Below, in pieces: positions 1 through 64,000 of a stretch of 64,000 nt of DNA. The notes below the pieces were generated by a model, which had not been told where the DNA came from, did no database searches, and saw only the letters and a list, made by a program, of their open reading frames with translations. The DNA is taken from the NCBI GenBank assembly GCA_039933215.1, contig JBDTOO010000018.1, forward strand, positions 305 to 64,304, given 5' to 3'. The position numbers and the translations under genes are program-made. This stretch comes from Acidobacteriota bacterium (lineage in GTDB: Bacteria > Acidobacteriota > Thermoanaerobaculia > UBA5066 > Gp7-AA6). Each line of letters starts with the position of its first letter. The first letter of the stretch is position 1.

Positions 1-1
1 C

Positions 2-1279
2 ACCGAGCACACGTTCGCGCTCCTTTTCTCGCTCCTCCGCAAAGTCCCTGCCGCGGCGGCCTCGATGGCGCAGGGCCGCTGGGACAAGTCGAAGTTCGTC
101 GGATCGGAGCTGGCGGGCAAGACCCTCGGCATCGTCGGGCTCGGTCAGGTCGGCTCGCGGGTCGCCGCCAGAGCGCGCGCCTTCGAGGCGAAGGTGATCG
201 GGTTCGATCCCTACCTTCCCGAGGCCCGGGCGCGCGAGCTCGGCGTTCCTCTGGTCGCCCTCGACGACCTCCTCGCGGCGTCGGACATCGTCTCGCTCCA
301 CGCGACCGCCGGCGAGAAGGGACGGGCTCTCATCGGCGAGGCCGAGCTCGCCCGGATGCGTCCCGGCGCGATCCTCGTCAACGTCGCCCGGGGGAGCCTG
401 GTCGACCGGGACGCGCTCTTCGCGGCGCTCTCATCGGGGAAGCTCGCCGGCGCGGCCCTCGATGTCTTCGAACCCGAGCCTCCCGATCCGGACGATCCCC
501 TCCCGAAGCTTCCGAACGTCGTTGCCACGCCGCACCTCGGGGCGTCGACGGTCGAGGCGCAGGAGCGCGTCTCTCTCCAGACCCTCGAGGCGGTACTCGA
601 CGCGCTCTCGGGCGCCTCCTATGTCCCGGCCGTGAACCTCCCGTTCCGCGGGCCCGCCGATCCCTCGGGCGCGGCCGTCTGGATGCGCCTCGCCGAACGG
701 GCGGCCCGCTTCCTGGCGGCTCTGGGCGACGGACGGCTCGTCTCCGTCGCCGTCGACACGTGGGGCCTTCCCGACGATCTGTTGCGTCCGGTCGCGGTGG
801 CTGCCGTCAAGGGGGCTCTCCAGGGCCACGCGCCGGAGACCGTCAATTACGTCAACGCGTTCCACGTCGCGCAGGACCGGGGACTGCGTGTCTCCGAGAC
901 GCGGCACGAGGGACCCGGCACTTACGCGCGATCGATCCGCGTCACGCTTTCTGCGGGCACGGGCGCGGCGGCGACCGCCGCGGACGGGACGCTCTTCTCC
1001 GAGAACGACGCGCGCGTCGTCGCGGTTGACGGCCTGCCTCTCGAGTTCCGGCCGGAAGGAACCGTCGTCTTCCTGCGCAACCGCGACGTGCCCGGCGTCG
1101 TGGGAAGCGTCGGCTCGATCCTGGGGGAGGGAGGCGTCAACATAGCGAACTTCTCTCTCGCGCGCGACGGGGACCGGGCGGCGGCGGTGCTCGCGGTCGA
1201 TTCGCCCCCGCCGGCGGCCGTCCTGGAGCGCCTGCGCCGCGCTCCGGCCGTCGAGGACGTGCGGGTGGTGACCTGGTGA
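2..1279 (+). CDS. serA: D-3-phosphoglycerate dehydrogenase, 5' end cut by the window edge
   Basis: The frame is open from base 2 (TEHTFALLFSLLRKVPAAAASMAQGRW...). It has the Rossmann motif GKTLGIVGLGQVGSRVA, the 2-hydroxyacid dehydrogenase core (LVNVARGSLVD, ATPHLGAST) and a C-terminal ACT-like tail. The track entry 65..1279 is the internal-Met version. Confidence 0.9.
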   Translation, partial: TEHTFALLFSLLRKVPAAAASMAQGRWDKSKFVGSELAGKTLGIVGLGQVGSRVAARARAFEAKVIGFDPYLPEARARELGVPLVALDDLLAASDIVSLHATAGEKGRALIGEAELARMRPGAILVNVARGSLVDRDALFAALSSGKLAGAALDVFEPEPPDPDDPLPKLPNVVATPHLGASTVEAQERVSLQTLEAVLDALSGASYVPAVNLPFRGPADPSGAAVWMRLAERAARFLAALGDGRLVSVAVDTWGLPDDLLRPVAVAAVKGALQGHAPETVNYVNAFHVAQDRGLRVSETRHEGPGTYARSIRVTLSAGTGAAATAADGTLFSENDARVVAVDGLPLEFRPEGTVVFLRNRDVPGVVGSVGSILGEGGVNIANFSLARDGDRAAAVLAVDSPPPAAVLERLRRAPAVEDVRVVTW

Positions 1280-2358
1280 GTCGGATGCGCGTCGTCCTCC
1301 TGTTCGGAGGTCGGTCGGTCGAGCGCGAGGTCTCGCGCGTTTCCGCGAGGACGATCGCCGGCGGGCTCGATCCGGCGCGCTACGACGTCGTGCCGATCGG
1401 GGTCGCCCCCGACGGCGCCTTTCTCCCGGCGGCGATTTCCGCCCGGCTGCTCGCCGACGGGACGATGCCGGCGCGGTTTCTCGCTCCCGACGAGAAGGAT
1501 GCCCGGGGGGACGCGGGAGCGGACGCGCGGCTCGTTCCGGCCGAGCTCGCGCCGGTCCGGGCGGACGTCGTGTTTCCGATCATCCACGGGACGTCCGGCG
1601 AGGACGGAGCGCTCCAGGGATTTCTCGAGCTCCTCGGGCTGCCGTACGTGGGGGCAGGCGTCGCGGCGTCCGCCGTCGGGATGGACAAGGCGATCTTCAA
1701 GGCGCTCCTGCGCGACGCCGGCATCGCGACGCCGCGCTCCGTCGTCGCGGCCGGACCGGACGACATCCCGGATCCCCCGTTTCCCCCTCCCTTCTTCGTC
1801 AAGCCCGCGAACGGCGGTTCCTCGGTCGGGGTCACCAAGGTGAAGCGGCGGGAGGGGCTCTCCGCGGCGGTCGCGGAAGCGCTCCGGTACGACGAACGAG
1901 CGCTCGTCGAGGAGGCCATCGACGCCCGCGAGATCGAGTGCGCCGTTCTCGGCAACGACAACCCGCGCGCGTCGGTCGTCGGCGAGATCGTCCCGGGCCG
2001 GGAGTTCTACGACTACGACGACAAGTACCGCGAGGACCGCGCGCGGTTCGTGATCCCGGCCGCCCTGCCGGAGCCCGTGGCCGCGGAGGTGCGCCGGATG
2101 GCCATCGAGACTTTTCGAATCGCGGGCGTCTCCGGGATGGCGCGCGTCGATTTCTTCGTCGAGCGCGCCACGGACCGAGTCCTGGTGAACGAGATCAACA
2201 CGCTGCCGGGCTTCACGGCGATCTCGATGTACCCGAAGCTCTGGGAGGCGAGCGGCCTGCCGCTTCCGGCTCTCCTGGACGAGCTCATCCGGCTCGCTCT
2301 CGAGCGTCACGCGCGGCGAGCGCGGATCTCCCACGAGCCTCCTGCCGAGCTGCGCTAG
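1276..2358 (+). CDS. ddl: D-alanine--D-alanine ligase
   Basis: N-terminus MRVVLLFGGRSVEREVSRVSA, IIHGTSGEDGALQGFLELLGLPYVG, ATP-grasp region, and C-terminal NEINTLPGFTAISMYPKLWEASG. The GTG start overlaps the serA stop (GTGA); ATG 1285 is an alternative start. Confidence 0.92.
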   Translation: MSRMRVVLLFGGRSVEREVSRVSARTIAGGLDPARYDVVPIGVAPDGAFLPAAISARLLADGTMPARFLAPDEKDARGDAGADARLVPAELAPVRADVVFPIIHGTSGEDGALQGFLELLGLPYVGAGVAASAVGMDKAIFKALLRDAGIATPRSVVAAGPDDIPDPPFPPPFFVKPANGGSSVGVTKVKRREGLSAAVAEALRYDERALVEEAIDAREIECAVLGNDNPRASVVGEIVPGREFYDYDDKYREDRARFVIPAALPEPVAAEVRRMAIETFRIAGVSGMARVDFFVERATDRVLVNEINTLPGFTAISMYPKLWEASGLPLPALLDELIRLALERHARRARISHEPPAELR

Positions 2359-2371
2359 AAGCGCGAGGCCG

Positions 2372-3013
2372 TCAGATCAGCCCGGCCTCGAAGGCCTTCA
2401 GCACCGCCCGCGTCCGGTCCCGCACGCCGAGCTTCGACAGCACGCTCGACACGTGGTTCTTGATCGTGCCTTCGGCGCTGCCGAGCGCGCCGGCGATCTC
2501 CCGGTTGCTGTGTCCCCCGGCCATGAGACGGAGGACCTCGAGCTCGCGCGCGGACAGCGGGTCGGGAGCCTCGAGGCTCTCGAAATCCGGCCTGGAACGG
2601 GCGAGGCCCCGCAGGATGCGATCGGTCGCCAAGGGTTGGATGCGCGTCTCTCCCCGCGCGAGAGCGCGGATCGCCCCCGTGAGCTGCTCCAGCGATACGT
2701 CTTTCAGCAGGTAGCCGCGGGCGCCGGCCCGGACGGCGTCTAAGACGAGCGCGCCGTCGTCGAACGTCGTCAGGACGAGGCAGGGCGGGGAGGCGGGATC
2801 GCCCTCCAGCGCGCGGAGCAGGTCGAGGCCGCTCCCGCCGGGCATCCGCAGGTCGAGGAGCACGACGTCCGGCGAGGTCTCGCGGATGCGCCGCAGCCCC
2901 TCGCGTCCGTCCCGGGCCTCGGCGACGACCTCGATCTCTCCGTCGAGCCGGAGCAGGCTCCGGATCCCCTCACGGACGAGGGTCTCGTCTTCGACGACGC
3001 AGACGCGGATCAC
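2372..3013 (-). CDS. NarL/LuxR-family response regulator (REC + HTH)
   Basis: VIRVCVVEDETLVREG...VVLLDLRMPGGSG receiver domain and C-terminal LSARELEVLRLMAGGHSNREIAGALGSAEGTIKNHVSSVLSKLGV LuxR HTH. GTG 3013 overlaps the kinase stop (GTGA). The upstream part of track ORF 2372..4147 is an alternate-frame artefact. Confidence 0.9.
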   Translation of the reverse strand: MIRVCVVEDETLVREGIRSLLRLDGEIEVVAEARDGREGLRRIRETSPDVVLLDLRMPGGSGLDLLRALEGDPASPPCLVLTTFDDGALVLDAVRAGARGYLLKDVSLEQLTGAIRALARGETRIQPLATDRILRGLARSRPDFESLEAPDPLSARELEVLRLMAGGHSNREIAGALGSAEGTIKNHVSSVLSKLGVRDRTRAVLKAFEAGLI

Positions 3014-4134
3014 GACGCGGTGCGGGCCGCGGGAAGGAGCGCCACGACGGCGAAGCCCGAATCGGGAGCACTCGAGACCTGGAGCCGGCCGCCGGCACGC
3101 TCGACGCGCTCGCGCATGCCCGTCAGTCCGGTGCCGGGCAGGACCCGCTCCGTTCCCCGGCCGTCGTCGCGCGCCCGGATCTCCACCGCGTCGCCTTCGA
3201 GCGCGAGGTCCAGCCAGAGGTTGTCGGCGTCGGCGTGCCGGGCGGCGTTCGTCACGATCTCCTGCGCGCAGCGCAGCAGGATGTGGGCTTTCTCCGGATC
3301 GTCGACCCGCAGCCCCTCCGCCACGGACAGGTGGACCCGGGGCCGGGGCATCTCGCCGACGAGGATCTCGAGCGCCGCCCGGAGGTCGATGCCCGCCGGA
3401 CCGTGGAGGGCGCTGACGATCTGGCGCACGTCCGCGAGGAGAAGGCGGGCGATCGTCTGCGCGGTCACGACGTGCCGGCGGCCCTCGCCCTCCGTGCGAT
3501 GGGCCGCGACCTCCAGGTTGAGAGAGAGCGCGGTCAGGTGATGACCGATGGCGTCGTGAAGCTCCCGGGAGATCCGGACCCTCTCCGCGAGCCGGTTGCC
3601 GTCGGCGAGGATGTGCTGCATCGCCATCAGCTCGCGGTTGGCGTCGGAAAGGTCTTCTCGCGCGCGCATCTCGCGCTCGAGCGCGCGAATGACGAAGAAG
3701 GCCAGGATCTGGAAGCCGAGGTAAGGAGGCGCCAGCATCAGCGCGGGCCGGAGCGACCAGTGGATCGTGACCGCGACGGCGAAGAGGATCGTCTGGACGG
3801 CGATCCAGGCGAGGCCCGCGCGCGGAGAGAGGCGCGGCGCGAGCTGCATCGCGACGAGGACGAGCAGCGATCCTTCGTATCCGTTGCAGAGCAGGGCCAC
3901 CATCCCGACGACGCATGCCGCCTGGAGGGCCGCGAGGAGGAGCCGGCGGCGCGCGTCCGCGGGGGCGGCCGCGAGGCGAAACGCGGCGCCGAAGACCAGG
4001 AAGAAGCAGAGCCATTCGAGGAACGTCGCGGCGCCGCGGGGAGCGCGGAGGAGCACGGGGAGTCCCACGAGGAGCCAGGTCACGAGGCCCGCCCCCTCGA
4101 ACCAGCGGCGGCGGATGGCGCTCTCGTGTCTCAT
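3010..4134 (-). CDS. Membrane sensor histidine kinase, HisKA_3 (NarX/DesK-like) type
   Basis: Several N-terminal TM helices, H-box RISRELHDAIGHHLTAL, and an HATPase region (EIVTNAARHA...DDGRG...GTGLTGMRERV). It is translationally coupled to the downstream response regulator. Confidence 0.9.
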   Translation of the reverse strand: MRHESAIRRRWFEGAGLVTWLLVGLPVLLRAPRGAATFLEWLCFFLVFGAAFRLAAAPADARRRLLLAALQAACVVGMVALLCNGYEGSLLVLVAMQLAPRLSPRAGLAWIAVQTILFAVAVTIHWSLRPALMLAPPYLGFQILAFFVIRALEREMRAREDLSDANRELMAMQHILADGNRLAERVRISRELHDAIGHHLTALSLNLEVAAHRTEGEGRRHVVTAQTIARLLLADVRQIVSALHGPAGIDLRAALEILVGEMPRPRVHLSVAEGLRVDDPEKAHILLRCAQEIVTNAARHADADNLWLDLALEGDAVEIRARDDGRGTERVLPGTGLTGMRERVERAGGRLQVSSAPDSGFAVVALLPAARTAS

Positions 4135-4259
4135 CGCAATCCATCATAGGCGCCGGGGGCGGGCGCGGATGTGCCGGAAGTCACGACGCAATCGCCCGAC
4201 TTCCGGCACGGGAGGATCGGGAGCGCGAGCGCTAACCTGCGCGCCGGAGGGATCCCCCC

Positions 4260-4883
4260 ATGAAAAGGCCGCTGCTGGCTCTCGCCGTCTTCGCCGCTCA
4301 TTTTGGGCTCTTCTCGCTTCCCTTCCGGGCGGAGGGGGAGACCGGCGCCTCGGCCGGAGTCGCGCGGGCGAGAGCGGCCGTCGCGCGCCTTGGCGGAAGA
4401 GTGGTCGAAGACGAGACGGCCTCCGGCCGGCCGATCGTGTCGGTGGATCTCCACGGCTCGAAGGTCACCGACGGAGAGCTGACCTTCCTCGAGGACCTGC
4501 CGCGGCTGCGCTCGCTCGACCTGCGCCTGACGTCCGTGGGAGATGGCGCTCTCGAACATCTGCGCACGAGCGAGCTGACGATGCTGAACCTCTTCCGCAC
4601 GTCGGTCGGCGACGAAGGCCTCGCCCGCCTCGCGGGAGCGTCGCGCCTGCGGACGCTGATGCTCGGAGGGACGAAGGTGACGGACGCGGGGCTCGCTCAC
4701 CTCGAAGGCCTGGCCGAGCTCGAGAAGCTGAGCCTCTTCGAGACGGCGATCACGGACGCCGGCCTCATCCACTTGAGCCGCCTGACGCGCCTCGAAAAGC
4801 TTCTGCTCCGCGGCTCCAGGGTCACCGAGGACGGCGCGCGGGCGCTCCGGCGATCGCTGCCGCGCCTGCGCTTCGAGGAATGA
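4260..4883 (+). CDS. Secreted leucine-rich-repeat protein
   Basis: Signal peptide MKRPLLALAVFAAHFGLFSLPFRA, followed by about 24-aa repeats of the type L.L..T.VTDAGL.HL..L..L..L. Confidence 0.8.
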   Translation: MKRPLLALAVFAAHFGLFSLPFRAEGETGASAGVARARAAVARLGGRVVEDETASGRPIVSVDLHGSKVTDGELTFLEDLPRLRSLDLRLTSVGDGALEHLRTSELTMLNLFRTSVGDEGLARLAGASRLRTLMLGGTKVTDAGLAHLEGLAELEKLSLFETAITDAGLIHLSRLTRLEKLLLRGSRVTEDGARALRRSLPRLRFEE

Positions 4884-4905
4884 GCGTCCGGGCCGCCGGG
4901 CCCGA

Positions 4906-6216
4906 TCAGTCCCAGAGCCTCTCGAACCACCGCCGGGAGGCGGGCAACGGCCCCGGTCCCATGGCCTTCTGGACCTCTTGCGCGCTCCATCCCGTCAGGG
5001 TGATCAGGTTGCGTGCTTCGGTCTCGCGCCGCGCTGCGAGCTCGCCGCGATAGCGGCTCCCGTCGCACGTGAGAGTGCCCGCCCACGGATGGCGCAGCAC
5101 GTACCTCGCCTGAAAGCTCTGGCGGTCCGGGGTCTCCTGGAAGGAGAGGTCCTCGGGAAAGTGCGCGGCGTCGTAGCGGACGTGGAGCCGCGTCAGGAAA
5201 ACACCCGGAGCGGCCGGCGCCTCTTCCTCCAGCCAGAATACGCCGAGTCCCTTCAGCTCCTGTCGCGTGAGCGGGTCGGCCGCGCAGGGGTCGCACCAGC
5301 CCATGTCCCAGGCGTACTCGGTGAACACGGCTTCCATGCGTTCGCGCCGCACCTGCGTGTCGAAGAGCGAGCGGTAGAAGTCGGGGAAGCGGCCTTTCAC
5401 GAAGAGAGGGATGTCGAGATCGGAGGGGAGGCGGACCGTCCGATAGTTCGTCGCTTCCACTCGCCCCTTGCGGGTCATGGCGTAGACGAAGAGATCCTGC
5501 GGTCCGTTGGCGTTGACCATTCCGAGGCGGATCGGCAGCATGAACTTCGGCGACTCGTATGCCACCTGGATGGGGCGCAGGGTCGAGAACCCGAGGCGCT
5601 CCTTTTCCCCGAGGTTCACCTTCGCGACGAAGAAGCGCATGTTCTGGCGCACGTAGCCGTCGAGCATCGGCGCGGCGCCCGATGGGATCCTGTAGCCGTT
5701 CTCCTTCAGCCACGTCGTCAATCCCGAGGAGTCGCGCGCCGAGAGGATCAGAATGTCGTATTCGCCCACGGTGTAGCGCGCCTCGACCTGAACGCCGAGG
5801 CTCCGCTCGCGCCGCGCGTCGGCGGACGACTTCGGCACCGCCTGCGCCGCCATCATCTTCCGCAGGGACCCGTCGTTCCGGGCGCACGGGTCCTCGTCGT
5901 GGTACTCGACGAGCCGGGGAGAGGAATAGGCGTCGAGATGCTCGAGGAGCTTCATGTCTCCCACGTGGATCTGCCCGCGCTCGATCGCCGTCGGGACCGG
6001 GATGACGATCGCGAACTCCCGGGGGTCACCCTGGAAGTCGCTGCCCATCGTGAGGACGGTGCGGTTTCCGTCGCGGGCGAGGGCGACCTGAGACGATCGA
6101 TTAAAGAGCTTCGCGTCCGCCCTGGCCACGTAGAAGCCGCAGAAGGCGCGGGCCCGGGAAGCGGGAAAGAGCGCGGACAGGAGCAGGGCGGCGGCGAAGA
6201 TCGATGAGCGGCGCAT
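4906..6216 (-). CDS. Secreted DUF2330-like protein
   Basis: ATG 6216 is preceded by AAGGAG. Signal peptide MRRSSIFAAALLLSALFPASRARA is followed by FCGFYVARADAKLFN. The longer track ORF (to 6405) adds a Pro/Ser-rich non-coding-looking extension. The family call is from memory of DUF2330 N-termini. Confidence 0.75.
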   Translation of the reverse strand: MRRSSIFAAALLLSALFPASRARAFCGFYVARADAKLFNRSSQVALARDGNRTVLTMGSDFQGDPREFAIVIPVPTAIERGQIHVGDMKLLEHLDAYSSPRLVEYHDEDPCARNDGSLRKMMAAQAVPKSSADARRERSLGVQVEARYTVGEYDILILSARDSSGLTTWLKENGYRIPSGAAPMLDGYVRQNMRFFVAKVNLGEKERLGFSTLRPIQVAYESPKFMLPIRLGMVNANGPQDLFVYAMTRKGRVEATNYRTVRLPSDLDIPLFVKGRFPDFYRSLFDTQVRRERMEAVFTEYAWDMGWCDPCAADPLTRQELKGLGVFWLEEEAPAAPGVFLTRLHVRYDAAHFPEDLSFQETPDRQSFQARYVLRHPWAGTLTCDGSRYRGELAARRETEARNLITLTGWSAQEVQKAMGPGPLPASRRWFERLWD

Positions 6217-7042
6217 GGAAGTCTCCTTTCGAGACGAATGGGGCGACGCCGGCGGGAGACCGCCGGCCGGGCAGGAGGAGGTCGAGCAGAGGCACGAGGA
6301 GCGAGCAGAGGGCGAGCGACCAGACCGCCCCATTCGGCCGGAAGATGCGCAACTGGATGTAGGCGGCGCCCAACGCGACGGCGGCCCCGAAGAGAATCCG
6401 GGCAATCCGGGAGTCCGGCGTCGTCTTCGGGTCCGAGATCATGAAGAACGCGAAGAGAAGGATCGCCCCGCTCTGGAGGCGGTGCGCGGGGATCGTCCAG
6501 GGGTCGTGGACGGCGAGAGCGCGCGCAAAGAGAAGTGCGGCGTAGGTCGCGAGGAAAGCGAGCGTCACGTCCGCTCTCGCCGCCCGATGGACCACGAAGC
6601 GGCCGGCGCAGACGATGAGGAAGGCGAGGATGACCGCGCTGCCCCACTGGCCGGGCGAGACCCAGACGTCCGCTCCGGCCGCCAGCATCGCGACGAGGCC
6701 GAAGTTGGTCGGGTTGAAGAGATGCTTCCCGTTCCAACGCAGTGCGAACTTGCTGCCGATCGTGATGACGGCCGCCGCCACCGCGAGGAGCGCGGATGGC
6801 GTGCGCAGGAGAAGGCAGAGCGAGAGTCCCGAGATCAGCGCGCTCCACGGATCGAACGCGGCCAGCCGCGCCAGCCGTGAGAAGCCGAGTTGGGAGGCGA
6901 GAGCGGTCCCGAGGAGGAGGGCCGCCCTCGCCGGAGCGACGTCGAAGGAGAGCGCCGCCATGCCGTACGCCAGGAGCAGGGCGAGCGAGGCGATCTGGTA
7001 GAGGCGCGCGTCGGACCGTCGGAGAGGAGCGATCGGCAGCAT
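6101..7042 (-). CDS. Polytopic membrane protein, RnfD/NqrB-like family
   Basis: About 8 hydrophobic helices, with the motifs KHLFNPTNFG and FFMISDPKTTP that resemble the RnfD/NqrB FNPA... and FMATDP signatures. Its 3' end overlaps the DUF2330 gene by 116 nt (see findings). Confidence 0.7.
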   Translation of the reverse strand: MLPIAPLRRSDARLYQIASLALLLAYGMAALSFDVAPARAALLLGTALASQLGFSRLARLAAFDPWSALISGLSLCLLLRTPSALLAVAAAVITIGSKFALRWNGKHLFNPTNFGLVAMLAAGADVWVSPGQWGSAVILAFLIVCAGRFVVHRAARADVTLAFLATYAALLFARALAVHDPWTIPAHRLQSGAILLFAFFMISDPKTTPDSRIARILFGAAVALGAAYIQLRIFRPNGAVWSLALCSLLVPLLDLLLPGRRSPAGVAPFVSKGDFHAPLIDLRRRPAPVRALSRFPGPRLLRLLRGQGGREAL

Positions 7043-7120
7043 GCGGTGTGGGACACCGGAGGCGGCCGGCGGTTCCCGGCCCTCGGGAATCCGGGGGCGC
7101 CCGGTGTCAGAATCCGCGGC

Positions 7121-7615
7121 GTGGCGCCGGATCTCCGGACCGAACCGATCTCCCGCGAGGAGGACAAGCGCGCGTGCGCGCGGATGATGGCGTCCACGCA
7201 GCCGTGGATCTCGCTCGGCTTCGACGAGGCATTCTGCCTGAAGCGGACAGCCGACACGCAGAAGGAAATCCTCGGCGCCTGGTCGTCAGGGCGTCTCACG
7301 GGTTTTCTCCTGCTCGACATGCGCGGCCCCTTCGCCGGCTACATCCAGACGGTGTGCGTCGAGGCGGAGCGGCGCGGTGCCGGCATCGGCTCGGCGTTGA
7401 TCCGCGCGGCGGAGGAACGCGTCCATCGGGACTCGCCGAACGTGTTCCTGTGTGTCTCGACGACGAACGACCGTGCGCGCGTGCTCTACGAGAGGCTGGG
7501 ATACGCGCGGGTCGGCGAGCTTCCCGACTACCTCGCGCGAGGCCGCACGGAGATCCTGATGCGGAAGACCGCGGGGACCCTCCTCGATTTCCGCGCGCCG
7601 GGATCCGCCTCTTGA
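7121..7615 (+). CDS. GNAT-family N-acetyltransferase
   Basis: Acetyl-CoA motif YIQTVCVEAERRGAGIGSALIRAAEE and ...RARVLYERLGY. The start is uncertain: GTG 7121 gives a normal-length GNAT, ATG 7184 is the alternative. Confidence 0.75.
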   Translation: MAPDLRTEPISREEDKRACARMMASTQPWISLGFDEAFCLKRTADTQKEILGAWSSGRLTGFLLLDMRGPFAGYIQTVCVEAERRGAGIGSALIRAAEERVHRDSPNVFLCVSTTNDRARVLYERLGYARVGELPDYLARGRTEILMRKTAGTLLDFRAPGSAS

Positions 7616-7658
7616 AAGCCGTCCCTTCCGGCGCTTCCGCATCGGGCCCACAGGGACC

Positions 7659-8228
7659 GTGACACGCCACCGGTCGATCCGCCCGGCCGTCCCCGCGGAC
7701 GTGGAGCGTCTCACGGCCCTGATTCGCGAGTCCGTCATCGGCCTTTCTCTCGGCGACTACTCCGCCGCGCAGCTCGAGAGCGCGCTGATCCACGTCTTCG
7801 GAGTCGATACCCGCCTGATCGACGACGGGACGTATTTCGTCGTCGAGGAGCCGGGTACGACAGGCCCGCTCGCCTGCGGCGGATGGAGCCGGCGGCGGAC
7901 GCTCTTCGGCGGCGACCAGTACATCGGGCGAACGGATGACCGGCTCGATCCGGCCGTGGACGCTGCGCGGATCCGCGCCTTCTTCGTCCGCCCGGGCGCG
8001 GCGCGACGCGGGCTCGGGTCGATGCTCCTCGGAGCCTGCGAGCGCGCCGCTCGGGAGCACGGGTTCGTCCGCCTCGAGCTCATGGCCACCCTGACGGGGA
8101 TCCCTCTCTACGAGCGCGCCGGGTTTCTCGCGCGGGAGCGTGTCGATCTCGAGCTGCCCGACGGAGTCCGGTTTCCGCTCGTGCGGATGGAACGGACCCT
8201 GAAGCCCGAGGGGGATCTTCCGGCCTAG
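7659..8228 (+). CDS. GNAT-family N-acetyltransferase
   Basis: IRPAVPADVERLTALIRES..., FFVRPGAARRGLGSMLLGACERAAREHGF..., PLYERAGF. Confidence 0.85.
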   Translation: MTRHRSIRPAVPADVERLTALIRESVIGLSLGDYSAAQLESALIHVFGVDTRLIDDGTYFVVEEPGTTGPLACGGWSRRRTLFGGDQYIGRTDDRLDPAVDAARIRAFFVRPGAARRGLGSMLLGACERAAREHGFVRLELMATLTGIPLYERAGFLARERVDLELPDGVRFPLVRMERTLKPEGDLPA

Positions 8229-8644
8229 GGCTGCAGGGACTGGAGCAGCCGGCCGAGATTCCAGGAGTCCCAGCCTTCGACGATCCGGCCGTCCCGAAAC
8301 GTCAGCCAGGTCATTCCGCTCCACGGGAGGACCGCGCAGGCGGCCATCCACGCCGCTGCCATTGCCGGCATCCTCGAGTCCGGAACGACGACCACCTTCA
8401 GGGCTCCCTGGATCACGAAATGGAGGATCGCTCCGGTGGAAACGCTCAGGGGCGGGATGGTCCGCCGCGAGCGGCCCGGATCGTTCCGCTCGAAACCCGT
8501 GTCCGTGGGAGCCTGAAGGGAGCTTCCGACATGGACGTCCGAATTCGTCCGGTTTCCGGCAACCGGATCGGCGACATCCGGGTTATCTCTGGGCGGTGCC
8601 GTTCCGGCGTGAACAGCACGAGGAGGAGAACCGCATGACGATCT
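8225..8644 (-). pseudogene. SnoaL-like (ester-cyclase-type) gene remnant without a canonical start
   Basis: The stop-to-stop frame 8225..8644 ends ...WSGMTWLTFRDGRIVEGWDSWNLGRLLQSLQP, typical of SnoaL/ester-cyclase C-termini. The only ATG/GTG/TTG in frame is GTG 8416, which would give a 63-aa fragment. The upstream in-frame part (..NPDVADPVAGN..DVHVG..) keeps only faint similarity. Confidence 0.4.
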
Positions 8645-9126
8645 TTAGGAGGGGAAGGACCATCGTTTTCCTGGGAATGTCCCTGCTCGCCTGGCCGGCC
8701 GCGCGGGCGCGCGGCGCGGCGGCCCGTGAAAACGACGAGAGGGCCGTCGCGGAGCTCGATACCCGGTACCAGGCCGCGGTGAAGAAGAACGACGCCGCGG
8801 CCATGGACCGCATCCTGGCCGACGATTTCGTTCTCGTCACGGGGCGGGGAAAAGCCTTCACGAAGGCGGAACTGCTGGAGGACGCGCGCGGGGGCCACGC
8901 CGTGTACGAGCATCAGGAGGAGATCGAGAGGTCTCAGAAGGTCCGCGTCTGGGGCGACACGGCGGTCGTGACCGCGCTCCTCTGGATCCAGGGGACGCGC
9001 GGCGCGAATCCGATGGACTACAAACTCTGGTTTTCGGACACGTACGTGCGCACGAAGAGCGGCTGGCGCTACGTCTTCGGACAGGCTTCGATCCCGCTTC
9101 CGGCGGAGGGCCCCAAGGCGCCGTAG
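8635..9126 (+). CDS. Secreted NTF2-fold protein (DUF4440/SnoaL-like)
   Basis: AGGAGGAG lies 7 nt upstream of ATG 8635. Signal-like N-terminus MTIFRRGRTIVFLGMSLLAWPAARA, then LDTRYQAAVKKNDAAAMDRILADDFVLV...GWRYVFGQAS. Confidence 0.8.
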   Translation: MTIFRRGRTIVFLGMSLLAWPAARARGAAARENDERAVAELDTRYQAAVKKNDAAAMDRILADDFVLVTGRGKAFTKAELLEDARGGHAVYEHQEEIERSQKVRVWGDTAVVTALLWIQGTRGANPMDYKLWFSDTYVRTKSGWRYVFGQASIPLPAEGPKAP

Positions 9127-9145
9127 CGCTTCCGAGCCTTTCGGC

Positions 9146-9183
9146 CTGTTCGGCTGTTCGGCTGTTCGGCTGTCGGGCTGTCG
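9146..9183. repeat. Tandem octamer array (CTGTTCGG x3, then CTGTCGGG, CTGTCG)
   Basis: Read directly from the sequence. It is intergenic, between the NTF2-like gene and the redoxin gene. Confidence 0.85.
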
Positions 9184-9272
9184 AATTTTTCGGCTCCTTT
9201 CCGGAAGCCCGTCCTGCGGGAATGTCCCGATGGACGCGCCCGTTCGACGTTCCGAACCGACAAGGAGCGCCG

Positions 9273-10289
9273 ATGAAATTCCGGATGCCCGTCCCGGTGC
9301 CGCTTCTCTCTCTGCTCGCCGCCTCTTCCATGCTGGCGCAGGCGGCTCCGCCCGCCGGTCCGCTCCCGGCCGCGACGCCCGTTCCGGCGGCAGCCGCCGT
9401 GCCCGCCGCGGCGCCAACGCCTCCCGCGGACATCGACGTACGCATGATCCGTTTCAAGATCTCCGCCGGAGATCTTGCGAGCGCGGAATCGATCCTCGAG
9501 TCCCACCGCGCCGCGAAGGGGGAGGACGACGATTACCTCATGGGGCTCGCGTGGGTCGCGCGCGGCGCCGCGCTGACGGGAGACTGGGCCGCCGCGAAGA
9601 CATGGGCCGACCGAGCGCGTCAGGCGGCCGAATCGAAGCTGAAGACCGCCATCGACTACGAGTCGCAGCGCGAGGCGCTGTATCTGCTCGGGACCTCGAT
9701 CGAGGTCCGGGCGCAGGCGCTCGTCGCGGCGGGGAAGACCGCGGACGCGATCCGATTCCTCGAGGAGAGCGCGAAGGCACAGGACGCGGCGCAGAGGCCC
9801 TACAATCTCCGTGCGCGGATCTGGAAGCGCCGCAACATGATTGAGCTCTCCGGAAAGCCCGCTCCCGCGATCCGCGCAGAGGACCGCGTGGGCGGGGAGG
9901 CCCCTTCCATCGAGTCGCTTCGCGGCAAGCCGGTGGTCCTGTATTTCTGGTGGGAGGCGTGCGGTGACTGCCGGATGCAGGCGGACGCGTTCCGCAGGAC
10001 CGTGGAGAAGTACGCACCGAGGGGCGTGGCGTTCCTCGCTCCGACGCGCTACTACCACGTGGGCGGCCACGCGGAGGAGAAGGGCGAAATCGAGAAAATG
10101 TGGAGCGAGGTCTATAAGCTCACGGGCTCCGTCCCCGTTGTGGTCTCGGACGAGGCCATGCTGCGCTACGGAGTCTCGGCGACCCCGACGTTCGTTTTCG
10201 TGAACCGGAAGGGGATCGTCACGCGCTACGCGCCGACGCGCATGACGGAAGAGCGTCTCGCCGCGGCGATCGAAGAGATCCTGAAGTGA
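9273..10289 (+). CDS. Secreted TlpA/redoxin-like thiol:disulfide oxidoreductase with an N-terminal helical (TPR-like) domain
   Basis: AAGGAG lies 6 nt upstream of ATG 9273. Signal peptide MKFRMPVPVPLLSLLAASSMLAQA. Thioredoxin-fold region GKPVVLYFWWEACGDCRMQ (CxxC) ...YGVSATPTFVFVNRKG. Confidence 0.85.
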   Translation: MKFRMPVPVPLLSLLAASSMLAQAAPPAGPLPAATPVPAAAAVPAAAPTPPADIDVRMIRFKISAGDLASAESILESHRAAKGEDDDYLMGLAWVARGAALTGDWAAAKTWADRARQAAESKLKTAIDYESQREALYLLGTSIEVRAQALVAAGKTADAIRFLEESAKAQDAAQRPYNLRARIWKRRNMIELSGKPAPAIRAEDRVGGEAPSIESLRGKPVVLYFWWEACGDCRMQADAFRRTVEKYAPRGVAFLAPTRYYHVGGHAEEKGEIEKMWSEVYKLTGSVPVVVSDEAMLRYGVSATPTFVFVNRKGIVTRYAPTRMTEERLAAAIEEILK

Positions 10290-10292
10290 CGA

Positions 10293-10324
10293 CTCGGGGG
10301 GAGGGGTCGCCCCCCTCCCCCGAG
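10293..10324. terminator. GC-rich hairpin between convergent genes (putative bidirectional terminator)
   Basis: CTCGGGGGGAGGGG-TCGC-CCCCCTCCCCCGAG, a 14-nt near-perfect inverted repeat. It has no flanking U-tract, so intrinsic termination is uncertain. Confidence 0.45.
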
Positions 10325-10383
10325 CTCTACGTCGAGCCGCTCCGAATGCGCGATGCCCGTCGACCCCTCGAATCGAATCGAGA

Positions 10384-10554
10384 TCAGTGGGTGATCGTCG
10401 CTTCCTTCAGGTGAGTACCGGTCGCGCACGTCTGAATCAGCACGGGGCGGGCCTTGCCCCCCTTCACGCTGCGAGCCTGCCTGGCCGACAGCGTCTTGGG
10501 TTTGAGAGCTCCGGCACCCGCGCGTTTCTTCCCTTTGGCCGTTTTCTTGTTCAT
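10384..10554 (-). CDS. GG-leader precursor peptide P1 (56 aa)
   Basis: MNKKTAKGKKRAGAGALKPKTLSARQARSVKGG|KARPVLIQTCATGTHLKEATITH. AGGAGG lies 5 nt upstream of ATG 10554. The leader is shared with P2-P6. The track shows it only as the tail of the artefactual 277-aa ORF 10384..11217. Confidence 0.8.
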   Translation of the reverse strand: MNKKTAKGKKRAGAGALKPKTLSARQARSVKGGKARPVLIQTCATGTHLKEATITH

Positions 10555-10616
10555 GCCGCCTCCTGCGCTTGTGATTGTTCCGCCGCGATCAGCGCGACGG
10601 TCGGCCGCCCTTCCGT

Positions 10617-10793
10617 TCAAGGCTTGATGTCGTACTTGAAATGGATCCCGGCGTCCAGACTCCCGTCGGTTTTCCCGGGCTTGTATTGGAGCGACGTTTC
10701 CCCCCCTTTGACGTTCCGGGCCTGCTTCGCGCTCAGCGTCTTCGCGCCGAGACTCCGAACCGATTTTTTCGCCTTCGCAGGTTTCTTCTTCAT
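10617..10793 (-). CDS. GG-leader precursor peptide P2 (58 aa)
   Basis: Hand translation: MKKKPAKAKKSVRSLGAKTLSAKQARNVKGG|ETSLQYKPGKTDGSLDAGIHFKYDIKP. GAGGAG lies 6 nt upstream of ATG 10793. Not in the ORF track (below 60 aa). Confidence 0.8.
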   Translation of the reverse strand: MKKKPAKAKKSVRSLGAKTLSAKQARNVKGGETSLQYKPGKTDGSLDAGIHFKYDIKP

Positions 10794-10818
10794 GTCTGGC
10801 TCCTCTGTCGAATTGGAA

Positions 10819-10834
10819 AGCAGCCCGGATGCCA
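10819..10834 (-). promoter_or_regulatory. Sigma-54 (-24/-12) promoter upstream of P2
   Basis: The minus strand reads TGGCAT-CCGGG-CTGCT with GG-N10-GC spacing (consensus TGGCAC-N5-TTGCW). It sits about 25 nt upstream of the P2 ATG. Confidence 0.65.
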
Positions 10835-10979
10835 GTCACCCCACGCGTTGAAGAGGCCTTCCGGGGCGGCTTTGCCCGCGGAGGCCGCGGCGGGTGGCCG
10901 GGGATGGATCGAACGTGAGACACGGATGGTGTCGATATGGGGCCGTCTAAGAACCACACCCCCCCTGCCATTTCTTTCA

Positions 10980-11159
10980 TCAGGTGATCAGTATGTCGTT
11001 CATCTTGACGATGAGGTACTCGTGCTGCTCCTTCCCGGCCTTGCGGCCCCCTTTGACATCCCGGGCGTTTCTGGCGCTCAGCGTTTTCGCGGGCAGATCC
11101 TTGACCCTCTTGTTCGCCTTCCCCTTCGCCTTCGCCTTTCCCGTTTTCTGCTTGTTCAT
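10980..11159 (-). CDS. GG-leader precursor peptide P3 (59 aa)
   Basis: Hand translation: MNKQKTGKAKAKGKANKRVKDLPAKTLSARNARDVKGG|RKAGKEQHEYLIVKMNDILIT. AGGAGG lies 5 nt upstream of ATG 11159. Not in the ORF track. Confidence 0.8.
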   Translation of the reverse strand: MNKQKTGKAKAKGKANKRVKDLPAKTLSARNARDVKGGRKAGKEQHEYLIVKMNDILIT

Positions 11160-11182
11160 CCTGCCTCCTGGTCCGCTTTGGA

Positions 11183-11198
11183 AGCAGACCCGGTGCCA
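11183..11198 (-). promoter_or_regulatory. Sigma-54 (-24/-12) promoter upstream of P3
   Basis: The minus strand reads TGGCAC-CGGGT-CTGCT with correct GG-N10-GC spacing, about 23 nt upstream of the P3 ATG. Confidence 0.7.
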
Positions 11199-11299
11199 CC
11201 CGCTCGGATTCCCTCACCAGGGCCGTTCGCGCCGTTATCTCGCGATTCCGCCGCGAGCGGGCTTCCGGCGTTGGACCGATTCTGAGACAATGGTCGGCG

Positions 11300-11305
11300 T
11301 ATAAT
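11300..11305 (+). promoter_or_regulatory. Candidate sigma-70 -10 box (TATAAT) upstream of the exporter operon
   Basis: A perfect TATAAT lies 28 nt upstream of TTG 11334. No convincing -35 at 17-nt spacing (TTGGAC lies 23 nt away). Confidence 0.3.
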
Positions 11306-11333
11306 CGGTCACTTCTCGGTCGCCACCCACGCT

Positions 11334-12401
11334 TTGGATGCGATGAAATCTCTTCTCGACCTTCCCGCGTTCGCCGTCGGCGAAGAAACGTACAGTTGGC
11401 AGGACGTCGTCCTGGCAGCGATGGTCCGCGGGGACTGGGCGGCTCTGGAAGTGCAGACCCGGGAAGGACTTGCGCTCGCGCACTGGGCAGAGAATGCCGG
11501 CGAAAGGCCGTCCGACGAGGACCTGGACGCCGTGGCGCAGGAGTTCCGCTACGAGCGGGACCTGATAGCCGCCGAGGAAATGGAAGTCTGGCTCGCTCGC
11601 TTCGGGCTCACCGTCGATGATTGGATGGGGGCCATCGAGCGCGCCATGCTTCGGTCGGCGCATCCCGAGGAGGTGGGCGACGCTCTCGCGCGATTCTCCG
11701 TCGACGAATCCGAGGTCTCGCGGAGCGCGCCGGCGGACGCCGTCTGTTCCGGCGCTCTCCCGCGGTTCGCGATGGCTCTCGCCGCCCGCGCCGCGATCGC
11801 CAACCGGTCCGGCGCCGAACCGCCGCGCGCCTTCGAGGAAGGGCGAAGCGCGGAACGGACCGGGCGGATGAGCTCCATCGATGCCGCGTTCGCGCGGCTC
11901 GGCTTCCCGCCCGCGAACGATGGGCGCGTCGCCGCTCTCGCCCGGCTCGAGGAGGGGTTCGAGGAGTTCTCCCGCCGTCTCGCGGACCCGTCGGCGATTC
12001 GAGGGCAGATCGAGGCGCATCGGCTCGACTGGATCCTGCTCGACTGGCGGGCGTTGGTCTTCTCCGAGGAGGCGGCCGCGCGCGAAGCCGCTCTCTGCCT
12101 GCGCGAAGACGGCGAGTCCCTCGAAGCCGTGGCGGAGGACGCCCATCTCTCCATCGTCGAGACACGCGCCTACCTCGGCGACGTCGACGCGAGCGCGCGG
12201 CCCGAACTGCTGAGCGCCCGCCCCGGCGATTTCGTTGGACCGCTCCGGATCGAGGACGTTTTCCACGTGCTTCAATTGCGCGGCAAGACCATGCCGTCCG
12301 AGGAGGATCCGGAAGTCCGCAACCGAGCGGAGACGAGCCTGAGGTCGAAGGTCACGGATCAAGAGGTCGCCGCGCGGGTCCGGTGGCACGATCCGGTCTA
12401 G
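11334..12401 (+). CDS. Hypothetical protein with a degenerate parvulin (PpiC)-like C-terminal region; candidate peptide-maturation or chaperone factor
   Basis: 355-aa ORF with good coding character, first gene of the exporter operon. C-terminal ...LLSARPGDFVGPLRIEDVFHVLQLRG... resembles the parvulin G-x-(V/I)-S-x-P-V-x-T-x-x-G-(Y/F)-H-(I/V) segment. Start is TTG 11334 or ATG 11343. Confidence 0.75.
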   Translation: MDAMKSLLDLPAFAVGEETYSWQDVVLAAMVRGDWAALEVQTREGLALAHWAENAGERPSDEDLDAVAQEFRYERDLIAAEEMEVWLARFGLTVDDWMGAIERAMLRSAHPEEVGDALARFSVDESEVSRSAPADAVCSGALPRFAMALAARAAIANRSGAEPPRAFEEGRSAERTGRMSSIDAAFARLGFPPANDGRVAALARLEEGFEEFSRRLADPSAIRGQIEAHRLDWILLDWRALVFSEEAAAREAALCLREDGESLEAVAEDAHLSIVETRAYLGDVDASARPELLSARPGDFVGPLRIEDVFHVLQLRGKTMPSEEDPEVRNRAETSLRSKVTDQEVAARVRWHDPV

Positions 12402-12732
12402 CAGGCGGCTGACAAAAGGATGCGAGCTTTCGGCCGGGGGCATGTGCTGAGAGAGTCGAAAGTGGAGGGCTGAAATTGGGAGGTCTTCTCGAGAGTTCTC
12501 GGCTGCCGGTCGTATCGCGACCGCCGCAGCCGAAAGCCGGGCGGGGCCGTCTGCGGCTTCGCCGCTCCTCCCCGAAGCGAAGGGGCATCGCCGTTCGTCG
12601 CGGATCCTTACATCCGACACCGCGGCGCTCGCCTCCCGCCCACCGAAGGCAGGCCCCCGGCAGTCGGGTACGCCGGCTACCGCCGGCGTTGACCCGCCCC
12701 ACACCGTTCTTCGGCAGCCTGATAGGGAAATC

Positions 12733-15700
12733 ATGAACGAGCGGGAGCTTCTCGACGAACTGCCGATCCTGCGGCTGCTGCCGGCAGAGGCGCGCTCTCT
12801 CGTCGTGGGCAGCTTCATCCCGGTGTCGTTTGCTTTCGGAGACACGATCGTCCGGGAGGGCGATCCGGCCGACGCCTTCTACGTGCTGGCCGCCGGCCGG
12901 GCGCGGATCGTCAAAAAGGGCGACGGCGGGGGAGAGATCCCGTTGAACAGCCTGCGTGCCGGCGACAGCTTCGGGGAGATGGGCCTGCTCGACCATTCGA
13001 CCCGGACCGCGTCGGTCCGCGCGTCGAGCGACGTTCGCGCCTGGCGCCTGGACAAGTCCGTCTTCCAGGCGCTGATCGCACAGAGCCCCGAGATCCGCCA
13101 GTACTTCGAGCTGCAGGTCCGCCACCGCCAGCTTTCGAATTTCTTCCGGGACTTCACGCCGTTCACGCGGCTTCCGCCGCCGGGCATGGCCCTGCTTCTC
13201 GGCAATCTCGAGAGCGTTCCGTTCGAGCCCGGCTCGGTCGTCGTGCGGCAGGGAGCCGAGCCCGGACCGATGTACTTCGTCGAATCCGGGCATCTTCGCG
13301 TCTTCACCGAGGACCCGGAGGGGCGACGGACGTACGTCGCCTACCTGCGCAAGGGGGACTTCTTCGGCGAGCTCTCCGTCTTCCGGGGATCCCGCCGTAC
13401 GGCGTCCGTGGAGGCGGTATCTGCCTGCCGGCTGCTCGCCCTGCACGCGGAGACTCTGCGCACGCTTCTCGATCGCTTCCCGGAGTTCCGATCTCAGATC
13501 GAGGAGCGCATCGCGCAGTACGACTACAAGGAGGCCGCGCGGGTCCCTCTCGACTTCGCCGAAGAGATCCTGCCCGCCGAGGCGTCGGCGCAGGAACAGG
13601 TCGGGTCGGACCAGGTCGAGCAAGGGGAAGAGGAAACGCGGGATCGCGCCGGGGAGCCCGGTGGGGCGTTCGAAGAGGAGGGACTCTTCGTCAAGAAGCC
13701 CGGACGCATCCGGCGCTTTCCGTTCGTCCGCCAGATCGACGAAGTGGACTGTGGGGCCGCCGCGCTCGCGATGGTATGCCGGCATTTCGGGCGAGCCGTG
13801 AGCCTCGCGCGCATCCGGCAACTCGTGCATACCTCGCTCGACGGCACGAGCCTGCGGGGAATCTGCGGCGCGGCCACGGAGCTCGGGCTCGCCGCGCGGT
13901 CCGTCAAGGCTTCCTCGCGGAATCTGGACGAGATGCCGCTTCCCGCGATCCTGCATTGGGAAGGGAACCACTGGGTGGTCCTTTACGACGTGACGGAGAC
14001 CCACTGCCGCGTCGCGGATTCCGCGATCGGGCTGCGGCGGTTCTCCCGCGCCGAATTCGAGAAGCGGTGGACGGGCTACGCCGCGCTGTTCGACTACACG
14101 AGCGAATTCGAGAACGCTCCCGTCGCCGTCTCGAACCTGGCCTGGCTGCGCCCCTTCTTCCGGCCCTTTACGAAGATCCTGCTCCAGGCCCTCGGCCTCT
14201 CGATCGTCGTCGCGGCTCTGCAGATGGTCCTGCCTGTCTTCACGCAGGTGATCGTCGACCGGGTGCTCGTGGAAAGGGACGTGTCGCTTCTGAACCTCCT
14301 CATGCTCGGCATGGGCGTCGTCATCGTCTTCCTGGTGCTGTCACTCGCCGTGCAGCGTTATCTGCTCAGCTTCGTGGCGGTGCGCGTCGACGCTTCAACG
14401 CTCGACTACCTGACGCGCAAGATGCTGGGCCTCCCCATGAGCTACTTCACGACCCGGCGCACCGGCGACATCCAGCGGCGTCTCGAAGGGATTCGCCAGG
14501 TCCGGGAGTTCCTCGTCCAGAGCGGCGTGGCCGGGGTCACCGCCGCGACGCAGCTCGCGGCGAGCCTCCTCCTGATGCTTCTCTACAGCCGGACTCTCAC
14601 CCTGGTGTTCCTCGCGACGGCTCCCGTCTACGGGTTGCTGATGTTCTATTCGTCGCGATGGCTCCGGCCGATCTTCGACGTCGTCGAGGATTCCTTCGGC
14701 AAGTACCACTCGTACCAGATCGATGCGATCAAGGGGATCGAGACCGTCAAGGCCATGGGCGCCGAGGGTTCATTCCGCAATCTGATGCTCGGGCAGTTCC
14801 TGAGCGTCGCCCGCCGCCTCTTCCGCGCGGACTTCACCGTGATGGGATACCGAGGCGCGGTCCAGACGGTCACTCTGCTGACGACGGCGCTCTTTCTCGG
14901 TATCGGAGCGCGTCAGGTGATGGGCGGGGCGCTCACGATCGGCGGTCTGGTGGCCTTCAACGCGCTGGTGGCTCTCGCGAACGCCCCGATCCTGACCCTG
15001 CTGACGATCTGGGACAACTGGCAACACTCCGCCGTTCTCCTGAACCGCTTGAACGACGTCTTCGAGCAGGAGCCCGAGCAAGGGGCCGACCGCTCCCGCC
15101 TCGTACCGGTGCGGAGCCTGGAGGGACGGATCGAGCTCCACGACCTCGGCTTCTCATACGGGCCGGAGGCCCCCGAGATCCTGAAGGGCATCACGTTCGA
15201 CGTCGAGCCGGGCAAGCGGGTGGCGATCGTCGGCCGCAGCGGCTCGGGTAAGACGACGCTCGTGAAGTGCCTGGCGGGTCTGCTCGAGCCGACGGAAGGC
15301 GCGATTCGCTACGACGGCGTGGATCTCAAGACTCTCAACTATCGCGACCTCAGGCGCCAGGTCGGATTCGTTCTGCAGGACAACTTTCTCTTTTCCGACA
15401 CGATCGCCCGCAACATCGCCTTTGGCGAGGACGAGCCGGACATGGACCGCGTGCTCTGGGCTTCCCGCGTGGCGAACGCGCACGAGTTCGTCGAGCGGCT
15501 TCCCCTCGGGTACGACACGAAAGTGGGTGAGAGCGGGATCGCCGTATCCGGCGGGCAGAAGCAGCGGATCGCGATCGCCCGGTCCGTCTACGCCAAACCG
15601 CCGGTGTTGATTTTCGACGAGGCGACGAGCTCGCTCGACACCGAATCGGAGCGCGCGGTGCAGGAGAATCTCGCCCAGTTGCTGAAGGGAAGGACGTCCT

Positions 15701-15858
15701 TCGTGATCGCGCACCGGTTGAGCACGATCGTCGACTCGGACTGGATCCTCGTCCTGGAGAAGGGGCGCCTCGTCGAGCAGGGCACCCACGAGCAGCTCCT
15801 CGACCGCCGCGGCCTCTACTATTACCTCTCGAGCCAGCAGATCGGCCTCTCCACATGA
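12733..15858 (+). CDS. Peptidase-C39 ABC exporter (PCAT) with two N-terminal cyclic-nucleotide-binding domains
   Basis: Two CAP_ED-like domains (..FGDTIVREGDPADAFYVLAAGRARIV..GDSFGEMGLL..RTASVRA.. and ..PGSVVVRQGAEPGPMYFVESGHLRV..GDFFGELSVF..RTASVEA..). C39 domain with catalytic Cys (QIDEVDCGAAALAMV) and His (WEGNHWVVLYDV). Six-TM ABC domain. Walker A GRSGSGKTT, signature VSGGQKQR, Walker B VLIFDEATS. Confidence 0.93.
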   Translation: MNERELLDELPILRLLPAEARSLVVGSFIPVSFAFGDTIVREGDPADAFYVLAAGRARIVKKGDGGGEIPLNSLRAGDSFGEMGLLDHSTRTASVRASSDVRAWRLDKSVFQALIAQSPEIRQYFELQVRHRQLSNFFRDFTPFTRLPPPGMALLLGNLESVPFEPGSVVVRQGAEPGPMYFVESGHLRVFTEDPEGRRTYVAYLRKGDFFGELSVFRGSRRTASVEAVSACRLLALHAETLRTLLDRFPEFRSQIEERIAQYDYKEAARVPLDFAEEILPAEASAQEQVGSDQVEQGEEETRDRAGEPGGAFEEEGLFVKKPGRIRRFPFVRQIDEVDCGAAALAMVCRHFGRAVSLARIRQLVHTSLDGTSLRGICGAATELGLAARSVKASSRNLDEMPLPAILHWEGNHWVVLYDVTETHCRVADSAIGLRRFSRAEFEKRWTGYAALFDYTSEFENAPVAVSNLAWLRPFFRPFTKILLQALGLSIVVAALQMVLPVFTQVIVDRVLVERDVSLLNLLMLGMGVVIVFLVLSLAVQRYLLSFVAVRVDASTLDYLTRKMLGLPMSYFTTRRTGDIQRRLEGIRQVREFLVQSGVAGVTAATQLAASLLLMLLYSRTLTLVFLATAPVYGLLMFYSSRWLRPIFDVVEDSFGKYHSYQIDAIKGIETVKAMGAEGSFRNLMLGQFLSVARRLFRADFTVMGYRGAVQTVTLLTTALFLGIGARQVMGGALTIGGLVAFNALVALANAPILTLLTIWDNWQHSAVLLNRLNDVFEQEPEQGADRSRLVPVRSLEGRIELHDLGFSYGPEAPEILKGITFDVEPGKRVAIVGRSGSGKTTLVKCLAGLLEPTEGAIRYDGVDLKTLNYRDLRRQVGFVLQDNFLFSDTIARNIAFGEDEPDMDRVLWASRVANAHEFVERLPLGYDTKVGESGIAVSGGQKQRIAIARSVYAKPPVLIFDEATSSLDTESERAVQENLAQLLKGRTSFVIAHRLSTIVDSDWILVLEKGRLVEQGTHEQLLDRRGLYYYLSSQQIGLST

Positions 15859-17084
15859 ACGATTCCTCACCCGCCGCGGCGCCCGGCGAGGCCCCTTACC
15901 TGGACGTCGAACCGCCGGCATGGGCCGCGCGGTCGCTCGCGACGGTCCTGATCTCGCTGTTCGCGGTCCTCGCGATCGCCGCTCTGGCGGTCCACGTGCC
16001 GGAGACCATATCGGCTCAGTTCGTGATCGTGCCCGTCCGGGGCACCGACCCGGTGCGCGCGTTCCGGGACGGTATCGTCACCGAGGCGCGCGTTCGCGAC
16101 ACGCAGACCGTCCGGGCGGGAGAGACGCTGTTCGTCATCACCTCACCGGCCATCGGCGATCGTGCGGCGGAGTCGGCGGGTCTGCAGGCGCAGCTCGCCG
16201 GCGCCGGAGAGCGATCCGGCAACGTGCGGACCCGGTACGAGAACGAGCAGCGGGCGCGAGACGAAGAAGAGTCGCGCCTCCGGATCCGCCTCGCGAGCCT
16301 CGAGAAGACGATCCAGATGAACACGCAGCAGCTCTCGATCGCGGCGGAGCTGGCGGAGCGGCAGAAAAAGGCGTTCGACGAGGGGATCTCGAGCTGGTCG
16401 GATCTCGCCCGCGTCCGGCTGGAAATCAATCGGCTGCAGATCGAGGCGCAGCAGGCGCAGGCGGAACGGGACGAGATCCGGCGTGCGGTCGCGAAGTCGG
16501 CCCACGAGAATCTCGCCCGCCAGTCGGAGTTCCGCGAATCCGAGCGCTCCGCGGCGGAGGATCTCGGAAAGGCCCGCGTTCGCACGACCATGCTCGAGAA
16601 AGAGCTCGCACAGACGGGCAATCAGCTCACGGCGGCCGCTCCCTGCGCCGGCAGCGTGGTGAAGACCAACATCCGCGGCGTCGGCGCGGTGGTCCGCGAG
16701 GGCGACGTCCTCGCGGAAGTCGCCTGCCGGGGGGAAAGGCTCGAGGCGGAGCTCACCATTCCGCAGGACGGGATGGCGCTCCTGCGGCCGGGCCAGGACG
16801 TCAAGCTCCTCTACGACGCGTTCCCTTATCAGCGCTACGGCGTGCGGCTCGCGAGGGTTCGCTGGGTGAGCCCGGCCGGGACGGGCGAGCCCGGAAAGGC
16901 GTCCTTCCGGGCGCTCGCCGACCTGAAGGAAACCGACGTGCCGGTCCGGGGTCAGAGGAGGCCGGTCGAGTCCGGGATGGGCGGCCGGGCGCGCATCATC
17001 GTGGGCCGGCGGTCTCTCGTGTCCTACGTCTTCGAGCCGTTGCGCCAGTTGAAAGAGAGCCTGGCTCCGGTGCCCTCGAAATGA
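15855..17084 (+). CDS. HlyD-family periplasmic adaptor (membrane fusion protein)
   Basis: The start overlaps the exporter stop (ATGA). One N-terminal TM helix, a long coiled-coil (..LRIRLASLEKTIQMNTQQLSIAAELAERQKKAFDEG..EINRLQIEAQQAQAERDEI..) and a C-terminal beta-barrel segment. Confidence 0.9.
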   Translation: MNDSSPAAAPGEAPYLDVEPPAWAARSLATVLISLFAVLAIAALAVHVPETISAQFVIVPVRGTDPVRAFRDGIVTEARVRDTQTVRAGETLFVITSPAIGDRAAESAGLQAQLAGAGERSGNVRTRYENEQRARDEEESRLRIRLASLEKTIQMNTQQLSIAAELAERQKKAFDEGISSWSDLARVRLEINRLQIEAQQAQAERDEIRRAVAKSAHENLARQSEFRESERSAAEDLGKARVRTTMLEKELAQTGNQLTAAAPCAGSVVKTNIRGVGAVVREGDVLAEVACRGERLEAELTIPQDGMALLRPGQDVKLLYDAFPYQRYGVRLARVRWVSPAGTGEPGKASFRALADLKETDVPVRGQRRPVESGMGGRARIIVGRRSLVSYVFEPLRQLKESLAPVPSK

Positions 17085-17103
17085 GCCGCCGGGCGGAGGG
17101 CCG

Positions 17104-18093
17104 ATGACGCGCTCTCAGGACGCTTTGTCCCTGACCCTCGACGACTACCACGGCCGCGATCCCGCGATGCAGCGGTGCCTCGAGCAGGCGCGGCTCGCCG
17201 CGCGGACCGATCTTCCGATCCTGATCCTCGGAGAATCCGGGACCGGAAAGACCCTGCTCGCGCGCGCCGTCCACAACTCGTCTCCCCGGCGGGACGGGCC
17301 GTTCGTTTCCTTCAACGCCGCGGCCCTTTCGGACACCCTTCTCGATTCTCAGCTCTTCGGTCACGAGCGAGGCGCCTTCACCGGCGCGCAGAATCGCGTC
17401 AAGGGGAAGTTCGAGCTGGCGAACTCCGGTTCGCTCTTCATCGACGAGATCGCCGACATGAGCGCCTCGGGCCAGGGCAAGATCCTTCGCGCCGTCGAGT
17501 ACGGCGAGTTCGAGCGGCTGGGCTCGGAAACGATCCAGGTGTCCGACGTCCGCCTGCTGTCGGCGACGCACTTTCCGATGGGAGTGTTCACGGAGTCCGA
17601 GCGATTCCGGCGGGACCTGTTCTTCCGGATCAGCGGTTGGACGATCACGCTTCCGCCCCTGCGGGAGCGGCGAAAGGACCTCCCGCTGCTGCTCGCGTCC
17701 GAGATCGCGCGCGCGAGCCGGGAGCAGAAAAAGCCGATCGTGGGACTCGAGCGGGATGCCGTCGACCGCGTCCTCGCTCACGCCTGGCCGGGTAACCTGA
17801 GGGAGCTCTCCCGCGTGGTGGACGTGGCGGTCGCGTCGTGCGAGGCCGGAGTCGTGACCGCGGACGCGCTCTACCTCCAGTCCTTCCCCGACCCGGACGG
17901 TCGCCCCGCGTCTCCCGTCTCCCCGGCGTCAACCGGCGCGGAGACCCTCAGCCTCGCGGCGGCCGAACGCCGCCACATCGGAAGCGTGCTCGCCCGGCTG
18001 GCAGGAAACAAGCGGGCGGCCGCGAAAGCGCTCGGAATCTCCCGGTCGACGCTCGACCGCAAGTTAAACGACGCCGCGAAGGACGCCCGGTAA
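17104..18093 (+). CDS. Sigma-54-dependent transcriptional activator (AAA+ enhancer-binding protein plus Fis-type HTH) lacking an N-terminal sensory domain
   Basis: Walker A ILGESGTGKTLLA, the sigma-54 contact loop FGHERGAFTGA, Walker B LFIDEIADM, WPGNLRELSRVV, and C-terminal HTH NKRAAAKALGISRSTLDRKL. The AAA+ domain begins within about 25 residues of the N-terminus. Confidence 0.9.
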   Translation: MTRSQDALSLTLDDYHGRDPAMQRCLEQARLAARTDLPILILGESGTGKTLLARAVHNSSPRRDGPFVSFNAAALSDTLLDSQLFGHERGAFTGAQNRVKGKFELANSGSLFIDEIADMSASGQGKILRAVEYGEFERLGSETIQVSDVRLLSATHFPMGVFTESERFRRDLFFRISGWTITLPPLRERRKDLPLLLASEIARASREQKKPIVGLERDAVDRVLAHAWPGNLRELSRVVDVAVASCEAGVVTADALYLQSFPDPDGRPASPVSPASTGAETLSLAAAERRHIGSVLARLAGNKRAAAKALGISRSTLDRKLNDAAKDAR

Positions 18094-18100
18094 CCGCCGG

Positions 18101-18283
18101 TCAGTAACCGCGACGCTTCGAATCGAGCGACTCTCCCTTGATGTCCCCGAGCTTCGCGAAGACGTCGACGGCGCCGCCTTTCACCCGCTTCGCCTGATCG
18201 GCCTTCAGCCGCTTCGCAGGCAGGTTCGAAACGCTCTTCTTCGCGGCTTTGCCGCTCTTGCTGGATCCACGCCTGGTCGCCAT
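18101..18283 (-). CDS. GG-leader precursor peptide P4 (60 aa)
   Basis: MATRRGSSKSGKAAKKSVSNLPAKRLKADQAKRVKGG|AVDVFAKLGDIKGESLDSKRRGY. GAGGAGAGGAAA lies upstream of ATG 18283. The track ORF 18101..18310 starts 9 codons earlier at a less likely ATG. Confidence 0.8.
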   Translation of the reverse strand: MATRRGSSKSGKAAKKSVSNLPAKRLKADQAKRVKGGAVDVFAKLGDIKGESLDSKRRGY

Positions 18284-18339
18284 ACGATTTCCTCTCCTCT
18301 TTCTCTCCATCGGAGCTTTGTCGCGAGCTTCGACGGTCG

Positions 18340-18510
18340 TCAGATGTCCATCGTGTCCGGATGCTTCGGGTCGAGCGATTCTCCCTTGATGTTCCCGATC
18401 CTGCCGCCTTTGATCCGTTTCGCCTGATCCCCCTTCAACGACTTCGGGGGAAGGCTCTTCGCCCGCTTGCCCGGCGAACCGGCCGCCTTCCTTCCTCGAT
18501 CGCTCGGCAT
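18340..18510 (-). CDS. GG-leader precursor peptide P5 (56 aa)
   Basis: MPSDRGRKAAGSPGKRAKSLPPKSLKGDQAKRIKGG|RIGNIKGESLDPKHPDTMDI. GGAG lies 6 nt upstream of ATG 18510. In the track it is only the tail of the artefactual ORF 18340..18804. Confidence 0.78.
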   Translation of the reverse strand: MPSDRGRKAAGSPGKRAKSLPPKSLKGDQAKRIKGGRIGNIKGESLDPKHPDTMDI

Positions 18511-18537
18511 GGATGCTCCATTGGATGGAACTCGGGT

Positions 18538-18553
18538 AGCAAGTCTGCAGCCA
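18538..18553 (-). promoter_or_regulatory. Sigma-54 (-24/-12) promoter upstream of P5-P4
   Basis: The minus strand reads TGGCTG-CAGAC-TTGCT with GG-N10-GC spacing and a perfect TTGC -12 element, about 27 nt upstream of the P5 ATG. Confidence 0.7.
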
Positions 18554-18635
18554 GATCGATTCGGGGGGGCGAGAACCCTCGTGGGGGCCCGGTGTGCCGG
18601 GCGATTCGTGCGAAAAAGCCCGCCACCGGTGCGCT

Positions 18636-18652
18636 CCGCCGCGGAGGCGGCG
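18636..18652. promoter_or_regulatory. Candidate shared enhancer (UAS) palindrome between the divergent sigma-54 promoters
   Basis: CGCCGC-GGAG-GCGGCG is a 6-4-6 inverted repeat almost exactly midway between the -24 elements at 18553 and 18728. A related CCGCGG-AGG-CCGCGG lies at 10876..10890 upstream of the P2 promoter. GC palindromes are frequent in this genome, so support is weak. Confidence 0.25.
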
Positions 18653-18726
18653 AGAGGCCGCCCGGGGGCCAGGAGAGGGGACCCCGAAGGCTCATGTCTC
18701 AGAATGGAACACGCGAGGTCCCGGAA

Positions 18727-18742
18727 CGGTACCGTGCCTGCG
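18727..18742 (+). promoter_or_regulatory. Candidate sigma-54 promoter upstream of P7-P6
   Basis: CGGTAC-CGTGC-CTGCG has correct GG-N10-GC spacing, with one mismatch in each element relative to GGCAC/TTGC. Confidence 0.45.
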
Positions 18743-18821
18743 CCGAAGGCTCTCCGGGGCCGCGCGAAGTCTCTCCGCTCGCGCGAGTTGCGCGAACGCC
18801 TCATCTGGCGGAGAAACTGCT

Positions 18822-19052
18822 ATGGCAGGAAGAAAATGGAAGCGAAGATGGCTCGAGCCGAGACTCGAAAGGCGTGAAACCGAAGTGAAGCGGATCCGCC
18901 GGCGGACCCGCGAGGTCGTCCTCCTGAAGGACCTGGCTCCCCGTCAGGAGATCAAGGGAGGAAGCGGAAAGCGGCTCTTCGGCGAGCGCATCGCTTCGAC
19001 GGAGTCGGAGGCGAAGGCCAGGAGGGTTTCTCGAAAGACGAAGCCCTCCTAG
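18822..19052 (+). CDS. Divergent GG-motif precursor peptide P7 (76 aa from ATG 18822, or 55 aa from GTG 18885)
   Basis: ...(V/M)KRIRRRTREVVLLKDLAPRQEIKGG|SGKRLFGERIASTESEAKARRVSRKTKPS. It has a basic N-terminus and a KDL(P)A..IKGG motif like P3-P5, but the leader is shorter. GGAGAA lies upstream of ATG 18822. It is the C-terminal part of track ORF 18594..19052. Confidence 0.5.
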   Translation: MAGRKWKRRWLEPRLERRETEVKRIRRRTREVVLLKDLAPRQEIKGGSGKRLFGERIASTESEAKARRVSRKTKPS

Positions 19053-19097
19053 TTCGACGAGCAGAGTGGATCGCAACGGAGCGAAAGGAGAGGGACG

Positions 19098-19265
19098 ATG
19101 GCAACCAGGAAGAGTCGGAAGCCCGCGAAGAAGGTCAAGTCGATGAAGGCGAAGAGCCTGAATGCGAAGCAGGCCAGGAGCGTCAAGGGCGGCAAAACGA
19201 CGCTTCAGGACATCAGCTTCGTTCACAGTGTCGATAAGGCGAGCCCGGTCCTCCTTCAGAAATAA
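19098..19265 (+). CDS. GG-leader precursor peptide P6 (55 aa)
   Basis: Hand translation: MATRKSRKPAKKVKSMKAKSLNAKQARSVKGG|KTTLQDISFVHSVDKASPVLLQK. AAGGAG lies 7 nt upstream of ATG 19098. Not in the ORF track. Confidence 0.8.
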   Translation: MATRKSRKPAKKVKSMKAKSLNAKQARSVKGGKTTLQDISFVHSVDKASPVLLQK

Positions 19266-19285
19266 GACGGGCCGATCTCGAAGGG

Positions 19286-20458
19286 TCAGCGTTCGCCGGG
19301 CCTGGAGTCCGCCAGGATGTGGAAGTCCGCCAGTTTTCGGACCAGGTCCTCTTCCACGCGGATTCCCAGCTCGCTTTCGATCGTCTCGAGAGCCTCCCGC
19401 GTGGGCTGCCCCTGGAAATAGGGCAGCACCTGCAGGATCTCCGGCGGGAGATCGAGGGCATCGGCGCCGGTGTAACCGACGATGCGAACGGCCTCCGGAC
19501 TCGCCGAGAGGATCTGGAACGTGCCGGGAGTGAGCCGTTCCGGGAGCTTTTCCGAGAGCAACTCCGCGTGCGCCTGCCGCGTCATGCGCGCCTGCACCGC
19601 GATGTCGGCGCCGCCGATGCGCGCCACGTCCTCCCACGCGAGCGGTCCGACGCGGCGGCCGCACTCCCGATAGAACTCCCGCTCCCGTCCGAGCCACTGT
19701 CCCCAGACCTTCCGCGCGGACGCGGGATCGGGCCGGCCGTCGACGTCCGCGGCGCTCATCGGCAGCTTCGTCCCGGGACGCGGCTTCGGCGGGAAGACGG
19801 ACTCCAGGGCGGCGGCGTCGAGGCCGGACTCGAGAACGCACCAGGTCGAAAGCGCCCACTCGACTTCCTTCAGGAGGTCTCGCAGGCGGTCCCAGAAAGC
19901 CATGCCGACGGCTCCCCGCTCGTACTTGCAGAACCAGGTGGCGCAGATGGCGTTGCGATGCTTCCAGATGCCGCACCGGCCTCCCGCCTCCTCGAGGTAG
20001 TGCGGACACCGCAGCGTCTCGGCGCGCCCGAAGGCCGCGGGCCCTCCGGCGTCGTAGAGCACGCTGAAGCGGGCCGGCGCCTGGACCCCGAGCGGATGGA
20101 CGCCGACTCCCTCGTCCAGGCGTCGCTCGAGCGTCGCCCGGCCCGCGGAGAAGGCGAAGTCGCCGTCCTCGAGGGCGCGGCCCACGAGAAAATTGGGCAC
20201 GGTCGGCACGTAGGTGCAGCACTTGGTCCGCGGGCTGAAGTAATTGCCTTCGTCGGGAGGTGCGCCCGGGGGCGCGCACATCGCGCAGTCGTCGCAGGTC
20301 GCGCGGGTCTCGGCGGGGATCGGACCACGCAGCAGGGCGTCGATCCAGCGGGCGTAGAGGGGAGGCAGGGAGCTGCTCGGATCGAAGGGCTGCACCGTCC
20401 CCCGAGGATAGAGCCGGCGGAGCGGGGCCGCCAGCGGTAAACCTCCGGACGGATACAT
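19286..20458 (-). CDS. Cysteine-cluster protein (YkgJ/CxxCxxCC-like) with a possible C-terminal PqqD/RRE-like peptide-binding region
   Basis: Cys motifs CDDCAMC...KCCTYVP...CPHYLEEAGGRCGIWKHRNAICATWFC. The C-terminal segment LPPEILQVLPYFQGQPTREALETIESELGIRVEEDLVRKLADFHILA resembles PqqD-type RiPP recognition elements. It is convergent with P6. Confidence 0.8.
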   Translation of the reverse strand: MYPSGGLPLAAPLRRLYPRGTVQPFDPSSSLPPLYARWIDALLRGPIPAETRATCDDCAMCAPPGAPPDEGNYFSPRTKCCTYVPTVPNFLVGRALEDGDFAFSAGRATLERRLDEGVGVHPLGVQAPARFSVLYDAGGPAAFGRAETLRCPHYLEEAGGRCGIWKHRNAICATWFCKYERGAVGMAFWDRLRDLLKEVEWALSTWCVLESGLDAAALESVFPPKPRPGTKLPMSAADVDGRPDPASARKVWGQWLGREREFYRECGRRVGPLAWEDVARIGGADIAVQARMTRQAHAELLSEKLPERLTPGTFQILSASPEAVRIVGYTGADALDLPPEILQVLPYFQGQPTREALETIESELGIRVEEDLVRKLADFHILADSRPGER

Positions 20459-20471
20459 CGTATAACAAGGT

Positions 20472-20840
20472 ATGATGCAGCGGATGGCAACGGACGGTTC
20501 CGAGAACTGGGAAAGCCAGGTCCGTAAAGGCTGGCTCGAGCTCGCGATCCTCGCGAGCCTCTGGTCCGAGAAACTCTACGGACTCGACATCCTTCGGAGG
20601 CTCGAAGCGGGCTCGGACCTCGTGGTGGCCGAAGGCACGATCTATCCGATCCTGAATCGACTGAAGCGGGACGGCCTGATCGACTCGAAGTGGGTCGAGT
20701 CGGAGGGCGGCCACCCGCGCAAATACTACTGGCTGACGGCCGCCGGACGGCGGCGGACGCTTTCCATGGCCCGGCACGCCTCGCTGTTCCTGGGACGCAT
20801 CCAGGAGCTTCTCGCCCCGCTGCTCTCGGAGGAGGAATGA
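20472..20840 (+). CDS. PadR-family transcriptional regulator
   Basis: WLELAILASLWSEKLYGLDILRRLE...EGTIYPILNRLKRDGLIDSKWVESEGGHPRKYYWLTAAG. Confidence 0.88.
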   Translation: MMQRMATDGSENWESQVRKGWLELAILASLWSEKLYGLDILRRLEAGSDLVVAEGTIYPILNRLKRDGLIDSKWVESEGGHPRKYYWLTAAGRRRTLSMARHASLFLGRIQELLAPLLSEEE

Positions 20841-21457
20841 TGCTTACGCCGAATACGCCCCACAGCGACCGCCTCCAGACGCGCATCGACGCGTACCTCA
20901 TGCGGCTGCGGAGGAGCCTCGGCGAGCTCCCGCCGGAGGAGGTCGCGGACATTCTTCAGGAGATCCGCGGCCACATTCTCGAGCGCGCCGAGGCCGCCGG
21001 CGAGATGACGGACGAGCGTCTCGTCGCGATCCTCCAGGCCCTCGGGCGGCCCGAGGACATCGCGCCCCTCTACCAGGCCGAGGCCCTCATGGCCCGCGCG
21101 CGGACGAGCTACTCGCCGACGCTGCTTCTGCGGGGCGCGCTGCGGTGGGCGATGCTCTCCGTCCGGGGTTTCGCGATCTTTCTCGCGGGTCTCGTCGGCT
21201 ACGGGATCGCTCTCGGGTTTCTGGTGGGCGGCTTCGGCAAGATCGTCGCGCCGCGGCAGATCGGGGCTTGGTGGACGCCGGGGAGCTTCAGCATCGGAAC
21301 GACGACCAACCCCGCCGCGCACGATGTCCTCGGCTGGTGGCTCGTCCCCGTCGGCCTCGCCGTCGGAGCGATCGGGCTGGTCGCGACGACGTGGTTGCTC
21401 CGGTGGGCGCTCGGCTTCGCGAAGCTGCGGCGGGCGATCCCGGCGCGCGTGACGTAA
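20837..21457 (+). CDS. Membrane protein (DUF1700-like partner of PadR)
   Basis: ATG overlaps the PadR stop (ATGA). N-terminal helical region ...YLMRLRRSLGELPPEEVADILQEIRGHILE..., then 3 TM helices. Confidence 0.8.
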   Translation: MMLTPNTPHSDRLQTRIDAYLMRLRRSLGELPPEEVADILQEIRGHILERAEAAGEMTDERLVAILQALGRPEDIAPLYQAEALMARARTSYSPTLLLRGALRWAMLSVRGFAIFLAGLVGYGIALGFLVGGFGKIVAPRQIGAWWTPGSFSIGTTTNPAAHDVLGWWLVPVGLAVGAIGLVATTWLLRWALGFAKLRRAIPARVT

Positions 21458-21503
21458 GGGCGACCTTCCAGGGAGCTCGAAGGAAGCATGAGCCCGCGTG
21501 CCT

Positions 21504-24416
<2,913 letters not shown>

Positions 24417-24441
24417 CGCGCCGATTCTAGCGGGCGCGACC

Positions 24442-26886
24442 TCAGATCGTCCGGGAGGGCATGCCCGGGTATCCGCCGACCGGTTGCCCGCCGCCCCGGA
24501 CGCTCTCTTGCATCAGGACCGGCGACGCGGGAAGCCGGTCGAGAACCGGCAACCCGGTCGAGCCGTACCGCCCGAACTGGAGCACGCCCGTCGGGCACGA
24601 CTGCACGCACGCCGAGCAGCGCACGCATTCGGGGTCCTCCATCGGGAGGCCCTTGTTCGCGAAGTTCATGATGTCGATGCCCTGGTGGCAGACGGAGGTG
24701 CAGACGTTGCAGGAGATGCACTTCGCCTTGTCCGGGAAGATCCGGAAGCGCGAGAAGCGTGTGTAGACGTGCATGAGCGCGGCGAGCGGGCAGGCGAAGC
24801 GGCACCACACCCGGCCCGAGAACCAGAAGTAGAAGCCGACGCCGACGATCCCCGCCAGGAAGATGTCGACGACGTGGTAGTAGTTGAGCTGTATCCCCGC
24901 GATGGACCAGCCGGAGAGGAGACCCGAGAAGAGCTTGCCCGCCGCGCCGCCCACGCTCGTGTTCGGCCAGGTCCACGAAATCGCGCGCGCGAAGAAAAGC
25001 ACGAAGGCCGCGGCCAGGACCGCCTGACCGACCATGTTCATCCGGTTCCAGAGGGGACCGTGCGGCATTTTCTGGCGCTGCGTGTCTCCCATGGTCTCCG
25101 CGAGGGCGCCGCACGAGCAGATCCAGCCGCAGTAAGCCCCCTTGCCCCAGCGCCGGATGATGAGCGGGATGATCACGAACGTCTGCACGAAGGAGATCGC
25201 GAGCCACCACCACAGCGGCTGCGACGAGAACACGTTCCAGATGAAGAGCGGCCACGCCAGGATGAACCCGAACGCCCGCCAGTACTCCCGCCCCTGTCCG
25301 TAGTCCGCCGCGGGGAACAGATGGTCGGCAAAGGTCTTGCCGAAGCCGTGGTCGAAGGCGCCGTTGTGGCCGAGCCAGGGCAGCAGGAGGTAGGGGAGGA
25401 GGAAGAGGGGGATCCATTGGATGAGCGTCAGCGTGACCGTCTGCCGGGTCACGTAGGGCGTCTTGCGGCGGCGGATGCGCGCGATCCCGAAGAGCAGGAC
25501 GCAGAGGCAGTACGCGAAGGAGTAGTAGAAGCCCGGCTCCTTCAGGGAGAGGACGAAGGTGCCGAGGAGCGTGGCCGGGTTCCGGGCCGCCGCGGCGATC
25601 CCTCCGCCCGCGCGCTCGAAGAGCGACGGGACGTTGAACGGGAAGTAGCCGCGCTTCTCGAACGCCTTCGTCAGGTCGCCGCCCGATTTCCAGTTGTAGA
25701 GAAAGATGCACGCGAGCAGGAACGCCGCGAATCCGGAAACGACCCCGGCCCGCCACTCGCCGCGGATGGGGATTTTCGAGCGCCGGAAGAAATCGAGCGG
25801 CGCCTCGCGGCCGAGCATCGTGAAGACGACGTCGTTGTCGAGCGCCGACTCCGCGCCGGCTTCGTCCTTCATCACGACGCGGGCGGGCTCGACGCGGACG
25901 ACCTGCGTGGCCATCGCGAGGCGGACGGATCCCGGAGCGTGCGCGTCCCCCTTCACCCGCGAGAACGCTCCCGTGGCGGTCGTGACCCGCTCGGAGCTCG
26001 GGTGCTCGATCTCGACGGGAGCGGACGGGTCCTTGACGAGCTCGCGGATCTTCCGGACGTTCTCGGGCTTCGGCCGGGCGAACTCTTTCCTGCGGTAGGA
26101 GACCGTGACGTGCGCGCCCGCCCTCGCGAGGGCGATCGCCGTCTCGAGCGCCGAATCCCCGCCGCCGACCACGAGGGCCTTCTTCCCCGCGAACTCCTTC
26201 GGATCGTAGAGCCGGTTGAAGACCTTCTCGAGATCCTCTCCGGGCACGCCCAGCCGGCGGTGATTTCCGCTCCGGCCGATCGCCACGATCACTCTCCGGG
26301 CTCGCGTGACCTTCTTGTCCTTTCCTCCATGGTGAAGGACGAGCGCGGCGCCCTTCCGCTCGATCCGCTCGATGCGCGCGATCGTCGGCTCGATCCCCGC
26401 CTTCCGGCGGATCTCCTGCATCCGGGCGAGGAGCGCCTCCTTCGGATGGACCTCGCTCTCGAACTGGAGCTCGCCGGCGGGCGTCATGTTCGTCGGGTAC
26501 GTGTAGATCGGCTTGGCCTTCGGGAAGTTGACGACGGTCGAGAAGATCTCCGTCGCCTCGAAGACTTCGAAGGTCAGCCCGTTCTTCTTCGCCTCCAGCG
26601 CGGCCGCGATGCCAGACACCCCGGCCCCGACGATTCCGACGTCGACCGTGCCCGCCTCCCGCCCGCCCGGGGAGGCGAAGTCGGGCTCGGCCAGGATGCG
26701 CTGGATCGCCCGCGCTCCCGTGTCCGAGGAGAACTTCAGGAGAGGGATCCCCGTCAGGTCCCCGACGATGCGGACCCCGGGGACAGCGGTCGTTCCGTCC
26801 TCGCGGACGTCCGGCAGCTTCTCGACGGTTCCCGCCGGCCACATCGTGTGCAGCCAATGGGTGTAGCGCGCGATCGGATTCACCAT
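24442..26886 (-). CDS. FAD/NAD(P)-dependent oxidoreductase fused to a membrane polyferredoxin (NapH/MauN-like 4Fe-4S) domain
   Basis: Dinucleotide motifs VGIVGAGVSGIAAAL and ALVVGGGDSALETA, multiple TM helices, and C-terminal CRFACPLAAL...CISCNVCTSVCHQG...CVRCSACVQSCPTG. The start is uncertain: ATG 26886 (used here) or ATG 26970. The latter would place a terminator-like hairpin inside the coding region. Confidence 0.85.
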   Translation of the reverse strand: MVNPIARYTHWLHTMWPAGTVEKLPDVREDGTTAVPGVRIVGDLTGIPLLKFSSDTGARAIQRILAEPDFASPGGREAGTVDVGIVGAGVSGIAAALEAKKNGLTFEVFEATEIFSTVVNFPKAKPIYTYPTNMTPAGELQFESEVHPKEALLARMQEIRRKAGIEPTIARIERIERKGAALVLHHGGKDKKVTRARRVIVAIGRSGNHRRLGVPGEDLEKVFNRLYDPKEFAGKKALVVGGGDSALETAIALARAGAHVTVSYRRKEFARPKPENVRKIRELVKDPSAPVEIEHPSSERVTTATGAFSRVKGDAHAPGSVRLAMATQVVRVEPARVVMKDEAGAESALDNDVVFTMLGREAPLDFFRRSKIPIRGEWRAGVVSGFAAFLLACIFLYNWKSGGDLTKAFEKRGYFPFNVPSLFERAGGGIAAAARNPATLLGTFVLSLKEPGFYYSFAYCLCVLLFGIARIRRRKTPYVTRQTVTLTLIQWIPLFLLPYLLLPWLGHNGAFDHGFGKTFADHLFPAADYGQGREYWRAFGFILAWPLFIWNVFSSQPLWWWLAISFVQTFVIIPLIIRRWGKGAYCGWICSCGALAETMGDTQRQKMPHGPLWNRMNMVGQAVLAAAFVLFFARAISWTWPNTSVGGAAGKLFSGLLSGWSIAGIQLNYYHVVDIFLAGIVGVGFYFWFSGRVWCRFACPLAALMHVYTRFSRFRIFPDKAKCISCNVCTSVCHQGIDIMNFANKGLPMEDPECVRCSACVQSCPTGVLQFGRYGSTGLPVLDRLPASPVLMQESVRGGGQPVGGYPGMPSRTI

Positions 26887-26931
26887 GGATGTCCCTGCGA
26901 AGTCTACGGGCAGAGTCGCAGGAGGGATCTG

Positions 26932-26962
26932 AAAAAAGGCGCCGGCGGGCGCCTTTTTTTTT
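26932..26962. other. Perfect GC hairpin flanked by A6 and T9 (terminator-like, symmetric)
   Basis: AAAAAA-GGCGCC-GGCG-GGCGCC-TTTTTTTTT. It lies between divergently transcribed genes, or within the first 13 codons of the 842-aa version of the oxidoreductase ORF. Confidence 0.6.
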
Positions 26963-26977
26963 CCGGCCATCTGTCGG

Positions 26978-27018
26978 CGATCGGGTCATCGGGCCATCGG
27001 GCCATCGGGCCATCCGGG
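26978..27018. repeat. Tandem octamer array (CGATCGGG, TCATCGGG, CCATCGGG x2, CCATCCGGG)
   Basis: Read directly, in the divergent intergenic region upstream of the Fpg/Nei gene. Confidence 0.85.
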
Positions 27019-27099
27019 AATGCGGCTCGCGAGCTGCTGGTGTGCCTGAGAGCGGGAGATTGATTTTCCCCCGCGCGAAAAAGCTGATACCTCTTCCGC

Positions 27100-28002
27100 G
27101 TGCCCGAGCTTCCGGACATCACGGCCTACATCGCGGCTCTGACCCCTCGGGTCGTGGGCCGGGCTCTGGAATCCGTGCGGATCGGGAGCCCGTTTCTCGT
27201 CCGATCCTTCGAGCCGCCGGTCTCCTCCGCGGAAGGCCGACGGGTCCTGGGGCTGCGGCGTCTCGGGAAGCGAATCGTCTTCGAGTTGGATGGGGAGCTC
27301 TTTCTCGTCCTGCATCTCATGATCTCGGGGAGGCTTCACTGGCGGACGGGCCCCGTGAACGTGCGCGGGAAGATGGCGCTCGCCGCGTTCGACTTCGGCA
27401 CGGGCACACTCCTCCTGACCGAGGCGAGCTCGAAAAAACGGGCGTCGCTCCACCTCGTGAGCGGGGAGGCGGCGCTCGCCGACTTCGAGCGGGGCGGCCT
27501 CGAAGTGATGGACGCCCGCTTCGAGGCTTTCGACACGGCCCTCCGCCGGGAGAATCACACGCTGAAGCGATCGCTGACGGACCCGCGCCTCTTCTCGGGC
27601 ATCGGCAACGCGTACTCGGACGAGATCCTCCACCGCGCTCGGCTGTCGCCCGCGAAGCTCACGTCGCGGCTGACCGGCGAGGAGGCCCGGCGTCTCCACG
27701 AAGCGGCGCGCGACATCCTGAGCATGTGGACGGCGCGGTTCGTCGCGGACGCCGAGCGGGCGTTTCCGGAAAAGGTCACGGCTTTCCGGGAGGGAATGGC
27801 GGTCCACGGCCGGTACGGCAAGCCCTGCCCGGACTGTGGGACGCCCGTGCAGAGGATCGTCTATGCGCAGAACGAGTCGAACTACTGCGCGAAGTGCCAG
27901 ACCGGGGGCAAGCTGCTCGCCGACCGGGCCCTTTCGCAGCTCCTCCGCGGGGACTGGCCGAAAACGCTCGAAGAGCTCGAGGAGCGCAAGCGGACCTCCT
28001 GA
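27100..28002 (+). CDS. Fpg/Nei-family DNA glycosylase / AP lyase
   Basis: (M)PELPDITAY N-terminus with the catalytic Pro2, an H2TH region (RSLTDPRLFSGIGNAYSDEILHRARL) and a C-terminal zinc finger CPDCGTPV...YCAKCQ. GTG start. Confidence 0.9.
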   Translation: MPELPDITAYIAALTPRVVGRALESVRIGSPFLVRSFEPPVSSAEGRRVLGLRRLGKRIVFELDGELFLVLHLMISGRLHWRTGPVNVRGKMALAAFDFGTGTLLLTEASSKKRASLHLVSGEAALADFERGGLEVMDARFEAFDTALRRENHTLKRSLTDPRLFSGIGNAYSDEILHRARLSPAKLTSRLTGEEARRLHEAARDILSMWTARFVADAERAFPEKVTAFREGMAVHGRYGKPCPDCGTPVQRIVYAQNESNYCAKCQTGGKLLADRALSQLLRGDWPKTLEELEERKRTS

Positions 28003-28135
28003 CGCCTTTGCGGAATACACGCCCCGCGCCTCCGGGCCGTGCGGATCTGGCACGCGGGCTTCCTCGGCCTGGCGCGCCCTGTCCCGATAACCTTCGCCGC
28101 CGCGACCCGTATCGGTGGAGCGAAACGGAGGAGCC

Positions 28136-29176
28136 ATGAAGCGATCCGCGGTGGCGGGTCTCACCGCACTCGCGCTCGCCCTGGGGGGCGCGGCGCTCGC
28201 GCCCCGCGGAGCCCCGTCGGCGGCGCCGGCCGCTCCTTCGGGAGGCGCCTCCCCGGCCTTCGGAGGAACGGTCTTCGCCCCGGGCGCCGTCTCGACCGCG
28301 ATGGACGAGATCGGCGCGACGTTCACCCCCGACGGGAACACGGTGTATTTCGCGCGGCGGTCTCCGACGACGTCCTCGCCGCCCGTGCAGGCGATCTTCG
28401 TGTCCCGCCGGAACGGGTCGCGCTGGTCGCCGCCGGTGATCGTCCCGTTCTCCGGCCGTTGGAGCGACTTCGCGCCGAGCGTGTCGCGCGACGGCTCGAG
28501 GCTCTTCTTCTCCTCCCTCCGTCCGCGCGCGGGCGCATCGGCCGCCCGCGAAGACGCCGACATCTGGTTCGTGGAACGCGACGCCGCCGGCGCCTGGGGC
28601 GAGCCGCGCAATCCCGGGGCGCCGGTGAATACGGATCGCAACGACTCGAACGCCTGCGCCGCGGCGGACGGCACGCTCTACTTCGCGTCGGATCGCGAAT
28701 CGAGTCTCGGCATCGACCTGTGGCGCGCCGCCTGGACAGGGTCGGGGTGGGCGGCCCCCGAAAACCTCGGAGAGGGGGTCAACACCCCGGCTTACGAGTC
28801 CCAGCCGGCCGTCGCCGCCGATCAGAGCTTCGTCGTCTTCACTTCCGTCGGCCGTCCGGACATCGCACTGACCGGAGGATCCCCGTACGCCCGCGGCGAC
28901 CTTTACGTGAGCCTCCGCCGCGGATCCGCGTTCGAGCCGGCGCGCAACCTGGGCCCGATCGTCAACACTCCGGCCACGGAGTCGAACCCCAGCCTCTCCC
29001 CGGACGGCCGGACGCTCTACTTCACGAGCGAACGGGGGATCGCGCGGATCCCGATGGCCGGCGGGCTGACGCGGGAAGGATTCGAGAACGCTATGCGCGG
29101 AATCGAGAACGGCCGCGGCAACATCTACGAAATTTCCCTCGAGAAGCTCGGCCTCGCCGCGGGGCGCGCGCGATGA
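28136..29176 (+). CDS. Secreted PD40/TolB-like beta-propeller repeat protein
   Basis: GGAGGA lies upstream of ATG 28136. Signal peptide MKRSAVAGLTALALALGGAALA. Repeats ...F.PDG.T.YF.S.R. Confidence 0.85.
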   Translation: MKRSAVAGLTALALALGGAALAPRGAPSAAPAAPSGGASPAFGGTVFAPGAVSTAMDEIGATFTPDGNTVYFARRSPTTSSPPVQAIFVSRRNGSRWSPPVIVPFSGRWSDFAPSVSRDGSRLFFSSLRPRAGASAAREDADIWFVERDAAGAWGEPRNPGAPVNTDRNDSNACAAADGTLYFASDRESSLGIDLWRAAWTGSGWAAPENLGEGVNTPAYESQPAVAADQSFVVFTSVGRPDIALTGGSPYARGDLYVSLRRGSAFEPARNLGPIVNTPATESNPSLSPDGRTLYFTSERGIARIPMAGGLTREGFENAMRGIENGRGNIYEISLEKLGLAAGRAR

Positions 29177-30180
29177 CGCGCGCGCCGCGGTTTCTCGCGC
29201 TGGTCCTCCTGACGGGAGGGATCCTCGCCGCCCTCCGGGGCGCATCGTCCGGGGCAGGCGGGCCGCCGCCCGCTGCGCCGCCGGCCGGCCGTGCGCCGGG
29301 CCCGGAGCCGGTGATCGTGGGAGAGGGCGTCATCTCGACGCCGGACGACGAGTTCGGCGGGACGTTCTCGCCGGACGGCCGGACCATGCTCTATTGCAAG
29401 TCGATCCCGCGCTCGCAGTTCTACGTCATCCTCGAATCGCACTGGGAAGGGAGCCGCTGGGGCGCGCCGCGTATCGCGCCCTTTTCCGGACGCTGGCGCG
29501 ATTCCGATCCGGTTTTCTCGCGCGATGGCCGCCGCGTCTACTTCGCTTCGGATCGCCCCGTCGCCGGCGCCGACAAGAAAAACTTCGACATCTGGTTCGT
29601 CGAGCGCACGGCCACGGGATGGGGCGAACCGGCGAACCTCGGACCGCCGATCAACAGCGATCAGAACGAGGACTTCATCTCGTTCGCGGCGGACGGCACC
29701 GCGTACTTCACCTCGGGCCGGGAGGGCAGCGCCGGCGGGCTCGACGTCTGGCGGTCGCGGCTGGTCGAAGGGAAATACGCGACCCCCGAGAACCTGGGGG
29801 CGACGATCAACGGCAAGGACTGGCTGAACATCGAAGGTTGGATCGCGGACGACGAGAGTTTCCTTCTCGTCGGCGCGTTTGGCCATCCCGAGGGCGCCGG
29901 CGGGCAGGACATCTTCGTGAGCTACCGGAATTCCGACGGCTCGTTCGGGCCGTTGAAAATGCTCAATCCGAAGATCAATACCGCGGCGCGCGAGTACAGC
30001 CCGCGCGTGTCGCTCGACGGGAAGTCTCTCTTCTTCTCGAGCGAGCGCGGGATGCCGACCGACGTCCGGACGGCGCCGTGGACCGCCTCGGAGTACGAGA
30101 AGGCGTGCGGCTCCGTGCGCAACGGGCTCGGCAACATCTACCGGATGGCGCTCACGGACGCTCTCGCCGGCACCCGCTGA
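29173..30180 (+). CDS. Secreted PD40/TolB-like beta-propeller repeat protein (paralog of the preceding gene)
   Basis: ATG overlaps the preceding stop (ATGA). Signal-like MTRAPRFLALVLLTGGILAAL, then the same repeat architecture (FSPDGRTMLY.., FSRDGRRVYFASDRP.., FAADGTAYFTSGR.., SLDGKSLFFSSERG). Confidence 0.85.
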   Translation: MTRAPRFLALVLLTGGILAALRGASSGAGGPPPAAPPAGRAPGPEPVIVGEGVISTPDDEFGGTFSPDGRTMLYCKSIPRSQFYVILESHWEGSRWGAPRIAPFSGRWRDSDPVFSRDGRRVYFASDRPVAGADKKNFDIWFVERTATGWGEPANLGPPINSDQNEDFISFAADGTAYFTSGREGSAGGLDVWRSRLVEGKYATPENLGATINGKDWLNIEGWIADDESFLLVGAFGHPEGAGGQDIFVSYRNSDGSFGPLKMLNPKINTAAREYSPRVSLDGKSLFFSSERGMPTDVRTAPWTASEYEKACGSVRNGLGNIYRMALTDALAGTR

Positions 30181-30225
30181 GACGATCGCGCGGCGGGCGG
30201 CGGAGCGGGGAAGGCGCGCTGCCGC

Positions 30226-31188
30226 TCAGCCCCGCTCGCCGGCGAGAATCGAGACGAGCCGGGTGAGATCGATGTTCCCTCCCGACACGACGCACACGAT
30301 CCGACCCGGTCCGCCCCGGCCCGCGATGGCCGCGGCGACGGACGTCGCGCCCGCGCCCTCCGCGACGACCCGCGCCCGCTCCACGAGGACGCGGACCGCC
30401 GCCGCCACGCCTTCGAGAGGCACGACGATCGATCCCGCGAGGACCGCCCGGGCGAGGGGCCACATCTCCTCGAGCACCGTGCGCGCGCCGATCCCGTCGA
30501 CGAAGCTCGGGTGGTATTCGGTGGGAACGGGCCGGCCCGCCGCCAGGGATGACGAGAACGGCGCGGCCGATTCGACCTCGCACGCCCACACGGGTGCCTT
30601 CGATCCGGAACCGCGCATCGCGCAACTGATCCCGCACGAGAGCCCGCCGCCGCCGTAGGGGACGAGCACGGCGTCCACCGTGGGGAGGTCCTCCAGGATC
30701 TCGAGGCCGATCGTGCCGTTGCCCGCGATGACGGCGGGATGGCTCACCGGATGGATGAAGTAGCCGGGAACGTCGGGGTGGCCGTGGTCGACGAGCGCCT
30801 GCCACCACCGGTCGAAGGGAAGCTTCACGATGCGGCCGCCGAGCCTCTCGATGGCCGCGAGCTTGGTCGCGGGAGCGTGCTCCGGCACGATCACCGTGCA
30901 GGGGACGCCCATCGCCCGCGCGTTCCACGCGACGCCCTGCGCCATGTTCCCCGCCGAAGCCGTGACGACCCCCCGGGAGAGCTCCTCCCTCGGGGCGAGG
31001 CGCATCGCGTTGGCCGCGCCGCGGATCTTGAAGGATCCGATCGGCTGCAGGCACTCGAGCTTCAGCCAGATCTCGCCGGCGTCCCACGGAACGTCGAGCC
31101 GGACGAGGGGAGTCCGAAGCGCCGCGCCCGCGATCCGGCCCCGGGCCGCGAGGATCTCCGAGAGAGGGACCGGCTCAATCGGCTTCAT
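30226..31188 (-). CDS. PLP-dependent threonine/serine dehydratase-family enzyme
   Basis: LKLECLQPIGSFKIRGAANAM (the PLP-lysine motif of the threonine dehydratase / serine racemase branch) and a GGGGL glycine loop. ATG 31188; the upstream part of the track ORF is non-coding-like. Confidence 0.88.
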   Translation of the reverse strand: MKPIEPVPLSEILAARGRIAGAALRTPLVRLDVPWDAGEIWLKLECLQPIGSFKIRGAANAMRLAPREELSRGVVTASAGNMAQGVAWNARAMGVPCTVIVPEHAPATKLAAIERLGGRIVKLPFDRWWQALVDHGHPDVPGYFIHPVSHPAVIAGNGTIGLEILEDLPTVDAVLVPYGGGGLSCGISCAMRGSGSKAPVWACEVESAAPFSSSLAAGRPVPTEYHPSFVDGIGARTVLEEMWPLARAVLAGSIVVPLEGVAAAVRVLVERARVVAEGAGATSVAAAIAGRGGPGRIVCVVSGGNIDLTRLVSILAGERG

Positions 31189-32134
31189 CGCGCCCGCCGC
31201 CGAGGTCGACGCGGAGCACTGCCGGATCCCGGGAGGCCTTCTCCAGCACGTAGCGCGCGCAGGCGACGTCTTCGATCGCGAGTCCCACCGCCTTGAAGAG
31301 CGTGCGTTCGTCGTTCGACCCGCGCCCCGGCGCCGTGCCAATGAGCGCTTCGCCGACTTCGCCGACGATGTGCCGGTCGTCGACCGCCCCCTCCGCCTTC
31401 GCGAGGAGGAAGTCGCCGGCCTCGGCGAGAGCCGACTCCCGTCGATCGACCCACAGTCGCGATTGCGCGACGGCGGCCGTGTCGAGCTCGCGCGCGCTCG
31501 CGACGCTCGATCCGATCGCGTTCACGTGGCAGCCGGGGGCGAGCCACTCTCCCGCAACGACGGGCACCGCGGAGGACGTCACGGTGCAGACGATGTCGGC
31601 GCCCGCGACGGCCTCCCGCACGGTCGGGAATGCCTCCACCTCGATTCCGTGCCTTCGCGATTCGCGCTTCGCGAACTCGCGCGCGCGGGGGAGATCCTGC
31701 CCGGCGACGCGCACTCGACGGAGCGTCCGCACGCAGAGCATTGCCGCGAGATGCGTTCGCGCCTGCACGCCGGAGCCCACGAGCGCGAGATCGCCGGCGT
31801 CCCGGCGCGCGAGAAGGCGAGTCGCGGCGCCCGACACCGCCGCCGTGCGGATCGCGGTGATCGTGGTCGCGTCCAGGATCGCCTCGAGCCGGCCGCGCTC
31901 GCTCTCGAAGAGAAGAACGGCGCCCTGGTGGGAGTCGAGCTCCGTCCCCTCGTTCCGGGGGAAGAAGCTCACCGCCTTCACGCCCAGCGCCTTTTCCCGG
32001 GAAAGGAACGCGGGCATGAGCCCGAGAGCGCCCCATTTTTCGGGAAGCCAGAGGATCGAGCGCAGCGGCAGGACCGCTTCGCCGCGGGCGAGCGCCGCGA
32101 GCGCGCGCTCCATCACGCCGATGCATTCGTCCAT
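31175..32134 (-). CDS. Ornithine cyclodeaminase / mu-crystallin family NAD(P)-dependent enzyme
   Basis: ...TAIRTAAVSGAATRLLAR...LALVGSGVQARTHL...VNAIGS.... The first canonical start is ATG 32134, but family-like sequence (ILTLIAGHRDVVRLLP) continues upstream to an ATT at 32182 that is preceded by GGAGGA (see findings). Confidence 0.85.
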   Translation of the reverse strand: MDECIGVMERALAALARGEAVLPLRSILWLPEKWGALGLMPAFLSREKALGVKAVSFFPRNEGTELDSHQGAVLLFESERGRLEAILDATTITAIRTAAVSGAATRLLARRDAGDLALVGSGVQARTHLAAMLCVRTLRRVRVAGQDLPRAREFAKRESRRHGIEVEAFPTVREAVAGADIVCTVTSSAVPVVAGEWLAPGCHVNAIGSSVASARELDTAAVAQSRLWVDRRESALAEAGDFLLAKAEGAVDDRHIVGEVGEALIGTAPGRGSNDERTLFKAVGLAIEDVACARYVLEKASRDPAVLRVDLGGGRDEAD

Positions 32135-32390
32135 CGGCAGCAGGCGGACGACGTCCCGGTGGCCGGCGATCAGCGTGAGAATGGAGGGTCCTCCGCGCCG
32201 TATCGTAACGCCGGGGAGTCGCGGACCGGCCTTCGTCCCCCCTTCGAGGCCCGCCGTCCGGAATCTTTCGCCGGTCCGGTCCGTATGGAAGGAAAATGAT
32301 CCTCGTGCCTGGGCCCTCGGAGCGGGATGGACGAATCGTGCACTCCCGACGCACGTGACGGATCGTTCTCCCTTCCCCTCGCTCGACGAC

Positions 32391-32523
32391 GTGAGAGGTC
32401 GGAGGTCAGAGGTGAGAGGGAGGGACGAGGCGGGAAGTCGGAGATCAGACGTCGGAGGTCGGAGGTCAGAGGTCAGAGGTGAGAGGGAACGTAAGGTGAG
32501 AAGTCCGAGGTTAGAAACGAGAG
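32391..32523. repeat. Two blocks of tandem heptamers (GTGAGAG / GTCGGAG / GTCAGAG), about 15 units, decaying at the 3' end
   Basis: Read directly: 32391..32418 has 4 units, 32437..32485 has 7 units, and degenerate copies run to about 32523. It lies in the divergent intergenic region between the OCD-family operon and a secreted hypothetical gene. Confidence 0.9.
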
Positions 32524-32534
32524 GGAATGCAGGC

Positions 32535-33368
32535 TTGCGTCCTCTCACCTTCCTCCTCTCTGCTCTCACCTTACTCTGGGCGGCTGCTTCGAGCGCCGCC
32601 GACTCCGCGCCGGAGCCCGTGCGCGTCCTCGCGGCCGAGATTCCGAGCATCCTCCAGGAATTCGAGAACCTGGTCGCCCGGGAGCGGATGACGCAGGTCC
32701 TCTTCGACGCTTCGGCAAACCGCCCGGCCCGCCGCCGGGTGATCGTCTCGGACTACCAGATCGCGCCCCTCGAAGAGGATCCGAACGTGCTCTGGGAGTT
32801 TCGCTTCGTGCGGGAAGTGGATGGAAAGCGCATCGCCGACGCCGACACCCGGATGCAGGACTTCCTCCGGCTCCGGCATCGCGATTCGCGGGAAGAGCGG
32901 ACCCGCATCACGAACCTGGGTCTCTCGAGGTCTCTCCCCGGCTGTTACTGGCACAACCTCTCCCTCATCCTCCGCGCGTTCGAGGGCGAGAACTCCGGGA
33001 ATTTCGACTGGACGCGCTCCGGCGGCGACACGTGGCGCTTCGAACAGGTCCGGGGGCTCGGGATCCCGCAGGATCTCTTCGACCCGCGCTCTCCCCGCCA
33101 CTATCCTCACGGGTCCGTCTCGTTCTCCGGGGGCGCTCTGTCGCGGCTCGACCTCGAATGGCCGTCCGACCGGTTCGTGACGTCCGTGTCCCTCGAGTTC
33201 ACGCCGCGCGAGCCCCCGGCAAATCTCCCGCGCCCCCTGAAGTACGTGGCGAAGCGGCGGCTGGCATCGAGCCAGCGCGCACTGATCCAGACCACCTTCG
33301 AGTACGACGACTACCGCCGCTTCAGCGTGCAGTCGGAGAGCCAGACGAGCCCCGGGGTCCTGCCCTAG
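32535..33368 (+). CDS. Hypothetical secreted protein
   Basis: TTG 32535 gives (M)RPLTFLLSALTLLWAAASSAADS, a signal peptide. Coding-like composition runs to the stop at 33368. No family recognised. It is the C-terminal part of track ORF 31293..33368. Confidence 0.6.
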   Translation: MRPLTFLLSALTLLWAAASSAADSAPEPVRVLAAEIPSILQEFENLVARERMTQVLFDASANRPARRRVIVSDYQIAPLEEDPNVLWEFRFVREVDGKRIADADTRMQDFLRLRHRDSREERTRITNLGLSRSLPGCYWHNLSLILRAFEGENSGNFDWTRSGGDTWRFEQVRGLGIPQDLFDPRSPRHYPHGSVSFSGGALSRLDLEWPSDRFVTSVSLEFTPREPPANLPRPLKYVAKRRLASSQRALIQTTFEYDDYRRFSVQSESQTSPGVLP

Positions 33369-33391
33369 AGCTCACGCGCGACGCTCCGCGA

Positions 33392-34102
33392 TCAATCGCC
33401 GGAAGCCGCCGGTCTCGCGTCGCCGGAGGGCGCCACGATGCCTTCGAAGCCCTGCTGCTCGAGCGCCGCGAGCGCCTCTTCGGCCTCCCGGCGCGAGGCG
33501 TAGGGTCCCACCTTCACGCGCGAGAGTCCCTGATACGGCTCGAGGTACACGGGGCGCCCCGCCGCGCGCACGCGCTCCGCGTGGCGCTCCGCCCGGCCCC
33601 GCTCCGCGAAGGAGCCGACCTGGACCGCCCACGCCGCCGGGCCGGCGGTAGAGGCCGGCGTGGGCTCGAGGGCGGGGCGCACGATCGCGAGGCGCACGGT
33701 TCCGGTCCCCGAACCGAGGATGCCCAGCTCGCGCGCGGCGGCCCGCGAGAGGTCGATGATGCGGCCCTTCACGAATGGGCCCCGGTCGTTGACTCGGACG
33801 CGCACCGTCTTGTCGTTCTCGACGTTGGTCACGGCGAGAACCGTGCCCAGGGGGAGGAGACGGTGCGCCGCCGTCATGCGCGACGAGTCGTAGATCTCGC
33901 CCGACGCGGTCGGTTTGCCTTCGAACCCGTCGTTTCCGCCGTACCAGGACGCGACGCCCTCTTCGATGAAGGACGCGCCGGCCGGGCCGGCCCGGTCGGA
34001 TGCGGACGTCGCCGGCGGCGCCGGACGCCGCGAGGCGCAGGCCGGCGCGAGGAGGACGAGAGCACCGCCGAGAGAGAGGAGCGTTCCGGCGCGGACGCGC
34101 AG
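33392..34102 (-). CDS. rlpA: Rare lipoprotein A-like protein (DPBB domain + SPOR domain)
   Basis: GVASWYGG..F.GKPTASGEIYD...MTAAHRLLPLGTVLAVTN..N.KTVRVRVNDRGPFVKGRIIDLS (RlpA double-psi beta-barrel), then a C-terminal SPOR-like region (WAVQVGSFAERGRAE...YRVKVGPY). No canonical start precedes the signal peptide; CTG 34102 is proposed. Confidence 0.85.
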   Translation of the reverse strand: MRVRAGTLLSLGGALVLLAPACASRRPAPPATSASDRAGPAGASFIEEGVASWYGGNDGFEGKPTASGEIYDSSRMTAAHRLLPLGTVLAVTNVENDKTVRVRVNDRGPFVKGRIIDLSRAAARELGILGSGTGTVRLAIVRPALEPTPASTAGPAAWAVQVGSFAERGRAERHAERVRAAGRPVYLEPYQGLSRVKVGPYASRREAEEALAALEQQGFEGIVAPSGDARPAASGD

Positions 34103-34110
34103 GGCGACCC

Positions 34111-35541
34111 TCAGACGCGGACCGCCGCGGTCTCGGCCTCGGGCGCTCCCTGGAGGGCGGGGTCGAGCTCTTCGCGCACGAACGCCTCGACCTGCTCGGC
34201 GGACCGGCCGATCAGCCGCGCGGGCGACGCGGACGCCGCGACTTTCGCAGCGTCGAGTCCGAACGCCGGATCGGAGGCGATTCGGTCGAGCAGGTCGGCC
34301 GCGGATCCGTCCTTCGTGCGTTTCTCGGCGGCCGCCCGCGCGTGGACGCGGAGCTTCTCGTGGAGCTCCTGCCGGTCGCCGCCGCGGCGGACGGCCTCCA
34401 TGAGCACGTCCTCGGCCGCCAGGAACGGCAGCTCGGCCGCGAGCCGGCGCGCCGCCACCTCGGGGTGGACGACCAGCCCGCGGAACACGTTGTCGAGGAG
34501 TACGAGCACGGCGTCGGCCGTCAGGAAGGCCTCGGGAATCGCGATGCGCTTGTTCGCGGAGTCGTCCAGGCTCCTCTCGAGCCACTGCGTGGAGGCCGTC
34601 ATGGCCGTGTCGAACGAAAGCGCGATGACGTGGCGGGCGAGCGAGCACACGCGCTCCGCGCGCATCGGGTTGCGCTTGTAGGGCATGGCGGAGGAGCCCA
34701 CCTGCGTGGCTTCGAACGGCTCTTCGATCTCGCCGTCGTGTTGCAGGAGGCGCAGGTCGGTCCCGATCTTGTGGGCCGACTGGGCGAGGCCCGAGAGCGC
34801 GTGGACGACGCGGTCGTCCTGCTTGCGCGAGTAGGTCTGCCCGGAGACGAGCTGGCGCTTCGCGAAGCCGGCGCGGGCGGCGAGCGAGCGGTCGAGCTCC
34901 TCGACGCGTCGGCCGTCGCCGTCGAACAGCAGGAGAAACGAGGCCTGCGTGCCCGTCGCTCCCTTGGCCCCGAGAAAGCGCAGGTCGGCGCGCGCCGCGC
35001 GCACGGCCTCGAGGTCCATCAGGAGATCGCTCGCCCAGAGCGCCGCCCGCTTGCCGACGGTCGTCGGCTGCGCCGGCTGGTAGTGGGTCCAGGCGAGCGT
35101 GGGAAGAGAACGGTTCTCGAGGGCGAAGTCCCGCATCTTCCGGAGCAGCGCCGCCAGCCTCTTCTCGACGAGCTCGAGCGCGGCCCGCATCTGGATCAGG
35201 TCGCCGTTGTCCGCGACGTAAGCCGACGTCGCCCCCCAGTGGATGATCCCGCGAGCGGCCGGAGCCGCCTCGCCGAAGACGCGGACGTGCGCCATCACGT
35301 CGTGGCGCGTCTTCTCCTCTTCGCGGGCCGCCGCTTCGAAGTCGACCGGCGAGATCCGCTCCGCCATCTGGCGGATCGCCTCGTCCGGGATGGGGAGGCC
35401 GAGCCGCTTCTCCTCTTCGGCGAGCCAGAGCCAGAGCCGCCGCCAGGTTTCGAACTTGAACCGGGGAGAAAAGATGGCGGACATCTCCGCCGAGGCGTAG
35501 CGCTCGGAGAGCGGGCTCTCGTAGCGGTCAGTCCTGCTCAC
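34111..35541 (-). CDS. purB: Adenylosuccinate lyase
   Basis: MSRTDRYESPLSERYASAEMSAIFS..., the fumarate-lyase signature GSSAMPYKRNP, full length 476 aa. Confidence 0.93.
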   Translation of the reverse strand: MSRTDRYESPLSERYASAEMSAIFSPRFKFETWRRLWLWLAEEEKRLGLPIPDEAIRQMAERISPVDFEAAAREEEKTRHDVMAHVRVFGEAAPAARGIIHWGATSAYVADNGDLIQMRAALELVEKRLAALLRKMRDFALENRSLPTLAWTHYQPAQPTTVGKRAALWASDLLMDLEAVRAARADLRFLGAKGATGTQASFLLLFDGDGRRVEELDRSLAARAGFAKRQLVSGQTYSRKQDDRVVHALSGLAQSAHKIGTDLRLLQHDGEIEEPFEATQVGSSAMPYKRNPMRAERVCSLARHVIALSFDTAMTASTQWLERSLDDSANKRIAIPEAFLTADAVLVLLDNVFRGLVVHPEVAARRLAAELPFLAAEDVLMEAVRRGGDRQELHEKLRVHARAAAEKRTKDGSAADLLDRIASDPAFGLDAAKVAASASPARLIGRSAEQVEAFVREELDPALQGAPEAETAAVRV

Positions 35542-35746
35542 TGCCCGCGTCTTCTCCGAGGTTGAACTCCGCGATGTTGTCGTTGCCGCAGACCAGGCAC
35601 TGCGCGTCGGTGATGCGGCTGCCGTCCATGTCGAACACGTAGGAGGGCGTGCTGCACTGCTTGCACACCAGGTAGTCGATCTCCCGATCTTCCTGGAGGG
35701 GTTTTCGCGGCTTGGTGGGCTCGGTCACGGCCCTCCATTGTCGCAC
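35528..35746 (-). CDS. Small zinc-ribbon-like protein (two CxxC pairs)
   Basis: ...DYLVCKQCSTPSYVFDMDGSRITDAQCLVCGNDNIAEF.... It overlaps the purB start by 14 nt. GTG starts are possible at 35746 or 35728. Confidence 0.45.
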   Translation of the reverse strand: MRQWRAVTEPTKPRKPLQEDREIDYLVCKQCSTPSYVFDMDGSRITDAQCLVCGNDNIAEFNLGEDAGSEQD

Positions 35747-35867
35747 GGAGACGGACGTTCCTTCCCGCCGGTTCGACGTCCCGCCGACGCTCCTCGGATG
35801 ATCCGGCGGAGAGACGGTCGCCTCGCTCGGACGTCATTTGTCCATCGGGCTGCTATCCTAGAAATCG

Positions 35868-36971
35868 ATGTCCTCGCTGACGATCGGGCTGCTCGTTTTG
35901 CTCGCCGCGGCGGCCGTCGCCGCGACGTGGGCTTCGGTCGGACGGTCGCGCGAGGCGACGAGCCGGCTCGACCGTCTTCTCGCGGAGTCGGCGGCGGCGC
36001 GCGGTGCATCGGCGTCCCTGGACCGCCGGTTCGACGAGCTGCGCCGCTCCGTGGAGGACCGGGTCCAGGGGGTCGAGCAGCGGCTCGTCGACGGCCAGAA
36101 GAATCTGACGGACCACCTCGGCGCCTCGGGCCGCATCCTGCAGGACGTGGGCCAGCGCATGGGGCAGATCTACGAGGCCTCGCAGAAGATCGAGAAGCTC
36201 GCGGGCAACGTGACGCGGCTCGAGGACCTCCTGAAGCCGCCGAAGCTGCGCGGCGCGCTCGGCGAGGCGTTTCTCGAGCAGACGCTGCGCCAGGTGCTCC
36301 CCGCGCAGGGCTTCGCCATGCAGTATCGCTTTCCGGACAACGTCGTCGTAGACGCGGCGATCTTCCTCGGCGAGAGGATCGTCCCCGTCGACAGCAAGTT
36401 CCCGCTCGAGAACTACCGCCGCGCCCGCGAGGCGCCCGAGGAGACGGACCGCCGGCGGGCGTCGCGGGACTTCGCCTCCGACGTCCGCCGTCACGTCGAC
36501 GCCATCCGCACCCGTTACATCCGGCCGGAGAGCGGCACCTGCGATTTCGCGCTCATGTACATCCCCGCGGAGGCGGTGTACTGCGAGATCGTCGGCGAAG
36601 GCGAGGAGACGGGGCTCGTCGAGTACGCAATGGAGCGGCACGTCATCCCGGTCTCGCCGCGGCTCCTTTACGCGTATCTCGCGACGGCCGCGATGGGCAT
36701 GCGCGGCGTCGAGCTGCAGCGCTCCGCGCACGAGATCCAGGAGCGCCTGGCGGAGCTCGCGCGGCTCTGGGACCGCGTCGAGGATCCCTTCGCCAAGGTC
36801 CGCGTGCATCTGACGAACACCCAGAAGCAGTACGACGAGGCCTCAAAGGCCCTCGGACGATTCGCCGAGAAGCTCTCCGGCATCGCCGACGCGGAGGGTC
36901 CGGTGGGCAAGCTCGAGCCCGCCGCGGCGGCGGTCGCTTCGGCGCCGGTCTCCCTCTTCCCGCAAGCCTGA
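35868..36971 (+). CDS. rmuC: DNA recombination protein RmuC
   Basis: N-terminal TM helix, coiled-coil, and RmuC core ...FPDNVVVDAAIFLGERIVPVDSKFPLENY...ALMYIPAEAVY.... Confidence 0.88.
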   Translation: MSSLTIGLLVLLAAAAVAATWASVGRSREATSRLDRLLAESAAARGASASLDRRFDELRRSVEDRVQGVEQRLVDGQKNLTDHLGASGRILQDVGQRMGQIYEASQKIEKLAGNVTRLEDLLKPPKLRGALGEAFLEQTLRQVLPAQGFAMQYRFPDNVVVDAAIFLGERIVPVDSKFPLENYRRAREAPEETDRRRASRDFASDVRRHVDAIRTRYIRPESGTCDFALMYIPAEAVYCEIVGEGEETGLVEYAMERHVIPVSPRLLYAYLATAAMGMRGVELQRSAHEIQERLAELARLWDRVEDPFAKVRVHLTNTQKQYDEASKALGRFAEKLSGIADAEGPVGKLEPAAAAVASAPVSLFPQA

Positions 36972-37004
36972 TCCGGCTCGCCACGAGCGAGCCCATTGGA
37001 CGAG

Positions 37005-37032
37005 GTGACAGGTGCCAGGTGTCAGGTGTCAG
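37005..37032. repeat. Tandem heptamers GTGACAG-GTGCCAG-GTGTCAG-GTGTCAG
   Basis: Read directly. It is in inverted orientation relative to the array at 37124..37175. Confidence 0.85.
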
Positions 37033-37123
37033 CAGCACTAACTGCCCTTCACGTCCCCTCTCTGGATATCACTCGTAGCCCGGCCCTGAAACGGGTGGCC
37101 AGTACCGGCCAGACGTTCTGCTG

Positions 37124-37175
37124 TCACCCGTCACCCGTCACCCGTCACCCTCTCTCACCTCTCACCTCTGACCTG
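37124..37175. repeat. Tandem heptamers (TCACCCG x3, TCACCCT, then TCACCTC x2, TGACCTG); reverse complement of the GTGAGAG/GTCAGAG family at 32391..32523
   Basis: Read directly. Its reverse complement reads CAGGTCA GAGGTGA GAGGTGA ... GGGTGAC GGGTGAC GGGTGAC. It lies upstream of arcA. Confidence 0.85.
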
Positions 37176-37228
37176 CCCCTCCCCCCTTCCCCCTGTGACG
37201 TACAATCCTGCGCCCCGCCGGGCGTGCC

Positions 37229-38503
37229 ATGACCCTCAGAGTCACCTCAGAAATCGGCAAGCTCTCCTCCGTCCTCGTCCACCTGCCGGGAGCGGAGATC
37301 GATCGCATGATCCCGGCGATGATGGAGGAGCTCCTCTTCGACGACATCCTCTACGGCGCGCGCGCGCGGGAGGAGCACCGGCGCTTCCAGCAGGTCCTCG
37401 GGTTCGTCGCGGACGAGATCCTGGACGCCCAGACGCTCCTCGCTGAAGTGCTCGAAACGCACCGCGAGGCCGTTCTCTCGGACCTCGGCTCGACGCTCGG
37501 GTGGGGTCCCGACATGGACTACCGGCTGCGCGATCTCTCCGCGCCGGCGCTCGCGGCGACCCTCGTGTCGGGCATCGAGAAGCCGGCGCAGGAGACGTCC
37601 GTTTCGAGCTCCGACCTCTACTGGCTGCCGCCCATTCCCAACTATTTCTTCCAGCGCGACCCGCTCGTCGTCGTCGGCGACCGCGCCATTCGCGGGTCGA
37701 TGGCGACGGCGGCGAGGTTGCGGGAGCCGCTGCTCTCCGGATACATCTTCCAGCTCCACCCGAGGTTCGCCCGCCCGGATGGAGTCTTCTGGTTCCAGGA
37801 GTTCTCCGCCGACTACTCCCCGGCGGCCTCCTACGCCCGCATGCGCCCGACCCTCGAGGGCGGCGACGTCCTCGTGCTCCGGGAGGACGTCCTCGCGATC
37901 GGATACTCCGAGCGCACCGAGAAGACGACGATCGAGCGCCTGACGGAGAGCCTGAAGGCGATGAAGTCCCCCGTCCGGCGCATCTTCGTGGTCGCCGTGC
38001 CGCCCTCCCGCTCCTACATGCATCTGGACACGGTCTTCACGATGATCTCGCGCGAGGAGTGCCTCGTCTACGGGCCGATGATCCTCGCCGAAGGCGTCGA
38101 GGAGGCCGACGTCTACGAGGTGGATCTCACGAAGCGCGAAGTGACGTGGAGGTCGGAGAGAGACCTTCTGTCGGCACTCAAGAGGCAGAAGATCGACCTC
38201 GCGCCGATTCGCTGCGGCGGCGTGGATCCCATCGCGGAACGCCGAGAGCAATGGACCGACGGCGCAAACGCGTTCGCGGTAGCGCCGGGCGTGATCCTCC
38301 TGTACGACCGGAACGTGAAGACTGCGGACGAGCTCGCCCGCGCGGGATATTCGATCGTCGAGGAGTCGGACCTCCTGCTCGGAAGAGTCGAGCTCGATCT
38401 CAAGCGCAAGACGGTCATTCGCCTCGCCGCGCACGAGCTTTCGCGCGCCCGAGGCGGTCCCCGCTGCATGGCGATGCCTCTCGTTCGCGAAGACCTCGGA
38501 TGA
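37229..38503 (+). CDS. arcA: Arginine deiminase
   Basis: VTSEIGKLSSVLVHLPG..., HLDTVFTMI, and C-terminal ...ELSRARGGPRCMAMPLVRE with the catalytic Cys. Confidence 0.92.
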   Translation: MTLRVTSEIGKLSSVLVHLPGAEIDRMIPAMMEELLFDDILYGARAREEHRRFQQVLGFVADEILDAQTLLAEVLETHREAVLSDLGSTLGWGPDMDYRLRDLSAPALAATLVSGIEKPAQETSVSSSDLYWLPPIPNYFFQRDPLVVVGDRAIRGSMATAARLREPLLSGYIFQLHPRFARPDGVFWFQEFSADYSPAASYARMRPTLEGGDVLVLREDVLAIGYSERTEKTTIERLTESLKAMKSPVRRIFVVAVPPSRSYMHLDTVFTMISREECLVYGPMILAEGVEEADVYEVDLTKREVTWRSERDLLSALKRQKIDLAPIRCGGVDPIAERREQWTDGANAFAVAPGVILLYDRNVKTADELARAGYSIVEESDLLLGRVELDLKRKTVIRLAAHELSRARGGPRCMAMPLVREDLG

Positions 38504-38567
38504 TCGGAGACCGCTCCCGGGCGCGGCAGCTCCGACCGCGCCCGTCCGCGCAGGCTGGAGCCGCGTC

Positions 38568-39548
38568 GTGACGTCGTCCCGGTTCTTCTCGTTCGTCCGG
38601 CCCCTCGCCGTGGTGGCGTTCGGCGGCAACGCGCTGCTCCGGCCCGACGATTCCGGGACGACCGCGGATCAGCTCCTGCGCGCGCGAGAAGCGGTCCGCC
38701 ATCTGCTTCCGATCCTCGCGCGGGGATACGAGCTCATCGTCGTGCACGGCAACGGCCCGCAAGTCGGCAACCTGCTGATCCAGACGGACTGCGCCTCGGA
38801 CCGGATCCCGCCGCAGCCCCTCGACTTCTGCGTCGCGCAGACGCAGGGCTCCCTGGGCTTCCTCCTCGAGCTCGCCTTCGACAACGAGTTGCCCCCGGCG
38901 GGTTTCCGCAAGGAGGTCGTGACGTTCGTCACGCAGGTCGAGGTCGACGCGGCGGACACCGCCTTTCTCGCCCCGTCGAAGCCGGTCGGTCCGTTCTTTT
39001 CCGCGGAGCGCGCGGCGGTCCTCGAGGAGACCCTCGGCTGGAAAATGGTCGAGGACGCGGGGCGCGGGTGGAGAAAGGTCGTCGCATCGCCGAAGCCCCG
39101 CGCGATCCGCGGCGTGGACGTCGCGGCTTCGCTCGTCAATCGCGGTTACATCGTGGTGGCCGCCGGAGGGGGAGGGATCCCCGTCGTGGTGACCGAGGAG
39201 GGAGAGGTACGCGGCGTCGAGGCGGTGATCGACAAGGACTACTCGGCGGGGCTGCTCGCGGCGACTCTTTCCGCCGATCTGTTCATCATCCTGACGGGTG
39301 TCGATCGCGTGGCGCGCGACTTCGGCAAGCCTACGGAAGAGCCCATCGCCGAGATGGACGTCGCCCTCGCGAAGCGCCTTCTCGCCGAGGGACAATTTCC
39401 CCCCGGAAGCATGGGACCCAAGATCGACGCGGCGATCCGATACGTCGAGGGCGGCGGCCGCGAGGTGCTGATTGCGCGCGCCGAGAGCCTGACCGAAGCG
39501 CTCGCCGGAAATACCGGGACGTTCATTCGAGAAAAGAGACGAGTATGA
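38568..39548 (+). CDS. arcC: Carbamate kinase
   Basis: VVAFGGNALL..., VVHGNGPQVG, GGGGIPV. GTG start. Confidence 0.9.
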   Translation: MTSSRFFSFVRPLAVVAFGGNALLRPDDSGTTADQLLRAREAVRHLLPILARGYELIVVHGNGPQVGNLLIQTDCASDRIPPQPLDFCVAQTQGSLGFLLELAFDNELPPAGFRKEVVTFVTQVEVDAADTAFLAPSKPVGPFFSAERAAVLEETLGWKMVEDAGRGWRKVVASPKPRAIRGVDVAASLVNRGYIVVAAGGGGIPVVVTEEGEVRGVEAVIDKDYSAGLLAATLSADLFIILTGVDRVARDFGKPTEEPIAEMDVALAKRLLAEGQFPPGSMGPKIDAAIRYVEGGGREVLIARAESLTEALAGNTGTFIREKRRV

Positions 39549-40468
39549 AACGCGACTACGTCAACGAGAACGACTGGGCTCCGGCCGAGATCGAGGCGCT
39601 CCTCGATCTCGCCGTCCGGATCAAGGCGGCGCCGGGCCGCTACGCGACGCGCCTCGCCGGAAAGTCTCTCGCGATGATCTTCGAAAAGTCTTCGACACGG
39701 ACTCGCGTCTCCTTCGAAGCGGGGATGTTCCAGCTCGGCGGGCTCGGAATGTTTCTCTCCTCCCGCGACCTGCAGCTCGGGCGGGGCGAGCCGATCGCCG
39801 ACACCGCGCGGGTCCTCTCGCGGTATACGGACGGGATCATGGCGCGGACCTACGCCCAGGCGACGGTCGAAGGACTGGCGGAGAACGCCTCCGTTCCCGT
39901 CATCAACGGCCTCTCCGATCTCCTCCATCCGTGCCAGGCGCTCGCCGACTTCCTCACCGTGCGGGAGAGGTTCGGCGCGACGAAGGGCTTCCCGATCTGC
40001 TACGTCGGCGACGGGAACAACGTCGCGCACAGCCTCATGCTCACGGGAGCAAAGCTCGGGGCGCGCGTGGCGGTCGTGACCCCGGAGGGATTCGAGCCGG
40101 CGGAACCGATCGTCGCCGCGGCGAAGAAGACGGCGGCGGAAACGGGCGGCGCTATCCTCGTGACGCATTCCTTGGACGAGGGACTGCGGGGGGCCAGGGC
40201 TGTCTACACGGACGTGTGGGCCTCCATGGGGCAGGAGGACGAGGCCGCGGCGAGGGCGCGGAAGTTCGAGGCCTACCGCGTGACGCCGGAGGTGTTCGGG
40301 AAGGCCGCCTCCGACGCGATCTTCCTCCACTGCCTGCCGGCCCACCGCGGCGAAGAAGTCGACGCGGCGGTCATCGACGCGCCCTCTTCCGCCGTCTTCG
40401 ATCAGGCGGAGAACCGGCTCCACGCCCAGAAAGCGCTTCTGGTCGAGCTTCTCGGGGGCGTCGCCTGA
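39545..40468 (+). CDS. argF: Ornithine carbamoyltransferase (catabolic context)
   Basis: ATG overlaps the arcC stop (ATGA). Contains the motifs FEKSSTRTRVSFE, HPCQALAD and HCLPAHRGEE. Confidence 0.92.
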   Translation: MKRDYVNENDWAPAEIEALLDLAVRIKAAPGRYATRLAGKSLAMIFEKSSTRTRVSFEAGMFQLGGLGMFLSSRDLQLGRGEPIADTARVLSRYTDGIMARTYAQATVEGLAENASVPVINGLSDLLHPCQALADFLTVRERFGATKGFPICYVGDGNNVAHSLMLTGAKLGARVAVVTPEGFEPAEPIVAAAKKTAAETGGAILVTHSLDEGLRGARAVYTDVWASMGQEDEAAARARKFEAYRVTPEVFGKAASDAIFLHCLPAHRGEEVDAAVIDAPSSAVFDQAENRLHAQKALLVELLGGVA

Positions 40469-41454
40469 GCGTCGGGAGGCGCTGGGCCGCGCGCTGGTCC
40501 CGGCCCGCCGGCATCGCGCTCGCGGCGGCGGCGGCCGTCATTGCGTTGATCGCCCTGATCGTGCTGGCGCGTCCCCATCGGGGCGCCGGCCGAACCGGCG
40601 CCGAGCCCGAATCCGCGATCGTGACCGTCGAAAGCGTCGAGCTGCGCCGCGAGGCCTCCGCGCGGTCGGCGATCGAAGGCGTTCTGCCGCGCGGCTCCCG
40701 CGTGTCCGTGGTCGCCGACCGCGGCCCCTGGGTCGAGATCCGGACCTCCCGCGACGCGAAGGGCTTTCTGCCCGCCGACACCGTGGAACGCGAATCCGAC
40801 CGGGACTCGCGGCTGAAGAGAGCGTCGAAGATCCTTTCCTTCGCGCCCGTCTTCGGCGTGGTCGCGGAGGAATCCGACGTCCGTCTCGCCGCCTTCCCTC
40901 TCGCCGCGCGCACGGGGCGGATCGCTCGCGGAACGGCGATCTCGATCCACGGCGTCGACCACGCCTACTATGCGTTCCGCGCCGGCGACGGGAGCGTCGC
41001 ATTTGTCGACTCCTCCGCCGTTGACCTGGTGCCGCGGGACCCCAAACAGCCGCCGATCGTGCCCGTCGCGACCAAGGAGCTCAAGGACGTGACGGTCACC
41101 GACATCGAGCCGGCCAGGGCCCCGACTCCCGAGATCTCGGCCGAGGGGGTGCCCGCCGATCCCGCCGAGACCTCGGACGAGGCGCTCGAGCCGGCCTCGC
41201 TCCTCTCGAAGGTGAATCCCGTCTACCCGGAAGCCGCCCGGCGGGCCGGAGTCGAGGGGACCGTGGTCCTCGACGCCCTGGTGGGGGAGGACGGCCGGAT
41301 CGAGGAAGTTCAGATTCTGCGCGGCCTTCCGCTGGGGCTTTCCGAGGCCGCCGCGGAAGCCGTCCGGCGGTGGCAGTATCGGCCGGCACGCGGCCGGTCC
41401 GGTCCGGTCGCGTCTCACAAGACGGTGCGAATCGACTTCCAACTCGGCCAGTAA
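40465..41454 (+). CDS. TonB-family C-terminal-domain protein with an N-terminal TM anchor and SH3-like domains
   Basis: C-terminal SLLSKVNPVYPEAARRAGVEGTVVLDALVGEDGRIEEVQILRG..GLSEAAAEAVRRWQYRPA is a TonB_C domain. N-terminal RRWAARWSRPAGIALAAAAAVIALIALIVLA is a TM anchor. The only start that keeps the anchor is CTG 40465, which overlaps the argF stop (CTGA). Confidence 0.8.
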   Translation: MSVGRRWAARWSRPAGIALAAAAAVIALIALIVLARPHRGAGRTGAEPESAIVTVESVELRREASARSAIEGVLPRGSRVSVVADRGPWVEIRTSRDAKGFLPADTVERESDRDSRLKRASKILSFAPVFGVVAEESDVRLAAFPLAARTGRIARGTAISIHGVDHAYYAFRAGDGSVAFVDSSAVDLVPRDPKQPPIVPVATKELKDVTVTDIEPARAPTPEISAEGVPADPAETSDEALEPASLLSKVNPVYPEAARRAGVEGTVVLDALVGEDGRIEEVQILRGLPLGLSEAAAEAVRRWQYRPARGRSGPVASHKTVRIDFQLGQ

Positions 41455-41512
41455 CGGCTCCGCGCGAAGGGAATGGGCGCCGCGCGGGCGAGCGCCTATA
41501 ATTTCCCCACCG

Positions 41513-43174
41513 ATGCTGCAGGTTCTCTATGAGACGGACGGCCGCGCGCAGGTCTTCAACCTCGCGAAATCCGAGGCGTCCATCGGGCGGTCGAACGAGA
41601 ACGACATCGTGTTGAACGATTTTTCCGTCTCCCGCCGGCACGCCGTGCTGCGCCGCGAGGGCGACGCCTGGATGATCTACGACAACCAGTCCACGAACGG
41701 CGTAAAGGTCAACGACCGGGCGGTGCCCAAATCGTCGGTGGTCGACGGAGACCGCGCCGCCATCGGCACCTTCGTCCTTCGGTTCCGGGAGGAGACGGAG
41801 AAGGAGGCGGCGGCGCCTCCTCCGTCGTCGCGGCGTGAGTTCGACTCGACGTCGACCTGCATCCGGCCGATTGCCGAATTCAACCGCGATTTCGGACTGG
41901 AGAAGAGCGACGAGGTCATTCCTGAATCGACGGACCACCGCAAGCGCGCCGTCCTCGACGTCGCCTACAAGAACAAGGTGTTCGAGATCCTCGTCCAGGT
42001 GGCGAAGACCCTCATCTCCGCGGATGACGTCGAGACGGTGCTCGACAAGGTCATGGATCTCATCTTCGAGTACCTGCCGGTCGACCGGGGATTTCTCCTC
42101 CTCGAGGAGTCGGGCACCCTGCAGCTGCGCGTCACGCGGATGAAATCGTCGACGAGGCAGACGACCGACGGCTCCGCTCCCTACTCGCGGACGATCGTCG
42201 ACATGGTCCTCAACCAGAAGGTGGCCGTCCTCACGTCCGACGCGCAGGCCGACGAGAGGTTCGACGCGGGGATGTCGATCCGGATGCAGCAGATCCGCTC
42301 GGCGATGTGCGCGCCGCTATGGAATCGCGACTCGGTGATCGGGGTCATCCACGTGGACTCGCCGATCCACGTCGGCACCTTCACGGAGAAAGACCTGGAT
42401 CTCCTGACCGCCCTCGCGAATTTCGCCGCCGTGGCCATCGAGCGAGCGCGTCTCCACGAGCGGGTCGCGGACGAAAAGCGGATCCGAGGCCGTCTGGAGC
42501 GCTACCATTCGCCCCAGGTCGTCGAGGAGATCATCGGCGACGCGACGGCCACGGGCTCGTTCAAGTCGGCGAAGACCAAGACGGTCACGATCCTTTTTGC
42601 CGACCTGGTTGGGTTCACGTCGTGGTCGGAGAAGATGGGCCCTGACCAGCTCTCCTCTCTCCTCACGAAGTTCTTTACCCTCTCCTCGGACGCGGTGTTC
42701 TCGCAGGACGGGACGATCGATAAGTTCATCGGCGACGCGGTGATGGCCTTCTTCGGGGCTCCGATCGACCAGCCGGATCACGCCGCGCGGGCGATCACGG
42801 CGGCGCTCAAGATCCGGCAGGGCGTCGCGGAATGGAACGCCGAGCGAGCCGCGAAGGGGGAGGCGGAGATCCAGGTCCGTATCGCGCTCAACACGGGCGA
42901 GGCGATCGTGGGCGAGATCGGATCGGAGCGCCGAGTCGACTACACGGTTCTCGGCAACGCGGTGAACGTCGCCGCGCGGATGGAGGAGTTCGTCGCCGGG
43001 GCCGGAGAGATCTGCATCGGCCCCGCCACCTATGAAGCGACGCGGAGCCTCTTCCGCGTGGCCCAGATGGGTCACTTCTCCCTGAAGGGTCTCTCGACTC
43101 AGGTGCCTATGTACAAGGTGATCGACGTCGTGGCGCCGGAAGAGACCTACGGAGGAGCCGTCGGCGGCGCCTGA
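41513..43174 (+). CDS. FHA-GAF-class III adenylate/guanylate cyclase
   Basis: FHA (SIGRSNENDIVLNDFSVSRRHAVLRREGDAWMIYDNQSTNGVKVN), a GAF region, and a cyclase domain (VTILFADLVGFTSWSE...FIGDAVMAFFGAP...IALNTGEAIVGEIGS..DYTVLGNAVNVAARME). Confidence 0.9.
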   Translation: MLQVLYETDGRAQVFNLAKSEASIGRSNENDIVLNDFSVSRRHAVLRREGDAWMIYDNQSTNGVKVNDRAVPKSSVVDGDRAAIGTFVLRFREETEKEAAAPPPSSRREFDSTSTCIRPIAEFNRDFGLEKSDEVIPESTDHRKRAVLDVAYKNKVFEILVQVAKTLISADDVETVLDKVMDLIFEYLPVDRGFLLLEESGTLQLRVTRMKSSTRQTTDGSAPYSRTIVDMVLNQKVAVLTSDAQADERFDAGMSIRMQQIRSAMCAPLWNRDSVIGVIHVDSPIHVGTFTEKDLDLLTALANFAAVAIERARLHERVADEKRIRGRLERYHSPQVVEEIIGDATATGSFKSAKTKTVTILFADLVGFTSWSEKMGPDQLSSLLTKFFTLSSDAVFSQDGTIDKFIGDAVMAFFGAPIDQPDHAARAITAALKIRQGVAEWNAERAAKGEAEIQVRIALNTGEAIVGEIGSERRVDYTVLGNAVNVAARMEEFVAGAGEICIGPATYEATRSLFRVAQMGHFSLKGLSTQVPMYKVIDVVAPEETYGGAVGGA

Positions 43175-43186
43175 GGCGCCCTGAAG

Positions 43187-44533
43187 CTACTGCCCCGTGG
43201 TCCGGCTCGCGCCGGACCCTTCCGCCGGAGGGACCGAACCCGTCGGCTCGAAGCTCGACCTCGCCGGCGGCGCCCCGGGGCGCGGCGTGAAAACGAGCGT
43301 CGGCTCCGCGGCGGGCGTCGGGGTGGGCGTCGCGTCTTCCACGATACGCGGCGCGACGACCAGCTCGTCCGGCACTGCCGTTTCGCGGCGGACCGGAGTC
43401 GCCGCCGCGGGGGCCGGCGCCGCGTCGCTCGTCCGCCTCGCCGCCACGGGCCGGTGGAGCACGTACCAGAGCCCCGCTCCGGCCGCGACGAGTCCGATGA
43501 GCCCGCCGAGCAGCCACGGCCAGCCCGAGGCGCCGGCGTCCGCCGGCAACCGCTCCGCCGGGTCCTCGCCCGCGGCCGTCGGCCCCGGAGCGAGCCGCTT
43601 CAGGGCGCTCGCGAACTCACGGGCGTCGCGGAATCGCCGTTCGCGGCGCTTCTCGAGCGCCCTCGTGACGATCGCGGAGAGCGAGGGGCCGAGCTCCGGG
43701 GGAAGCCTCGACATGTCGAGAGGCGGCGCCGGCGCGTGGAGATGCTTTCCCAGGAATTCTTCCGGCGTCTCCGCTTCGAAGGGCGCCTTCCCCGTGAGCA
43801 TCTCGTAGAGGACGACGCCGAACGAGTAGAGGTCGCTGCGGCCGTCGACCGCCTCTCCGGCGGGCAGCGAGCCTGCCTGCTCCGGCGAGCAGTACTTGAG
43901 CTTGCCGACGAACATGCCCGACCCGGTCATGCGAAGAGCTTCGGACGCGACCCGCTTGGCGATGCCGAGGTCGATGATCTTCGCGGACAATGCTCCGCCG
44001 CGCGTCTGCCGCAGCATGATGTTGTCAGGCGCGAGGTCGCGGTGGACGATGCCCTGCAGGTGGATCTCCTCGAGCCCCGCGAGAACCTGCTGCGCGACCT
44101 CGAGAGCCTGCGCCGCCGGCAGCGGACCGCGCGTCCGCAGCCATTCTTCGAGCGTGACGCCGTCGATGAACTCCCAGACCATGTAGAACGACCCGTCCGG
44201 AAGCCGGGAGAAGTCGTAGAGCGCGGCGACATTCGGGTGGCGGATCGAAGCCGCGATCCGCGCCTCCTCCTGGAACCGGCGGGGCTCCACACCCTCCCCG
44301 AGGGCGTCCGGCTTCATGACCTTGATGATCCGGATCTCGTCGAGATGGAGGTGGCGGGCCTTGTACACCTCGCCCATGCCGCCCTCGCCGGTCTTTTCCA
44401 GGATCTCGTACTTGCCGTCGAGCGTCTGGCCAGGCTGGAGGCGCCGCGCCGAAGCGCCACACGATGGACAGAATCGCGCTTCCGCGGGCACAGAGCTGCC
44501 GCAGCGGGGACAGACGAGGGGATTCGACGACAT
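43187..44533 (-). CDS. Ser/Thr protein kinase with an N-terminal zinc ribbon and a C-terminal TM segment
   Basis: CPRCGSSV...FCPSCG, GEGGMGEVYKARH, HRDLAPDNIM, DLGIAK, and the TM segment WPWLLGGLIGLVAAGAGLWYV. Confidence 0.9.
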   Translation of the reverse strand: MSSNPLVCPRCGSSVPAEARFCPSCGASARRLQPGQTLDGKYEILEKTGEGGMGEVYKARHLHLDEIRIIKVMKPDALGEGVEPRRFQEEARIAASIRHPNVAALYDFSRLPDGSFYMVWEFIDGVTLEEWLRTRGPLPAAQALEVAQQVLAGLEEIHLQGIVHRDLAPDNIMLRQTRGGALSAKIIDLGIAKRVASEALRMTGSGMFVGKLKYCSPEQAGSLPAGEAVDGRSDLYSFGVVLYEMLTGKAPFEAETPEEFLGKHLHAPAPPLDMSRLPPELGPSLSAIVTRALEKRRERRFRDAREFASALKRLAPGPTAAGEDPAERLPADAGASGWPWLLGGLIGLVAAGAGLWYVLHRPVAARRTSDAAPAPAAATPVRRETAVPDELVVAPRIVEDATPTPTPAAEPTLVFTPRPGAPPARSSFEPTGSVPPAEGSGASRTTGQ

Positions 44534-44609
44534 GTTCCACGATTTTAGCCGACGTCCGCTCGCCGTCCCGCCGCGTCCCCTCTCGATCGTTCGCCCCTAC
44601 AATCGCCCG

Positions 44610-45164
44610 ATGCGGCCTCCCCTCGTCCTGGTCAGCTCGCGCCCCGAGAAGGCCGACGAGGCGCTCCGGTTCGGGTTCGCCGTGGAGCGCGCCTCGATCG
44701 ATCTGCCGGAGATCCAGGCCATCGACCCCGGCGACATCGTCGAGGCCAAGGCGCGCGGCGCCTTCGCGCGTCTCCGGCGCCCCGTCGTCGTCGAAGATTC
44801 GGGCCTCCTGATCGCCGCCTGGGGCGGCTTCCCCGGCGCTCTCGTTCGATGGCTCGAGAAGGGGGCGGGGGTCCCGGCGATCCCGCGGATGCTCACGTCC
44901 TGGGAGGACCGGTCGGCGACGGCGGTCTGCGTCGTCGCGTTCTTCGACGGCGACCGGCTCGTCTCGGGACGCGGAGAGTGCGAGGGATCGATCGCTCCGT
45001 TTCCCCGGGGGACATCGGGGTTCGGCTGGGACTCGATCTTCATCCCCGCGGGCGAGGATCGGACCTTCGCGGAGCTCGGCCCCGCCGGCAAAGACGCCGT
45101 GTCCCACCGTCGGCGGGCGTGGGAGGCTCTTTCGGCAAATCTTCCGCAGGAGCTCGCGCGATGA
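44610..45164 (+). CDS. rdgB: Non-canonical purine NTP pyrophosphatase (Ham1/RdgB family)
   Basis: ...IDLPEIQ...VVVEDSGL...GFPGAL......GECEGSI...PRGTSGFGWDSIFIP.G.DRTFAEL....K...SHRRRA. Confidence 0.8.
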   Translation: MRPPLVLVSSRPEKADEALRFGFAVERASIDLPEIQAIDPGDIVEAKARGAFARLRRPVVVEDSGLLIAAWGGFPGALVRWLEKGAGVPAIPRMLTSWEDRSATAVCVVAFFDGDRLVSGRGECEGSIAPFPRGTSGFGWDSIFIPAGEDRTFAELGPAGKDAVSHRRRAWEALSANLPQELAR

Positions 45165-46303
45165 AGAAGTTTTCGCTCGTCGTCGGCGCGGCTCTCGTGG
45201 CGATCGCCGGCCGGGGCCTCGAGGAGAGCCCGGGGTCCGCTGCGGTCCGCGAGTTCCGGACGAGAGACGGGGTGCGTCTTCGCGTCGAAGCGGTGGTCAC
45301 GGGCCTCGAGGTGCCCTGGTCGATCGCCTTCACGTCTCCGGACCGGATGCTCGTGACCGAGCGGCCCGGCCGCGTTCGGATCGTGCGGAACGGGAAGCTG
45401 GAGAACGAGCCGCTCGCCACCATCGCGGAAGTCGAAGCGTCGGGGGAGACGGGGCTGATGGGAATGACGCTCGACCCCGATTACGCGACCTCGCGGCTGC
45501 TCTATCTCGCTTACGCCTACGCCGGCGCCGGCGGCAAGAAGGTGCGGGTGGCCCAGTACCGGGACGAGGGGACGCGGCTCGTGCCGACCCGGACGATCGT
45601 CGAGGGACTTCCGGCGGCGCGCAACCACGCCGGGTGCCGCCTCCGATTCGGCCCCGATCGGCTCCTCTACGTGACGACGGGCGATGCGACCGAGCGGGCC
45701 CTCGCCCAGCGGATGGACTCGCTCGCCGGCAAGACCCTGCGCTACGCGGCCGACGGCTCGATCCCCGCGAGCAACCCGTTTCCGGGGTCTGCGATCTATT
45801 CGCTCGGCCACCGCAATTCCCAGGGGCTCGACTGGCAGCCGGGGACGAACGCGCAGTACCAGACCGAGCACGGTCCGTCCGGGTTCGACGGCCCGGGTGG
45901 CGGGGACGAGGTGAATCTCGTCGAGCCGGGACGCAACTACGGCTGGCCGCTGATCCACCATCGCCAGACGCGCGAGGGATACGTCTCCCCGCTTCTCGAG
46001 TTCACGCCCGCGATCGCCCCGTCCGGGGCAACGTTCGTCCGGGGCGGCGCGCTCGCGCGCCTGACCGGCGATTTCGTGTTCGCGGCGCTCATCGGCGAGA
46101 AGCTGGTCCGCGTGCGATTCGAAGAAGGGGCGCCCGGACGAGTCCGGGGCGTCGAGGACCTCCTCGCGGACGAGTACGGGAGGTTTCGCGAAGTCATGGC
46201 CGGACCGGACGGGGCTCTCTACGTGTCGACGAGCAACCGGGACGGACGGGGACATGTCCGCTCCGGGGACGACCGGATCCTCAGGATCTCCGAACAAAAG
46301 TAG
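45161..46303 (+). CDS. PQQ-dependent sugar (glucose/sorbosone) dehydrogenase-like beta-propeller
   Basis: ATG overlaps the preceding stop (ATGA). Signal-like MKKFSLVVGAALVAIAG. Also VPWSIAFTSPDRMLVTERPGRVRIV, GLMGMTLDPDY, HAGCRLRFGPDRLLYVTTGD, GHRNSQGLDW and NYGWP. Confidence 0.85.
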   Translation: MKKFSLVVGAALVAIAGRGLEESPGSAAVREFRTRDGVRLRVEAVVTGLEVPWSIAFTSPDRMLVTERPGRVRIVRNGKLENEPLATIAEVEASGETGLMGMTLDPDYATSRLLYLAYAYAGAGGKKVRVAQYRDEGTRLVPTRTIVEGLPAARNHAGCRLRFGPDRLLYVTTGDATERALAQRMDSLAGKTLRYAADGSIPASNPFPGSAIYSLGHRNSQGLDWQPGTNAQYQTEHGPSGFDGPGGGDEVNLVEPGRNYGWPLIHHRQTREGYVSPLLEFTPAIAPSGATFVRGGALARLTGDFVFAALIGEKLVRVRFEEGAPGRVRGVEDLLADEYGRFREVMAGPDGALYVSTSNRDGRGHVRSGDDRILRISEQK

Positions 46304-46393
46304 GTCAACGGCACTTCTGACCTAAAAAACTATGGCCTGCCCGGAGCCGGCCGGCGGAGGGCTCATTTCGCGGTTCCGGTATCTTCTTCGCCG

Positions 46394-47110
46394 ATGGAGC
46401 TCGCGGAGGTCGTCGGCAGCCTCGCCGGTCTGCGGCGCTTCCCGATCGAGCCGCTGGGCGGAGAGGCCGCCAACGTGGCTCCGGTCTCGGGCTCGGGACT
46501 CCTGGGCGACCGCGCGTACGTCCTCTGCGACGAGGCGACGGGGGAGCCGGTCCTGACCGGCTCCGCGCCGCTCATCCTTTTCTACGGGGCGCGATTCTTA
46601 GACGACATGGTCGAGCGGGACCTGGACACCTGGACCCGTGTGCGGGACCCGTCGGGGGCGGAAATGCCGATCGGCGATCCCCGCTGGCTCGAAGACCTGG
46701 GGCGTCTCCTGGGTCGCCCGCTCTCTCTTCGCCCGCGCGCCGTCGACGCCGCCGCCGGCCCGCTCCGCCTCATCACGCGGGCGACGCTTCGGCTCGCCGA
46801 GCGGTCCTACGGCGCGCCGCTCGAACCGCTGCGCGTCCGGGCGAACCTGTTGGTCGAGGTGCCGGACGGAAAAGCCTTCGAGGAGGACAAGTGGGTCGGA
46901 CGCCGCATCGGCATCGGCGATACCGTGCTGGAGATCACGGGACCGGCGGCCGACTGTTTCGTCTCTGATTTCGAGTCCGAGATCCCGCGTGGCGACGCGG
47001 CGATGTTGCGAGGTCTGGTCGGCGTGCGCCGGGGCCATCTGGGCGTGGCCGCGCGCGCCATCGCCGGCCACAGAATCCGCGTCGGCGATCCGGTCGCTCT
47101 GCACGATTGA
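46394..47110 (+). CDS. MOSC-domain protein
   Basis: [13 protein letters not shown]......G..GDRAY.L.D, then ...RANLLVE....FEED.W.GRRI.IGD.VLEI..P...C. Confidence 0.8.
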
Positions 47111-47123
47111 TACACTGACCGGC

Positions 47124-47531
47124 ATGCCCGAACGGCCCATCCGAGTCCTGATCGCGAAGCCCGGGCTCGACGGCCACGACCGCGGCGCCAAAGTCATCGC
47201 CCGGGCGCTGCGGGACGCGGGCATGGAAGTCATCTATTCGGGCCTCCGGCAGACGCCTCCTCAGATCGTGGCCGCGGCGATCCAGGAAGACGTCGACGTC
47301 GTGGGTCTTTCGATCCTGTCGGGCGCGCACAACGTGCTCTTTCCGGAGATCCTGCAGCTTCTCAAGCAGCAGGGGGGGGAGGACATTCTGGTGCTGGCCG
47401 GCGGCATCATCCCGGACAAGGACATCGCCCCGCTGAAGGCCCTGGGGATCCGGGAGATCTTCCTGCCGGGGACGCCGACGCAGACACTCGTCGATTTCAT
47501 CCGCAGGGAAGCGGGAACCCGCGTCCGGTAG
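47124..47531 (+). CDS. Cobalamin (B12)-binding domain protein (methylmalonyl-CoA mutase C-terminal-domain type)
   Basis: [60 protein letters not shown], with the DxHxxG B12 motif. Confidence 0.88.
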
Positions 47532-47597
47532 CGGGCCGATTTTCGAAGAACACGTGACGAGGCGCGCCGGACGTTCGTTTCACCGTCCGTCGAATCC

Positions 47598-49211
47598 ATG
47601 ACCGCACTGCCTCTTCTCGAGAGCCGCCTCGAAGCGTCGGACGAAGAGTTCCGGCAACGGGCTCAGGCCATGGAGAGCCTGGTCGCGACCCTGCGGGAGG
47701 AGCTCGCCCGCGCCCGGGCCGGGGGATCCGGCCGGGATCGCCACCGGGAGCACGGAAAGATGTTCGTGCGCGATCGGATCGACGCGCTGCTCGACCCCGG
47801 TTCCCCGTTCCTCGAAGTCGGCGCGCTCGCCGCGTACGGAATGTACGACGGGGAGGCTCCCGCCGCCGGGCTGGTGACCGGGGTGGGTCGCATCTCGGGG
47901 CGCGAGGCCATGATCATCGCCAACGACGCCACCGTCAAAGGCGGCACCTACTTCCCGATCACCGTGAAGAAACACCTGCGGGCCCAGGAGATCGCCGAAG
48001 AAAACCGTCTGCCATGCGTGTACCTCGTCGATTCCGGCGGCGCGTACCTCCCGCTTCAGGCGGAGGTTTTTCCGGACCGCGAGCACTTCGGCCGGATCTT
48101 CTACAACCAGGCCAGGATGTCGGCGAAGCGGATCCCCCAGGTTGCGGTGGTGATGGGCTCGTGCACCGCGGGGGGAGCCTACGTGCCCGCGATGTCCGAC
48201 GAGGCGATCATCGTCCAGGGCACCGGCACGATCTTCCTCGCGGGGCCACCGCTCGTCAAGGCGGCGACGGGAGAGGAAGTCACCGCGGAAGAGCTGGGAG
48301 GCGCCGACGTGCATACCCGCGTCTCGGGCGTGGCGGACTACTTCGCGGACGACGACGCGCACGCGATCGAGATCGCGCGGAGCATCCTCGCGAATCTGAA
48401 CACGGCGAAGACGCTCCCGCCCGACCGGACGGACCCCGAGGAGCCCGCCTACGACCCGAAGGAGATCTACGGAGTCGTGCCGTCCGACGTCCGGCAGCCG
48501 TACGACGTTCGCGAGGTCATCGCCCGGCTCGTGGACGGCTCGCGCTTCCAGGAGTTCAAGGCCCGCTACGGCCAGACGCTCGTCTGCGGATTCGCGCGCC
48601 TGTCCGGGTTTCTGGTGGGCATCGTCGCGAACAACGGCATCCTGTTCTCCGAGTCCGCGCTCAAGGCGACGCACTTCATCGAGGTCTGCGCGCGGCGGAA
48701 AGTGCCCCTGCTGTTTCTCCAGAACATCACGGGCTTCATGGTCGGACGCGAGTACGAGCGCGGCGGCATCGCCAAGGACGGCGCGAAGATGGTGCACGCC
48801 GTCGCGAACGCGGCGGTTCCCAAGCTGACGGTCGTGATCGGGGGATCGTTCGGCGCGGGCAACTACGGCATGTGCGGGCGAGCGTACGGGCCCCGGTTTC
48901 TGTGGATGTGGCCGAATTCGCGCATCTCGGTGATGGGGGGAGCCCAGGCGGCGTCCGTTCTCTCGACCGTCAAGCAGGATCAGCTCGCCCGCGCCGGGAA
49001 GGCGGCCATGACGCCGGAAGAGGTCGAGGAGTTCGAGCGACCCACGCGCGAGAAATACGAACAGGAAGGCAATCCGTACTACTCGACGGCGAGGCTCTGG
49101 GACGACGGCATCCTGGACCCGGCCGAGACCCGGATGGCGCTCTCACTTGCTCTGTCGGCCGTCTACAACGCGCCGGTGCCCGAGACGGAGTTCGGCGTCT
49201 TCCGCATGTAG
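47598..49211 (+). CDS. Methylcrotonyl-CoA carboxylase beta subunit (carboxyltransferase)
   Basis: Full-length carboxyltransferase: ...[20 protein letters not shown]..., [28 protein letters not shown] and [19 protein letters not shown]. It sits in a liu-type context. Confidence 0.9.
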
Positions 49212-49263
49212 CGGGGGATCCAGTCCCCGCCGCGGATCTCCGCGCGTTCGATACCATCGCGGC

Positions 49264-50046
49264 ATGACGACATCGCTGACCCGGCTGCGCCGCATCCAGG
49301 ACGGGGACGTCGCGCGGGTGATCCTGGCGCGTCCCGAGGTTCGCAACGCGTTCGACGACGAGCTGATCGGGGAGCTCACGCGGGTCTTCCTCGACTTCGC
49401 GGGGGACGAGGCGACGCGGGTGGTGGTGTTGTCCGGAGAGGGGCAGTCGTTTTGCGCGGGCGCCGACGTCGCCTGGATGCGAAAGGCCGGCGGCTACACT
49501 CCGGAGCAGAACGAGGAGGACGCCGGCCGGATGGCGGGGATGCTGCGCGCGATCGACGCGTGCCCGCTGCCGGTCATCGCCGTCGCGCATGGCGCAGCGA
49601 TCGGCGGAGGCGTCGGACTCGTCGCCGCGGCGGATATCGCCATCGCGGCGGAAGGAACCCTCTTTTCTCTCGCCGAGGTCCGGCTCGGCATCCTTCCGTC
49701 GGTGATCTCCCCGTACGTGCTCCGGGCGATCGGCGCGCGCAACGCGCGCGATTATTTTCTGACCGGGGACCGGTTCGACGCGCGGGAGGCCCATCGGATC
49801 GGACTGGTGCACGGGGTCGTTCCGCCCGCGGAGCTCGACGAAGCGGTCGGGCGCAAGATCGCTTCGCTGCGGTCTTCCGCACCCAGGGCGATCGGCGTCG
49901 CGAAGCGTCTGATTGAGCAGGTGTCCGGGATGAGCGTCGAAGAGGCGATCCCCCTGACCGTCCGAACGATCGCCGAGCGCCGCGCGTCCGCCGAGGCGCG
50001 CGAAGGTCTGACGGCTTTTCTGGAAAAACGAAAACCCAATTGGTGA
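49264..50046 (+). CDS. Enoyl-CoA hydratase (methylglutaconyl-CoA hydratase-like)
   Basis: ARPEVRNAFDDELI..., VVVLSGEGQSFCAGADV and AHGAAIGGGVGLVAAADI (crotonase fold). Confidence 0.88.
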   Translation: MTTSLTRLRRIQDGDVARVILARPEVRNAFDDELIGELTRVFLDFAGDEATRVVVLSGEGQSFCAGADVAWMRKAGGYTPEQNEEDAGRMAGMLRAIDACPLPVIAVAHGAAIGGGVGLVAAADIAIAAEGTLFSLAEVRLGILPSVISPYVLRAIGARNARDYFLTGDRFDAREAHRIGLVHGVVPPAELDEAVGRKIASLRSSAPRAIGVAKRLIEQVSGMSVEEAIPLTVRTIAERRASAEAREGLTAFLEKRKPNW

Positions 50047-50232
50047 CGTCAAGGCCGCTGATACTGCGACGACGAAGAGGCTAGCAGGCGACTCGCCTGC
50101 TCGGCGCGAGTAAGCTGCGCGATCCCTTGTACGACGAGCTCCTCCATCCGCTCGCAGCGGGAGGAGTCTCCCGAGTGTCGCGAAGGGAGGAGCCTCCCGC
50201 TGCGGGAGCCGGCGCGTCCGCGCCGGCGACGA

Positions 50233-50442
50233 TCATGTGACGGGGGTCGGGTCGGCGGGGGGCAGGGGAGGAGGAGGCGGCGGGACGCGTTGGGCGGCCT
50301 CGTCTTCCATCTCCTTCTTGCAGAAGTAGCACTTGAATTTCTGGCCGGGGGCCGTGTCCGGGCGCCAGGCGAAGAAGACTCGCCCGCAGTGGGGACAGAC
50401 GAAACGCCGTTGCGATCCCTGCATTCCGCCTTCGACCGACAC
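50233..50442 (-). CDS. Small zinc-ribbon protein with a Pro-rich tail
   Basis: ...RFVCPHCGRVFFAWRPDTAPGQKFKCYFCKKEMEDE.... It is an isolated antisense-oriented small ORF inside the liu cluster, followed by several GC hairpins (50083..50230). Confidence 0.45.
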   Translation of the reverse strand: MSVEGGMQGSQRRFVCPHCGRVFFAWRPDTAPGQKFKCYFCKKEMEDEAAQRVPPPPPPLPPADPTPVT

Positions 50443-50528
50443 GCGCGCCTCCTCGGCCGTTCGGCGGTTCGGGCCGCCGGGCCGCGATCAGAATAGCGCA
50501 GGAACTAGAATCGCCGCCCGGAGGAAAG

Positions 50529-52022
50529 TTGGCGGCAATTCCGAAGAGACTCCTGATCGCCAATCGCGGCGAGATCGCGGTCCGCGTCGCCCGCACCGCG
50601 CGGGAGATGGGGATCGAGCCCGTCGGCGTGCACGCGGCGGACGACGCCGACGCCTTTCATCTCTCGAGGATGGCGCGGTCCGTCGATCTCGGCGCCGGCG
50701 GCATCGCCGAAACGTATCTCTCGATCCCGCGTCTCCTCGAGGCGGCGGCCGTCATGGGCGCGGACGCGGTCCATCCCGGATACGGTTTTCTTTCGGAGAA
50801 CGCCGATTTCGCGCGAGCGATCAACGGCGCGGGACTGCTCTGGATCGGGCCGTCTCCGGAAGCGATCGACAGCATGGGCGACAAGCTCGAGGCGCGGCGG
50901 CGGATGCGGGAGGCGGGAGTGCCCGTCGTTCCCGGATCCGACGCCGGCAACGGGACGGATCTGCTCGAACGGGGGCGGGACCTCGGGTTTCCGCTCCTCG
51001 TCAAAGCCTCCGCCGGCGGCGGAGGTAAGGGGATGGCGCGCGTCGACCGCCTCGAGGACCTGGCCGGGGCGATCGAGCAAACGGAGCGCGTCGCCGCCGC
51101 CGCGTTCGGCGACGGAAACGTCTACCTCGAACGGATGTTCGACCGGGCACGACACGTCGAGTTTCAGATCTTCGGAGACCGAAGCGGCAGCGTGGTGCAC
51201 CTCTTCGAGCGGGAGTGCAGCGTGCAGCGGCGGCATCAGAAGGTCCTCGAAGAGTCGCCGAGCGCCGCCCTCGATCCGCGTCTCCGGGAGGCGATGGGGC
51301 GCGCGGCGGTCGAGGCGGCGCGCGCCGTCGGATACGTGGGCGCCGGGACAGTCGAGTTCCTTCTGGACGAGCGCCGCAACTTCTATTTTCTCGAGATGAA
51401 CACGCGGCTGCAGGTCGAGCACCCGATCACGGAGGAAGTCCTCGGCCTCGACCTCGTCCGTTCCCAGATCGAGATCGCCGCGGGCGCTCCGCTGCCCGCC
51501 GACTGGCGGGGCGGCAAGCTCGTCCCGCAAGGGCATGCGATCGAGCTCCGCCTGTATGCCGAAGACCCGGTCGAATTCCTTCCGCGTTCGGGCCGTATCC
51601 GCGTCTGGGAAGAGCCCGCCGGACCCGGCGTTCGCGTCGACGCGGGCGTCGGCGAGGGAACGCGGGTCGGTGTCGAATACGACCCCCTTCTCGCGAAGCT
51701 CGTCGTGTCCGGTCCCGACCGCGGTGCGGCCATCGACCGCGCCCGGCGAGCGCTCTCCGAGTGGGTCGTCCTCGGCGTCGAGACGAACGCTCCGCTCCTG
51801 GCGCGTGTCCTCGACTCCGAGGAATTTCGCTCTGGTCGATACACGACGGATCTGATCGCGCGGCTGCCGGAAGCGGAGGATCCCGGTGTGCCCGACGCCG
51901 CCTGGATCGCCGCGTCCTCCGCTCTCGCGTCGGTGGCGCCCTCCGGTCGCAGGCTCGAGCGGGCTCCGGCGGGCGCGCCCGACCCCTGGGACGCGGCGTC
52001 CGGCTGGAGGGCGGGCGCTTGA
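50529..52022 (+). CDS. Methylcrotonyl-CoA carboxylase alpha subunit, biotin carboxylase part
   Basis: KRLLIANRGEIAVRVARTAREMGI..., ATP-grasp region, ...EMNTRLQVEHPITE.... It ends at TGA 52020..52022, where family homology continues in the -1 frame. Confidence 0.9.
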   Translation: MAAIPKRLLIANRGEIAVRVARTAREMGIEPVGVHAADDADAFHLSRMARSVDLGAGGIAETYLSIPRLLEAAAVMGADAVHPGYGFLSENADFARAINGAGLLWIGPSPEAIDSMGDKLEARRRMREAGVPVVPGSDAGNGTDLLERGRDLGFPLLVKASAGGGGKGMARVDRLEDLAGAIEQTERVAAAAFGDGNVYLERMFDRARHVEFQIFGDRSGSVVHLFERECSVQRRHQKVLEESPSAALDPRLREAMGRAAVEAARAVGYVGAGTVEFLLDERRNFYFLEMNTRLQVEHPITEEVLGLDLVRSQIEIAAGAPLPADWRGGKLVPQGHAIELRLYAEDPVEFLPRSGRIRVWEEPAGPGVRVDAGVGEGTRVGVEYDPLLAKLVVSGPDRGAAIDRARRALSEWVVLGVETNAPLLARVLDSEEFRSGRYTTDLIARLPEAEDPGVPDAAWIAASSALASVAPSGRRLERAPAGAPDPWDAASGWRAGA

Positions 52023-52492
52023 AGCTCACGAGCGGACCCCATGCCGCGGAAATCGTGCTCGGGGCCGGTTCGGCCACGGTCGGTGACCGAACCGTTTCCT
52101 TCCGGGAGCGGGAGCGGGACGGGGAGATCGTCGGCATCGAGATCGCCGGCGAGACGGTTCCTGTTCGCGTCCTCCGGCAGGGCGATCGGGTCTCTGTCTG
52201 GTGCGCAGGCCGGACCTTCGAGATCGAGCGCACCGACGAGCGCCGCCGGCGCGGTCCCGATCACGCCGGCGGCCTGCTCGCGCCGATGCCGGGCCGGGTC
52301 CGCCGGGTGATGGTGGAGGCGGGAGACGTCGTGACGCGCGGCCAGATCCTTCTCGTCCTCGAGGCGATGAAAATGGAGCACGCCATTCGTTCCCCGCAGG
52401 ACGGAACGGTCGTCCGCCTGGGTTTCGCGGAGGGTGACCTGGTCGAGGCCGGAGCGCCCCTGGTCGAGATCGCGGCGGCCGCCGCCCCGTAG
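52019..52492 (+). CDS. Methylcrotonyl-CoA carboxylase alpha subunit, BT-like + biotinyl (BCCP) part, in a separate frame
   Basis: TTG 52019 overlaps the preceding stop (TTGA). Contains ...LLAPMPGRVRRVMVEAGDVVTRGQILLVLEAMKMEHAIRSPQDGTV, with the biotinyl-lysine motif EAMKM. Confidence 0.7.
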   Translation: MKLTSGPHAAEIVLGAGSATVGDRTVSFRERERDGEIVGIEIAGETVPVRVLRQGDRVSVWCAGRTFEIERTDERRRRGPDHAGGLLAPMPGRVRRVMVEAGDVVTRGQILLVLEAMKMEHAIRSPQDGTVVRLGFAEGDLVEAGAPLVEIAAAAAP

Positions 52493-52547
52493 CGTCCGCG
52501 ACGGGAACCGCCTTCTTCGGCGGCGCGGGCCGCGATACCCTCTCTCC

Positions 52548-53492
52548 ATGGAGCCGTGGGAGGAACATGCGATCCGGCGGCCGCACCTGCCCGCACGCGC
52601 GACGGTCTACGAGGTCGGCCCGCGAGATGGCCTGCAGAACGAGCCCGAGACGCTTTCGGTCGAGACTCGCGTCGAATTCGTGGACCTGTTGACGGCCTCC
52701 GGGCTGAAAGCGATCGAGGTCGGCTCCTTCGTCTCCCCGCGGGCGATCCCGCAGCTCGCCGATTCGGAGGAAGTCTTCCGGCGGATCCATCGGGCGAGCG
52801 GGGTCCGGTATCCGGCTCTCGTTCCGAACGAGAAGGGGCTCGAGCGAGCGGTCGCCGCGGGGGTCCGGGAGATCGCCGTCTTCACCGCGGCTTCGGAGAC
52901 CTTCAACCGGCACAACATCCACGCGGGAGTGGACGAGTCGATCGAGAGGTTCCGCCCCGTGGTCGCCCGGGCCCAGGAGGAGAAGATCCGCGTCCGCGGA
53001 TACGTTTCGACGGCGTTCGGATGTCCCTACGAAGGAGCGATCGAGCCGGACGCGGTCCGCGAGGTTGCGCACAAACTGCTGGATCTGGCGGTCGACGAGA
53101 TCTCGATCGGCGACACGATCGGGGTCGCGACGCCGGGCGGCGTCTACGACGTCATCGAGTCGCTCTACGATTCCGGCGTGTCCCGCGCGATTCTCGCGCT
53201 CCACTTTCACGACACGCGCGGCACCGCGCTCGCGAATGTGTACGCGGGGCTCGAGTGCGGCGTCGAGACGTACGACTCCTCCGCCGGCGGGCTCGGAGGG
53301 TGCCCCTACGCGCCGGGAGCGGCGGGCAATCTCGCCACCGAGGATCTCCTCTACATGCTGGACGGCCTCGGAATCGAAACGGGGGTTTCCCTGCCCGGGG
53401 TCGTCGCGGCCTCCAGGGCCCTCTCCGTCGCGCTCGGCCGGACGCCGCCCGGGCGCTATCTGAGCGCCGTCCGGGGTGAAGCGGCCTCCTGA
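52548..53492 (+). CDS. Hydroxymethylglutaryl-CoA lyase
   Basis: VYEVGPRDGLQNE, EVGSFVSP, HFHDTRGTALANV and GGLGGCPYAPGAAGN. Confidence 0.9.
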   Translation: MEPWEEHAIRRPHLPARATVYEVGPRDGLQNEPETLSVETRVEFVDLLTASGLKAIEVGSFVSPRAIPQLADSEEVFRRIHRASGVRYPALVPNEKGLERAVAAGVREIAVFTAASETFNRHNIHAGVDESIERFRPVVARAQEEKIRVRGYVSTAFGCPYEGAIEPDAVREVAHKLLDLAVDEISIGDTIGVATPGGVYDVIESLYDSGVSRAILALHFHDTRGTALANVYAGLECGVETYDSSAGGLGGCPYAPGAAGNLATEDLLYMLDGLGIETGVSLPGVVAASRALSVALGRTPPGRYLSAVRGEAAS

Positions 53493-53537
53493 TCCGCGCC
53501 TTTTCGCAGGGCCGGTCGCGCGACGGCTCCTTCTTCA

Positions 53538-53566
53538 TTGACAGACTCGCGCCTGACGTGTAAGTT
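53538..53566 (+). promoter_or_regulatory. Candidate sigma-70 promoter (TTGACA-17 nt-TAAGTT)
   Basis: A perfect -35 hexamer, a 17-nt spacer and a 4/6 -10 box, 24 nt upstream of ATG 53590. This is an unusually AT-rich patch for this genome. Confidence 0.5.
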
Positions 53567-53589
53567 TTTGAGTGAACGGCTCTTAATCC

Positions 53590-55089
53590 ATGGCAAAGAA
53601 AATTCTTCTGGCCGACGACAGCCTGACGATCCAGAAGGTCGTGGAGCTGACGTTTTCCGACAGCGATTACGAGCTCATTTGTGTTTCGAACGGGCAGCTC
53701 GCGCTCGACAGAGTTCTGGAGAGCCGCCCCGATCTCATCCTCGCCGACGTCGTCATGCCCGACAAGAACGGTTACGAGGTCTGCGAGGCGATCAAGGGCA
53801 ACCCGTCAACCGCCCGGATTCCCGTCGTTCTCCTGTCGGGCACTTTCGAGCCCTTCGACCGCGAACGGGCCGAGCGGATCGGCGCCGACGCCATCGTCTC
53901 GAAGCCGTTCGACTCGCACCAGCTCCTCGCGCAGGTGGATGCCCTCATCGCGCGGGCGCCCGCGGCCGCCGACCGGGAGCCGGAGCCCCGCGAGGCCGCC
54001 GCGCCGGCCGCCCAGCCGTTCCGCCCCTTCGCTCCCGCTGCGTCCGCTCCCGCTTCCCCGCCCTCTCCGCCCCCTGCGCCCGCCTCCGCCGACGAGGCGC
54101 CCTTCGACACGGGTTTCTCCTCGGAGGATTTCACCGCGTCCGTCCGCATGCCGCACGTCAAGACGGGAATGGATCCCTTCGAGGCGGAGTACGGCAGGGG
54201 GGACGTGGACTCCGCCATCGAGGCATTCGAGAAATCCCACCCGCGCTTCGGCCTCGGCTCCGGAATCGAAGAGCCGCCGGCGCCGCCCGCCCCCGCGCCC
54301 GACGAATCGGGGCGCGAGCCCCTCGCCCAGTGGCTCCGCGACGAGCCGGAACGGGCGCCGTTTGGCGACGGGCCGCTCGCGTCGGAGCGAACGGCTCCTC
54401 TCGCGCTATCCGACCCCTTCGACTCGGGCATGGCCGCGCCGCCGATCGCCGCGTCGACGATGGCGATCTCCCGCTCGGACTATCCGCCCACGCCGCCCGA
54501 CCAGTTGCCGACCATGGAGTTTCCTCTGTTGAAATTCGACCGCTCCGGCGCCGCGCGAAGCGGCGACGCCGGTGTGTCGTCTCCGCTCGCCTGGCCCGAC
54601 ACGCGCGAGACGGAGACCGGCTCGGAAGCCCCGGCCCCTCCTCCCGCGGCGCGGCACGTGGAGGAGATCTCGGCCTACGACGCGGAAGTGCTCTTCGACG
54701 TCGGCGCGCCGGACGAGCCGCATCCGATGCCCATGCCGGAGGCGGACAGGCCCGAAGCTCCCGCGGAGCCGGACTCGGATTCGGAGCCGATCCGCGCGAC
54801 GGAGCCCGCTTCTCTCTCGAGCGCGTCGATCGCCGATACGCCTTCGGCGGTCCCGGGCGACATCGAGATGCTCGCGCAGCGCTCGTCGATACCCGAACTG
54901 ACTCAGATGCTTTCGAGCGTCCGGGCCGGCGGCGACATGACGGACGAGCAGATCGAACGCCTGGCGACGCGAGTCGTGGAAAAACTCTCGGACCGCGTGG
55001 TGCGGGAGATCGCCTGGGAAGTGATTCCGGACATGGCCGAGATCGTCATCAAACAGCGGATCAAGGAGCTCGAGAGCGGCGTCGAGTGA
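53590..55089 (+). CDS. Response-regulator receiver protein with a long Pro/Ala-rich linker and a conserved C-terminal helical module
   Basis: KILLADDSLTIQKVVE...DLILADVVMPDKNGYEVC...VVLLSG...GADAIVSKPF (REC). About 300 aa of low complexity follow, then the C-terminus ...VVREIAWEVIPDMAEIVIKQRIKELE. Confidence 0.85.
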   Translation: MAKKILLADDSLTIQKVVELTFSDSDYELICVSNGQLALDRVLESRPDLILADVVMPDKNGYEVCEAIKGNPSTARIPVVLLSGTFEPFDRERAERIGADAIVSKPFDSHQLLAQVDALIARAPAAADREPEPREAAAPAAQPFRPFAPAASAPASPPSPPPAPASADEAPFDTGFSSEDFTASVRMPHVKTGMDPFEAEYGRGDVDSAIEAFEKSHPRFGLGSGIEEPPAPPAPAPDESGREPLAQWLRDEPERAPFGDGPLASERTAPLALSDPFDSGMAAPPIAASTMAISRSDYPPTPPDQLPTMEFPLLKFDRSGAARSGDAGVSSPLAWPDTRETETGSEAPAPPPAARHVEEISAYDAEVLFDVGAPDEPHPMPMPEADRPEAPAEPDSDSEPIRATEPASLSSASIADTPSAVPGDIEMLAQRSSIPELTQMLSSVRAGGDMTDEQIERLATRVVEKLSDRVVREIAWEVIPDMAEIVIKQRIKELESGVE

Positions 55090-55113
55090 GACGTCCCGCT
55101 CCGGGAACCCACA

Positions 55114-55140
55114 GGGCCCGCTTCGGCGGGCCCTTTCGCT
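55114..55140 (+). terminator. Rho-independent terminator
   Basis: GGGCCCGC-TTCG-GCGGGCCC followed by TTTCGCTT, 25 nt after the response-regulator stop. Confidence 0.7.
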
Positions 55141-55245
55141 TGGGTGCGGGCCGGAGCGGCCGCACGCCGCGCCATCCCGGCGGGCCGTGATCGGGTACAG
55201 TTCGGCCTCTAAAAACATGACCGACCATGGGAAAACTCTTTCTTG

Positions 55246-57900
55246 ATGCCTGAAAGCCCGGGGTCCGCGGCGGGCGAAGACTCGGGGCGCGGCCTCCCGA
55301 AAAACTTCGAGCCGGCGTCGTTCGAGGGGCGCTGGTACGCCGTCTGGGAGGCGGAAGGACGCTTTCAGCCCGAAGGCCCGCCGGGCTCCCCGCGCTTCGT
55401 GATGGTGATCCCGCCCCCGAACGTCACGGGCAAGCTCCATATCGGGCACGCCTACGGACGCACCGTCGAGGACATTCTCGCGCGGTGGAAGCGCATGTCC
55501 GGGCTCCGCGTGCTCTGGGTGCCGGGCACCGACCACGCGGGGATCGCCACCCAGATGGTCATGGAGCGCCAGCTCGCGAAACAGGGGATCGACCGGCGCG
55601 ATCTCGGGCGCGAGAAGTTCATCGAGCGCGTCTGGGCGTGGAAGGCGGAGGCGAAGGACACGATCCAGTCGCAGATGAAACGGCTCGGCTGCTCCCTCGA
55701 CTGGACGCGCGAACGATTCACCCTCGATTCGGATCTCTCGCGCGCGGTCCGGCACGCCTTCGTGCGCCTCTACGAGGAAGGGTTGATCTATCGCGGTCGG
55801 TACGTCGTCAACTGGTGCCCGCGCTGCGAAACCGCGGTCTCGGACCTGGAGGTCATCCACCGCGAGACCGAGGGCGCGCTCTACAAGATCCGGTACGACG
55901 TTACCGGCGTCGCCGGCGGAGCGATGGTCGCGACCACGCGTCCGGAGACCATGCTGGGCGATACCGCGCTCGCGATCCATCCGGACGATCCTCGGACTTC
56001 GCGCCTCAAGGGCCGGACCGCGATGCTGCCGATCGCCGGACGGGAGATCCCTGTGATCGAGGACGCGATACTCGTGAACCGGGAGTTCGGCACGGGGATC
56101 GTCAAGGTCACGCCCGCTCACGACGCGAACGACTTCGCGACGGGGCAGCGCCACGGCCTCCCCTCCGTGGTCGTGATCGGGCCGGACGGGAAGATGACCA
56201 CCGCGGCAGGCGAGTACGCGGGACTCGACCGGTTCGACGCCCGGAAGCAGATCGTCGCGCGGCTGACCGAAGAGAACCGCCTGACCTCCGAGCCCTACCG
56301 GAACTCGGTCGGTCATTGCCAGCGCTGTGACACCGTGATCGAGCCGTATCTCTCGACGCAGTGGTTCGTGAAGATCGCCCCGCTCGCCGAGCCGGCGATC
56401 CGCGCGGTGCGGACGGGCGACATCCGCTTCGTGCCCGAATCCTGGAGTAAGACGTACTTCTCGTGGATGGAGAACATCCACGACTGGTGCATCTCGCGCC
56501 AGCTGTGGTGGGGACATCGCATCCCCGCGTTCACTTGCCCGAACGGACACGTGACGGTGTCGGAGCAGGATCCGCCCTCGTGCCCGACCTGCGGCGCGGC
56601 GCCCCTCGAACAGGACCCGGACGTTCTCGACACGTGGTTCTCGTCGCAGCTCTGGCCGTTCTCGGTCTTCGGCTGGCCGGAGGAGACGCGCGATCTCGCC
56701 GACTTCTACCCGACGGACGTGCTGGTGACCGGCTACGACATCCTGTTCTTCTGGGTGGCACGGATGATCATGGCGGGGCTGCACTTCACGGGGCGGGCGC
56801 CTTTTTCGACGGTCCATCTTCACGGGCTTGTGCGGATCGGCGGCGAGAAGATGTCGAAGACCCGGGGGAACGTGATCGACCCGCTCGAAGCGATCTCCGA
56901 GTTCGGAGCCGATGCCGTGCGCTTCACCCTCGCGAGCGCTGCGTCATCGGGCGCGACGGTGTCCGTCGAGCGCAACCGCATGACGGGGTCCCGGGGATTC
57001 GCGACGAAGCTCTGGAATGCCGCCCGGTTCACGCTCGCTCAGCTCGACGGGGGGCCCGCGGCGGAGATCCTCGCCGGGCGGAGCCTCTCTCTCGCCGACC
57101 GATGGATCCTCTCCCGCCTCTCCGCGACGTCCACGGCGGTCAACGGGCACCTGGAGGAGTTCCGCTTCGACGAGGCCGCCGGCGCGATCTACGCCTTCGT
57201 CTGGCACGACCTCTGTGACGGCTACCTCGAGATGGTCAAGCCGGTCCTCCGGGACGCGGGCGATCGCGACCGCGAGACCGCCCGCGGGGTTCTGCGCCGG
57301 TGTCTCCTCGACTCGCTGGCCCTTCTTCATCCCTTCATGCCGTTCATTACCGAGGAGATCTGGGACAAGGCGACGGGCCGCCCGGGAACTCTCATCGTCG
57401 CGCCGTTCCCGAAGGGCGAGGCAGCGGCCGGCGACGCGGCAGCCGAGATGACGATCGGGGCGATGCGGGAGATCCTGACGCGCATCCGAAACTTCCGCGG
57501 GGAGCGCGGCGTGTCGCCGACGGAGCCCGTGGCGCTCTGGATCGCCCCGGACTCTCCGGACGAGCCCCTCGCGACGAGCCTGCGGGACGTCGAGCCTCTG
57601 CTCCGGCAGCTCGGGCGCGCGGCGTCCATCTCATTCGAAGCGCCGCCGGATTCCGCTGCGAAGGACGTAGTCGCCGGAGTCTCGATCGGCATGCAGGTCG
57701 AAAAGCCGGCCGCGGTGAAGAGCGCCGATCGCGTCGAGAAGGATCTGGCGGCCATCGACGACGAGATCACGGGACTCTCCGCCAAGCTCCGGAACCCGTC
57801 CTACGTCGAGAAGGCGCCGGCGGCGGTGGTCGAGAAGACGCGCCGGCGTCTCGTCGAGCTCGAGGAGCGGAGAGCCGCGCTCTCGGCGGACATGCCGTGA
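55246..57900 (+). CDS. valS: Valine--tRNA ligase
   Basis: PPPNVTGKLHIGHA (HIGH), KMSKTRGN (KMSKS), an editing domain and a C-terminal coiled coil. TTG 55243 is an alternative start. Confidence 0.93.
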   Translation: MPESPGSAAGEDSGRGLPKNFEPASFEGRWYAVWEAEGRFQPEGPPGSPRFVMVIPPPNVTGKLHIGHAYGRTVEDILARWKRMSGLRVLWVPGTDHAGIATQMVMERQLAKQGIDRRDLGREKFIERVWAWKAEAKDTIQSQMKRLGCSLDWTRERFTLDSDLSRAVRHAFVRLYEEGLIYRGRYVVNWCPRCETAVSDLEVIHRETEGALYKIRYDVTGVAGGAMVATTRPETMLGDTALAIHPDDPRTSRLKGRTAMLPIAGREIPVIEDAILVNREFGTGIVKVTPAHDANDFATGQRHGLPSVVVIGPDGKMTTAAGEYAGLDRFDARKQIVARLTEENRLTSEPYRNSVGHCQRCDTVIEPYLSTQWFVKIAPLAEPAIRAVRTGDIRFVPESWSKTYFSWMENIHDWCISRQLWWGHRIPAFTCPNGHVTVSEQDPPSCPTCGAAPLEQDPDVLDTWFSSQLWPFSVFGWPEETRDLADFYPTDVLVTGYDILFFWVARMIMAGLHFTGRAPFSTVHLHGLVRIGGEKMSKTRGNVIDPLEAISEFGADAVRFTLASAASSGATVSVERNRMTGSRGFATKLWNAARFTLAQLDGGPAAEILAGRSLSLADRWILSRLSATSTAVNGHLEEFRFDEAAGAIYAFVWHDLCDGYLEMVKPVLRDAGDRDRETARGVLRRCLLDSLALLHPFMPFITEEIWDKATGRPGTLIVAPFPKGEAAAGDAAAEMTIGAMREILTRIRNFRGERGVSPTEPVALWIAPDSPDEPLATSLRDVEPLLRQLGRAASISFEAPPDSAAKDVVAGVSIGMQVEKPAAVKSADRVEKDLAAIDDEITGLSAKLRNPSYVEKAPAAVVEKTRRRLVELEERRAALSADMP

Positions 57901-58670
57901 GCGTCTTTCCGGACGGGTCGATCGACCCGCGGCGCTGGAAGACGTTCGAGAACCTGGCGCTCTTCGGGAGCGTGAGCTCGTCGAACGACCTCGCGCGCGA
58001 GCTGATCGAGCTCTACTTCACGGAAGACCAGCCGTTGCCCTCGACCGTATTCGTCACGGAGGCCCAGACGGCGGCCCGCGGCCGCAAGGGCCAATGGGCC
58101 GCCCCGCGCGGCCGCGGCGTGTACCTGACCTTCGTGCGCAAGGCGCCTCCGGGGGAGCCCATATCGCTCGTGCCGATCGCCGTCGGGCGATGGGTGCGAG
58201 AGACCCTGGTCGAGGCCGCGGGCCTCGAGGCGTCCCTCAAGTGGCCGAATGACGTGTACGCCGGTGGCCGCAAGCTCGCGGGCATCCTCGCCGAGTCCCG
58301 TACGCAGGGCGAGGACACGTACGTGGCCGTCGGACTGGGCTTGAACGTCCTCGGCTCGTCCGACGCGCTCGGCGTCGAAGGGGCCACGACCGTCGAGCAG
58401 GAGACGGGACGCGCTCCGGATCTGGCCGCCCTCCTCCAGGCCCTGCTCGACCGGTTCGACCGCGAGCTCGCGAGCCCGGGCTGGGAGGAGGAGGTCGGAC
58501 GGTGGGAGCGGGTCGCTCTGCACCGTCCGGGCGACCGCCTGACCGTGCGCCGCGAGGGCGAGGAGCTGTCGGGCGAGTATCGCGGGCTCACCCGCGAAGG
58601 ATTCCTCCGCCTCGGCACCGCCGCGGGCGGCGAGACGGTCGTCGCGGTGGGCGAGCTCGCCCGATGGTAA
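57897..58670 (+). CDS. birA: Biotin--[acetyl-CoA-carboxylase] ligase (no N-terminal HTH)
   Basis: GTG overlaps the valS stop (GTGA). Contains ...TAARGRKGQWAAPRG.G...., LKWPNDVY..GRKLAGILAE and ..VGLGLNV. Confidence 0.85.
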   Translation: MSVFPDGSIDPRRWKTFENLALFGSVSSSNDLARELIELYFTEDQPLPSTVFVTEAQTAARGRKGQWAAPRGRGVYLTFVRKAPPGEPISLVPIAVGRWVRETLVEAAGLEASLKWPNDVYAGGRKLAGILAESRTQGEDTYVAVGLGLNVLGSSDALGVEGATTVEQETGRAPDLAALLQALLDRFDRELASPGWEEEVGRWERVALHRPGDRLTVRREGEELSGEYRGLTREGFLRLGTAAGGETVVAVGELARW

Positions 58671-59488
58671 CGCCCGCGCAATCGAAGAACCGCGGCGGGG
58701 CGGCGGAGGGTCGTCCTCTACGCCTCCTGGCGGTCGACGTCGGGAACACGAACACGGTCCTCGGTCTCTACGAAGGCGACGCGCTCTCCCGGCACTGGCG
58801 GCTGACGAGCCGGCGCGACGCCACGGCGGACGAGATCGCTCTGTCCGTCGAGGGACTCCTTCGGCTTCTGCCGGGCGGCGATCCGCCGGACGACGTCATC
58901 GTCGCCAGCGTGGTGCCTGCGCTGCGTTTCCCGATGCGCCAGGCATTCCGGCAGCTCTTCGATCGCGAGCCCATCTTCGTGGAGCCAGGGATCCGGACCG
59001 GCATGCCGATCCTCTACGAAGTGCCGTCGGAAGTCGGCGCGGACCGCATCGTCAACGCGGTCGCCGCTCATGCGCGCCTCGGCGGTCCGTGCATCGTCGT
59101 CGATTTCGGGACCGCGACGACGTTCGACGTGGTGACCGCGAAGGGCGAGTACGCCGGAGGGGTCATCGTCCCGGGCATCACGATCTCCGCGGAGGCACTC
59201 TTCGAAAAGGCCGCGCGCCTCTGGCGGGTCGAGATCCGCAAGCCCGACCGGGTCGTGGGCAAGACGACGGCGGCCTCCATCCAGTCCGGCCTCTACTTCG
59301 GATACCTCTCGCTCGTCGACGGCGTCATCGACCGGATCGTCCGTGAGACGGGTGGAACGCCTCGCGTCATCGCGACGGGCGGGCTCGCCGAGCTCTTCGC
59401 CGGCGCCTCCGAACGGATCCAGGATGTCGACCCTCTCCTCACGCTGACCGGGCTTCGGCTGATCTATGAGCGAAACCGGGGAGGATAG
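58664..59488 (+). CDS. coaX: Type III pantothenate kinase
   Basis: LLAVDVGNTNTVLGLYEG..., VDFGTATTFDV and ATGGLA. Confidence 0.9.
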   Translation: MVTPAQSKNRGGAAEGRPLRLLAVDVGNTNTVLGLYEGDALSRHWRLTSRRDATADEIALSVEGLLRLLPGGDPPDDVIVASVVPALRFPMRQAFRQLFDREPIFVEPGIRTGMPILYEVPSEVGADRIVNAVAAHARLGGPCIVVDFGTATTFDVVTAKGEYAGGVIVPGITISAEALFEKAARLWRVEIRKPDRVVGKTTAASIQSGLYFGYLSLVDGVIDRIVRETGGTPRVIATGGLAELFAGASERIQDVDPLLTLTGLRLIYERNRGG

Positions 59489-60128
59489 GGAGTACTTCGC
59501 GGCGGCGGAGGCGGCCTTCATCCGGCGGCGGGGAACCCCCTTTCTCCTTTCGCCCCGCGACTTCGAGTTTCTCCGCGAGTGGCGGGCGCTGGGCGTCCCC
59601 ATCGAGGCGGTAGAGCAGGGGATCGACGACGCCTTTTCGCGCCGCGAGGAGAGGGGAGCTCTGGGGCGCGTGAACTCGCTCGCGTACTGCCGCGACGCGG
59701 TGCTTCTTGCGTGGGAGCGCCGGTCGGAGGCTTCGATCGGCAAGGGCTCCGGCCGCGCGGAAACCGAGATCGAGGCGGCGGCGATCCTGGCGGCGCTCGA
59801 GGCGCGGCTCGAGGAGATCGCCTCCGCACGTCCGGAGCTCGCGGAGAGCCTGCAGTCGGCGCGGCGATCGCTGGCGCGGCTCGGGGGATCCTCCCGGGAC
59901 GCCGCGTCCGTCGAGGAATCGCTGGCGCGGCTCGACAAGCGTCTCGCCGGCGCGCTCTACGACGCCCTGGGCGAGGCGGACCGCGGCCGCATCGACGCCG
60001 AGGTCGTGGCCCAGCTCGCGCGCGCGCGCGTTCGCCTGGACGACGAGACGGCCGAAAAGACCGCCCGGGCGCTGCGCCGGCGCGCGGTCCGGGAAGCCGT
60101 CGGCTTGCCGCGGTTGACCCTGCTGTGA
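59466..60128 (+). CDS. Hypothetical protein
   Basis: 220-aa ORF with coding-like composition and a 23-nt overlap with coaX. No family recognised. Confidence 0.6.
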   Translation: MSETGEDREYFAAAEAAFIRRRGTPFLLSPRDFEFLREWRALGVPIEAVEQGIDDAFSRREERGALGRVNSLAYCRDAVLLAWERRSEASIGKGSGRAETEIEAAAILAALEARLEEIASARPELAESLQSARRSLARLGGSSRDAASVEESLARLDKRLAGALYDALGEADRGRIDAEVVAQLARARVRLDDETAEKTARALRRRAVREAVGLPRLTLL

Positions 60129-60138
60129 GCCGCCGCCC

Positions 60139-61410
60139 GTGACCATCCGCGCGACCGTCGAGAAGCTCGCCCCGACCGGGGAGGGGATCGTCAGGACAAG
60201 AGAGGGAGTAGGGCTCGTCGAAGGGGCCCTGCCGGGGGAAGACGTCGACGTGGAAATCGTACGCGTGTCGAGCAAGATCTGGCGGGGGAGGGTGTCGGCC
60301 GTCCATTCGGCGTCTCCAGCGCGGATCTCCGGCGGTCACGCCGGCGGATGTCCCGCCTGCGACTGGGCGCACTTCGAGCCGGCCGCGGCGGCGGCCGCGA
60401 AACGCGAGCTCTTCCTGGAGACGATGTCGCGGATCGGACGCCTCCCGGCGGAAGCGCTCGGCGAGCTTCCGATCGAGGCGTCTCCTCCCGGCTACCGCCT
60501 GCGGAGCCGGTTCCATGTCTCGGGTCGCGGCGCCGACACGGCCGTCGGCGGCTACGCGCCGCGCACCCATCACGTCGAGTCGCTCGCGGGGTGCGAGGCC
60601 CTGACGCCCGAGATGCGCGAGGAGCTGCCGCGCCTGGTCGAATCGATCCGATCGAGCGGGGCGGCCGTCACGGAGATCGCCACGCTCGAGTCGCTCGACG
60701 CCTCGCGGAGGCTCGCGCGCCTCCGAGCGGCTCCCGAGGAGCGGCCCGTCACGAAGCTCGCACGCGCTCTCGCCGCGCGATTCGAGGGCGTGCGCATCGA
60801 GGACTCCGCGGGGCGCGTCCTCCATCGTTCCGGAGAGCCCCGCCTCTGGCTGTCCGTGGGTGGGCGGGAGCTGCCGGCGACGCCCGACGCCTTCTTTCAG
60901 TCGAACCGCTTCCTGATCGGCGCGCTGGCCGGGTTCGTGACGGCGTCCGCGGCGGCGATCGCTCCCGGGCAGGCCCTCGACGCCTTCGGCGGGGTGGGAC
61001 TCTTCGCGGGCGCCCTCTTAGACGCCGGGCATCGCGTGGTGTCGGTCGAGAGCCACGCGACCGCCGCGGAGGAGGCGAAGCTCGCGCGGGTCCGCTGGCG
61101 CGAGGCGAAACGGTGGCGCATCGAGCGCGCCTCGGTGCTCGATTTCGCGGCATCCGACTCCGCCCGGGAAGCCCTCGTGGTCGTGGATCCTCCCCGCGCC
61201 GGACTGGGCGCCTCCCTGGCCCGGGCGCTCGCCGCGCGCGCGGAGTCGAGGTTGATCTACGTCTCCTGCGATCCGGCGACGCTCGCGCGCGACCTCGCCT
61301 GGATCCTCCCGGAGGGATGGCGCATCGCGGAGGCCCGGCTCTTCGATCTCTTCGCGCTCACGCATCGCGTCGAAGCCGTCGTCGTTCTCGATCGACCGGC
61401 CGCGGCGTGA
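60139..61410 (+). CDS. TRAM-domain class I SAM-dependent RNA (uracil-5) methyltransferase (RlmD/TrmA family)
   Basis: An N-terminal TRAM-like barrel (..[29 protein letters not shown]), then ...[10 protein letters not shown]...[13 protein letters not shown]... with the catalytic Cys. GTG start. Confidence 0.85.
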
Positions 61411-63782
61411 CGCCGGCGCCCCCCGCCGCCGGGCGTGCGCCCGCGGCCTGGTGCGCCGCGGCGTTCGTCACCGGCATCTGGCTCGGCGCGGAATCCGGCC
61501 AGGGAGCCGCGCTCCCGCTCTCTCTCGCGGGCGCGTGCGGGCTTCTTCTCGCCGCCTGGGGCTGGCGGAGGCGGGCGGCGGACGGCCCGGCCCGCGTCGT
61601 GCTCGGTCTCCTCTTCGCGGCCGTCGGACTCGTCCAGGGGTCCCTCCGGATCGCCGCGCCGGCCGCGGAAGCGAGGCGGGCCTTCGAGGCGCTGCCCGCG
61701 TCCGCCGACCGGATGGATCGCGTCGAGGGCGTGCTCGAGGGTTTCTGGGCCGGGACGCCGCCGCGGGCCCACGGCCGCCTCAAGGCGGAGCGGCTCTTCG
61801 ATCCGGCGACGGGCTCCTGGAGGAGCTTTCCGGCCGACGTCTTCGTCTTCGTCTCCGGGCAGGAGCCGCTCGCGCGGCGCGCGGATCGCGGCGACCGCGT
61901 CGTGGCCGTCGGGAAGCTGCGGCCGGAAGGCCCGCCGGCTTCGGAACGCGACCTCGCGGTTCCCTGGCCGGAGTACCGGCTGTCGGTCAAGAGCGCCCTC
62001 CGCCTCGAGAACCCGCGGCCGACGCTGCTCTCGCGGCTCGCGGCGCCGAACCGATGGCTCGAGGAGCGGCTGCCACCGGCCGGCTCCCTCGGTCCCGGGT
62101 TCGAACGGAACGTGCGGGGACCACTCTCCGCGCTGCTTCTCGGACGCACTTCGGAGATCGACCGCGGCATGGTGGCGCGTTACCGTCGCGGCGGGATGTA
62201 TCACCTGCTCGTGATCGCGGGGCTGCACGTGGGGCTCGCCGCCGGGCTCGCTCTGCTCCTCCTGCGCGCCGCGGGAGTCCGCGGGCGCGCCCGCGACGCC
62301 TGGCTTCTCGCGGCGGTGGCGCTCTTCGTCACCGTCGGTGGCGGCAACTCGCCGGCTCTTCGCGCGGGGATCGTCTTCGGATTCTTCTTCGCGGCGAGAC
62401 TTCTCGAGCGGCCCGTCCCCACCGCGCAGGCGATCGGCCTCTCGGCGCTCCTGCTCTTCGCGGCGTGGCCGTCGGAGATCTACGGCGTCGGGACCGTGCT
62501 CACCTTCGCCGCCGTCGGCGGGATCGCCGCGTTCGCCTCTCCTTTGCGGCGTCTGCTGCCGCGCCGTCCGGACTTCGTGTTCTCGGGCTTCGCCGCCGCC
62601 ATCGCGGCCCAGATCGCCACCGCGCCGGTGCTCCTCTGGCGGTACAACGTCCTATCGGCGGGCGCCTGGCTGACGGCTCCGGCCGCGCTTCCCATCGCCG
62701 GCGCGCTGATCGGCGTCGGCGCCCTGCTCCTCGTCGTGTTCGCATTCGGAAGCACGGCCGCGCCGCTCGCCGCGGTCTTCGGCGGGGGTTCGCGGGTCCT
62801 CGAGACCATCGCCGACCGCGCTGCCGGAGTCGCCGTCCTTCGTCCCACTCCGCCGATCGGGCTCGTGGCGGGCGTCGCCGCACTCCTCGCCGTCGCCGCC
62901 CTCGCTCGGGGCCGCGTGCGCGTCGCCGCATGGACGGCAGCGGGAGGGTTGTTTCTCTTTCTCGCCGTCCGGCCGGGTCCCGCGGGTCCCTCGCGGGGGT
63001 TTACGCTCGAGGGGCTCGACGTCGGCCAGGGCGACGCGTTTCTCCTGAGGTGGGGGCGCCACGCGGTGCTGATCGACGGAGGGGGTCCGTTCGACCTCGA
63101 TGCGCGGGACTTCGGGCGGACCCGCCTGCTTCCGAAGCTCCTCGACCGCGGCGTCACGCGGCTCGACGCGGCGCTCCTCACGCACCCGCATCCCGATCAC
63201 GCCCTCGGCCTCTTCGCCATCCTCGAGGAGATCCCCGTCGGGGCGCTCTGGCGCTCCTCCGGGGACGACGAAGGAAGCCTCTATCGGGATCTCGAGTCCG
63301 TCGCCTCCGCACGGCGGGTCCCCGTGCGCGCGCTCGCCGCCGGCCAGTCGATCGCGTGGCGGGACGCCCGCCTTCGCGTGCTGCATTCCGGCGGCCGGCG
63401 TCCGAAGAAGGACGCCACGAACAACCAGTCCGTGGTGGCCGTCTTCGAGCGCGACGGGCGCCGTGCGCTCCTGACGGGCGACGCCGGGGCCTTCGCCGAG
63501 GCCGAGATCCTCCTCTCCGGCCGACCGGTCCAGGCCGACGTGATCAAGGTCGGTCACCACGGAAGCCGGGGCTCGACGACGCCGGCTTTTCTCCAGCGTG
63601 TCGCTCCGCGCGCCGCCCTTCTTTCCTGCGGCCGGGAGAATCGATTCGGCCATCCGGCGCCGGAAACGCTGGCCACTCTCGCCGCGGCGAACGTCCGGGT
63701 GTTTCGCACGGATCGCCTCTCGGACGTCGGCGTCGCGCTCTTTCCCGAGGGGACGCGTATCCTGCGCCGCGCACCCCAATGA
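61407..63782 (+). CDS. comEC: ComEC/Rec2 family DNA internalization protein with a C-terminal metallo-beta-lactamase domain
   Basis: GTG overlaps the preceding stop (GTGA). Many TM helices (..[12 protein letters not shown]..). C-terminal [11 protein letters not shown]...[10 protein letters not shown]...KVGHHGS. The N-terminal part of track ORF 60348..63782 is an alternate-frame artefact over the methyltransferase gene. Confidence 0.85.
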
Positions 63783-64000
63783 AGATCACGTCCCCGCCGG
63801 TACTCCTCGTGGTCGTCGGGCCGACGGCTTCCGGAAAGACCGATCTGGCTCACGAGGTCGCCCTGCGGCGGGGTGGCGAGATCGTGTCAGCGGACGCCTT
63901 CGCCGTCTACCGCGGTCTCGACGTCGGGACCGCCAAACCGTCCCCGGAACGCCGGCGCGAAGTCCCCTACCATCTGCTGGACGTCGCGGACGCGAGGGAG
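63779..64000 (+). CDS. miaA: tRNA dimethylallyltransferase, 3' end cut by the window edge
   Basis: ATG overlaps the comEC stop (ATGA). [55 protein letters not shown]..., with the P-loop and the typical MiaA N-terminus. Confidence 0.85.

What the first reader, a model, noticed from the sequence alone, without database searches (positions are those of the whole stretch)
10384..19265. Predicted mature cores tile the type VI secretion tube protein Hcp from N- to C-terminus
The cores after the GG site are:
- P4 AVDVFAKLGDIKGESLDSKRRGY
- P5 RIGNIKGESLDPKHPDTMDI
- P6 KTTLQDISFVHSVDKASPVLLQK
- P1 KARPVLIQTCATGTHLKEATITH
- P3 RKAGKEQHEYLIVKMNDILIT
- P7 SGKRLFGERIASTESEAKARRVSRKTKPS
- P2 ETSLQYKPGKTDGSLDAGIHFKYDIKP

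I compared them with P. aeruginosa Hcp1 as I recall it from memory (this must be verified): MAVDMFIKIGDVKGESKDKTHAEEIDV...GKVNVQDLSFTKYIDKSTPNLMMACSSGKHYPQAKLTIRKAGGENQVEYLIITLKEVLVSSVSTGGSGGEDRLTENVTLNFAQVQVDYQPQKADGAKDGGPVKYGWNIRQN.

The cores align collinearly with it:
- P4 matches AVDMFIKIGDVKGESKD at 12 of its first 17 positions, and starts exactly at Hcp residue 2.
- P5 matches KIGDVKGESKDKTHAEEIDV.
- P6 matches (K)VNVQDLSFTKYIDKSTPNLMMA.
- P1 matches KSTPNLMMACSSGKHYPQAKLTI, overlapping P6 in KA(S/R)PVL(L/I)Q.
- P3 matches RKAGGENQVEYLIITLKEVLVS.
- P7 weakly matches GGSGGEDRLTENVTL.
- P2 matches ENVTL...YQPQKADGAKDGGPVKYGWNIRQ, with the NFAQVQVD strand deleted.

Each Hcp beta-strand segment is therefore a separate gene. 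Each has its own RBS, a polybasic N-terminus and an export/cleavage leader. The genes sit on both strands and in two clusters, so this is not a simply frameshifted hcp. No tssB, tssC, vgrG or other T6SS gene lies in the window.

Possible interpretations, all inference:
- secreted Hcp-mimetic peptides that interfere with Hcp ring or tube assembly
- peptides that complement or seed an Hcp-like assembly outside the cell
- an hcp gene shredded and recruited into a peptide-export pathway
Basis: partly seen in the sequence, partly recalled or inferred. Interest (0 to 1): 0.96.

Follow-up and report, generated by a model that had tools for sequence, protein, structure and literature searches.

The report
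Exported peptides copied from Hcp tube protein
A soil bacterium (probably an acidobacterium) encodes six small peptides, each a copied segment of the type VI secretion tube protein Hcp behind a cleavable export leader, next to a dedicated exporter; this conserved, unannotated family may be natural mimics of a bacterial weapon's building block.

Summary
Six of the seven small genes (P4, P5, P6, P1, P3, P2) encode a conserved polybasic double-glycine leader followed by a 20-27 aa core. Each core matches an Hcp1-lineage profile over its whole length (17.6-37.4 bits; 500 shuffles stay below 6). They map collinearly to Hcp residues 2-22, 8-26, 50-71, 64-86, 87-107 and 131-154. P7 is not Hcp-like, but it is a real, conserved second type of GG peptide.

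The genes are under purifying selection (dN/dS 0.20) and have sigma-54 promoter motifs. They flank an operon for a SurA/PrsA-like chaperone, a PCAT exporter (cNMP domains, catalytically intact C39 peptidase), HlyD and a sigma-54 activator.

The leader family has at least 404 clusters in metagenomes. Hcp is by far its commonest cargo, with fixed segment boundaries, and the core consensus equals the Hcp consensus at 102 of 120 positions. No T6SS gene lies nearby, no source names these peptides, and I found no paper describing them.

The best reading is a regulated, exported cocktail of Hcp-mimicking peptides. Their target is unproven; interference with T6SS tube assembly is my leading guess.

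The parts
10384..10554 (-). P1 precursor (56 aa): leader ...ARQARSVKGG, core KARPVLIQTCATGTHLKEATITH = Hcp 64-86 (class C)
   Evidence: ORF and SD GGAGG. Core scores 32.1 bits against the Hcp lineage profile, 0/500 shuffles. Leader profile E 4.5e-9.
10617..10793 (-). P2 precursor (58 aa): core ETSLQYKPGKTDGSLDAGIHFKYDIKP = Hcp about 131-154 (class E)
   Evidence: 37.4 bits, 0/500 shuffles. Identical gene found in 4 independent assemblies.
10819..10834 (-). Sigma-54 type -24/-12 promoter motif TGGCATccgggcTGCT, 41 nt upstream of the P2 start
   Evidence: One of only 2 exact consensus matches in 64 kb, where 0.03 are expected. Position relative to the gene.
10980..11159 (-). P3 precursor (59 aa): core RKAGKEQHEYLIVKMNDILIT = Hcp 87-107 (class D)
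   Evidence: 31.7 bits, 0/500 shuffles.
11183..11198 (-). Sigma-54 type -24/-12 promoter motif TGGCACcgggtcTGCT, 39 nt upstream of the P3 start
11334..12401 (+). Accessory protein with SurA/PrsA-like architecture (helical chaperone module plus parvulin-like domain); no obvious signal peptide; distant relative of TIGR04500
   Evidence: AF2 pLDDT 94.3. Foldseek top hits are SurA, PrsA and PEB4, E down to 1e-5. Weak Rotamase_2 hits. The L001 orthologue hits TIGR04500 at E 5e-9, below the cutoff. It is syntenic with the exporter in L001, L014 and L050.
12733..15858 (+). PCAT exporter: two cNMP-binding domains, C39 peptidase, ABC membrane domain and ABC ATPase (1041 aa)
   Evidence: Pfam. Catalytic Cys and His aligned to PCAT1 4RY2. 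Best NCBIfam hit is TIGR03796, below its cutoff.
15855..17084 (+). HlyD-family membrane fusion protein
17104..18093 (+). Sigma-54 enhancer-binding protein with only the AAA+ domain (GAFTGA present) and a Fis-type HTH; no sensory or receiver domain
18101..18283 (-). P4 precursor (60 aa from the second ATG): core AVDVFAKLGDIKGESLDSKRRGY = Hcp 2-22 (class A), starting at the native mature N-terminus of Hcp
   Evidence: 25.7 bits, 0/500 shuffles. The 60-aa form is the one in the public collection (P0006). SD GAGGAG lies before the second ATG.
18340..18510 (-). P5 precursor (56 aa): core RIGNIKGESLDPKHPDTMDI = Hcp 8-26 (class A'); tandem paralogue of P4
   Evidence: 17.6 bits, 0/500 shuffles. The P4/P5 overlap is 88% identical at the nucleotide level.
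18538..18553 (-). Sigma-54-like motif TGGCTGcagactTGCT, 43 nt upstream of P5 (P5-P4 operon)
18806..18821 (+). Sigma-54-like motif TGGCGGagaaacTGCT upstream of the P7-P6 pair
18885..19052 (+). P7 (55 aa from the GTG): a second, conserved type of GG peptide, leader ...VVLLKDLAPRQEIKGG and core SGKRLFGER...; NOT Hcp-derived
   Evidence: Homologues next to the sigma-54 activator in L050 and L051. GC3 is 0.84. No Hcp signal. Does not fit the main leader profile.
19098..19265 (+). P6 precursor (55 aa): core KTTLQDISFVHSVDKASPVLLQK = Hcp 50-71 (class B)
   Evidence: 26.3 bits, 0/500 shuffles. Pfam T6SS_HCP 22.7 bits on its own.
19286..20458 (-). Conserved Cys-rich protein (390 aa) with a faint CxxCxxCC/YkgJ-like metal-binding signal; loosely associated with these systems
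   Evidence: Adjacent in the window, L001, L002 and L050. Linked to a PCAT in only some of the 39 genome loci. PF03692 E 0.027-0.44.

Best explanation
The locus is a sigma-54-controlled production and export system for a cocktail of short linear peptides copied from the T6SS tube protein Hcp.

Proposed sequence of events:
1. The sensor-less sigma-54 activator drives the peptide operons P3, P2-P1, P5-P4 and P7-P6.
2. Each precursor carries a strongly basic N-terminus (+9 to +12) and a double-glycine leader.
3. A cytoplasmic SurA/PrsA-like chaperone probably keeps the beta-strand-prone precursors soluble and hands them to the exporter.
4. The PCAT's C39 domain cuts after GG, possibly gated by a nucleotide ligand on its two cNMP domains.
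5. With HlyD, the PCAT exports cores of 2.2-3.0 kDa.

The mature peptides reproduce defined Hcp segments: the native N-terminus with strand 1, the GDIKGES loop, strand 3, the helix with strand 4, strand 5, and the C-terminal strand with the native C-terminus.

I think the selected property is mimicry of Hcp. The peptides would bind Hcp, or an Hcp partner, by occupying the place of the corresponding strand, and so interfere with ring or tube assembly or with Hcp recognition in T6SS-armed cells. Competitors are the more likely target; the producer itself is possible.

Shown: gene anatomy, homology to Hcp, conservation, selection, promoter motifs, catalytic residues, chaperone fold.
Inferred: cleavage and export, absence of modification, mimicry as the selected function, and the target.
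For: Homology to Hcp:
- Six cores match an Hcp1-lineage profile at 17.6-37.4 bits with no shuffle close.
- The concatenation scores 61.9 bits against Pfam T6SS_HCP.

Conservation:
- 63 of 71 close family cores match Hcp at 10 bits or more, in six classes with fixed boundaries.
- The core consensus equals the Hcp consensus at 102 of 120 covered positions. Cores average 75% identity to it, against 87% for real Hcp proteins.
- This holds although overlapping paralogues have diverged from each other and the leader DNA copies are old.
- Short unfolded peptides would be expected to drift unless likeness to Hcp is itself selected.

Selection and expression:
- dN/dS is 0.15 for leaders, 0.31 for cores and 0.20 pooled.
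- The only two exact sigma-54 consensus sites in 64 kb precede P2 and P3.
- Similar motifs sit 39-53 nt upstream of the first peptide gene of arrays in the window, L002, L004 and L006.
- No sigma-70-like promoter was found in the locus.

Export machinery:
- PCAT domains, with catalytic Cys and His intact.
- HlyD.
- GG invariant, with conserved hydrophobic or small residues at -4, -7 and -12.
- SurA/PrsA-like accessory protein.

Family breadth:
- At least 404 clusters at 50% identity.
- Hcp is the dominant cargo: 25 of 141 diverse representatives hit PF05638 on their own, and the next families have at most 2 members.

Context and properties:
- No hcp or T6SS gene lies within 10 kb of any of the loci examined, so these are not T6SS cluster components.
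- Cores are hydrophilic and near neutral, unlike membrane-active bacteriocins.
Against: - No experiment or tool result shows export, cleavage, binding to Hcp or any effect on T6SS.
- An extracellular peptide would have to reach the cytoplasm of a T6SS-armed cell to poison tube assembly, and no uptake route is evident.
- I could not determine whether the producers themselves carry a T6SS or an Hcp of this lineage.
- Sister systems with the same operon carry cores with no detectable Hcp signal (L050; most cores in L004 and L006). Hcp mimicry therefore cannot be the function of the whole leader family.
- Short linear peptides usually bind folded proteins weakly.
- The class B core evolves almost neutrally between the window and L002 (dN/dS 0.86).
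- Possible modification by the Cys-rich protein is not excluded.
Confidence: 0.4

Rival explanations
1. Signalling peptides. The cores are pheromone-like signals (quorum or developmental cues) exported by a nucleotide-gated PCAT, as proposed for HetC. The likeness to Hcp is only a historical source of sequence, or the peptides report or imitate 'T6SS activity nearby' to a sensor.
For: - The leaders weakly resemble the EntF-type double-glycine induction-factor model (P2 at E 0.027; 20 of 141 members at E <= 0.5).
- The exporter has the HetC architecture. HetC is thought to export a signalling peptide and binds ppGpp (PMC10986499).
- P7-type peptides are conserved beside the sigma-54 activator even where Hcp cores are absent.
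- In V. cholerae hcp operons are themselves RpoN/VasH dependent (PMC3439928).
Against: - No histidine kinase or receptor is encoded in the conserved module.
- Arrays of 5-13 different cores per locus are unusual for a signal.
- A pure signal has no reason to keep 85% consensus identity to Hcp.
Confidence: 0.2
2. Internal regulator of the producer's own T6SS. The precursors or cores bind the cell's own Hcp and hold tube assembly in check. Ligand-gated export through the PCAT removes them and licenses firing.
For: - Peptides and Hcp would meet in the same cytoplasm, so no uptake problem arises.
- The cNMP domains on the exporter suggest gating.
- A cytoplasmic chaperone is encoded alongside.
- Sigma-54 control is shared with hcp genes in other bacteria (PMC3439928).
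Against: - No T6SS gene lies in the 64 kb window or within 10 kb of any related locus.
- Presence of a T6SS in the producers is unknown.
- Exporting an inhibitor is a costly way to regulate.
- Sister systems lack Hcp-like cores.
Confidence: 0.12
3. Extracellular self-assembling beta-strand peptides. These would be matrix or functional-amyloid-like material, or a split Hcp rebuilt outside the cell. Hcp strands were co-opted because they pair readily.
For: - Cores are strand segments of a beta-barrel protein.
- A SurA-like holdase suggests aggregation-prone clients.
- Many paralogues are made together.
Against: - Two Hcp segments, including strand 2 and the long hairpin loop, are never supplied, and fragments overlap. 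A complete Hcp therefore cannot be rebuilt.
- Cores are hydrophilic (GRAVY -0.05 to -0.97).
- Amyloid function would not need fidelity to the Hcp sequence.
Confidence: 0.1
4. Ordinary antibacterial double-glycine peptides (microcin-like toxins) that kill by a mechanism unrelated to Hcp.
For: - GG leader, PCAT and HlyD are the class II microcin/bacteriocin export module.
- Multi-peptide loci are common for bacteriocins.
- Class II microcins are now known to be widespread and diverse (PMC12219008, listed).
Against: - Mature cores are 2.2-3.0 kDa, hydrophilic and near neutral.
- I saw no small membrane immunity gene in the conserved module, although I did not test for one rigorously.
- Close tracking of the Hcp consensus is unexplained by this reading.
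Confidence: 0.1
5. Non-functional debris: a decayed hcp, mis-assembly or gene-calling artefact.
For: Only that the pieces are short and, in some metagenome annotations, were called 'Hcp'.
Against: - Genes lie on both strands in two clusters, each with an SD sequence and an in-frame conserved leader.
- dN/dS is 0.20 with dS about 0.9.
- An identical array is found in four independent assemblies.
- The same classes occur in many loci and metagenomes.
Confidence: 0.01

Closest known systems
Double-glycine leader peptides exported by peptidase-containing ABC transporters (class II bacteriocins and microcins, ComC/EntF-type pheromones; PCAT1, ComA)
   Same: - GG cleavage motif with conserved residues at -4, -7 and -12.
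- Adjacent ABC transporter with a catalytically intact C39 domain.
- HlyD partner.
- Several precursor genes per locus.
   Different: - The leader is longer (31-38 aa) and has a strongly polybasic N-terminal half.
- Cores are only 20-27 aa, hydrophilic, and are copies of segments of a known structural protein.
- No immunity gene is evident.
- Sigma-54 control.
- An extra SurA-like chaperone is encoded alongside.
HetC of Nostoc PCC 7120 (PCAT with an N-terminal cyclic-nucleotide-binding domain; PMC10986499)
   Same: The same unusual exporter architecture: cNMP-binding domain(s), C39 peptidase and ABC exporter in a diderm bacterium.
   Different: - HetC has no known substrate and no adjacent fusion protein or GG-peptide genes.
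- Here the substrates are encoded alongside and HlyD is present.
- The ligand here is unknown (HetC binds ppGpp in vitro).
Hcp1 / TssD, the T6SS tube protein (P. aeruginosa PA0085, PDB 1Y12; Pfam PF05638)
   Same: The cores are homologous, segment by segment and in order, to a very conserved Hcp1-type lineage of about 159 aa. That lineage's closest solved relative is 1Y12 (E 5e-40).
   Different: - No gene encodes a foldable Hcp domain.
- Each piece is fused to an export leader for a different secretion route.
- There is no T6SS context.
- Two Hcp segments are never used.
TIGR04500 'PpiC-related putative peptide maturation system protein', and SurA/PrsA chaperones
   Same: - The accessory protein has the SurA/PrsA architecture.
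- One orthologue hits TIGR04500 weakly.
- It sits next to a peptide exporter.
   Different: - Scores are far below the family cutoff (35.8 bits against 180).
- There is no signal peptide, so it is probably cytoplasmic, unlike SurA and PrsA.
- Function is untested.
microProteins: small dominant-negative proteins that evolved from a domain of their target (a concept from plant biology; cited from my own knowledge)
   Same: The idea that a short copy of part of an oligomerising protein interferes with that protein's assembly.
   Different: - Those act inside the producing cell and are not exported.
- No bacterial example built from a secretion-system subunit is known to me.

Membership tests
Double-glycine leader peptide / PCAT export systems | Gly-Gly (or Gly-Ala/Ser) at -2/-1, with conserved hydrophobic or small residues at -4, -7 and -12 of the leader | tested here: met
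   GG is invariant. V/I at -4, A at -7 and L at -12 are conserved in the six precursors and across the family.
Double-glycine leader peptide / PCAT export systems | Neighbouring ABC transporter with an N-terminal C39 peptidase carrying the catalytic Cys and His | tested here: met
   PF03412 at 126 bits. Cys in ...DEVDCGAAAL... and His in ...GNHWVVL... align to the catalytic residues of PCAT1 4RY2.
Double-glycine leader peptide / PCAT export systems | Membrane fusion (HlyD-family) partner in diderm bacteria | tested here: met
   HlyD_3 and TIGR01843 hits on the overlapping downstream gene.
Double-glycine leader peptide / PCAT export systems | Leader actually cleaved and core exported | not testable with these tools
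   Needs expression and mass spectrometry.
Double-glycine leader peptide / PCAT export systems | Match to a curated GG-leader model | tested here: inconclusive
   Only weak hits to NF033383 (EntF induction factor): P2 at E 0.027, and 20 of 141 members at E <= 0.5 with the best at 0.0069.
Hcp / TssD (PF05638, TIGR03344) | Sequence homology to the Hcp domain | tested here: met
Hcp / TssD (PF05638, TIGR03344) | A complete Hcp domain (about 130-160 aa) in one polypeptide, able to form the ring | tested here: not met
   Each gene carries 20-27 residues of Hcp. No single precursor reaches the Pfam cutoff (best is P6 at 22.7 against 23.5). TIGR03344 gives 28-30 bits against a cutoff of 58.9 even for the concatenation.
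Hcp / TssD (PF05638, TIGR03344) | Encoded with, or used by, T6SS core genes | tested here: not met
   No T6SS family among the window's large ORFs. No hcp within 10 kb of the related loci. The whole genome was not testable.
Class II microcins | Mature toxin of several kDa (typically about 5-10 kDa) with a dedicated immunity gene next to it | tested here: not met
   Cores are 2.2-3.0 kDa. No small membrane protein gene is conserved in the module; this last point was by inspection only.
NHLP/Nif11 bacteriocin systems (TIGR03796/03797/03794) | Exporter and HlyD above the family cutoffs, and an NHLP or Nif11 type leader | tested here: not met
   TIGR03796 at 530.6 bits against a cutoff of 853. TIGR03794 at 42 bits against 156. 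No NHLP or Nif11 hit on any precursor.
HetC-type cNMP-domain PCAT | Cyclic-nucleotide-binding domain(s) N-terminal to the C39 domain of an ABC exporter | tested here: met
   PF00027 at 161 bits in two stretches, ahead of C39. The same architecture is seen in L001, L050, L051 and L052.
TIGR04500 PpiC-related peptide maturation protein | Score above the family cutoff (180 bits) | tested here: not met
   The window protein gives no hit. The L001 orthologue scores 35.8 bits, E 5e-9. The fold is SurA/PrsA-like.
Sigma-54 regulon | -24 GG / -12 GC promoter elements with correct spacing, and a cognate enhancer-binding protein with GAFTGA | tested here: met
   Motifs. Sigma54_activat at 196 bits plus HTH_8. 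GAFTGA is visible in the translation. Actual dependence on RpoN was not testable.

The most novel reading that the evidence does not exclude
Bacteria make and export panels of short peptides that copy segments of the polymerising subunits of other cells' contractile or filamentous machines. The main source is the T6SS tube protein Hcp. In sister systems the source may be tail-tube proteins of contractile injection systems and prepilin-like proteins. The peptides act as dominant-negative 'subunit mimics' that jam assembly. This would be a previously unrecognised, peptide-based countermeasure against T6SS and related weapons, and a natural source of T6SS inhibitors.
Probability: 0.25. Interest if true: 0.95.

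Novelty: new variant of a known kind. Interest (0 to 1): 0.85.

Why it matters
No natural inhibitor or mimic of the T6SS tube is known. Known defences against T6SS attack are immunity proteins, envelope stress responses and physical barriers.

What would be new:
- A conserved, widespread family (at least 404 sequence clusters) of exported peptides that reproduce Hcp segments. This would be a new principle in interbacterial conflict, or in T6SS regulation.
- Ready-made peptide leads against a virulence and competition machine. The parent lineage is the P. aeruginosa Hcp1 type.

What becomes testable:
- Which Hcp surfaces are vulnerable.
- What cNMP-domain PCATs such as HetC export.

Even if the function proves to be signalling or matrix formation, repeated conversion of a structural protein into separately encoded, leader-tagged peptides is an unusual route of gene birth.

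It also shows that hundreds of small genes of this kind are unannotated, or mislabelled 'Hcp', in public data.

Tried and rejected
1. P7 as an Hcp fragment: rejected. I first took it for a spurious ORF, because its leader fails the family profile (110 of 500 shuffles score as well). I then found conserved homologues in L050 and L051, so it is a real gene of a different GG-peptide type.

3. AlphaFold model of the parent Hcp, to place fragment boundaries on strands: the model was poor (pLDDT 46.5, shallow alignment). Only the C-terminal half agrees with expectations. Statements about N-terminal strands rest on my knowledge of the 1Y12 fold.

4. The Cys-rich 390-aa protein as a specific marker of the system: only partly valid. 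It is found in 39 MAG loci across many phyla but is linked to a PCAT in only some of them.

5. The idea that non-Hcp cores derive from CIS/phage tail-tube and prepilin-like proteins:
   - Single-sequence PDB searches found nothing.
   - tblastn against phages found nothing useful.
   - A small profile found only two PDB hits, both CIS tube proteins, but at E 0.45 and 1.4.
   - Pfam gp19 was hit by 2 of 141 members at E 0.034.
   - TIGR02241 was hit by 1 member at E 0.02, and TIGR04294 (HX9DG prepilin-like) by 5 members with the best at 0.008.
   - I report this as suggestive only.

6. L004 and L006 cores as pieces of another Hcp subfamily: only ITKLVDKSS... is clearly Hcp (16.9 and 21.4 bits). 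RDAASGLPTGKRMHKP adds about 14 bits when I place it in front by hand. The others show no signal.

7. Recent derivation or gene conversion from hcp: not supported. Leader DNA copies are 60-78% identical, overlapping cores differ from each other, and cores are 56-81% identical at the nucleotide level to three real hcp genes.

8. Literature searches found no description of Hcp-fragment peptides. A search for TIGR04500 failed on a formatting limit.

9. P0275 (1442 aa) in the family search is an unrelated repeat protein, a false positive.

10. A slip: in alignment A4 the minus-strand window references were trimmed at the wrong end, so they lack the initial Met and include the stop codon. Window P3 entered alignment A4 only in this truncated form; its near-identical cluster mate P0002 was left out of A4. 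This does not affect the profile's leader columns or the conclusions.

Full report
**What is in the window.**

Six of them (P1 10384-10554, P2 10617-10793, P3 10980-11159, P4 18101-18283, P5 18340-18510, all on the minus strand, and P6 19098-19265 on the plus strand) share three features:
- a Shine-Dalgarno sequence;
- a strongly basic N-terminal stretch, with leader net charge +9 to +12;
- a conserved leader ending K-x-L-x-A-x-Q-A-x-x-[VI]-K-G-G (alignment A1).

The two clusters flank a plus-strand operon:
- a 355-aa protein with no family hit at 11334-12401;
- a 1041-aa ABC exporter with two cyclic-nucleotide-binding domains, a C39 peptidase, a membrane domain and an ATPase at 12733-15858;
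- a HlyD-family fusion protein at 15855-17084;
- a sigma-54 enhancer-binding protein at 17104-18093 that consists only of the AAA+ module (GAFTGA present) and a Fis-type HTH.

A conserved Cys-rich 390-aa protein lies at 19286-20458 on the minus strand. The rest of the window is ordinary chromosomal housekeeping with no T6SS component.

**Is the Hcp resemblance real?** Yes.
- The collinear concatenation of cores hits Pfam T6SS_HCP at 61.9 bits (E 1e-16) over profile positions 1-110 of 129. P6 alone scores 22.7 bits, just under the 23.5 cutoff.
- A homology search with a near-full-length Hcp found a very large, very conserved Hcp lineage of about 159 aa (6488 proteins at E <= 1e-10; the best 120 are 75-87% identical to the query). 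Its closest solved relative is P. aeruginosa Hcp1, 1Y12 (E 5e-40).
- Against a profile of 109 full-length members, each of six cores matches over its entire length. In every case 0 of 500 shuffles reached the score and the shuffle maximum was below 6 bits.

| Core | Bits | Hcp residues |
|---|---|---|
| P4 | 25.7 | 2-22 |
| P5 | 17.6 | 8-26 |
| P6 | 26.3 | 50-71 |
| P1 | 32.1 | 64-86 |
| P3 | 31.7 | 87-107 |
| P2 | 37.4 | 131-154 |

- P7 does not match Hcp (346 of 500 shuffles score as well).
- P2 aligns contiguously, so no deletion is needed.
- Hcp segments of about 28-49 and 108-130 are not represented in the window.

**They are genes, not debris.**
- Between the window and a related locus (L002), pooled dN/dS over the five orthologous small genes is 0.20 (leaders 0.15, cores 0.31), at dS about 0.9. 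The neighbouring 390-aa gene gives 0.13. GC3 is about 0.8, as in real genes of this genome.
- Leader-coding DNA copies within the window are only 60-78% identical, and overlapping cores (P4/P5, P6/P1) differ from each other. These are old paralogues, and there is no sign of ongoing conversion from a single hcp.
- The P3-P2-P1 array is identical in four independent assemblies, whose gene callers called all three genes.

**Regulation.**
- The pattern TGGCAY-N6-TGCW occurs exactly twice in 64 kb, where 0.03 matches are expected. The two sites lie 39 and 41 nt upstream of P3 and P2.
- Slightly relaxed -24/-12 motifs lie 43 nt upstream of P5 and upstream of the P7-P6 pair.
- Similar motifs lie 49-53 nt upstream of the first peptide gene in L002, L004 and L006.
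- No sigma-70-like promoter was found in the locus.
- Together with the adjacent activator, this points to sigma-54 control. By spacing, the operons are P3, P2-P1, P5-P4 and P7-P6 (inference).

**Export machinery.**
- The C39 domain aligns to PCAT1 (4RY2) with the catalytic Cys and His in place, so cleavage after GG is expected (inference).
- The exporter's architecture matches HetC of Nostoc. HetC is a cNMP-domain PCAT whose substrate is unknown and which binds ppGpp in vitro (PMC10986499).
- The 355-aa protein has 72 homologues, all 'hypothetical'.
- Its AlphaFold model is confident (pLDDT 94.3) and resembles SurA, PrsA and PEB4: a helical chaperone module plus a parvulin domain (E down to 1e-5, probability 1.0).
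- Weak Rotamase_2 hits, and a sub-threshold TIGR04500 hit of an orthologue, agree with this.
- It has no evident signal peptide. I read it as a cytoplasmic holdase for strand-prone precursors (inference).

**The family elsewhere.** A profile of the six precursors found about 70 short proteins in metagenomes with the same leader. JGI's pipeline had named a few of them 'Hcp'.

Of 71 close family cores, 63 match Hcp at 10 bits or more. They fall into six classes with fixed boundaries:

| Class | Hcp residues | Note |
|---|---|---|
| A | 2-16/22 | often followed by non-Hcp RR |
| A' | 8-27 | |
| B | 50-71 | |
| C | variable start, ends at 86 | |
| D | 87-107 | |
| E | variable start, ends at 154/159 | |

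- Class A begins at the native mature N-terminus of Hcp, and class E ends at its native C-terminus.
- One protein, P0020, is a leader fused to the entire C-terminal half of Hcp (residues 87-159, 129 bits).
- Loci L001, L002 and L003 carry arrays of these classes beside the same accessory genes.
- An exhaustive profile search of 1.84 billion representative proteins gave 404 clusters at E <= 0.001.
- Among 141 new, diverse representatives, 37 cores match the lineage profile at 8 bits or more.
- 25 of the 141 hit Pfam T6SS_HCP on their own, while no other family is hit by more than 2.
- Over 85 unique Hcp-like cores, the core consensus equals the Hcp consensus at 102 of 120 covered positions. Cores average 75% identity to it, against 87% for real Hcp proteins. 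Positions of about 28-49 and 110-124 are essentially never used.
- No public source names these peptides.
- Taxa identifiable from MAG titles are Acidobacteriota (including Thermoanaerobaculia) and Gemmatimonadaceae. The window itself has an acidobacterial-type PadR.

**Limits of the Hcp theme.**
- L050 has the same operon (chaperone, PCAT, HlyD, activator, five small genes, Cys-rich protein), but its cores show no Hcp signal.
- L004 and L006 carry 13 leader-bearing peptides each, of which only one is clearly Hcp-like.
- Some non-Hcp cores contain a ...PGRLKW--ITLKRG... motif. A small profile of them hits only two PDB sequences, both inner-tube proteins of contractile injection systems, but at E 0.45 and 1.4.
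- Two members weakly hit Pfam gp19 and one hits TIGR02241.
- Five members weakly hit the H-X9-DG prepilin-like family TIGR04294 (best E 0.008).
- Single-sequence searches gave nothing.
- So other polymerising subunits may also be sources of cargo, but this is only suggestive.

**P7.** It fails the main leader profile and the Hcp profile. However, clear homologues lie beside the activator in L050 and L051. Their leader is ...[VI][VI]LLxDLAPR[QK][ED][IV][KT]GG and their conserved core starts [SA]GKR[LV]FGE. The alignment supports the GTG start at 18885, and GC3 is 0.84. P7 is therefore a genuine, distinct GG peptide of the system, perhaps its conserved 'own' peptide.

**How it most likely works.**

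Shown:
- anatomy and homology;
- purifying selection;
- promoter motifs;
- an intact peptidase;
- the chaperone fold;
- conservation of the module.

Inferred:
- Sigma-54-driven synthesis.
- Chaperoning of the precursors.
- GG cleavage and export of unmodified hydrophilic peptides of 2.2-3.0 kDa.

The feature that most needs explaining is the fidelity of these short peptides to the Hcp sequence over long divergence. I take this to mean that likeness to Hcp is what selection maintains: the peptides stand in for Hcp strands when binding Hcp or an Hcp partner. Interference with ring or tube assembly in T6SS-armed cells is the most direct consequence.

My confidence by step:
- About 0.85 for 'exported, leader-cleaved Hcp-derived peptides'.
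- About 0.55 for 'Hcp mimicry is the selected property'.
- About 0.3 for 'the target is T6SS tube assembly'.

The main obstacles are:
- the lack of an uptake route into a target's cytoplasm;
- my inability to learn whether the producers have a T6SS;
- the existence of sister systems without Hcp cargo.

The rivals, weighed in the structured fields, are signalling, self-regulation of the producer's own T6SS, extracellular self-assembly, an ordinary microcin-like toxin, and non-functional debris. Debris is refuted.

**Comparison with what is known.**
- The export module passes the tests for the double-glycine/PCAT kind.
- It resembles HetC in architecture.
- It fails the cutoffs for the NHLP and TIGR04500 families.
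- The peptides are homologous to Hcp but are not Hcp proteins.
- Four literature searches found no description of such peptides.

I therefore file it as a new variant of a known kind (GG-leader peptide export) with an unprecedented cargo.

Noticed in passing
window 18885-19052 (+); L050:17361-17543; L051:9190-9417: P7 belongs to a separate conserved GG-peptide family (leader ..LLxDLAPRQEIKGG, core GKRLFGE..) encoded beside the sigma-54 activator. It is present even in systems that lack Hcp-like cores, and in L051 it is the only small peptide gene I saw.
   Followed up: partly
window 41513-43174 (+): An FHA-GAF-adenylate/guanylate cyclase gene lies about 25 kb from an exporter that carries two cNMP-binding domains. 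It could be a source of the gating ligand, but no linkage has been shown.
   Followed up: no
window 19176-19196 (P6 leader/core junction): The Hcp profile aligns P6 from inside its leader (Hcp 42-71). The cleavage site ..VKGG|K superimposes on the native Gly-rich loop of Hcp..GGGAG|K. This hints that the natural glycine run of Hcp may have served as the GG site when this class arose.
   Followed up: no
P0020 (metagenome protein, 111 aa): A family leader fused to the whole C-terminal half of Hcp (residues 87-159, 129 bits). It may be an evolutionary intermediate between hcp and the short-core genes.
   Followed up: no
Class A cores in many homologues (e.g. L002:5877-6044); window P4 tail ..SKRRGY: Many class A cores end with a non-Hcp 'RR' straight after ..GDIKGES. 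In L001 every core ends in a basic pair (..IIRR, ..GLKR, ..IRER, ..SLKR, ..FRTR). The purpose is unknown; solubility, uptake or processing are possibilities.
   Followed up: no
L004:9579-18854 and L006:9633-18633: Two acidobacterial MAGs carry arrays of 13 leader-bearing peptide genes each, with very diverse cores. Examples are SFSFG.., ..GWDVKANRKY, RDAASGLPTGKRMHKP and ..MADGSVRP... Only one core is clearly Hcp-like.
   Followed up: partly
L050:16915-18565: A sister system has an identical operon, but its cores resemble (weakly, partly by eye) prepilin-like proteins (LLLPAVQKIRE..) and a CIS tail-tube motif (IPGRLKWQPITLKRG). This raises the possibility that the family samples several polymerising subunits.
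   Followed up: partly
L012 (CAZOAZ010000122.1): A 5-kb contig binned as 'uncultured Bifidobacterium sp.' encodes the Cys-rich protein followed by a class A Hcp-fragment peptide (..RAIRGG|AIDIFAKIGDIKGESRR). The bin assignment is probably wrong.
   Followed up: no
L043:10001-10480 and L044:10001-10480: Full-length hcp genes of the parent lineage stand alone, with no T6SS genes within 10 kb (orphan hcp). In L045 the same Hcp follows tssC/VipB.
   Followed up: no
window 9222-10289 (+): A TPR plus TlpA/ResA-like thiol-disulfide oxidoreductase gene abuts the P1 cluster. It is not conserved in the related loci, so it is probably unrelated to the system.
   Followed up: partly

What the first reader, a model, noticed from the sequence alone, without database searches (positions are those of the whole stretch)
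10819..11198. Near-consensus sigma-54 promoters immediately upstream of P2 and P3
The minus strand reads TGGCATCCGGGCTGCTT at 10819..10834 and TGGCACCGGGTCTGCTT at 11183..11198. Both have the invariant GG and GC at 12-nt register and sit 23-25 nt from the respective ATG. That would give very short leaders containing only the SD.

Two such matches in front of two paralogous 58-59-aa genes, next to a sigma-54 activator gene, are unlikely to be coincidental.

P1 has no equivalent element (the best candidate is off by one nucleotide), so it is probably read through from P2.

GC-rich palindromes lie 45-60 nt further upstream: CCGCGG-AGG-CCGCGG at 10876..10890 and CTCGCG-N7-CGCGAG at 11239..11257. 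They are possible activator sites, but palindromes of this kind are common in this genome.
Basis: partly seen in the sequence, partly recalled or inferred. Interest (0 to 1): 0.7.

Follow-up and report, generated by a model that had tools for sequence, protein, structure and literature searches.

The report
Sigma-54 promoters driving secreted-peptide genes
Two small secreted-peptide genes (and two more peptide operons nearby) are preceded by sigma-54-type promoters with binding sites for an activator encoded in the same export-gene cluster, an arrangement conserved in soil bacteria of several phyla, so this looks like a real but conventional kind of tight on/off switch applied to an unusual set of peptides.

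Summary
TGGCATCCGGGCTGCT (10819-10834, -) and TGGCACCGGGTCTGCT (11183-11198, -) are the only matches to TGGCAY-N5-YTGCW in 64 kb (0.07 expected). They end 25 and 23 nt before the ATGs of P2 and P3.

The sigma-54 reading is well supported by comparison, though no transcript data exist.
- The window holds seven double-glycine-leader peptide genes in four units. Each unit has a -24/-12 element: P3; P2-P1; P5-P4 (18538-18553, -); P7-P6 (18806-18821, +).
- They flank a conserved operon: orfX, a peptidase-containing ABC exporter, HlyD, and a sensor-less activator with an intact GAFTGA motif.
- In 80 related loci, 22 of 29 activator-containing loci carry TGG-N9-TGC just downstream of the activator gene (background 14%).
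- A 19-bp palindrome (TGGTCTCG-AAT-CGAGACCA) sits about 91, 114 and 135 nt upstream of these promoters.
- Promoters with such a palindrome at 80-140 nt number 28 in activator-containing loci and none in 49 loci without the activator.
- A palindrome matrix trained without the window finds sites at the expected positions in it.

The two flagged promoters are paralogous, so they are not independent.

In passing: the mature parts of the peptides are collinear fragments of the type VI secretion tube protein Hcp.

The parts
11183..11198 (-). -24/-12 (sigma-54 type) promoter of P3: TGGCACCGGGTCTGCT. The start site is predicted near 11172, giving a leader of about 13 nt that contains AGGAGG.
   Evidence: It matches 10 of 11 consensus positions.
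10819..10834 (-). -24/-12 promoter of the P2-P1 unit: TGGCATCCGGGCTGCT. The start site is predicted near 10808, giving a leader of about 15 nt that contains GAGGAG.
   Evidence: It is the top hit in the window for a promoter matrix built from other genomes (14.5 bits).
18538..18553 (-). -24/-12 promoter of the P5-P4 unit: TGGCTGCAGACTTGCT, ending 27 nt before the ATG at 18510.
18806..18821 (+). -24/-12 promoter of the P7-P6 unit: TGGCGGAGAAACTGCT. It corresponds to the 'main' promoter found downstream of the activator gene in related loci (L012 TGGCAAGGAAACTGCT, L001 TGGCAAGGAAGGTGCT, L062 TGGCAAGAAGGATGCT).
11272..11290 (.). Upstream activator site for the P3 promoter, 92 nt upstream of the -24 TGG (minus strand reads TTGTCTCAGAATCGGTCCA). 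It also lies 53 nt upstream of the orfX ATG.
   Evidence: Scores 9.8 bits with a matrix trained without the window, at the canonical -91 position.
10927..10945 (.). Upstream activator site for the P2 promoter, at -111 (TGGTGTCGATATGGGGCCG on the plus strand).
   Evidence: Scores 14.7 bits with the matrix trained without the window.
10905..10923 (.). Variant upstream site for the P2 promoter, at -89 (minus strand GTGTCTCACGTTCGATCCA). It aligns with the P3 site but the right arm is one base closer.
   Evidence: Alignment and sequence. It scores below the matrix threshold, so it is tentative.
18694..18734 (.). Pair of upstream activator sites (18694-18712 and 18716-18734) shared by the divergent P7 and P5 promoters. 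They lie at -112 and -90 from the P7 promoter and at -159 and -181 from the P5 promoter, in phase with the 22.5-bp spacing.
   Evidence: 11.6 and 14.0 bits.
10980..11159 (-). P3 precursor, 59 aa. The leader ends in VKGG. Core: RKAGKEQHEYLIVKMNDILIT.
10617..10793 (-). P2 precursor, 58 aa. Core: ETSLQYKPGKTDGSLDAGIHFKYDIKP.
10384..10554 (-). P1 precursor, 56 aa. It has no promoter of its own, starts 62 nt after the P2 stop, and is followed by a hairpin at 10293-10324.
18340..18510 (-). P5 precursor, 56 aa. Core: RIGNIKGESLDPKHPDTMDI.
18101..18283 (-). P4 precursor, 60 aa. Core: AVDVFAKLGDIKGESLDSKRRGY. It lies downstream of P5 and has no promoter of its own.
18885..19052 (+). P7 precursor (GTG start). 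Leader VKRIRRRTREVVLLKDLAPRQEIKGG, core SGKRLFGER... It belongs to a conserved peptide class found in 13 sources, all of which encode the activator.
19098..19265 (+). P6 precursor, 55 aa. Core: KTTLQDISFVHSVDKASPVLLQK.
17104..18093 (+). Sigma-54 enhancer-binding protein, 329 aa. It consists of an AAA+ domain (Walker A GESGTGK, GAFTGA) and an HTH_8 domain only, with no sensory domain. It is the last gene of the exporter operon.
11343..17084 (+). orfX (11343-12401, weak parvulin-like match); an ABC exporter with two cyclic-nucleotide-binding domains and a C39 peptidase domain (12733-15858); and a HlyD adaptor (15855-17084). Together with the activator gene they form the conserved core operon.

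Best explanation
The two flagged elements are genuine sigma-54 (-24/-12) promoters. They belong to a small local regulon of four such promoters that drive seven double-glycine-leader peptide genes: P3; P2-P1; P5-P4; P7-P6.

Proposed mechanism (all steps inferred):
1. Sigma-54 RNA polymerase sits in a closed complex on TGGCAC-N5-CTGCT.
2. The cluster's own activator (17104-18093) binds 19-bp palindromes related to TGGTCTCG-AAT-CGAGACCA. This protein is a PspF-like AAA+ protein with GAFTGA and a Fis-type DNA-binding domain but no sensor domain. The palindromes are centred about 90, 112 and 135 nt upstream of the -24 element, two helical turns apart.
3. The activator contacts the polymerase by DNA looping and uses ATP to open the promoter.
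4. Transcripts have very short leaders of about 13-17 nt that carry only a Shine-Dalgarno sequence.
5. The precursors are then cut after Gly-Gly and exported by the adjacent ABC transporter with its C39 peptidase domain, together with HlyD.

Because the activator is the last gene of the exporter operon, peptide transcription would be coupled to prior expression of the exporter. This last point is inference only.

Shown here: the motifs, their positions, their conservation, and their strict co-occurrence with the activator gene. Inferred: which protein binds the palindromes, the transcription start sites, RpoN dependence, and what switches the activator on.
For: - The stringent consensus pattern has only these 2 matches in 64 kb, against 0.07 expected. 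A looser pattern adds two more sites directly upstream of further peptide genes.
- All four promoters are followed by a double-glycine peptide gene. Three of them lie 23-27 nt before an ATG preceded by a Shine-Dalgarno sequence.
- In related loci from Acidobacteriota, Gemmatimonadota and Methylomirabilota, 22 of 29 activator-containing loci have TGG-N9-TGC within 400 nt downstream of the activator gene on the coding strand. The rate is 13.6% in random windows and 2 of 29 on the opposite strand, giving a binomial p of about 5e-14. These sites are followed by peptide genes.
- A palindromic upstream motif sits at about -91, -114 and -135.
- A matrix trained without the window recovers window sites at -92, -111, -90 and -112.
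- Loci not used for training show the same geometry.
- Promoters with such a site 80-140 nt upstream: 21 in trained activator-containing loci, 7 in untrained ones, and 0 in 49 loci without the activator (846 kb).
- All 31 activator homologues keep GAFTGA and a nearly invariant recognition helix, SRSTLDRKL. This matches the conserved DNA motif.
- Alignment of the P2, P3, P5 and L012 upstream regions shows the -24/-12 block as the best-conserved stretch in otherwise diverged flanks.
- There is no sigma-70 consensus promoter in 10200-11400 or 18000-19400.
- Actinomycetota loci have the exporter and peptides but no activator and no such promoter. That phylum lacks sigma-54 (own knowledge).
Against: - There are no transcript, start-site or binding data.
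- rpoN is not in the window, and its presence in the genome could not be checked.
- The promoter motif alone carries little information in this GC-rich DNA. A matrix from other genomes does not separate P3 and P5 from background.
- The related loci share ancestry, so the binomial p-value overstates independence.
- P2 and P3 are duplicates of each other.
- The upstream-site matrix was trained on regions chosen because they lie upstream of candidate promoters. This is partly circular, though it is mitigated by the untrained loci, the window-free training and the unconstrained positions.
- The P3 upstream site scores only 9.8 bits. P5 has no site at the usual distance.
- A few loci without the activator (L010, L015, L023, L045) have a similar promoter-like element after HlyD but no local activator.
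- Leaders of 13-17 nt are at the short extreme.
Confidence: 0.8

Rival explanations
1. The motifs are real and conserved, and sigma-54 uses them, but a different enhancer-binding protein encoded elsewhere in the genome activates them. The local activator and the palindromes would then serve something else, for example autoregulation of the exporter operon.
For: The protein-to-site assignment rests on co-occurrence only. Single palindromes without a promoter lie at the start of orfX in L006, L007, L008, L011 and L061. Some loci without the activator keep a promoter-like element after HlyD.
Against: The promoter-plus-palindrome module is found in 28 cases in activator-containing loci and in none without it. 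The fixed phased distance of palindrome to promoter is what activation by looping predicts. The recognition helix and the palindrome are both conserved across phyla.
Confidence: 0.07
2. The conserved block is a regulatory element of another kind, and the resemblance to -24/-12 is incidental. It could be an operator for a repressor or a promoter for a sigma-70-family or ECF sigma factor. The peptide genes would then be transcribed from unrecognised sigma-70-type promoters or by read-through.
For: Promoter consensus sequences in Acidobacteriota and Gemmatimonadota are poorly known, so the negative sigma-70 scans are weak evidence. The motif carries little information. A further conserved TTG about 18 nt upstream of the TGG is unexplained.
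Against: GG and GC keep their exact spacing across phyla while the spacer varies. The element co-occurs strictly with a sigma-54-specific activator that carries GAFTGA. It is absent from Actinomycetota loci that have the same exporter and peptides.
Confidence: 0.08
3. The matches are chance occurrences in GC-rich DNA, copied once when the peptide gene was duplicated. They have no function.
For: P2 and P3 upstream regions are paralogous. Matrix scores of this size occur in shuffled sequence.
Against: The stringent pattern is expected 0.07 times and is observed only in front of peptide genes. Four of four transcription units have one. It is conserved in other phyla, with upstream sites at phased distances.
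Confidence: 0.04

Closest known systems
PEP-CTERM / PrsK-PrsR-PrsT regulon of Proteobacteria (Haft et al. 2006, PMC1569441)
   Same: A paralogous family of small secreted-protein genes, most of them separate transcription units. Each is preceded by a sigma-54 -24(GG)/-12(GC) motif and a second conserved motif assigned to a dedicated enhancer-binding protein. That assignment was also made by comparative genomics and co-occurrence. The distance from motif to start codon can be as short as 23 nt in that paper, as it is here.
   Different: PrsR is a response regulator with a receiver domain and a partner kinase. The activator here has no sensory domain and no kinase is nearby. The cargo there is PEP-CTERM proteins sorted by exosortase. 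Here it is double-glycine-leader peptides exported by an ABC transporter with a C39 peptidase domain. The activator scores 247.9 bits against the PrsR model TIGR02915, whose cutoff is 502.6, so it is not PrsR.
PspF and the pspA promoter; HrpR/HrpS and the hrpL promoter (enhancer-binding proteins without a regulatory domain; own knowledge)
   Same: The activator consists only of an AAA+ domain with GAFTGA plus a C-terminal helix-turn-helix. It binds paired upstream sites about 80-130 bp from a -24/-12 promoter, and an IHF site often lies in between. Such proteins are active by default and are controlled in trans (PspA, HrpV) or by their level.
   Different: It is not an orthologue of PspF. It scores 245.9 bits against TIGR02974 (cutoff 443.55) and 214.3 against NF008622 (cutoff 529). 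No PspA- or HrpV-like partner is recognised. The target genes are peptide precursors rather than stress or type III secretion genes.
Peptidase-containing ABC transporter (PCAT) loci for double-glycine peptides, including NHLP/Nif11 systems (Haft 2010, PMC2887384) and HetC of Nostoc (PMC10986499)
   Same: An exporter with a C39 peptidase domain and an ABC domain, partnered by HlyD, next to arrays of precursor genes that share a leader ending in GG but have varied cores. Like HetC, the exporter has N-terminal cyclic-nucleotide-binding domains.
   Different: It falls below the NHLP exporter cutoffs (530.6 against 853.3 for TIGR03796). The leaders match no NHLP, Nif11 or other curated leader model. 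Four literature searches found no paper describing sigma-54 control of such precursor genes. Well-studied Gram-positive double-glycine peptide systems use quorum-sensing two-component or Rgg-type regulators (own knowledge).

Membership tests
Sigma-54-dependent (-24/-12) promoter | Invariant GG and GC doublets separated by exactly 10 nt | tested here: met
   All four window sites have GG-N10-GC. The same holds for about 30 sites in related loci.
Sigma-54-dependent (-24/-12) promoter | Match to the extended consensus TGGCAC-N5-TTGCW | tested here: met
   P3 matches 10 of 11 positions, and P2 and P5 match 9 of 11. The P7 promoter matches 8 of 11. Its lineage-specific homologues in L001, L012 and L062 match 9 of 11. 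The stringent pattern is expected 0.07 times and observed twice.
Sigma-54-dependent (-24/-12) promoter | Intergenic, on the coding strand, upstream of a gene at a workable distance | tested here: met
   The sites end 23, 25 and 27 nt before the ATG of P3, P2 and P5, and 63 nt before the GTG start of P7. Another hit to the looser pattern, at 36277, falls within long ORFs.
Sigma-54-dependent (-24/-12) promoter | A cognate enhancer-binding protein with an intact GAFTGA loop is encoded in the genome | tested here: met
   The gene at 17104-18093 has Sigma54_activat (E 3.6e-58), GAFTGA, Walker A and HTH_8.
Sigma-54-dependent (-24/-12) promoter | Upstream activator sites roughly 80-150 bp from the promoter | tested here: met
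   Conserved 19-bp palindromes lie at -90/-92, -111/-112 and -135. Binding by the activator is inferred, not shown.
Sigma-54-dependent (-24/-12) promoter | rpoN is present in the same genome | not testable with these tools
   No RpoN-box ORF is in the window.
Sigma-54-dependent (-24/-12) promoter | Transcription starts about 12 nt downstream of the GC and depends on RpoN and the activator | not testable with these tools
   This needs 5'-end mapping and genetics.
PspF-type (regulatory-domain-less) enhancer-binding protein | An AAA+ sigma-54 interaction domain plus a C-terminal helix-turn-helix, with no N-terminal receiver or sensor domain | tested here: met
   The protein is 329 aa, with the AAA+ match starting at residue 17 and HTH_8 at residues 284-322. 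Only 17 in-frame codons lie upstream of the match, and HlyD ends 20 nt before the start codon.
PspF-type (regulatory-domain-less) enhancer-binding protein | Orthology to PspF (score above the curated equivalog cutoff) | tested here: not met
   TIGR02974 scores 245.9 against a cutoff of 443.55, and NF008622 scores 214.3 against 529. The protein works like PspF in architecture but is not a PspF family member.
PCAT export system for double-glycine-leader peptides | An ABC exporter with an N-terminal C39 peptidase domain, plus substrates with a leader ending in Gly-Gly | tested here: met
   Peptidase_C39 (E 9.5e-37), ABC_membrane and ABC_tran are all present. The catalytic-position Cys is visible in the motif DEVDCGAAALAM. 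The six window peptides found with the leader model share K.LSAKQAR.VKGG, and P7 has the variant LKDLAPRQEIKGG.
NHLP/Nif11 bacteriocin system | Exporter above the TIGR03796/03797 cutoffs, and precursors carrying an NHLP or Nif11 leader domain | tested here: not met
   The exporter scores 530.6 against 853.3 and 374.1 against 709.4. The peptides hit no NCBIfam or Pfam leader model.
Hcp (type VI secretion tube protein) | A full-length T6SS_HCP domain of about 130-160 aa | tested here: not met
   Each core covers only 20-27 residues of Hcp. P6 scores 22.7 bits against the Pfam cutoff of 23.5. The concatenated cores align collinearly to Hcp1 (PDB 1y12) at E 7.9e-17. They are Hcp-derived fragments, not Hcp.

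The most novel reading that the evidence does not exclude
The regulon may be more than a bacteriocin-type switch. The exported peptides are collinear fragments of the type VI secretion tube protein Hcp, each fused to its own double-glycine leader. One further peptide class (P7: ..LL.DLAPR..V.GG|..KRLFGE..) occurs only in loci that also encode the sensor-less activator.

The most novel reading that is not excluded has two parts:
- The Hcp-strand peptides are secreted mimics that interfere with, or signal about, type VI secretion tubes of neighbouring cells.
- The P7-class precursor is the missing trans-acting partner of the activator. It would act as an anti-activator that the ABC exporter removes from the cell, in the manner of FlgM. 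Sigma-54 transcription of the other peptides would then be licensed only when the cyclic-nucleotide-gated exporter is running.
Probability: 0.1. Interest if true: 0.9.

Novelty: new member of a known kind. Interest (0 to 1): 0.5.

Why it matters
Sigma-54 promoters are silent without their activator. Finding them, with a dedicated sensor-less activator, in front of every precursor unit of a widely conserved peptide-export cluster gives a concrete regulatory model for a peptide system in uncultured soil phyla (Thermoanaerobaculia and other Acidobacteriota, Gemmatimonadota, Methylomirabilota).

The model is directly testable. It also gives a practical handle: co-expressing the 329-aa activator should switch on the peptide genes in a heterologous rpoN-positive host. 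The combined signature of palindrome, phased spacing and -24/-12 element can be used to find further precursor genes that gene callers miss.

As a regulatory mechanism it is conventional. The unusual part is the cargo, which consists of Hcp fragments.

Tried and rejected
- A promoter matrix built from 28 sites in other genomes and scanned over the window is not discriminating. Shuffled windows have best hits averaging 13.8 bits, against 14.5 for P2, 10.6 for P3 and 8.8 for P5. I therefore do not claim significance from the motif score alone.
They occur at chance frequency and are not conserved.
- A sigma-54 promoter for the orfX-exporter-HlyD-activator operon was sought upstream of orfX in 54 sources (53 loci and the window). 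None was found.
- A sigma-70 consensus scan of both peptide regions found nothing. The scan is a weak test for these phyla.
- I looked for an intrinsic terminator between P3 and P2 and between P2 and P1. No structure stands out from shuffles (z -0.7 and +0.8). Only the hairpin after P1 is notable (z -1.9).
- I considered that the site at L020 14628, between HlyD and the activator gene, shows positive autoregulation. The ATG that follows opens only an 18-codon ORF, out of frame with the activator gene, so I make no claim.
- rpoN is absent from the window.
- NCBIfam and Pfam give no family for any of the six peptides tested, apart from the sub-threshold Hcp match of P6. orfX has no NCBIfam match and only a weak Rotamase_2 match (E 0.015) in Pfam.
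- Four literature searches found no description of sigma-54-controlled double-glycine peptide genes or of Hcp-fragment peptides.
Full report
**Observation**

On the minus strand, TGGCATCCGGGCTGCT occupies 10834-10819 and TGGCACCGGGTCTGCT occupies 11198-11183. Both have GG and GC separated by 10 nt, as in the sigma-54 consensus TGGCAC-N5-TTGCW. They end 25 nt and 23 nt before the ATGs of the 58-aa and 59-aa ORFs P2 (10617-10793) and P3 (10980-11159).

TGGCAYN5YTGCW matches nowhere else in the 64-kb window on either strand. 0.07 matches are expected, and no shuffle out of 100 reached 2.

**What surrounds it**

The window is about 69% GC. P1, P2 and P3 are not isolated. The window encodes seven small precursors with a lysine-rich leader ending in Gly-Gly. 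Six share K.LSAKQAR.VKGG, and one (P7) has LKDLAPRQEIKGG.

| Peptide | Coordinates | Strand |
|---|---|---|
| P3 | 10980-11159 | - |
| P2 | 10617-10793 | - |
| P1 | 10384-10554 | - |
| P5 | 18340-18510 | - |
| P4 | 18101-18283 | - |
| P7 | 18885-19052 (GTG start) | + |
| P6 | 19098-19265 | + |

Between the two groups lies an operon on the plus strand:
- orfX (11343-12401), with no family apart from a weak parvulin-type match.
- A 1041-aa ABC exporter with two cyclic-nucleotide-binding domains and a C39 peptidase domain (12733-15858).
- A HlyD adaptor (15855-17084).
- A 329-aa sigma-54 enhancer-binding protein (17104-18093).

The activator has Walker A (GESGTGK), GAFTGA and a C-terminal HTH_8, but no sensory domain. 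The AAA+ match starts at residue 17 and HlyD ends 20 nt upstream.

**More promoters of the same kind in the window**

A looser pattern (TGGC-N8-TGCT) gives five hits where 0.7 are expected.
- Two are the flagged sites.
- A third, TGGCTGCAGACTTGCT (18553-18538, minus), ends 27 nt before the ATG of P5.
- A fourth, TGGCGGAGAAACTGCT (18806-18821, plus), precedes P7-P6.
- The fifth (36277) lies within long ORFs and is probably chance.

So each of the four peptide transcription units begins with a -24/-12 element. P1 and P4 follow P2 and P5 at 62 and 56 nt. P6 follows P7 at 45 nt. None of these three has an element of its own. A 14-bp GC hairpin at 10293-10324 follows P1. No sigma-70 consensus promoter is found in either region.

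**Comparative test**

Using the exporter as query, I fetched 80 related loci. They come from Thermoanaerobaculia and other Acidobacteriota, Gemmatimonadota, Methylomirabilota, Vicinamibacteria, Verrucomicrobiota and Actinomycetota.

The order orfX, exporter, HlyD, activator is conserved in 31 loci, with the activator 49-78% identical and placed directly after HlyD. The Actinomycetota loci have orfX, the exporter and peptides but neither HlyD nor the activator.

A leader model built from the window peptides finds 61 further precursors in 25 loci, mostly in tandem arrays.

In 22 of the 29 activator-containing loci with enough sequence, TGG-N9-TGC occurs within 400 nt downstream of the activator gene on the coding strand. 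The rate in random windows of the same loci is 13.6%, and the opposite strand has 2 of 29. The binomial p is about 5e-14, which is inflated by shared ancestry.

The spacer and flanks differ between phyla while TGG...TTGC stays fixed. Examples are TGGCAAGGAAGGTGCT, TGGTCCGGGGTTTGCC, TGGAATGCGACTTGCC and TGGCCCGGCGATTGCT. Nearly all of these sites are followed by a double-glycine peptide gene.

L012 has, upstream of orfX on the opposite strand, a six-gene peptide array. Its first gene is a P2 homologue preceded by TGGCACCGATGCTGCT. Aligned with the P2, P3 and P5 upstream regions, the -24/-12 block is the best-conserved stretch. The same alignment shows that the P2 and P3 regions are duplicates, so they are not independent evidence.

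**Upstream activator sites**

Upstream of these promoters I found a 19-bp palindrome with consensus TGGTCTCG-AAT-CGAGACCA. Its position relative to the first T of the -24 element clusters at about -91, -114 and -135, that is, 22-23 bp apart.

I then took all matrix hits of at least 13 bits and all TGG-N9-TGC sites in 1.5 Mb. Their oriented distances show peaks at 80-99, 110-119 and 130-139 nt and almost nothing elsewhere.

A matrix trained without the window finds the following sites in the window:

| Site | Score (bits) | Position |
|---|---|---|
| 10927-10945 | 14.7 | -111 from the P2 promoter |
| 18716-18734 | 14.0 | -90 from the P7 promoter |
| 18694-18712 | 11.6 | -112 from the P7 promoter |
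| 11272-11290 | 9.8 | -92 from the P3 promoter |

The 18694-18734 pair also lies at -159 and -181 from the divergent P5 promoter, in phase with the same spacing. A variant site at 10905-10923 (-89 from P2) aligns with the P3 site but scores below threshold.

Loci not used for training (L026, L027, L037, L040, L043) show the same geometry.

| Group | Palindrome density (per 100 kb) | Promoters with a palindrome at 80-140 nt |
|---|---|---|
| Trained, with activator | 9.8 | 21 |
| Untrained, with activator | 7.9 | 7 |
| Without activator (49 loci, 846 kb) | 1.65 | 0 |

All 31 activators keep GAFTGA and an almost invariant recognition helix (GGNKRRAA.ALG.SRSTLDRKL). This fits a DNA motif conserved across phyla.

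**Limits**

- A promoter matrix from other genomes does not by itself separate the window sites from shuffled background.
- The palindrome matrix was trained on regions picked upstream of candidate promoters.
- rpoN is not in the window and could not be looked for in the genome.
- There are no transcript data.
- A conserved TTG about 18 nt upstream of the -24 TGG appears in the promoters downstream of the activator gene. It often sits in a context resembling the IHF consensus WATCAANNNNTTR (my reading of the sequences). It is unexplained and absent from the P2, P3 and P5 promoters.
- Some Methylomirabilota loci without a local activator keep a promoter-like element after HlyD.

**Mechanism proposed**

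Sigma-54 polymerase binds the four -24/-12 elements. The sensor-less activator binds the phased palindromes and opens the promoters by ATP hydrolysis. Short-leader mRNAs of about 13-17 nt (about 53 nt for P7) are translated. The precursors are cut after Gly-Gly by the C39 domain and exported.

The activator is the last gene of the exporter operon, so precursor transcription would follow exporter synthesis. What controls the activator is unknown. By analogy with PspF and HrpS, I expect control by its level or by a partner acting in trans. All of this is inference.

**Comparison with what is known**

The closest documented analogue is the PEP-CTERM/PrsR regulon. There, paralogous small secreted-protein genes each carry a sigma-54 motif plus an activator motif, and this was also deduced by comparative genomics (PMC1569441).

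The activator resembles PspF in architecture but fails the PspF, PrsR and all other curated cutoffs. The exporter resembles NHLP exporters and HetC but is below the NHLP cutoffs. Four literature searches found no report of sigma-54-controlled double-glycine peptide genes.

I rate the finding a new member of a known kind of regulatory system.

**Seen in passing**

The mature parts of the peptides are pieces of Hcp, the type VI secretion tube protein. The cores of P4, P6/P1 (merged across their overlap), P3 and P2, joined in that order, align collinearly to residues 5-22, 53-116 and 133-152 of P. aeruginosa Hcp1 (PDB 1y12) at E 7.9e-17. P6 alone nearly reaches the Pfam T6SS_HCP cutoff. Peptides of L001 match Hcp-family chains too, including the C-terminal SGWDL.ANK.

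The P7 class (..LL.DLAPR..V.GG|..K..FGE) occurs in 13 sources, all with the activator.

These two points are the most unusual features of the locus and are the basis of the novel reading given separately.

**Verdict**

The switch itself is of moderate interest. The cargo may deserve a separate look.

Noticed in passing
window 10384-11159 (-), 18101-18510 (-), 19098-19265 (+); L001, L002, L012, L062 peptide arrays: The mature (post-GG) parts of the peptides are collinear fragments of the type VI secretion tube protein Hcp. The joined cores of P4, P6/P1, P3 and P2 hit P. aeruginosa Hcp1 (1y12) at E 7.9e-17, over residues 5-22, 53-116 and 133-152. Each fragment has its own leader and ribosome-binding site. 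No described family or paper was found.
   Followed up: partly
window 18885-19052 (+); L001, L002, L006, L008, L012, L018, L026, L027, L032, L060, L061, L062: A distinct conserved precursor class (leader ..V.LL.DLAPR..V.GG, core ..K(R)LFGE..) occurs in 13 sources, all of which encode the sensor-less activator, and in none of the 49 loci without it. It is often the first gene after the main promoter. It could be a regulatory partner of the activator.
   Followed up: partly
L001-L062 main promoters, about 17-31 nt upstream of the -24 TGG; window 18775-18790: A conserved TTG, often in a context like the IHF consensus (CAA-N4-TTG), sits at a fixed distance upstream of the -24 element in the promoters downstream of the activator gene. 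It is absent from the window's P2, P3 and P5 promoters. Its role is unexplained.
   Followed up: no
L006 5470, L007 8849, L008 8844, L011 1089, L061 8853 (start of the orfX homologue); window 11272-11290 lies 53 nt upstream of orfX: Single high-scoring activator palindromes (14-20 bits) overlap the start of orfX in Gemmatimonadaceae loci, with no sigma-54 promoter nearby. This suggests the activator may also repress or tune its own exporter operon.
   Followed up: no
window 11343-12401 (+) and homologues in most loci: orfX is found directly upstream of the exporter in most loci, including many Actinomycetota loci that lack HlyD and the activator. Its only hit is a weak parvulin-type PPIase match (Rotamase_2, E 0.015). 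It may be a chaperone or processing factor for the peptides.
   Followed up: partly
L049, L054, L056-L058, L064-L069, L071, L072, L075, L076, L079 (Actinomycetota loci): The same exporter with cyclic-nucleotide-binding and C39 domains occurs here without HlyD, without the activator, and without promoter-plus-palindrome modules. orfX homologues were detected in all but L071, and double-glycine peptides in only three loci. In those three (L057, L064, L069) the peptide gene directly follows the exporter gene. This serves as a natural negative control for the sigma-54 module.
   Followed up: partly
window 6219-6237 and 61936-61954: Two palindrome-matrix hits (13.7 and 14.5 bits) have no -24/-12 element at the expected distance. 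They are probably chance or unrelated hairpins.
   Followed up: no
L010 14643, L015 14670, L023 7596, L020 14628, L045 14449: Promoter-like elements (TGGAACGCG-N3-TTGCC in the Methylomirabilota loci, TGGCGCTGCGCTTGCT in L045) lie directly after HlyD. L010, L015, L023 and L045 have no local activator. L020 does have one, and there the element sits between HlyD and the activator gene. In L015 the element is followed by a double-glycine peptide gene. These loci have no palindrome of 13 bits or more (the only one in L020 serves its other promoter), so activation may come from elsewhere.
   Followed up: partly
window 19286-20458 (-): A 390-aa cysteine-rich ORF runs convergent with P6. Its only match is a faint CxxCxxCC (zinc/iron-chelating) hit, and its function is unknown.
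   Followed up: no

What the first reader, a model, noticed from the sequence alone, without database searches (positions are those of the whole stretch)
18101..19265. Peptide cluster 2 (P4, P5 divergent from P7, P6): same leader family on both strands around a 311-nt control region
The leaders in this cluster read:
- P4 ...NLPAKRLKADQAKRVKGG
- P5 ...SLPPKSLKGDQAKRIKGG
- P6 ...MKAKSLNAKQARSVKGG

They are clear relatives of the P1-P3 leaders. P4 and P5 also share IKGESLD in their cores.

P7 (KDLAPRQEIKGG) has a shortened leader and a longer basic core, and it is the least certain member.

The two divergent pairs are separated by 18511..18821, which holds one strong and one plausible sigma-54 promoter. 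The cluster abuts the 3' end of the activator gene.
Basis: seen in the sequence. Interest (0 to 1): 0.75.

Follow-up and report, generated by a model that had tools for sequence, protein, structure and literature searches.

The report
Exported peptides made of Hcp fragments
Four small sigma-54-driven genes beside a peptide-cutting exporter encode lysine-rich double-glycine leader peptides, and three of their short payloads are pieces of the type VI secretion tube protein Hcp, a cargo I could not find described in the literature I searched.

Summary
P4, P5 and P6 are real small genes under purifying selection. Each has a lysine-rich leader ending in V/I-K-G-G. Two divergent sigma-54 promoter elements lie in the 311-nt spacer, and both are conserved in a related contig.

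- P4 matches Hcp1 residues 2-18.
- P5 matches residues 8-27.
- P6 matches residues 50-70.
- The three cluster-1 peptides match 64-85, 87-108 and 131-157.

Concatenated, the cores hit Pfam T6SS_HCP at E = 2.6e-15 and P. aeruginosa Hcp1 (PDB 1Y12) at E = 1.7e-12.

The family has 396 representative clusters. All members are short, and none is a full-length Hcp.

P7 is not the weakest member. It belongs to a separate small-protein family found more widely, with the motif VVLLKDLAPRKDVRGG..KRLFGER. It starts at GTG 18885.

The peptides sit in a conserved cassette:
- a PPIase-like protein;
- a C39 peptidase ABC exporter with two cyclic-nucleotide-binding domains;
- HlyD;
- a sigma-54 activator with no sensor domain;
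- a Cys-rich protein whose C-terminus folds like a RiPP leader-recognition element.

Best reading: sigma-54-induced precursors that are cut after GG and exported. What the Hcp-fragment cores do is unknown.

The parts
18101..18283 (-). P4 precursor, 60 aa. The K-rich leader ends in KRVKGG. The core AVDVFAKLGDIKGESLDSKRRGY matches Hcp1 residues 2-18.
   Evidence: Core against Hcp1: score 66, z = 11.9, 0 of 200 shuffles reach it. tblastn of Hcp1 against the window gives 71% identity. Strong ribosome-binding site GAGGAGAGG.
18340..18510 (-). P5 precursor, 56 aa. The leader ends in KRIKGG. The core RIGNIKGESLDPKHPDTMDI matches Hcp1 residues 8-27 and overlaps the P4 tile.
   Evidence: (z = 10.0). 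The core is identical at 18 of 20 residues to its L007 orthologue, with dN/dS 0.11.
18538..18553 (-). Sigma-54 -24/-12 element TGGCTGCAGACTTGCT, positioned to drive P5-P4.
   Evidence: Conserved in L007 and L008.
18696..18735 (.). Candidate activator-binding region: the GTCTCAGAAT box (18696-18705) and the perfect palindrome ACGGTACCGT (18726-18735).
   Evidence: The exact 10-mer occurs only twice in the window. The other copy (11279-11288) is upstream of the cluster-1 promoter. It is conserved in L007 and L008. The function is inferred, not shown.
18806..18821 (+). Sigma-54 -24/-12 element TGGCGGAGAAACTGCT, positioned to drive P7-P6.
   Evidence: Conserved in L007 and L008. It ends 1 nt before ATG 18822, so that ATG would not be in the transcript.
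18885..19052 (+). P7, 55 aa from a GTG start. It belongs to a separate conserved family of small GG-motif proteins (VVLLKDLAPRxxVxGG + xxKRLFGER + a variable basic tail). Its core is not Hcp-like.
   Evidence: Core against Hcp1: z = -0.5.
19098..19265 (+). P6 precursor, 55 aa. The leader ends in ARSVKGG. The core KTTLQDISFVHSVDKASPVLLQK matches Hcp1 residues 50-70.
   Evidence: Pfam T6SS_HCP E = 1.3e-4, 22.7 bits. z = 9.0..
19286..20395 (-). Cys-rich 369-aa protein (390 aa if the upstream ATG is used). It converges on P6. Its C-terminal ~90 aa fold like a RiPP recognition element (RRE).
   Evidence: No Pfam or NCBIfam family at significant E. At least 586 homologues, all unnamed. Conserved in L001, L003, L005, L007 and L012. 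AlphaFold2 model pLDDT 86.6. The isolated C-terminal domain hits only RRE domains, at probability 0.95-1.00.
17104..18093 (+). Sigma-54 enhancer-binding protein: AAA+ domain plus Fis-type HTH, with no receiver or sensor domain.
   Evidence: Pfam Sigma54_activat E = 3.6e-58 and HTH_8. 60-73% identical in related loci.
15855..17084 (+). HlyD-family membrane-fusion (adaptor) protein.
12733..15858 (+). Peptidase-containing ABC exporter: two cNMP-binding domains, a C39 peptidase, the transmembrane domain and the ATPase.
   Evidence: The catalytic motifs DEVDCGAAALAM and NHWVVL are present. The best NCBIfam model, TIGR03796, scores 530.6 bits against a cutoff of 853.3.
11334..12401 (+). Conserved 355-aa protein with a weak parvulin-type PPIase-like C-terminus. 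It is the first gene of the cassette.
   Evidence: Rotamase_2 E = 0.015. 54% identical in L001. 35-38% identical in Gemmatimonadota loci.
10980..11159 (-). Cluster-1 peptide. The core RKAGKEQHEYLIVKMNDILIT matches Hcp1 residues 87-108.
   Evidence: (z = 8.9). A sigma-54 element lies at 11183-11198(-).
10617..10793 (-). Cluster-1 peptide. The core ETSLQYKPGKTDGSLDAGIHFKYDIKP matches Hcp1 residues 131-157.
   Evidence: (z = 5.8). A sigma-54 element lies at 10819-10834(-).
10384..10554 (-). Cluster-1 peptide. The core KARPVLIQTCATGTHLKEATITH matches Hcp1 residues 64-85. It ends at the Hcp position just before where the 10980-11159 core begins.
   Evidence: Pfam T6SS_HCP E = 0.018 for the core alone. 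z = 8.8. The junction ...ATITH|RKAGKE... aligns with ...KLTI RKAGGE... of 1Y12.

Best explanation
Cluster 2 is one of two sigma-54-controlled precursor-peptide gene sets. They belong to a conserved export cassette: PPIase-like protein, cNMP-gated C39 peptidase ABC transporter, HlyD adaptor, a sigma-54 activator with no sensor domain, the peptides, and a Cys-rich protein with an RRE-like domain.

Proposed mechanism:
1. The activator binds the conserved boxes in the 311-nt spacer. It fires the two divergent -24/-12 promoters and produces a P5-P4 transcript and a P7-P6 transcript.
2. P4, P5 and P6 are made as 55-60-aa precursors with a 32-37-aa lysine-rich leader.
3. The leader is probably held by the RRE-like domain of the Cys-rich protein, which may modify the peptide.
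4. The C39 domain cuts the leader after V/I-K-G-G.
5. The 20-23-aa core is exported through the ABC transporter and HlyD.

The cores are fragments of the T6SS tube protein Hcp and are kept under purifying selection. P4 and P5 cover the N-terminal strand and the IKGES loop. P6 covers the third strand and the DKxSP helix start. Together with cluster 1 they tile about two thirds of Hcp.

P7 is a different co-transcribed GG-motif peptide, found in a wider range of loci than the Hcp tiles. I suspect it is a common or regulatory component.

Shown here: the gene structures, the leader family, the Hcp origin of the cores, the conserved promoters, the conserved cassette, an intact peptidase motif and an RRE-like fold.

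Inferred, not shown: transcription from these promoters, cleavage, export, any modification, and the role of the mature peptides. My preferred guess for that role is extracellular competition or interference that uses the likeness to Hcp. A plain microcin-like or signalling role is nearly as likely.
For: Leader family:
- Alignment A2.
- 66 short homologues, E down to 1.7e-20.
- 396 representative clusters, all 41-147 aa among the 150 listed.

Hcp origin:
- P6 against PF05638, E = 1.3e-4.
- Concatenated cores against PF05638, E = 2.6e-15, 57.3 bits.
- Collinear alignment to Hcp1 1Y12, E = 1.7e-12.
- Per-core z-scores of 5-15 against shuffles, mapping to successive Hcp1 segments.
- 66 of 143 further representatives are Hcp-like, including the segments missing from this window.
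- The best tblastn hits of Hcp1 in the 64-kb window are the peptide cores.

Selection: dN/dS 0.10-0.35.

Promoters: 5 matches against 0.42 expected. Four are upstream of peptide genes, and the cluster-2 pair is conserved in L007 and L008.

Exporter: two cNMP-binding domains plus Peptidase_C39, ABC_membrane and ABC_tran, and a HlyD gene. The catalytic Cys and His motifs are present.

Cassette conservation: L001, L003, L005, L009 and L012.

RRE-like domain: the top Foldseek hits are TigE, LynD, TruD and TbiB1 with its leader, at probability 0.95-1.00 and TMq 0.48-0.66.
Against: - There is no experimental evidence for expression, cleavage or export.
- The leader departs from the classic double-glycine consensus. 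It has Ala rather than Leu at -7, the hydrophobic spacing is -4/-12/-17, and it carries an unusual K-rich N-terminal half.
- No NCBIfam or Pfam bacteriocin-leader model hits it.
- No outer-membrane (TolC-type) component and no immunity gene were found among the neighbouring ORFs I scanned.
- The Foldseek E-values for the RRE-like domain are modest (0.026-0.044), and the rest of that protein matches nothing.
- The cores are hydrophilic with near-neutral charge, unlike typical membrane-active bacteriocins.
- No T6SS genes appeared among the window ORFs I scanned.
verifies it only for residues 2-19, 50-112 and 130-149. The Pfam and PDB results do not depend on it.
Confidence: 0.7

Rival explanations
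1. Ordinary class II microcin or bacteriocin precursors. The cores kill competitors by a generic mechanism at the membrane or a receptor, and the Hcp ancestry is a historical accident with no functional meaning.
For: The layout of GG leader, C39 exporter and HlyD is the classic class II microcin architecture (PMC12219008). Many family members in other lineages have cores with no similarity to Hcp.
Against: The cores are hydrophilic, not Gly/Ser-rich or amphipathic-cationic, and some relatives have cores of only 5-12 aa. No immunity gene was seen. The conserved Hcp motifs (IKGES, DKxSP, ATGxH, GIHFKYD) are held under purifying selection across many lineages. That is hard to explain if the likeness to Hcp did not matter.
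Confidence: 0.15
2. Exported signalling peptides (quorum-sensing or differentiation signals). Release would be gated by the cNMP-binding domains of the transporter, as proposed for HetC in Nostoc.
For: HetC is a peptidase ABC exporter with an N-terminal cNMP-binding domain that binds ppGpp, and it is thought to export a signalling peptide (PMC10986499). Related loci carry very short basic cores. P7 is highly conserved, as a signal with a fixed receptor would be.
Against: No receptor kinase or other sensor lies in the cassette. The activator has no sensory domain. Six or seven different cores per genome, with sliding boundaries, is unlike a single cognate signal.
Confidence: 0.1
3. Decayed remnants of an hcp gene (pseudogene fragments). 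The apparent leaders and ORFs would have no function.
For: The cores are pieces of Hcp, and the window has no intact hcp.
Against: - Every fragment carries its own start codon, ribosome-binding site and a homologous 32-37-aa leader.
- The fragments lie on both strands, out of Hcp order, and they overlap.
- dN/dS is 0.10-0.35.
- There are hundreds of conserved relatives, always short.
- The sigma-54 promoters are conserved.
Confidence: 0.01
4. Intracellular regulators. The Hcp-like peptides, or P7, would act inside the producer, for example by titrating the sensor-less sigma-54 activator or an Hcp-binding partner, rather than being exported cargo.
For: The activator lacks a regulatory domain, so it needs a partner acting in trans. 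T6SS clusters are often sigma-54-dependent, and Hcp feedback on the activator VasH has been reported in Vibrio cholerae. That report is from my own recollection and I did not verify it here.
Against: The invariant GG site, the intact C39 peptidase and HlyD in the same cassette all point to cleavage and export.
Confidence: 0.04

Closest known systems
Double-glycine leader peptides exported by C39 peptidase ABC transporters plus a HlyD-type adaptor (class II microcins such as MccV/CvaAB; Gram-positive class II bacteriocins and competence pheromones)
   Same: A small precursor gene. A leader ending in GG with V/I at -4 and L at -12. An adjacent transporter with intact C39 Cys and His motifs. A HlyD adaptor.
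   Different: - The leader is twice the usual length and is lysine-rich.
- The genes sit behind sigma-54-type promoter elements and next to a dedicated activator.
- The transporter has two N-terminal cNMP-binding domains.
- The cores are fragments of a known structural protein (Hcp).
- There are two extra conserved accessory proteins.
- No immunity gene was seen.
HetC of Nostoc PCC 7120 (peptidase ABC exporter with an N-terminal cyclic-nucleotide-binding domain; PMC10986499)
   Same: Both are C39 peptidase ABC exporters with cNMP-binding domains at the N-terminus. This suggests small-molecule gating of peptide export.
   Different: HetC's substrate is unknown. Here there are two cNMP-binding domains and the substrates are evident. 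The organisms are probably Acidobacteriota and Gemmatimonadota rather than cyanobacteria.
NHLP/Nif11 leader-peptide systems (TIGR03796/03797 exporters, TIGR03794 HlyD)
   Same: TIGR03796 is the best NCBIfam match for the transporter. Both have several precursor genes with a conserved long leader, variable cores and a GG cleavage site. In both, part of the precursor derives from a larger protein.
   Different: The transporter scores 530.6 bits against a cutoff of 853.3. The peptides hit no NHLP or Nif11 model. In NHLP/Nif11 it is the leader that derives from a protein. Here it is the core.
Hcp/TssD, the type VI secretion tube protein (PF05638; P. aeruginosa Hcp1, PDB 1Y12)
   Same: The cores share sequence with successive Hcp segments, including its most conserved motifs.
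   Different: Each peptide carries only 15-30 residues of the ~160-residue fold and cannot form the beta-barrel or the hexameric ring. No T6SS genes were found among the window ORFs I scanned. The predicted export route is type I-like, not T6SS.
RRE-dependent RiPP pathways (TbiB1, LynD/TruD, SuiB, CteB, TigE)
   Same: A protein in the cassette has a C-terminal domain with the RRE fold, which binds leader peptides. The system has several precursors with a conserved leader and variable cores.
   Different: The rest of that protein (a Cys-rich, possibly metal-binding domain plus a helical domain) matches no known RiPP enzyme or any solved structure. The cores share no common residue that could be modified. 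No modification has been shown.

Membership tests
Double-glycine leader precursor with a C39 peptidase ABC exporter | Small ORF with an N-terminal leader ending in GG (or GA/GS) | tested here: met
   P4, P5 and P6 end their leaders in VKGG or IKGG at residues 32-37. GG is invariant in 58 aligned family members.
Double-glycine leader precursor with a C39 peptidase ABC exporter | Conserved hydrophobic positions -4, -7, -12 and -15 relative to the cleavage site | tested here: inconclusive
   V/I at -4 and L at -12 are conserved. Position -7 is Ala, and the next hydrophobic residue is at -17, not -15. No bacteriocin-leader HMM matches.
Double-glycine leader precursor with a C39 peptidase ABC exporter | Co-located ABC transporter with a catalytically competent C39 domain | tested here: met
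   Peptidase_C39 E = 9.5e-37. The DCG...L.M cysteine motif and the NHWVVL histidine motif are present.
Double-glycine leader precursor with a C39 peptidase ABC exporter | Membrane-fusion (HlyD) partner | tested here: met
   HlyD_3 E = 9.3e-15. The gene overlaps the transporter's stop codon.
Double-glycine leader precursor with a C39 peptidase ABC exporter | Cleavage after GG and export of the core | not testable with these tools
   Needs biochemistry or mass spectrometry.
Class II microcin / bacteriocin | Dedicated immunity gene and antibacterial activity | tested here: not met
   No candidate immunity gene was recognised among the conserved cassette genes. Activity was not testable.
NHLP/Nif11 systems | Transporter reaches the TIGR03796/03797 cutoff and the precursors match TIGR03793/TIGR03798 | tested here: not met
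   530.6 bits against a cutoff of 853.3. No NCBIfam hit for any peptide.
Hcp/TssD (PF05638) | Sequence similarity to the Hcp profile | tested here: met
   P6 scores 22.7 bits (gathering score 23.5). Concatenated cores score 57.3 bits, E = 2.6e-15. PDB 1Y12 E = 1.7e-12.
Hcp/TssD (PF05638) | A complete ~160-aa domain able to form the hexameric ring | tested here: not met
   Cores are 20-27 aa, each covering 17-27 Hcp residues. No full-length member appears among the 150 listed of 396 representatives.
Hcp/TssD (PF05638) | Encoded with T6SS core genes | tested here: not met
   No T6SS genes among the window ORFs scanned or in related loci. The rest of the genome was not available.
RiPP (leader-guided, RRE-dependent modification) | An RRE domain in a cluster protein | tested here: met
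   The C-terminal 92 aa (pLDDT 80) give top Foldseek hits that are only RRE-containing RiPP proteins, at probability 0.95-1.00 and TMq up to 0.66. E-values are modest (0.026-0.044).
RiPP (leader-guided, RRE-dependent modification) | A recognisable modifying enzyme and a modified core | tested here: inconclusive
   The N-terminal Cys-rich part has only a sub-threshold CxxCxxCC hit (E = 0.027-0.44). It has no structural match. Modification is not testable here.
K-rich leader family (P4/P5/P6 type): does P7 belong? | Profile-level homology of the leader | tested here: not met
   hhalign of the P7 family against the leader family gives probability 1.25%, with 7 aligned columns (VKGG only).

The most novel reading that the evidence does not exclude
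The cassette may be a natural protein-fragment interference system. The cell would export a tiled set of short peptides copied from the beta-strands of a polymerising protein. That protein is Hcp here. In other lineages it may be prepilin-like proteins, but I judged that by eye only.

The peptides would exploit sequence self-complementarity to poison the folding or assembly of the matching protein in competitors, or to act as decoys for whatever recognises it.

Two features fit this idea. Many family members end the Hcp strand with RR or RRR tails. The tiles overlap and their boundaries slide. Both features recall designed aggregation-seeding peptides, in which a strand from the target protein is flanked by arginines. 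That comparison comes from memory and was not tested.
Probability: 0.1. Interest if true: 0.95.

Novelty: new variant of a known kind. Interest (0 to 1): 0.8.

Why it matters
Peptide export through a double-glycine leader and a peptidase ABC transporter is well known. A conserved family whose cargo is a tiled set of fragments of Hcp, one of the most abundant secreted bacterial structural proteins, was not described in the literature I could search.

- It defines a widespread cassette with hundreds of peptide clusters and at least 586 homologues of the accessory Cys-rich protein. The cassette was seen in Acidobacteriota and Gemmatimonadota MAGs. A Methylomirabilota MAG has the peptides, including a P7 homologue, but no exporter within the ~10 kb retrieved, and one Cys-rich-protein homologue is named Rokuibacteriota. 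Two of the cassette's protein families belong to no Pfam or NCBIfam family.
- It offers a testable hypothesis: bacteria may use fragments of a protein as exported agents that act on, or mimic, that protein.
- It provides a clear example of peptide cores arising by dicing an existing gene.
- It links sigma-54 control and cyclic-nucleotide gating to peptide export.

Tried and rejected
**Negative searches**
- Pfam and NCBIfam on single peptides gave only the sub-threshold Hcp hit for P6.
- PADLOC gave only generic domain hits: cNMP-binding, ABC ATPase and RtcR-like AAA+. There is no known defence system here.
- Rfam found nothing in 10200-19500.
- The sigma-70 scan found no promoter in 17900-19500. 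The only terminator-like site lies inside the 3' end of the activator gene.
- The whole Cys-rich protein has no PDB match by fold or by sequence profile.

**Leads that did not hold up**
- P7 as an Hcp tile (strand 5, loop, strand 6): the by-eye resemblance was not supported. The core gives z = -0.5 and has no Pfam hit.
- P7 as a member of the K-rich leader family: rejected by hhalign.
- Cores resembling prepilin/DUF1559 proteins in other family members (e.g. P0339, P0326): Pfam gave nothing, so this stays an untested by-eye lead.
- In-situ fragmentation of a single hcp gene: the tiles are out of Hcp order, on both strands, and overlap, in the window and in L001 and L007. A simple one-gene dicing in place is therefore not visible now.
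- L006 is 99.96% identical to the window, so it was uninformative for conservation.

**Literature**
- Five searches found no description of Hcp-fragment GG peptides.
- One more search found no open paper for the recalled Hcp-VasH feedback.
Full report
**1. Observation**

The four ORFs are present as described:
- P4 at 18101-18283(-), 60 aa.
- P5 at 18340-18510(-), 56 aa.
- P6 at 19098-19265(+), 55 aa.
- P7 in the frame ending at 19052(+).

P4, P5 and P6, together with three peptides on the minus strand at 10384-11159, align into one family. Each has a lysine-rich N-terminus followed by xLxAKQARxVKGG. The window is 69% G+C, where random frames tend to be arginine-rich, so lysine-rich leaders are themselves a sign of coding constraint. 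Each of the six genes has a purine-rich Shine-Dalgarno-like sequence upstream.

**2. Promoters and control region**

The pattern TGGC-N7-YTGCT occurs 5 times in the window against 0.42 expected. None of 100 shuffles reached 5. Four of the five sit just upstream of peptide genes:
- 18538-18553(-), before P5.
- 18806-18821(+), before P7 and P6.
- 10819-10834(-) and 11183-11198(-), in cluster 1.

The spacer aligns with the equivalent intergenic region of a related contig, L007, whose Cys-rich protein is 86% identical. Both promoter elements are conserved there, as are internal blocks.

One block contains GTCTCAGAAT. This exact 10-mer occurs only twice in the window, and the second copy is upstream of the cluster-1 promoter. 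I take it as a candidate activator-binding site. That is an inference.

No sigma-70 promoter and no terminator between the paired genes was found. This fits P5-P4 and P7-P6 being operons.

**3. What the cores are**

P6 alone hits Pfam T6SS_HCP at E = 1.3e-4, with 22.7 bits against a gathering score of 23.5.

When the six cores are concatenated in Hcp order:
- PF05638 is hit at E = 2.6e-15, 57.3 bits.
- P. aeruginosa Hcp1 (PDB 1Y12) is hit at E = 1.7e-12, in a collinear alignment.

In that alignment the end of one core and the start of another (...ATITH | RKAGKE...) match contiguous Hcp1 residues (...KLTI RKAGGE...).

Local alignment of each core to Hcp1 gives these positions:

| Peptide | Hcp1 residues | z-score |
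|---|---|---|
| P4 | 2-18 | 11.9 |
| P5 | 8-27 | 10.0 |
| P6 | 50-70 | 9.0 |
| Cluster 1, 10384-10554 | 64-85 | 8.8 |
| Cluster 1, 10980-11159 | 87-108 | 8.9 |
| Cluster 1, 10617-10793 | 131-157 | 5.8 |

None of 200 shuffles reached the observed score for any of these.

One search confirms it for residues 2-19, 50-112 and 130-149. The Pfam and PDB results do not depend on it.

A tblastn search of Hcp1 against the whole window returns the peptide cores as its best hits and no intact hcp gene.

The IKGESLD shared by P4 and P5 is therefore the conserved N-terminal Hcp motif. The two peptides are overlapping tiles of the same region.

**4. The family elsewhere**

A profile of the six peptides found 66 proteins of 48-103 aa. 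They carry the same leader, and nearly all have an Hcp-fragment core, in recurring classes:
- AADIFAKLGDIKGES(RR)
- RIGNIKGESLDPKHPD
- KxxLQDISFVHxVDKASPVL
- ...VDKSSPVLMQACATGxHMKEATITH
- RKAGKEQHEYLVVKMNDVLIT
- KPQKADGSLDAGIHFKYDLKAQKEG

Some were auto-named "Hcp" by JGI.

An exhaustive HMM search of 1.84 billion representatives found 396 clusters at E <= 1e-3. The 150 best are all 41-147 aa, and none is a leader fused to a full-length Hcp.

Of 143 new representatives, 66 have cores significantly like Hcp1. These include the segments absent from this window: strand 2, residues 97-118 and residues 109-136. Across the family, essentially the whole Hcp sequence is tiled.

Within a class the stop position is fixed, but the GG junction slides along the Hcp sequence.

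Other members have cores that are not Hcp-like. Some of these resemble pieces of prepilin-like proteins by eye, but Pfam did not confirm this.

dN/dS between the window genes and their L007 orthologues is 0.10-0.35 in both leaders and cores. The sample is small, but the result is consistent with purifying selection on both parts.

**5. P7**

P7's core shows no similarity to Hcp (z = -0.5), and its leader is arginine-rich. It is nevertheless conserved.
- An Acidobacteriota MAG (L001) has a homologue downstream of two sigma-54 elements.
- A profile search found 27 proteins with a near-invariant block VVLLKDLAPRKDVRGG followed by xxKRLFGER and a variable basic tail.
- Homologues lie among other GG peptides next to the same exporter in L009. 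In a Methylomirabilota MAG (L010, also L011) they lie among GG peptides with no exporter within 10 kb.

Three observations place the start at GTG 18885:
- The homologues begin at the equivalent position.
- The database gene call is 55 aa.
- ATG 18822 abuts the -12 promoter element.

Profile-profile comparison with the K-rich leader family aligns only VKGG, at 1.25% probability. P7 is therefore a separate family that shares the cleavage motif.

**6. Context**

Between the two peptide clusters lie four genes:
- A 355-aa protein with a weak PPIase-like C-terminus (Rotamase_2 E = 0.015).
- A 1041-aa transporter with two cNMP-binding domains, Peptidase_C39, ABC_membrane and ABC_tran. The catalytic Cys and His motifs are intact.
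- A HlyD adaptor.
- A sigma-54 activator made only of an AAA+ domain and an HTH.

Downstream of P6, and converging on it, is a Cys-rich 369-aa protein with no Pfam or NCBIfam family. It has at least 586 unnamed homologues.

The same gene order recurs in an Acidobacteriota MAG, in Gemmatimonadota MAGs and in metagenomic contigs.

The AlphaFold2 model of the Cys-rich protein is confident (pLDDT 86.6). As a whole it has no match among solved structures. Its C-terminal 92 residues, modelled alone (pLDDT 80), retrieve only RiPP leader-recognition domains as top hits: TigE, LynD, TruD, TbiB1 bound to its leader, and more weakly SuiB, CteB and PbtF. For the top four the probability is 0.95-1.00, TMq up to 0.66 and E = 0.026-0.044.

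The other window ORFs I scanned are housekeeping-type genes, and none is a T6SS gene.

**7. Mechanism**

The most likely mechanism is as follows.
1. The activator fires the divergent sigma-54 promoters.
2. The precursors are bound through their leaders by the RRE-like protein, and may be modified.
3. The C39 domain cuts after GG.
4. The transporter and HlyD export the cores, with the cNMP-binding domains gating export. HetC of Nostoc is the precedent for such gating: it is a peptidase ABC exporter whose cNMP-binding domain binds ppGpp (PMC10986499).

Only the sequence-level parts of this are shown. Transcription, cleavage, export and modification are inferred.

The role of the exported Hcp fragments is unknown. 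The Hcp motifs are maintained under selection across many lineages. I therefore favour a role that uses the likeness to Hcp, such as interference with Hcp assembly or acting as a decoy. A generic microcin-like role or a signalling role cannot be excluded. Pseudogene decay and chance similarity are excluded.

**8. Comparison and novelty**

This works like a double-glycine-leader peptide export system of the class II microcin type (PMC12219008). It passes the tests I could run for that architecture, except for the fine leader consensus and the immunity gene.
- It is not a member of the NHLP/Nif11 systems: the transporter scores below cutoff and no peptide matches.
- It is not an Hcp protein: the peptides are fragments only.
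- It has one RiPP hallmark, the RRE-like domain, but no recognisable modifying enzyme.

Five literature searches found no description of Hcp-fragment GG peptides. I class it as a new variant of a known kind, with an unusual and possibly mechanistically new cargo.

Noticed in passing
Proteins P0339, P0289, P0332, P0326, P0359, P0299, P0325; L012 7347-7523: Some members of the same leader family have cores that look like pieces of prepilin/DUF1559-type proteins. Examples are FTLIE..., VIAIIA...LLPAVQKVRE and ...DGSVR... motifs. If real, a second polymerising surface protein would also be diced into exported peptides. This rests on recalled motifs only, and Pfam gave no hit.
   Followed up: partly
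L003 10588-11510; L004 9660-9960; L005 11649-12375; L009 9639-10343: In Gemmatimonadota MAGs and in one unclassified contig (L009), the same cassette carries GG peptides with a related leader (KVRDLPSKKIDxDKADQIKGG). Their cores are only 5-12 aa, e.g. KQALPRKPGN and RRIDA. One core, KASQPSIHFK, looks like a remnant of the Hcp C-terminal tile.
   Followed up: partly
window 11279-11288(-) and 18696-18705(+): The exact 10-mer GTCTCAGAAT occurs only at these two places in the window, each about 80-140 nt upstream of the sigma-54 elements of a peptide cluster. The copy in the cluster-2 control region is conserved in L007 and L008. It is a candidate activator-binding site.
   Followed up: partly
window 41513-43174(+): This gene encodes an FHA-GAF-adenylate/guanylate cyclase protein. 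A cyclic-nucleotide producer in the same window could supply the ligand for the transporter's two cNMP-binding domains. No link was tested.
   Followed up: no
window 36277-36292(-): This is the fifth match to the sigma-54 pattern (TGGCGCAGCGTCTGCT). It lies antisense inside the RmuC-family gene (35868-36971) and is probably a chance match.
   Followed up: no
L004 2182-2349; L005 4450-4617: A conserved 55-aa ORF (M.K.ST..KSPIKDLPLPA.FEGPAGGSGNS.PA.VS.VMKTKHDTVK.SISNIR) lies between the PPIase-like gene and the transporter in two Gemmatimonadota loci. The equivalent 330-nt gap in the window (12402-12732) has no counterpart.
   Followed up: partly
Many family members, e.g. P0023, P0027, P0066, P0234, and the L001 peptides: Many Hcp-tile cores end in added basic tails (RR, RRR, KR, TR) that are not part of Hcp. 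P4 ends in SKRRGY. The reason is unknown.
   Followed up: no
window 21504-24416(-): A 970-aa protein with PA, M28 peptidase, PDZ and PD40 (WD40-like beta-propeller) repeat domains lies about 1 kb beyond the Cys-rich gene. It is not part of the conserved cassette in the other loci.
   Followed up: no
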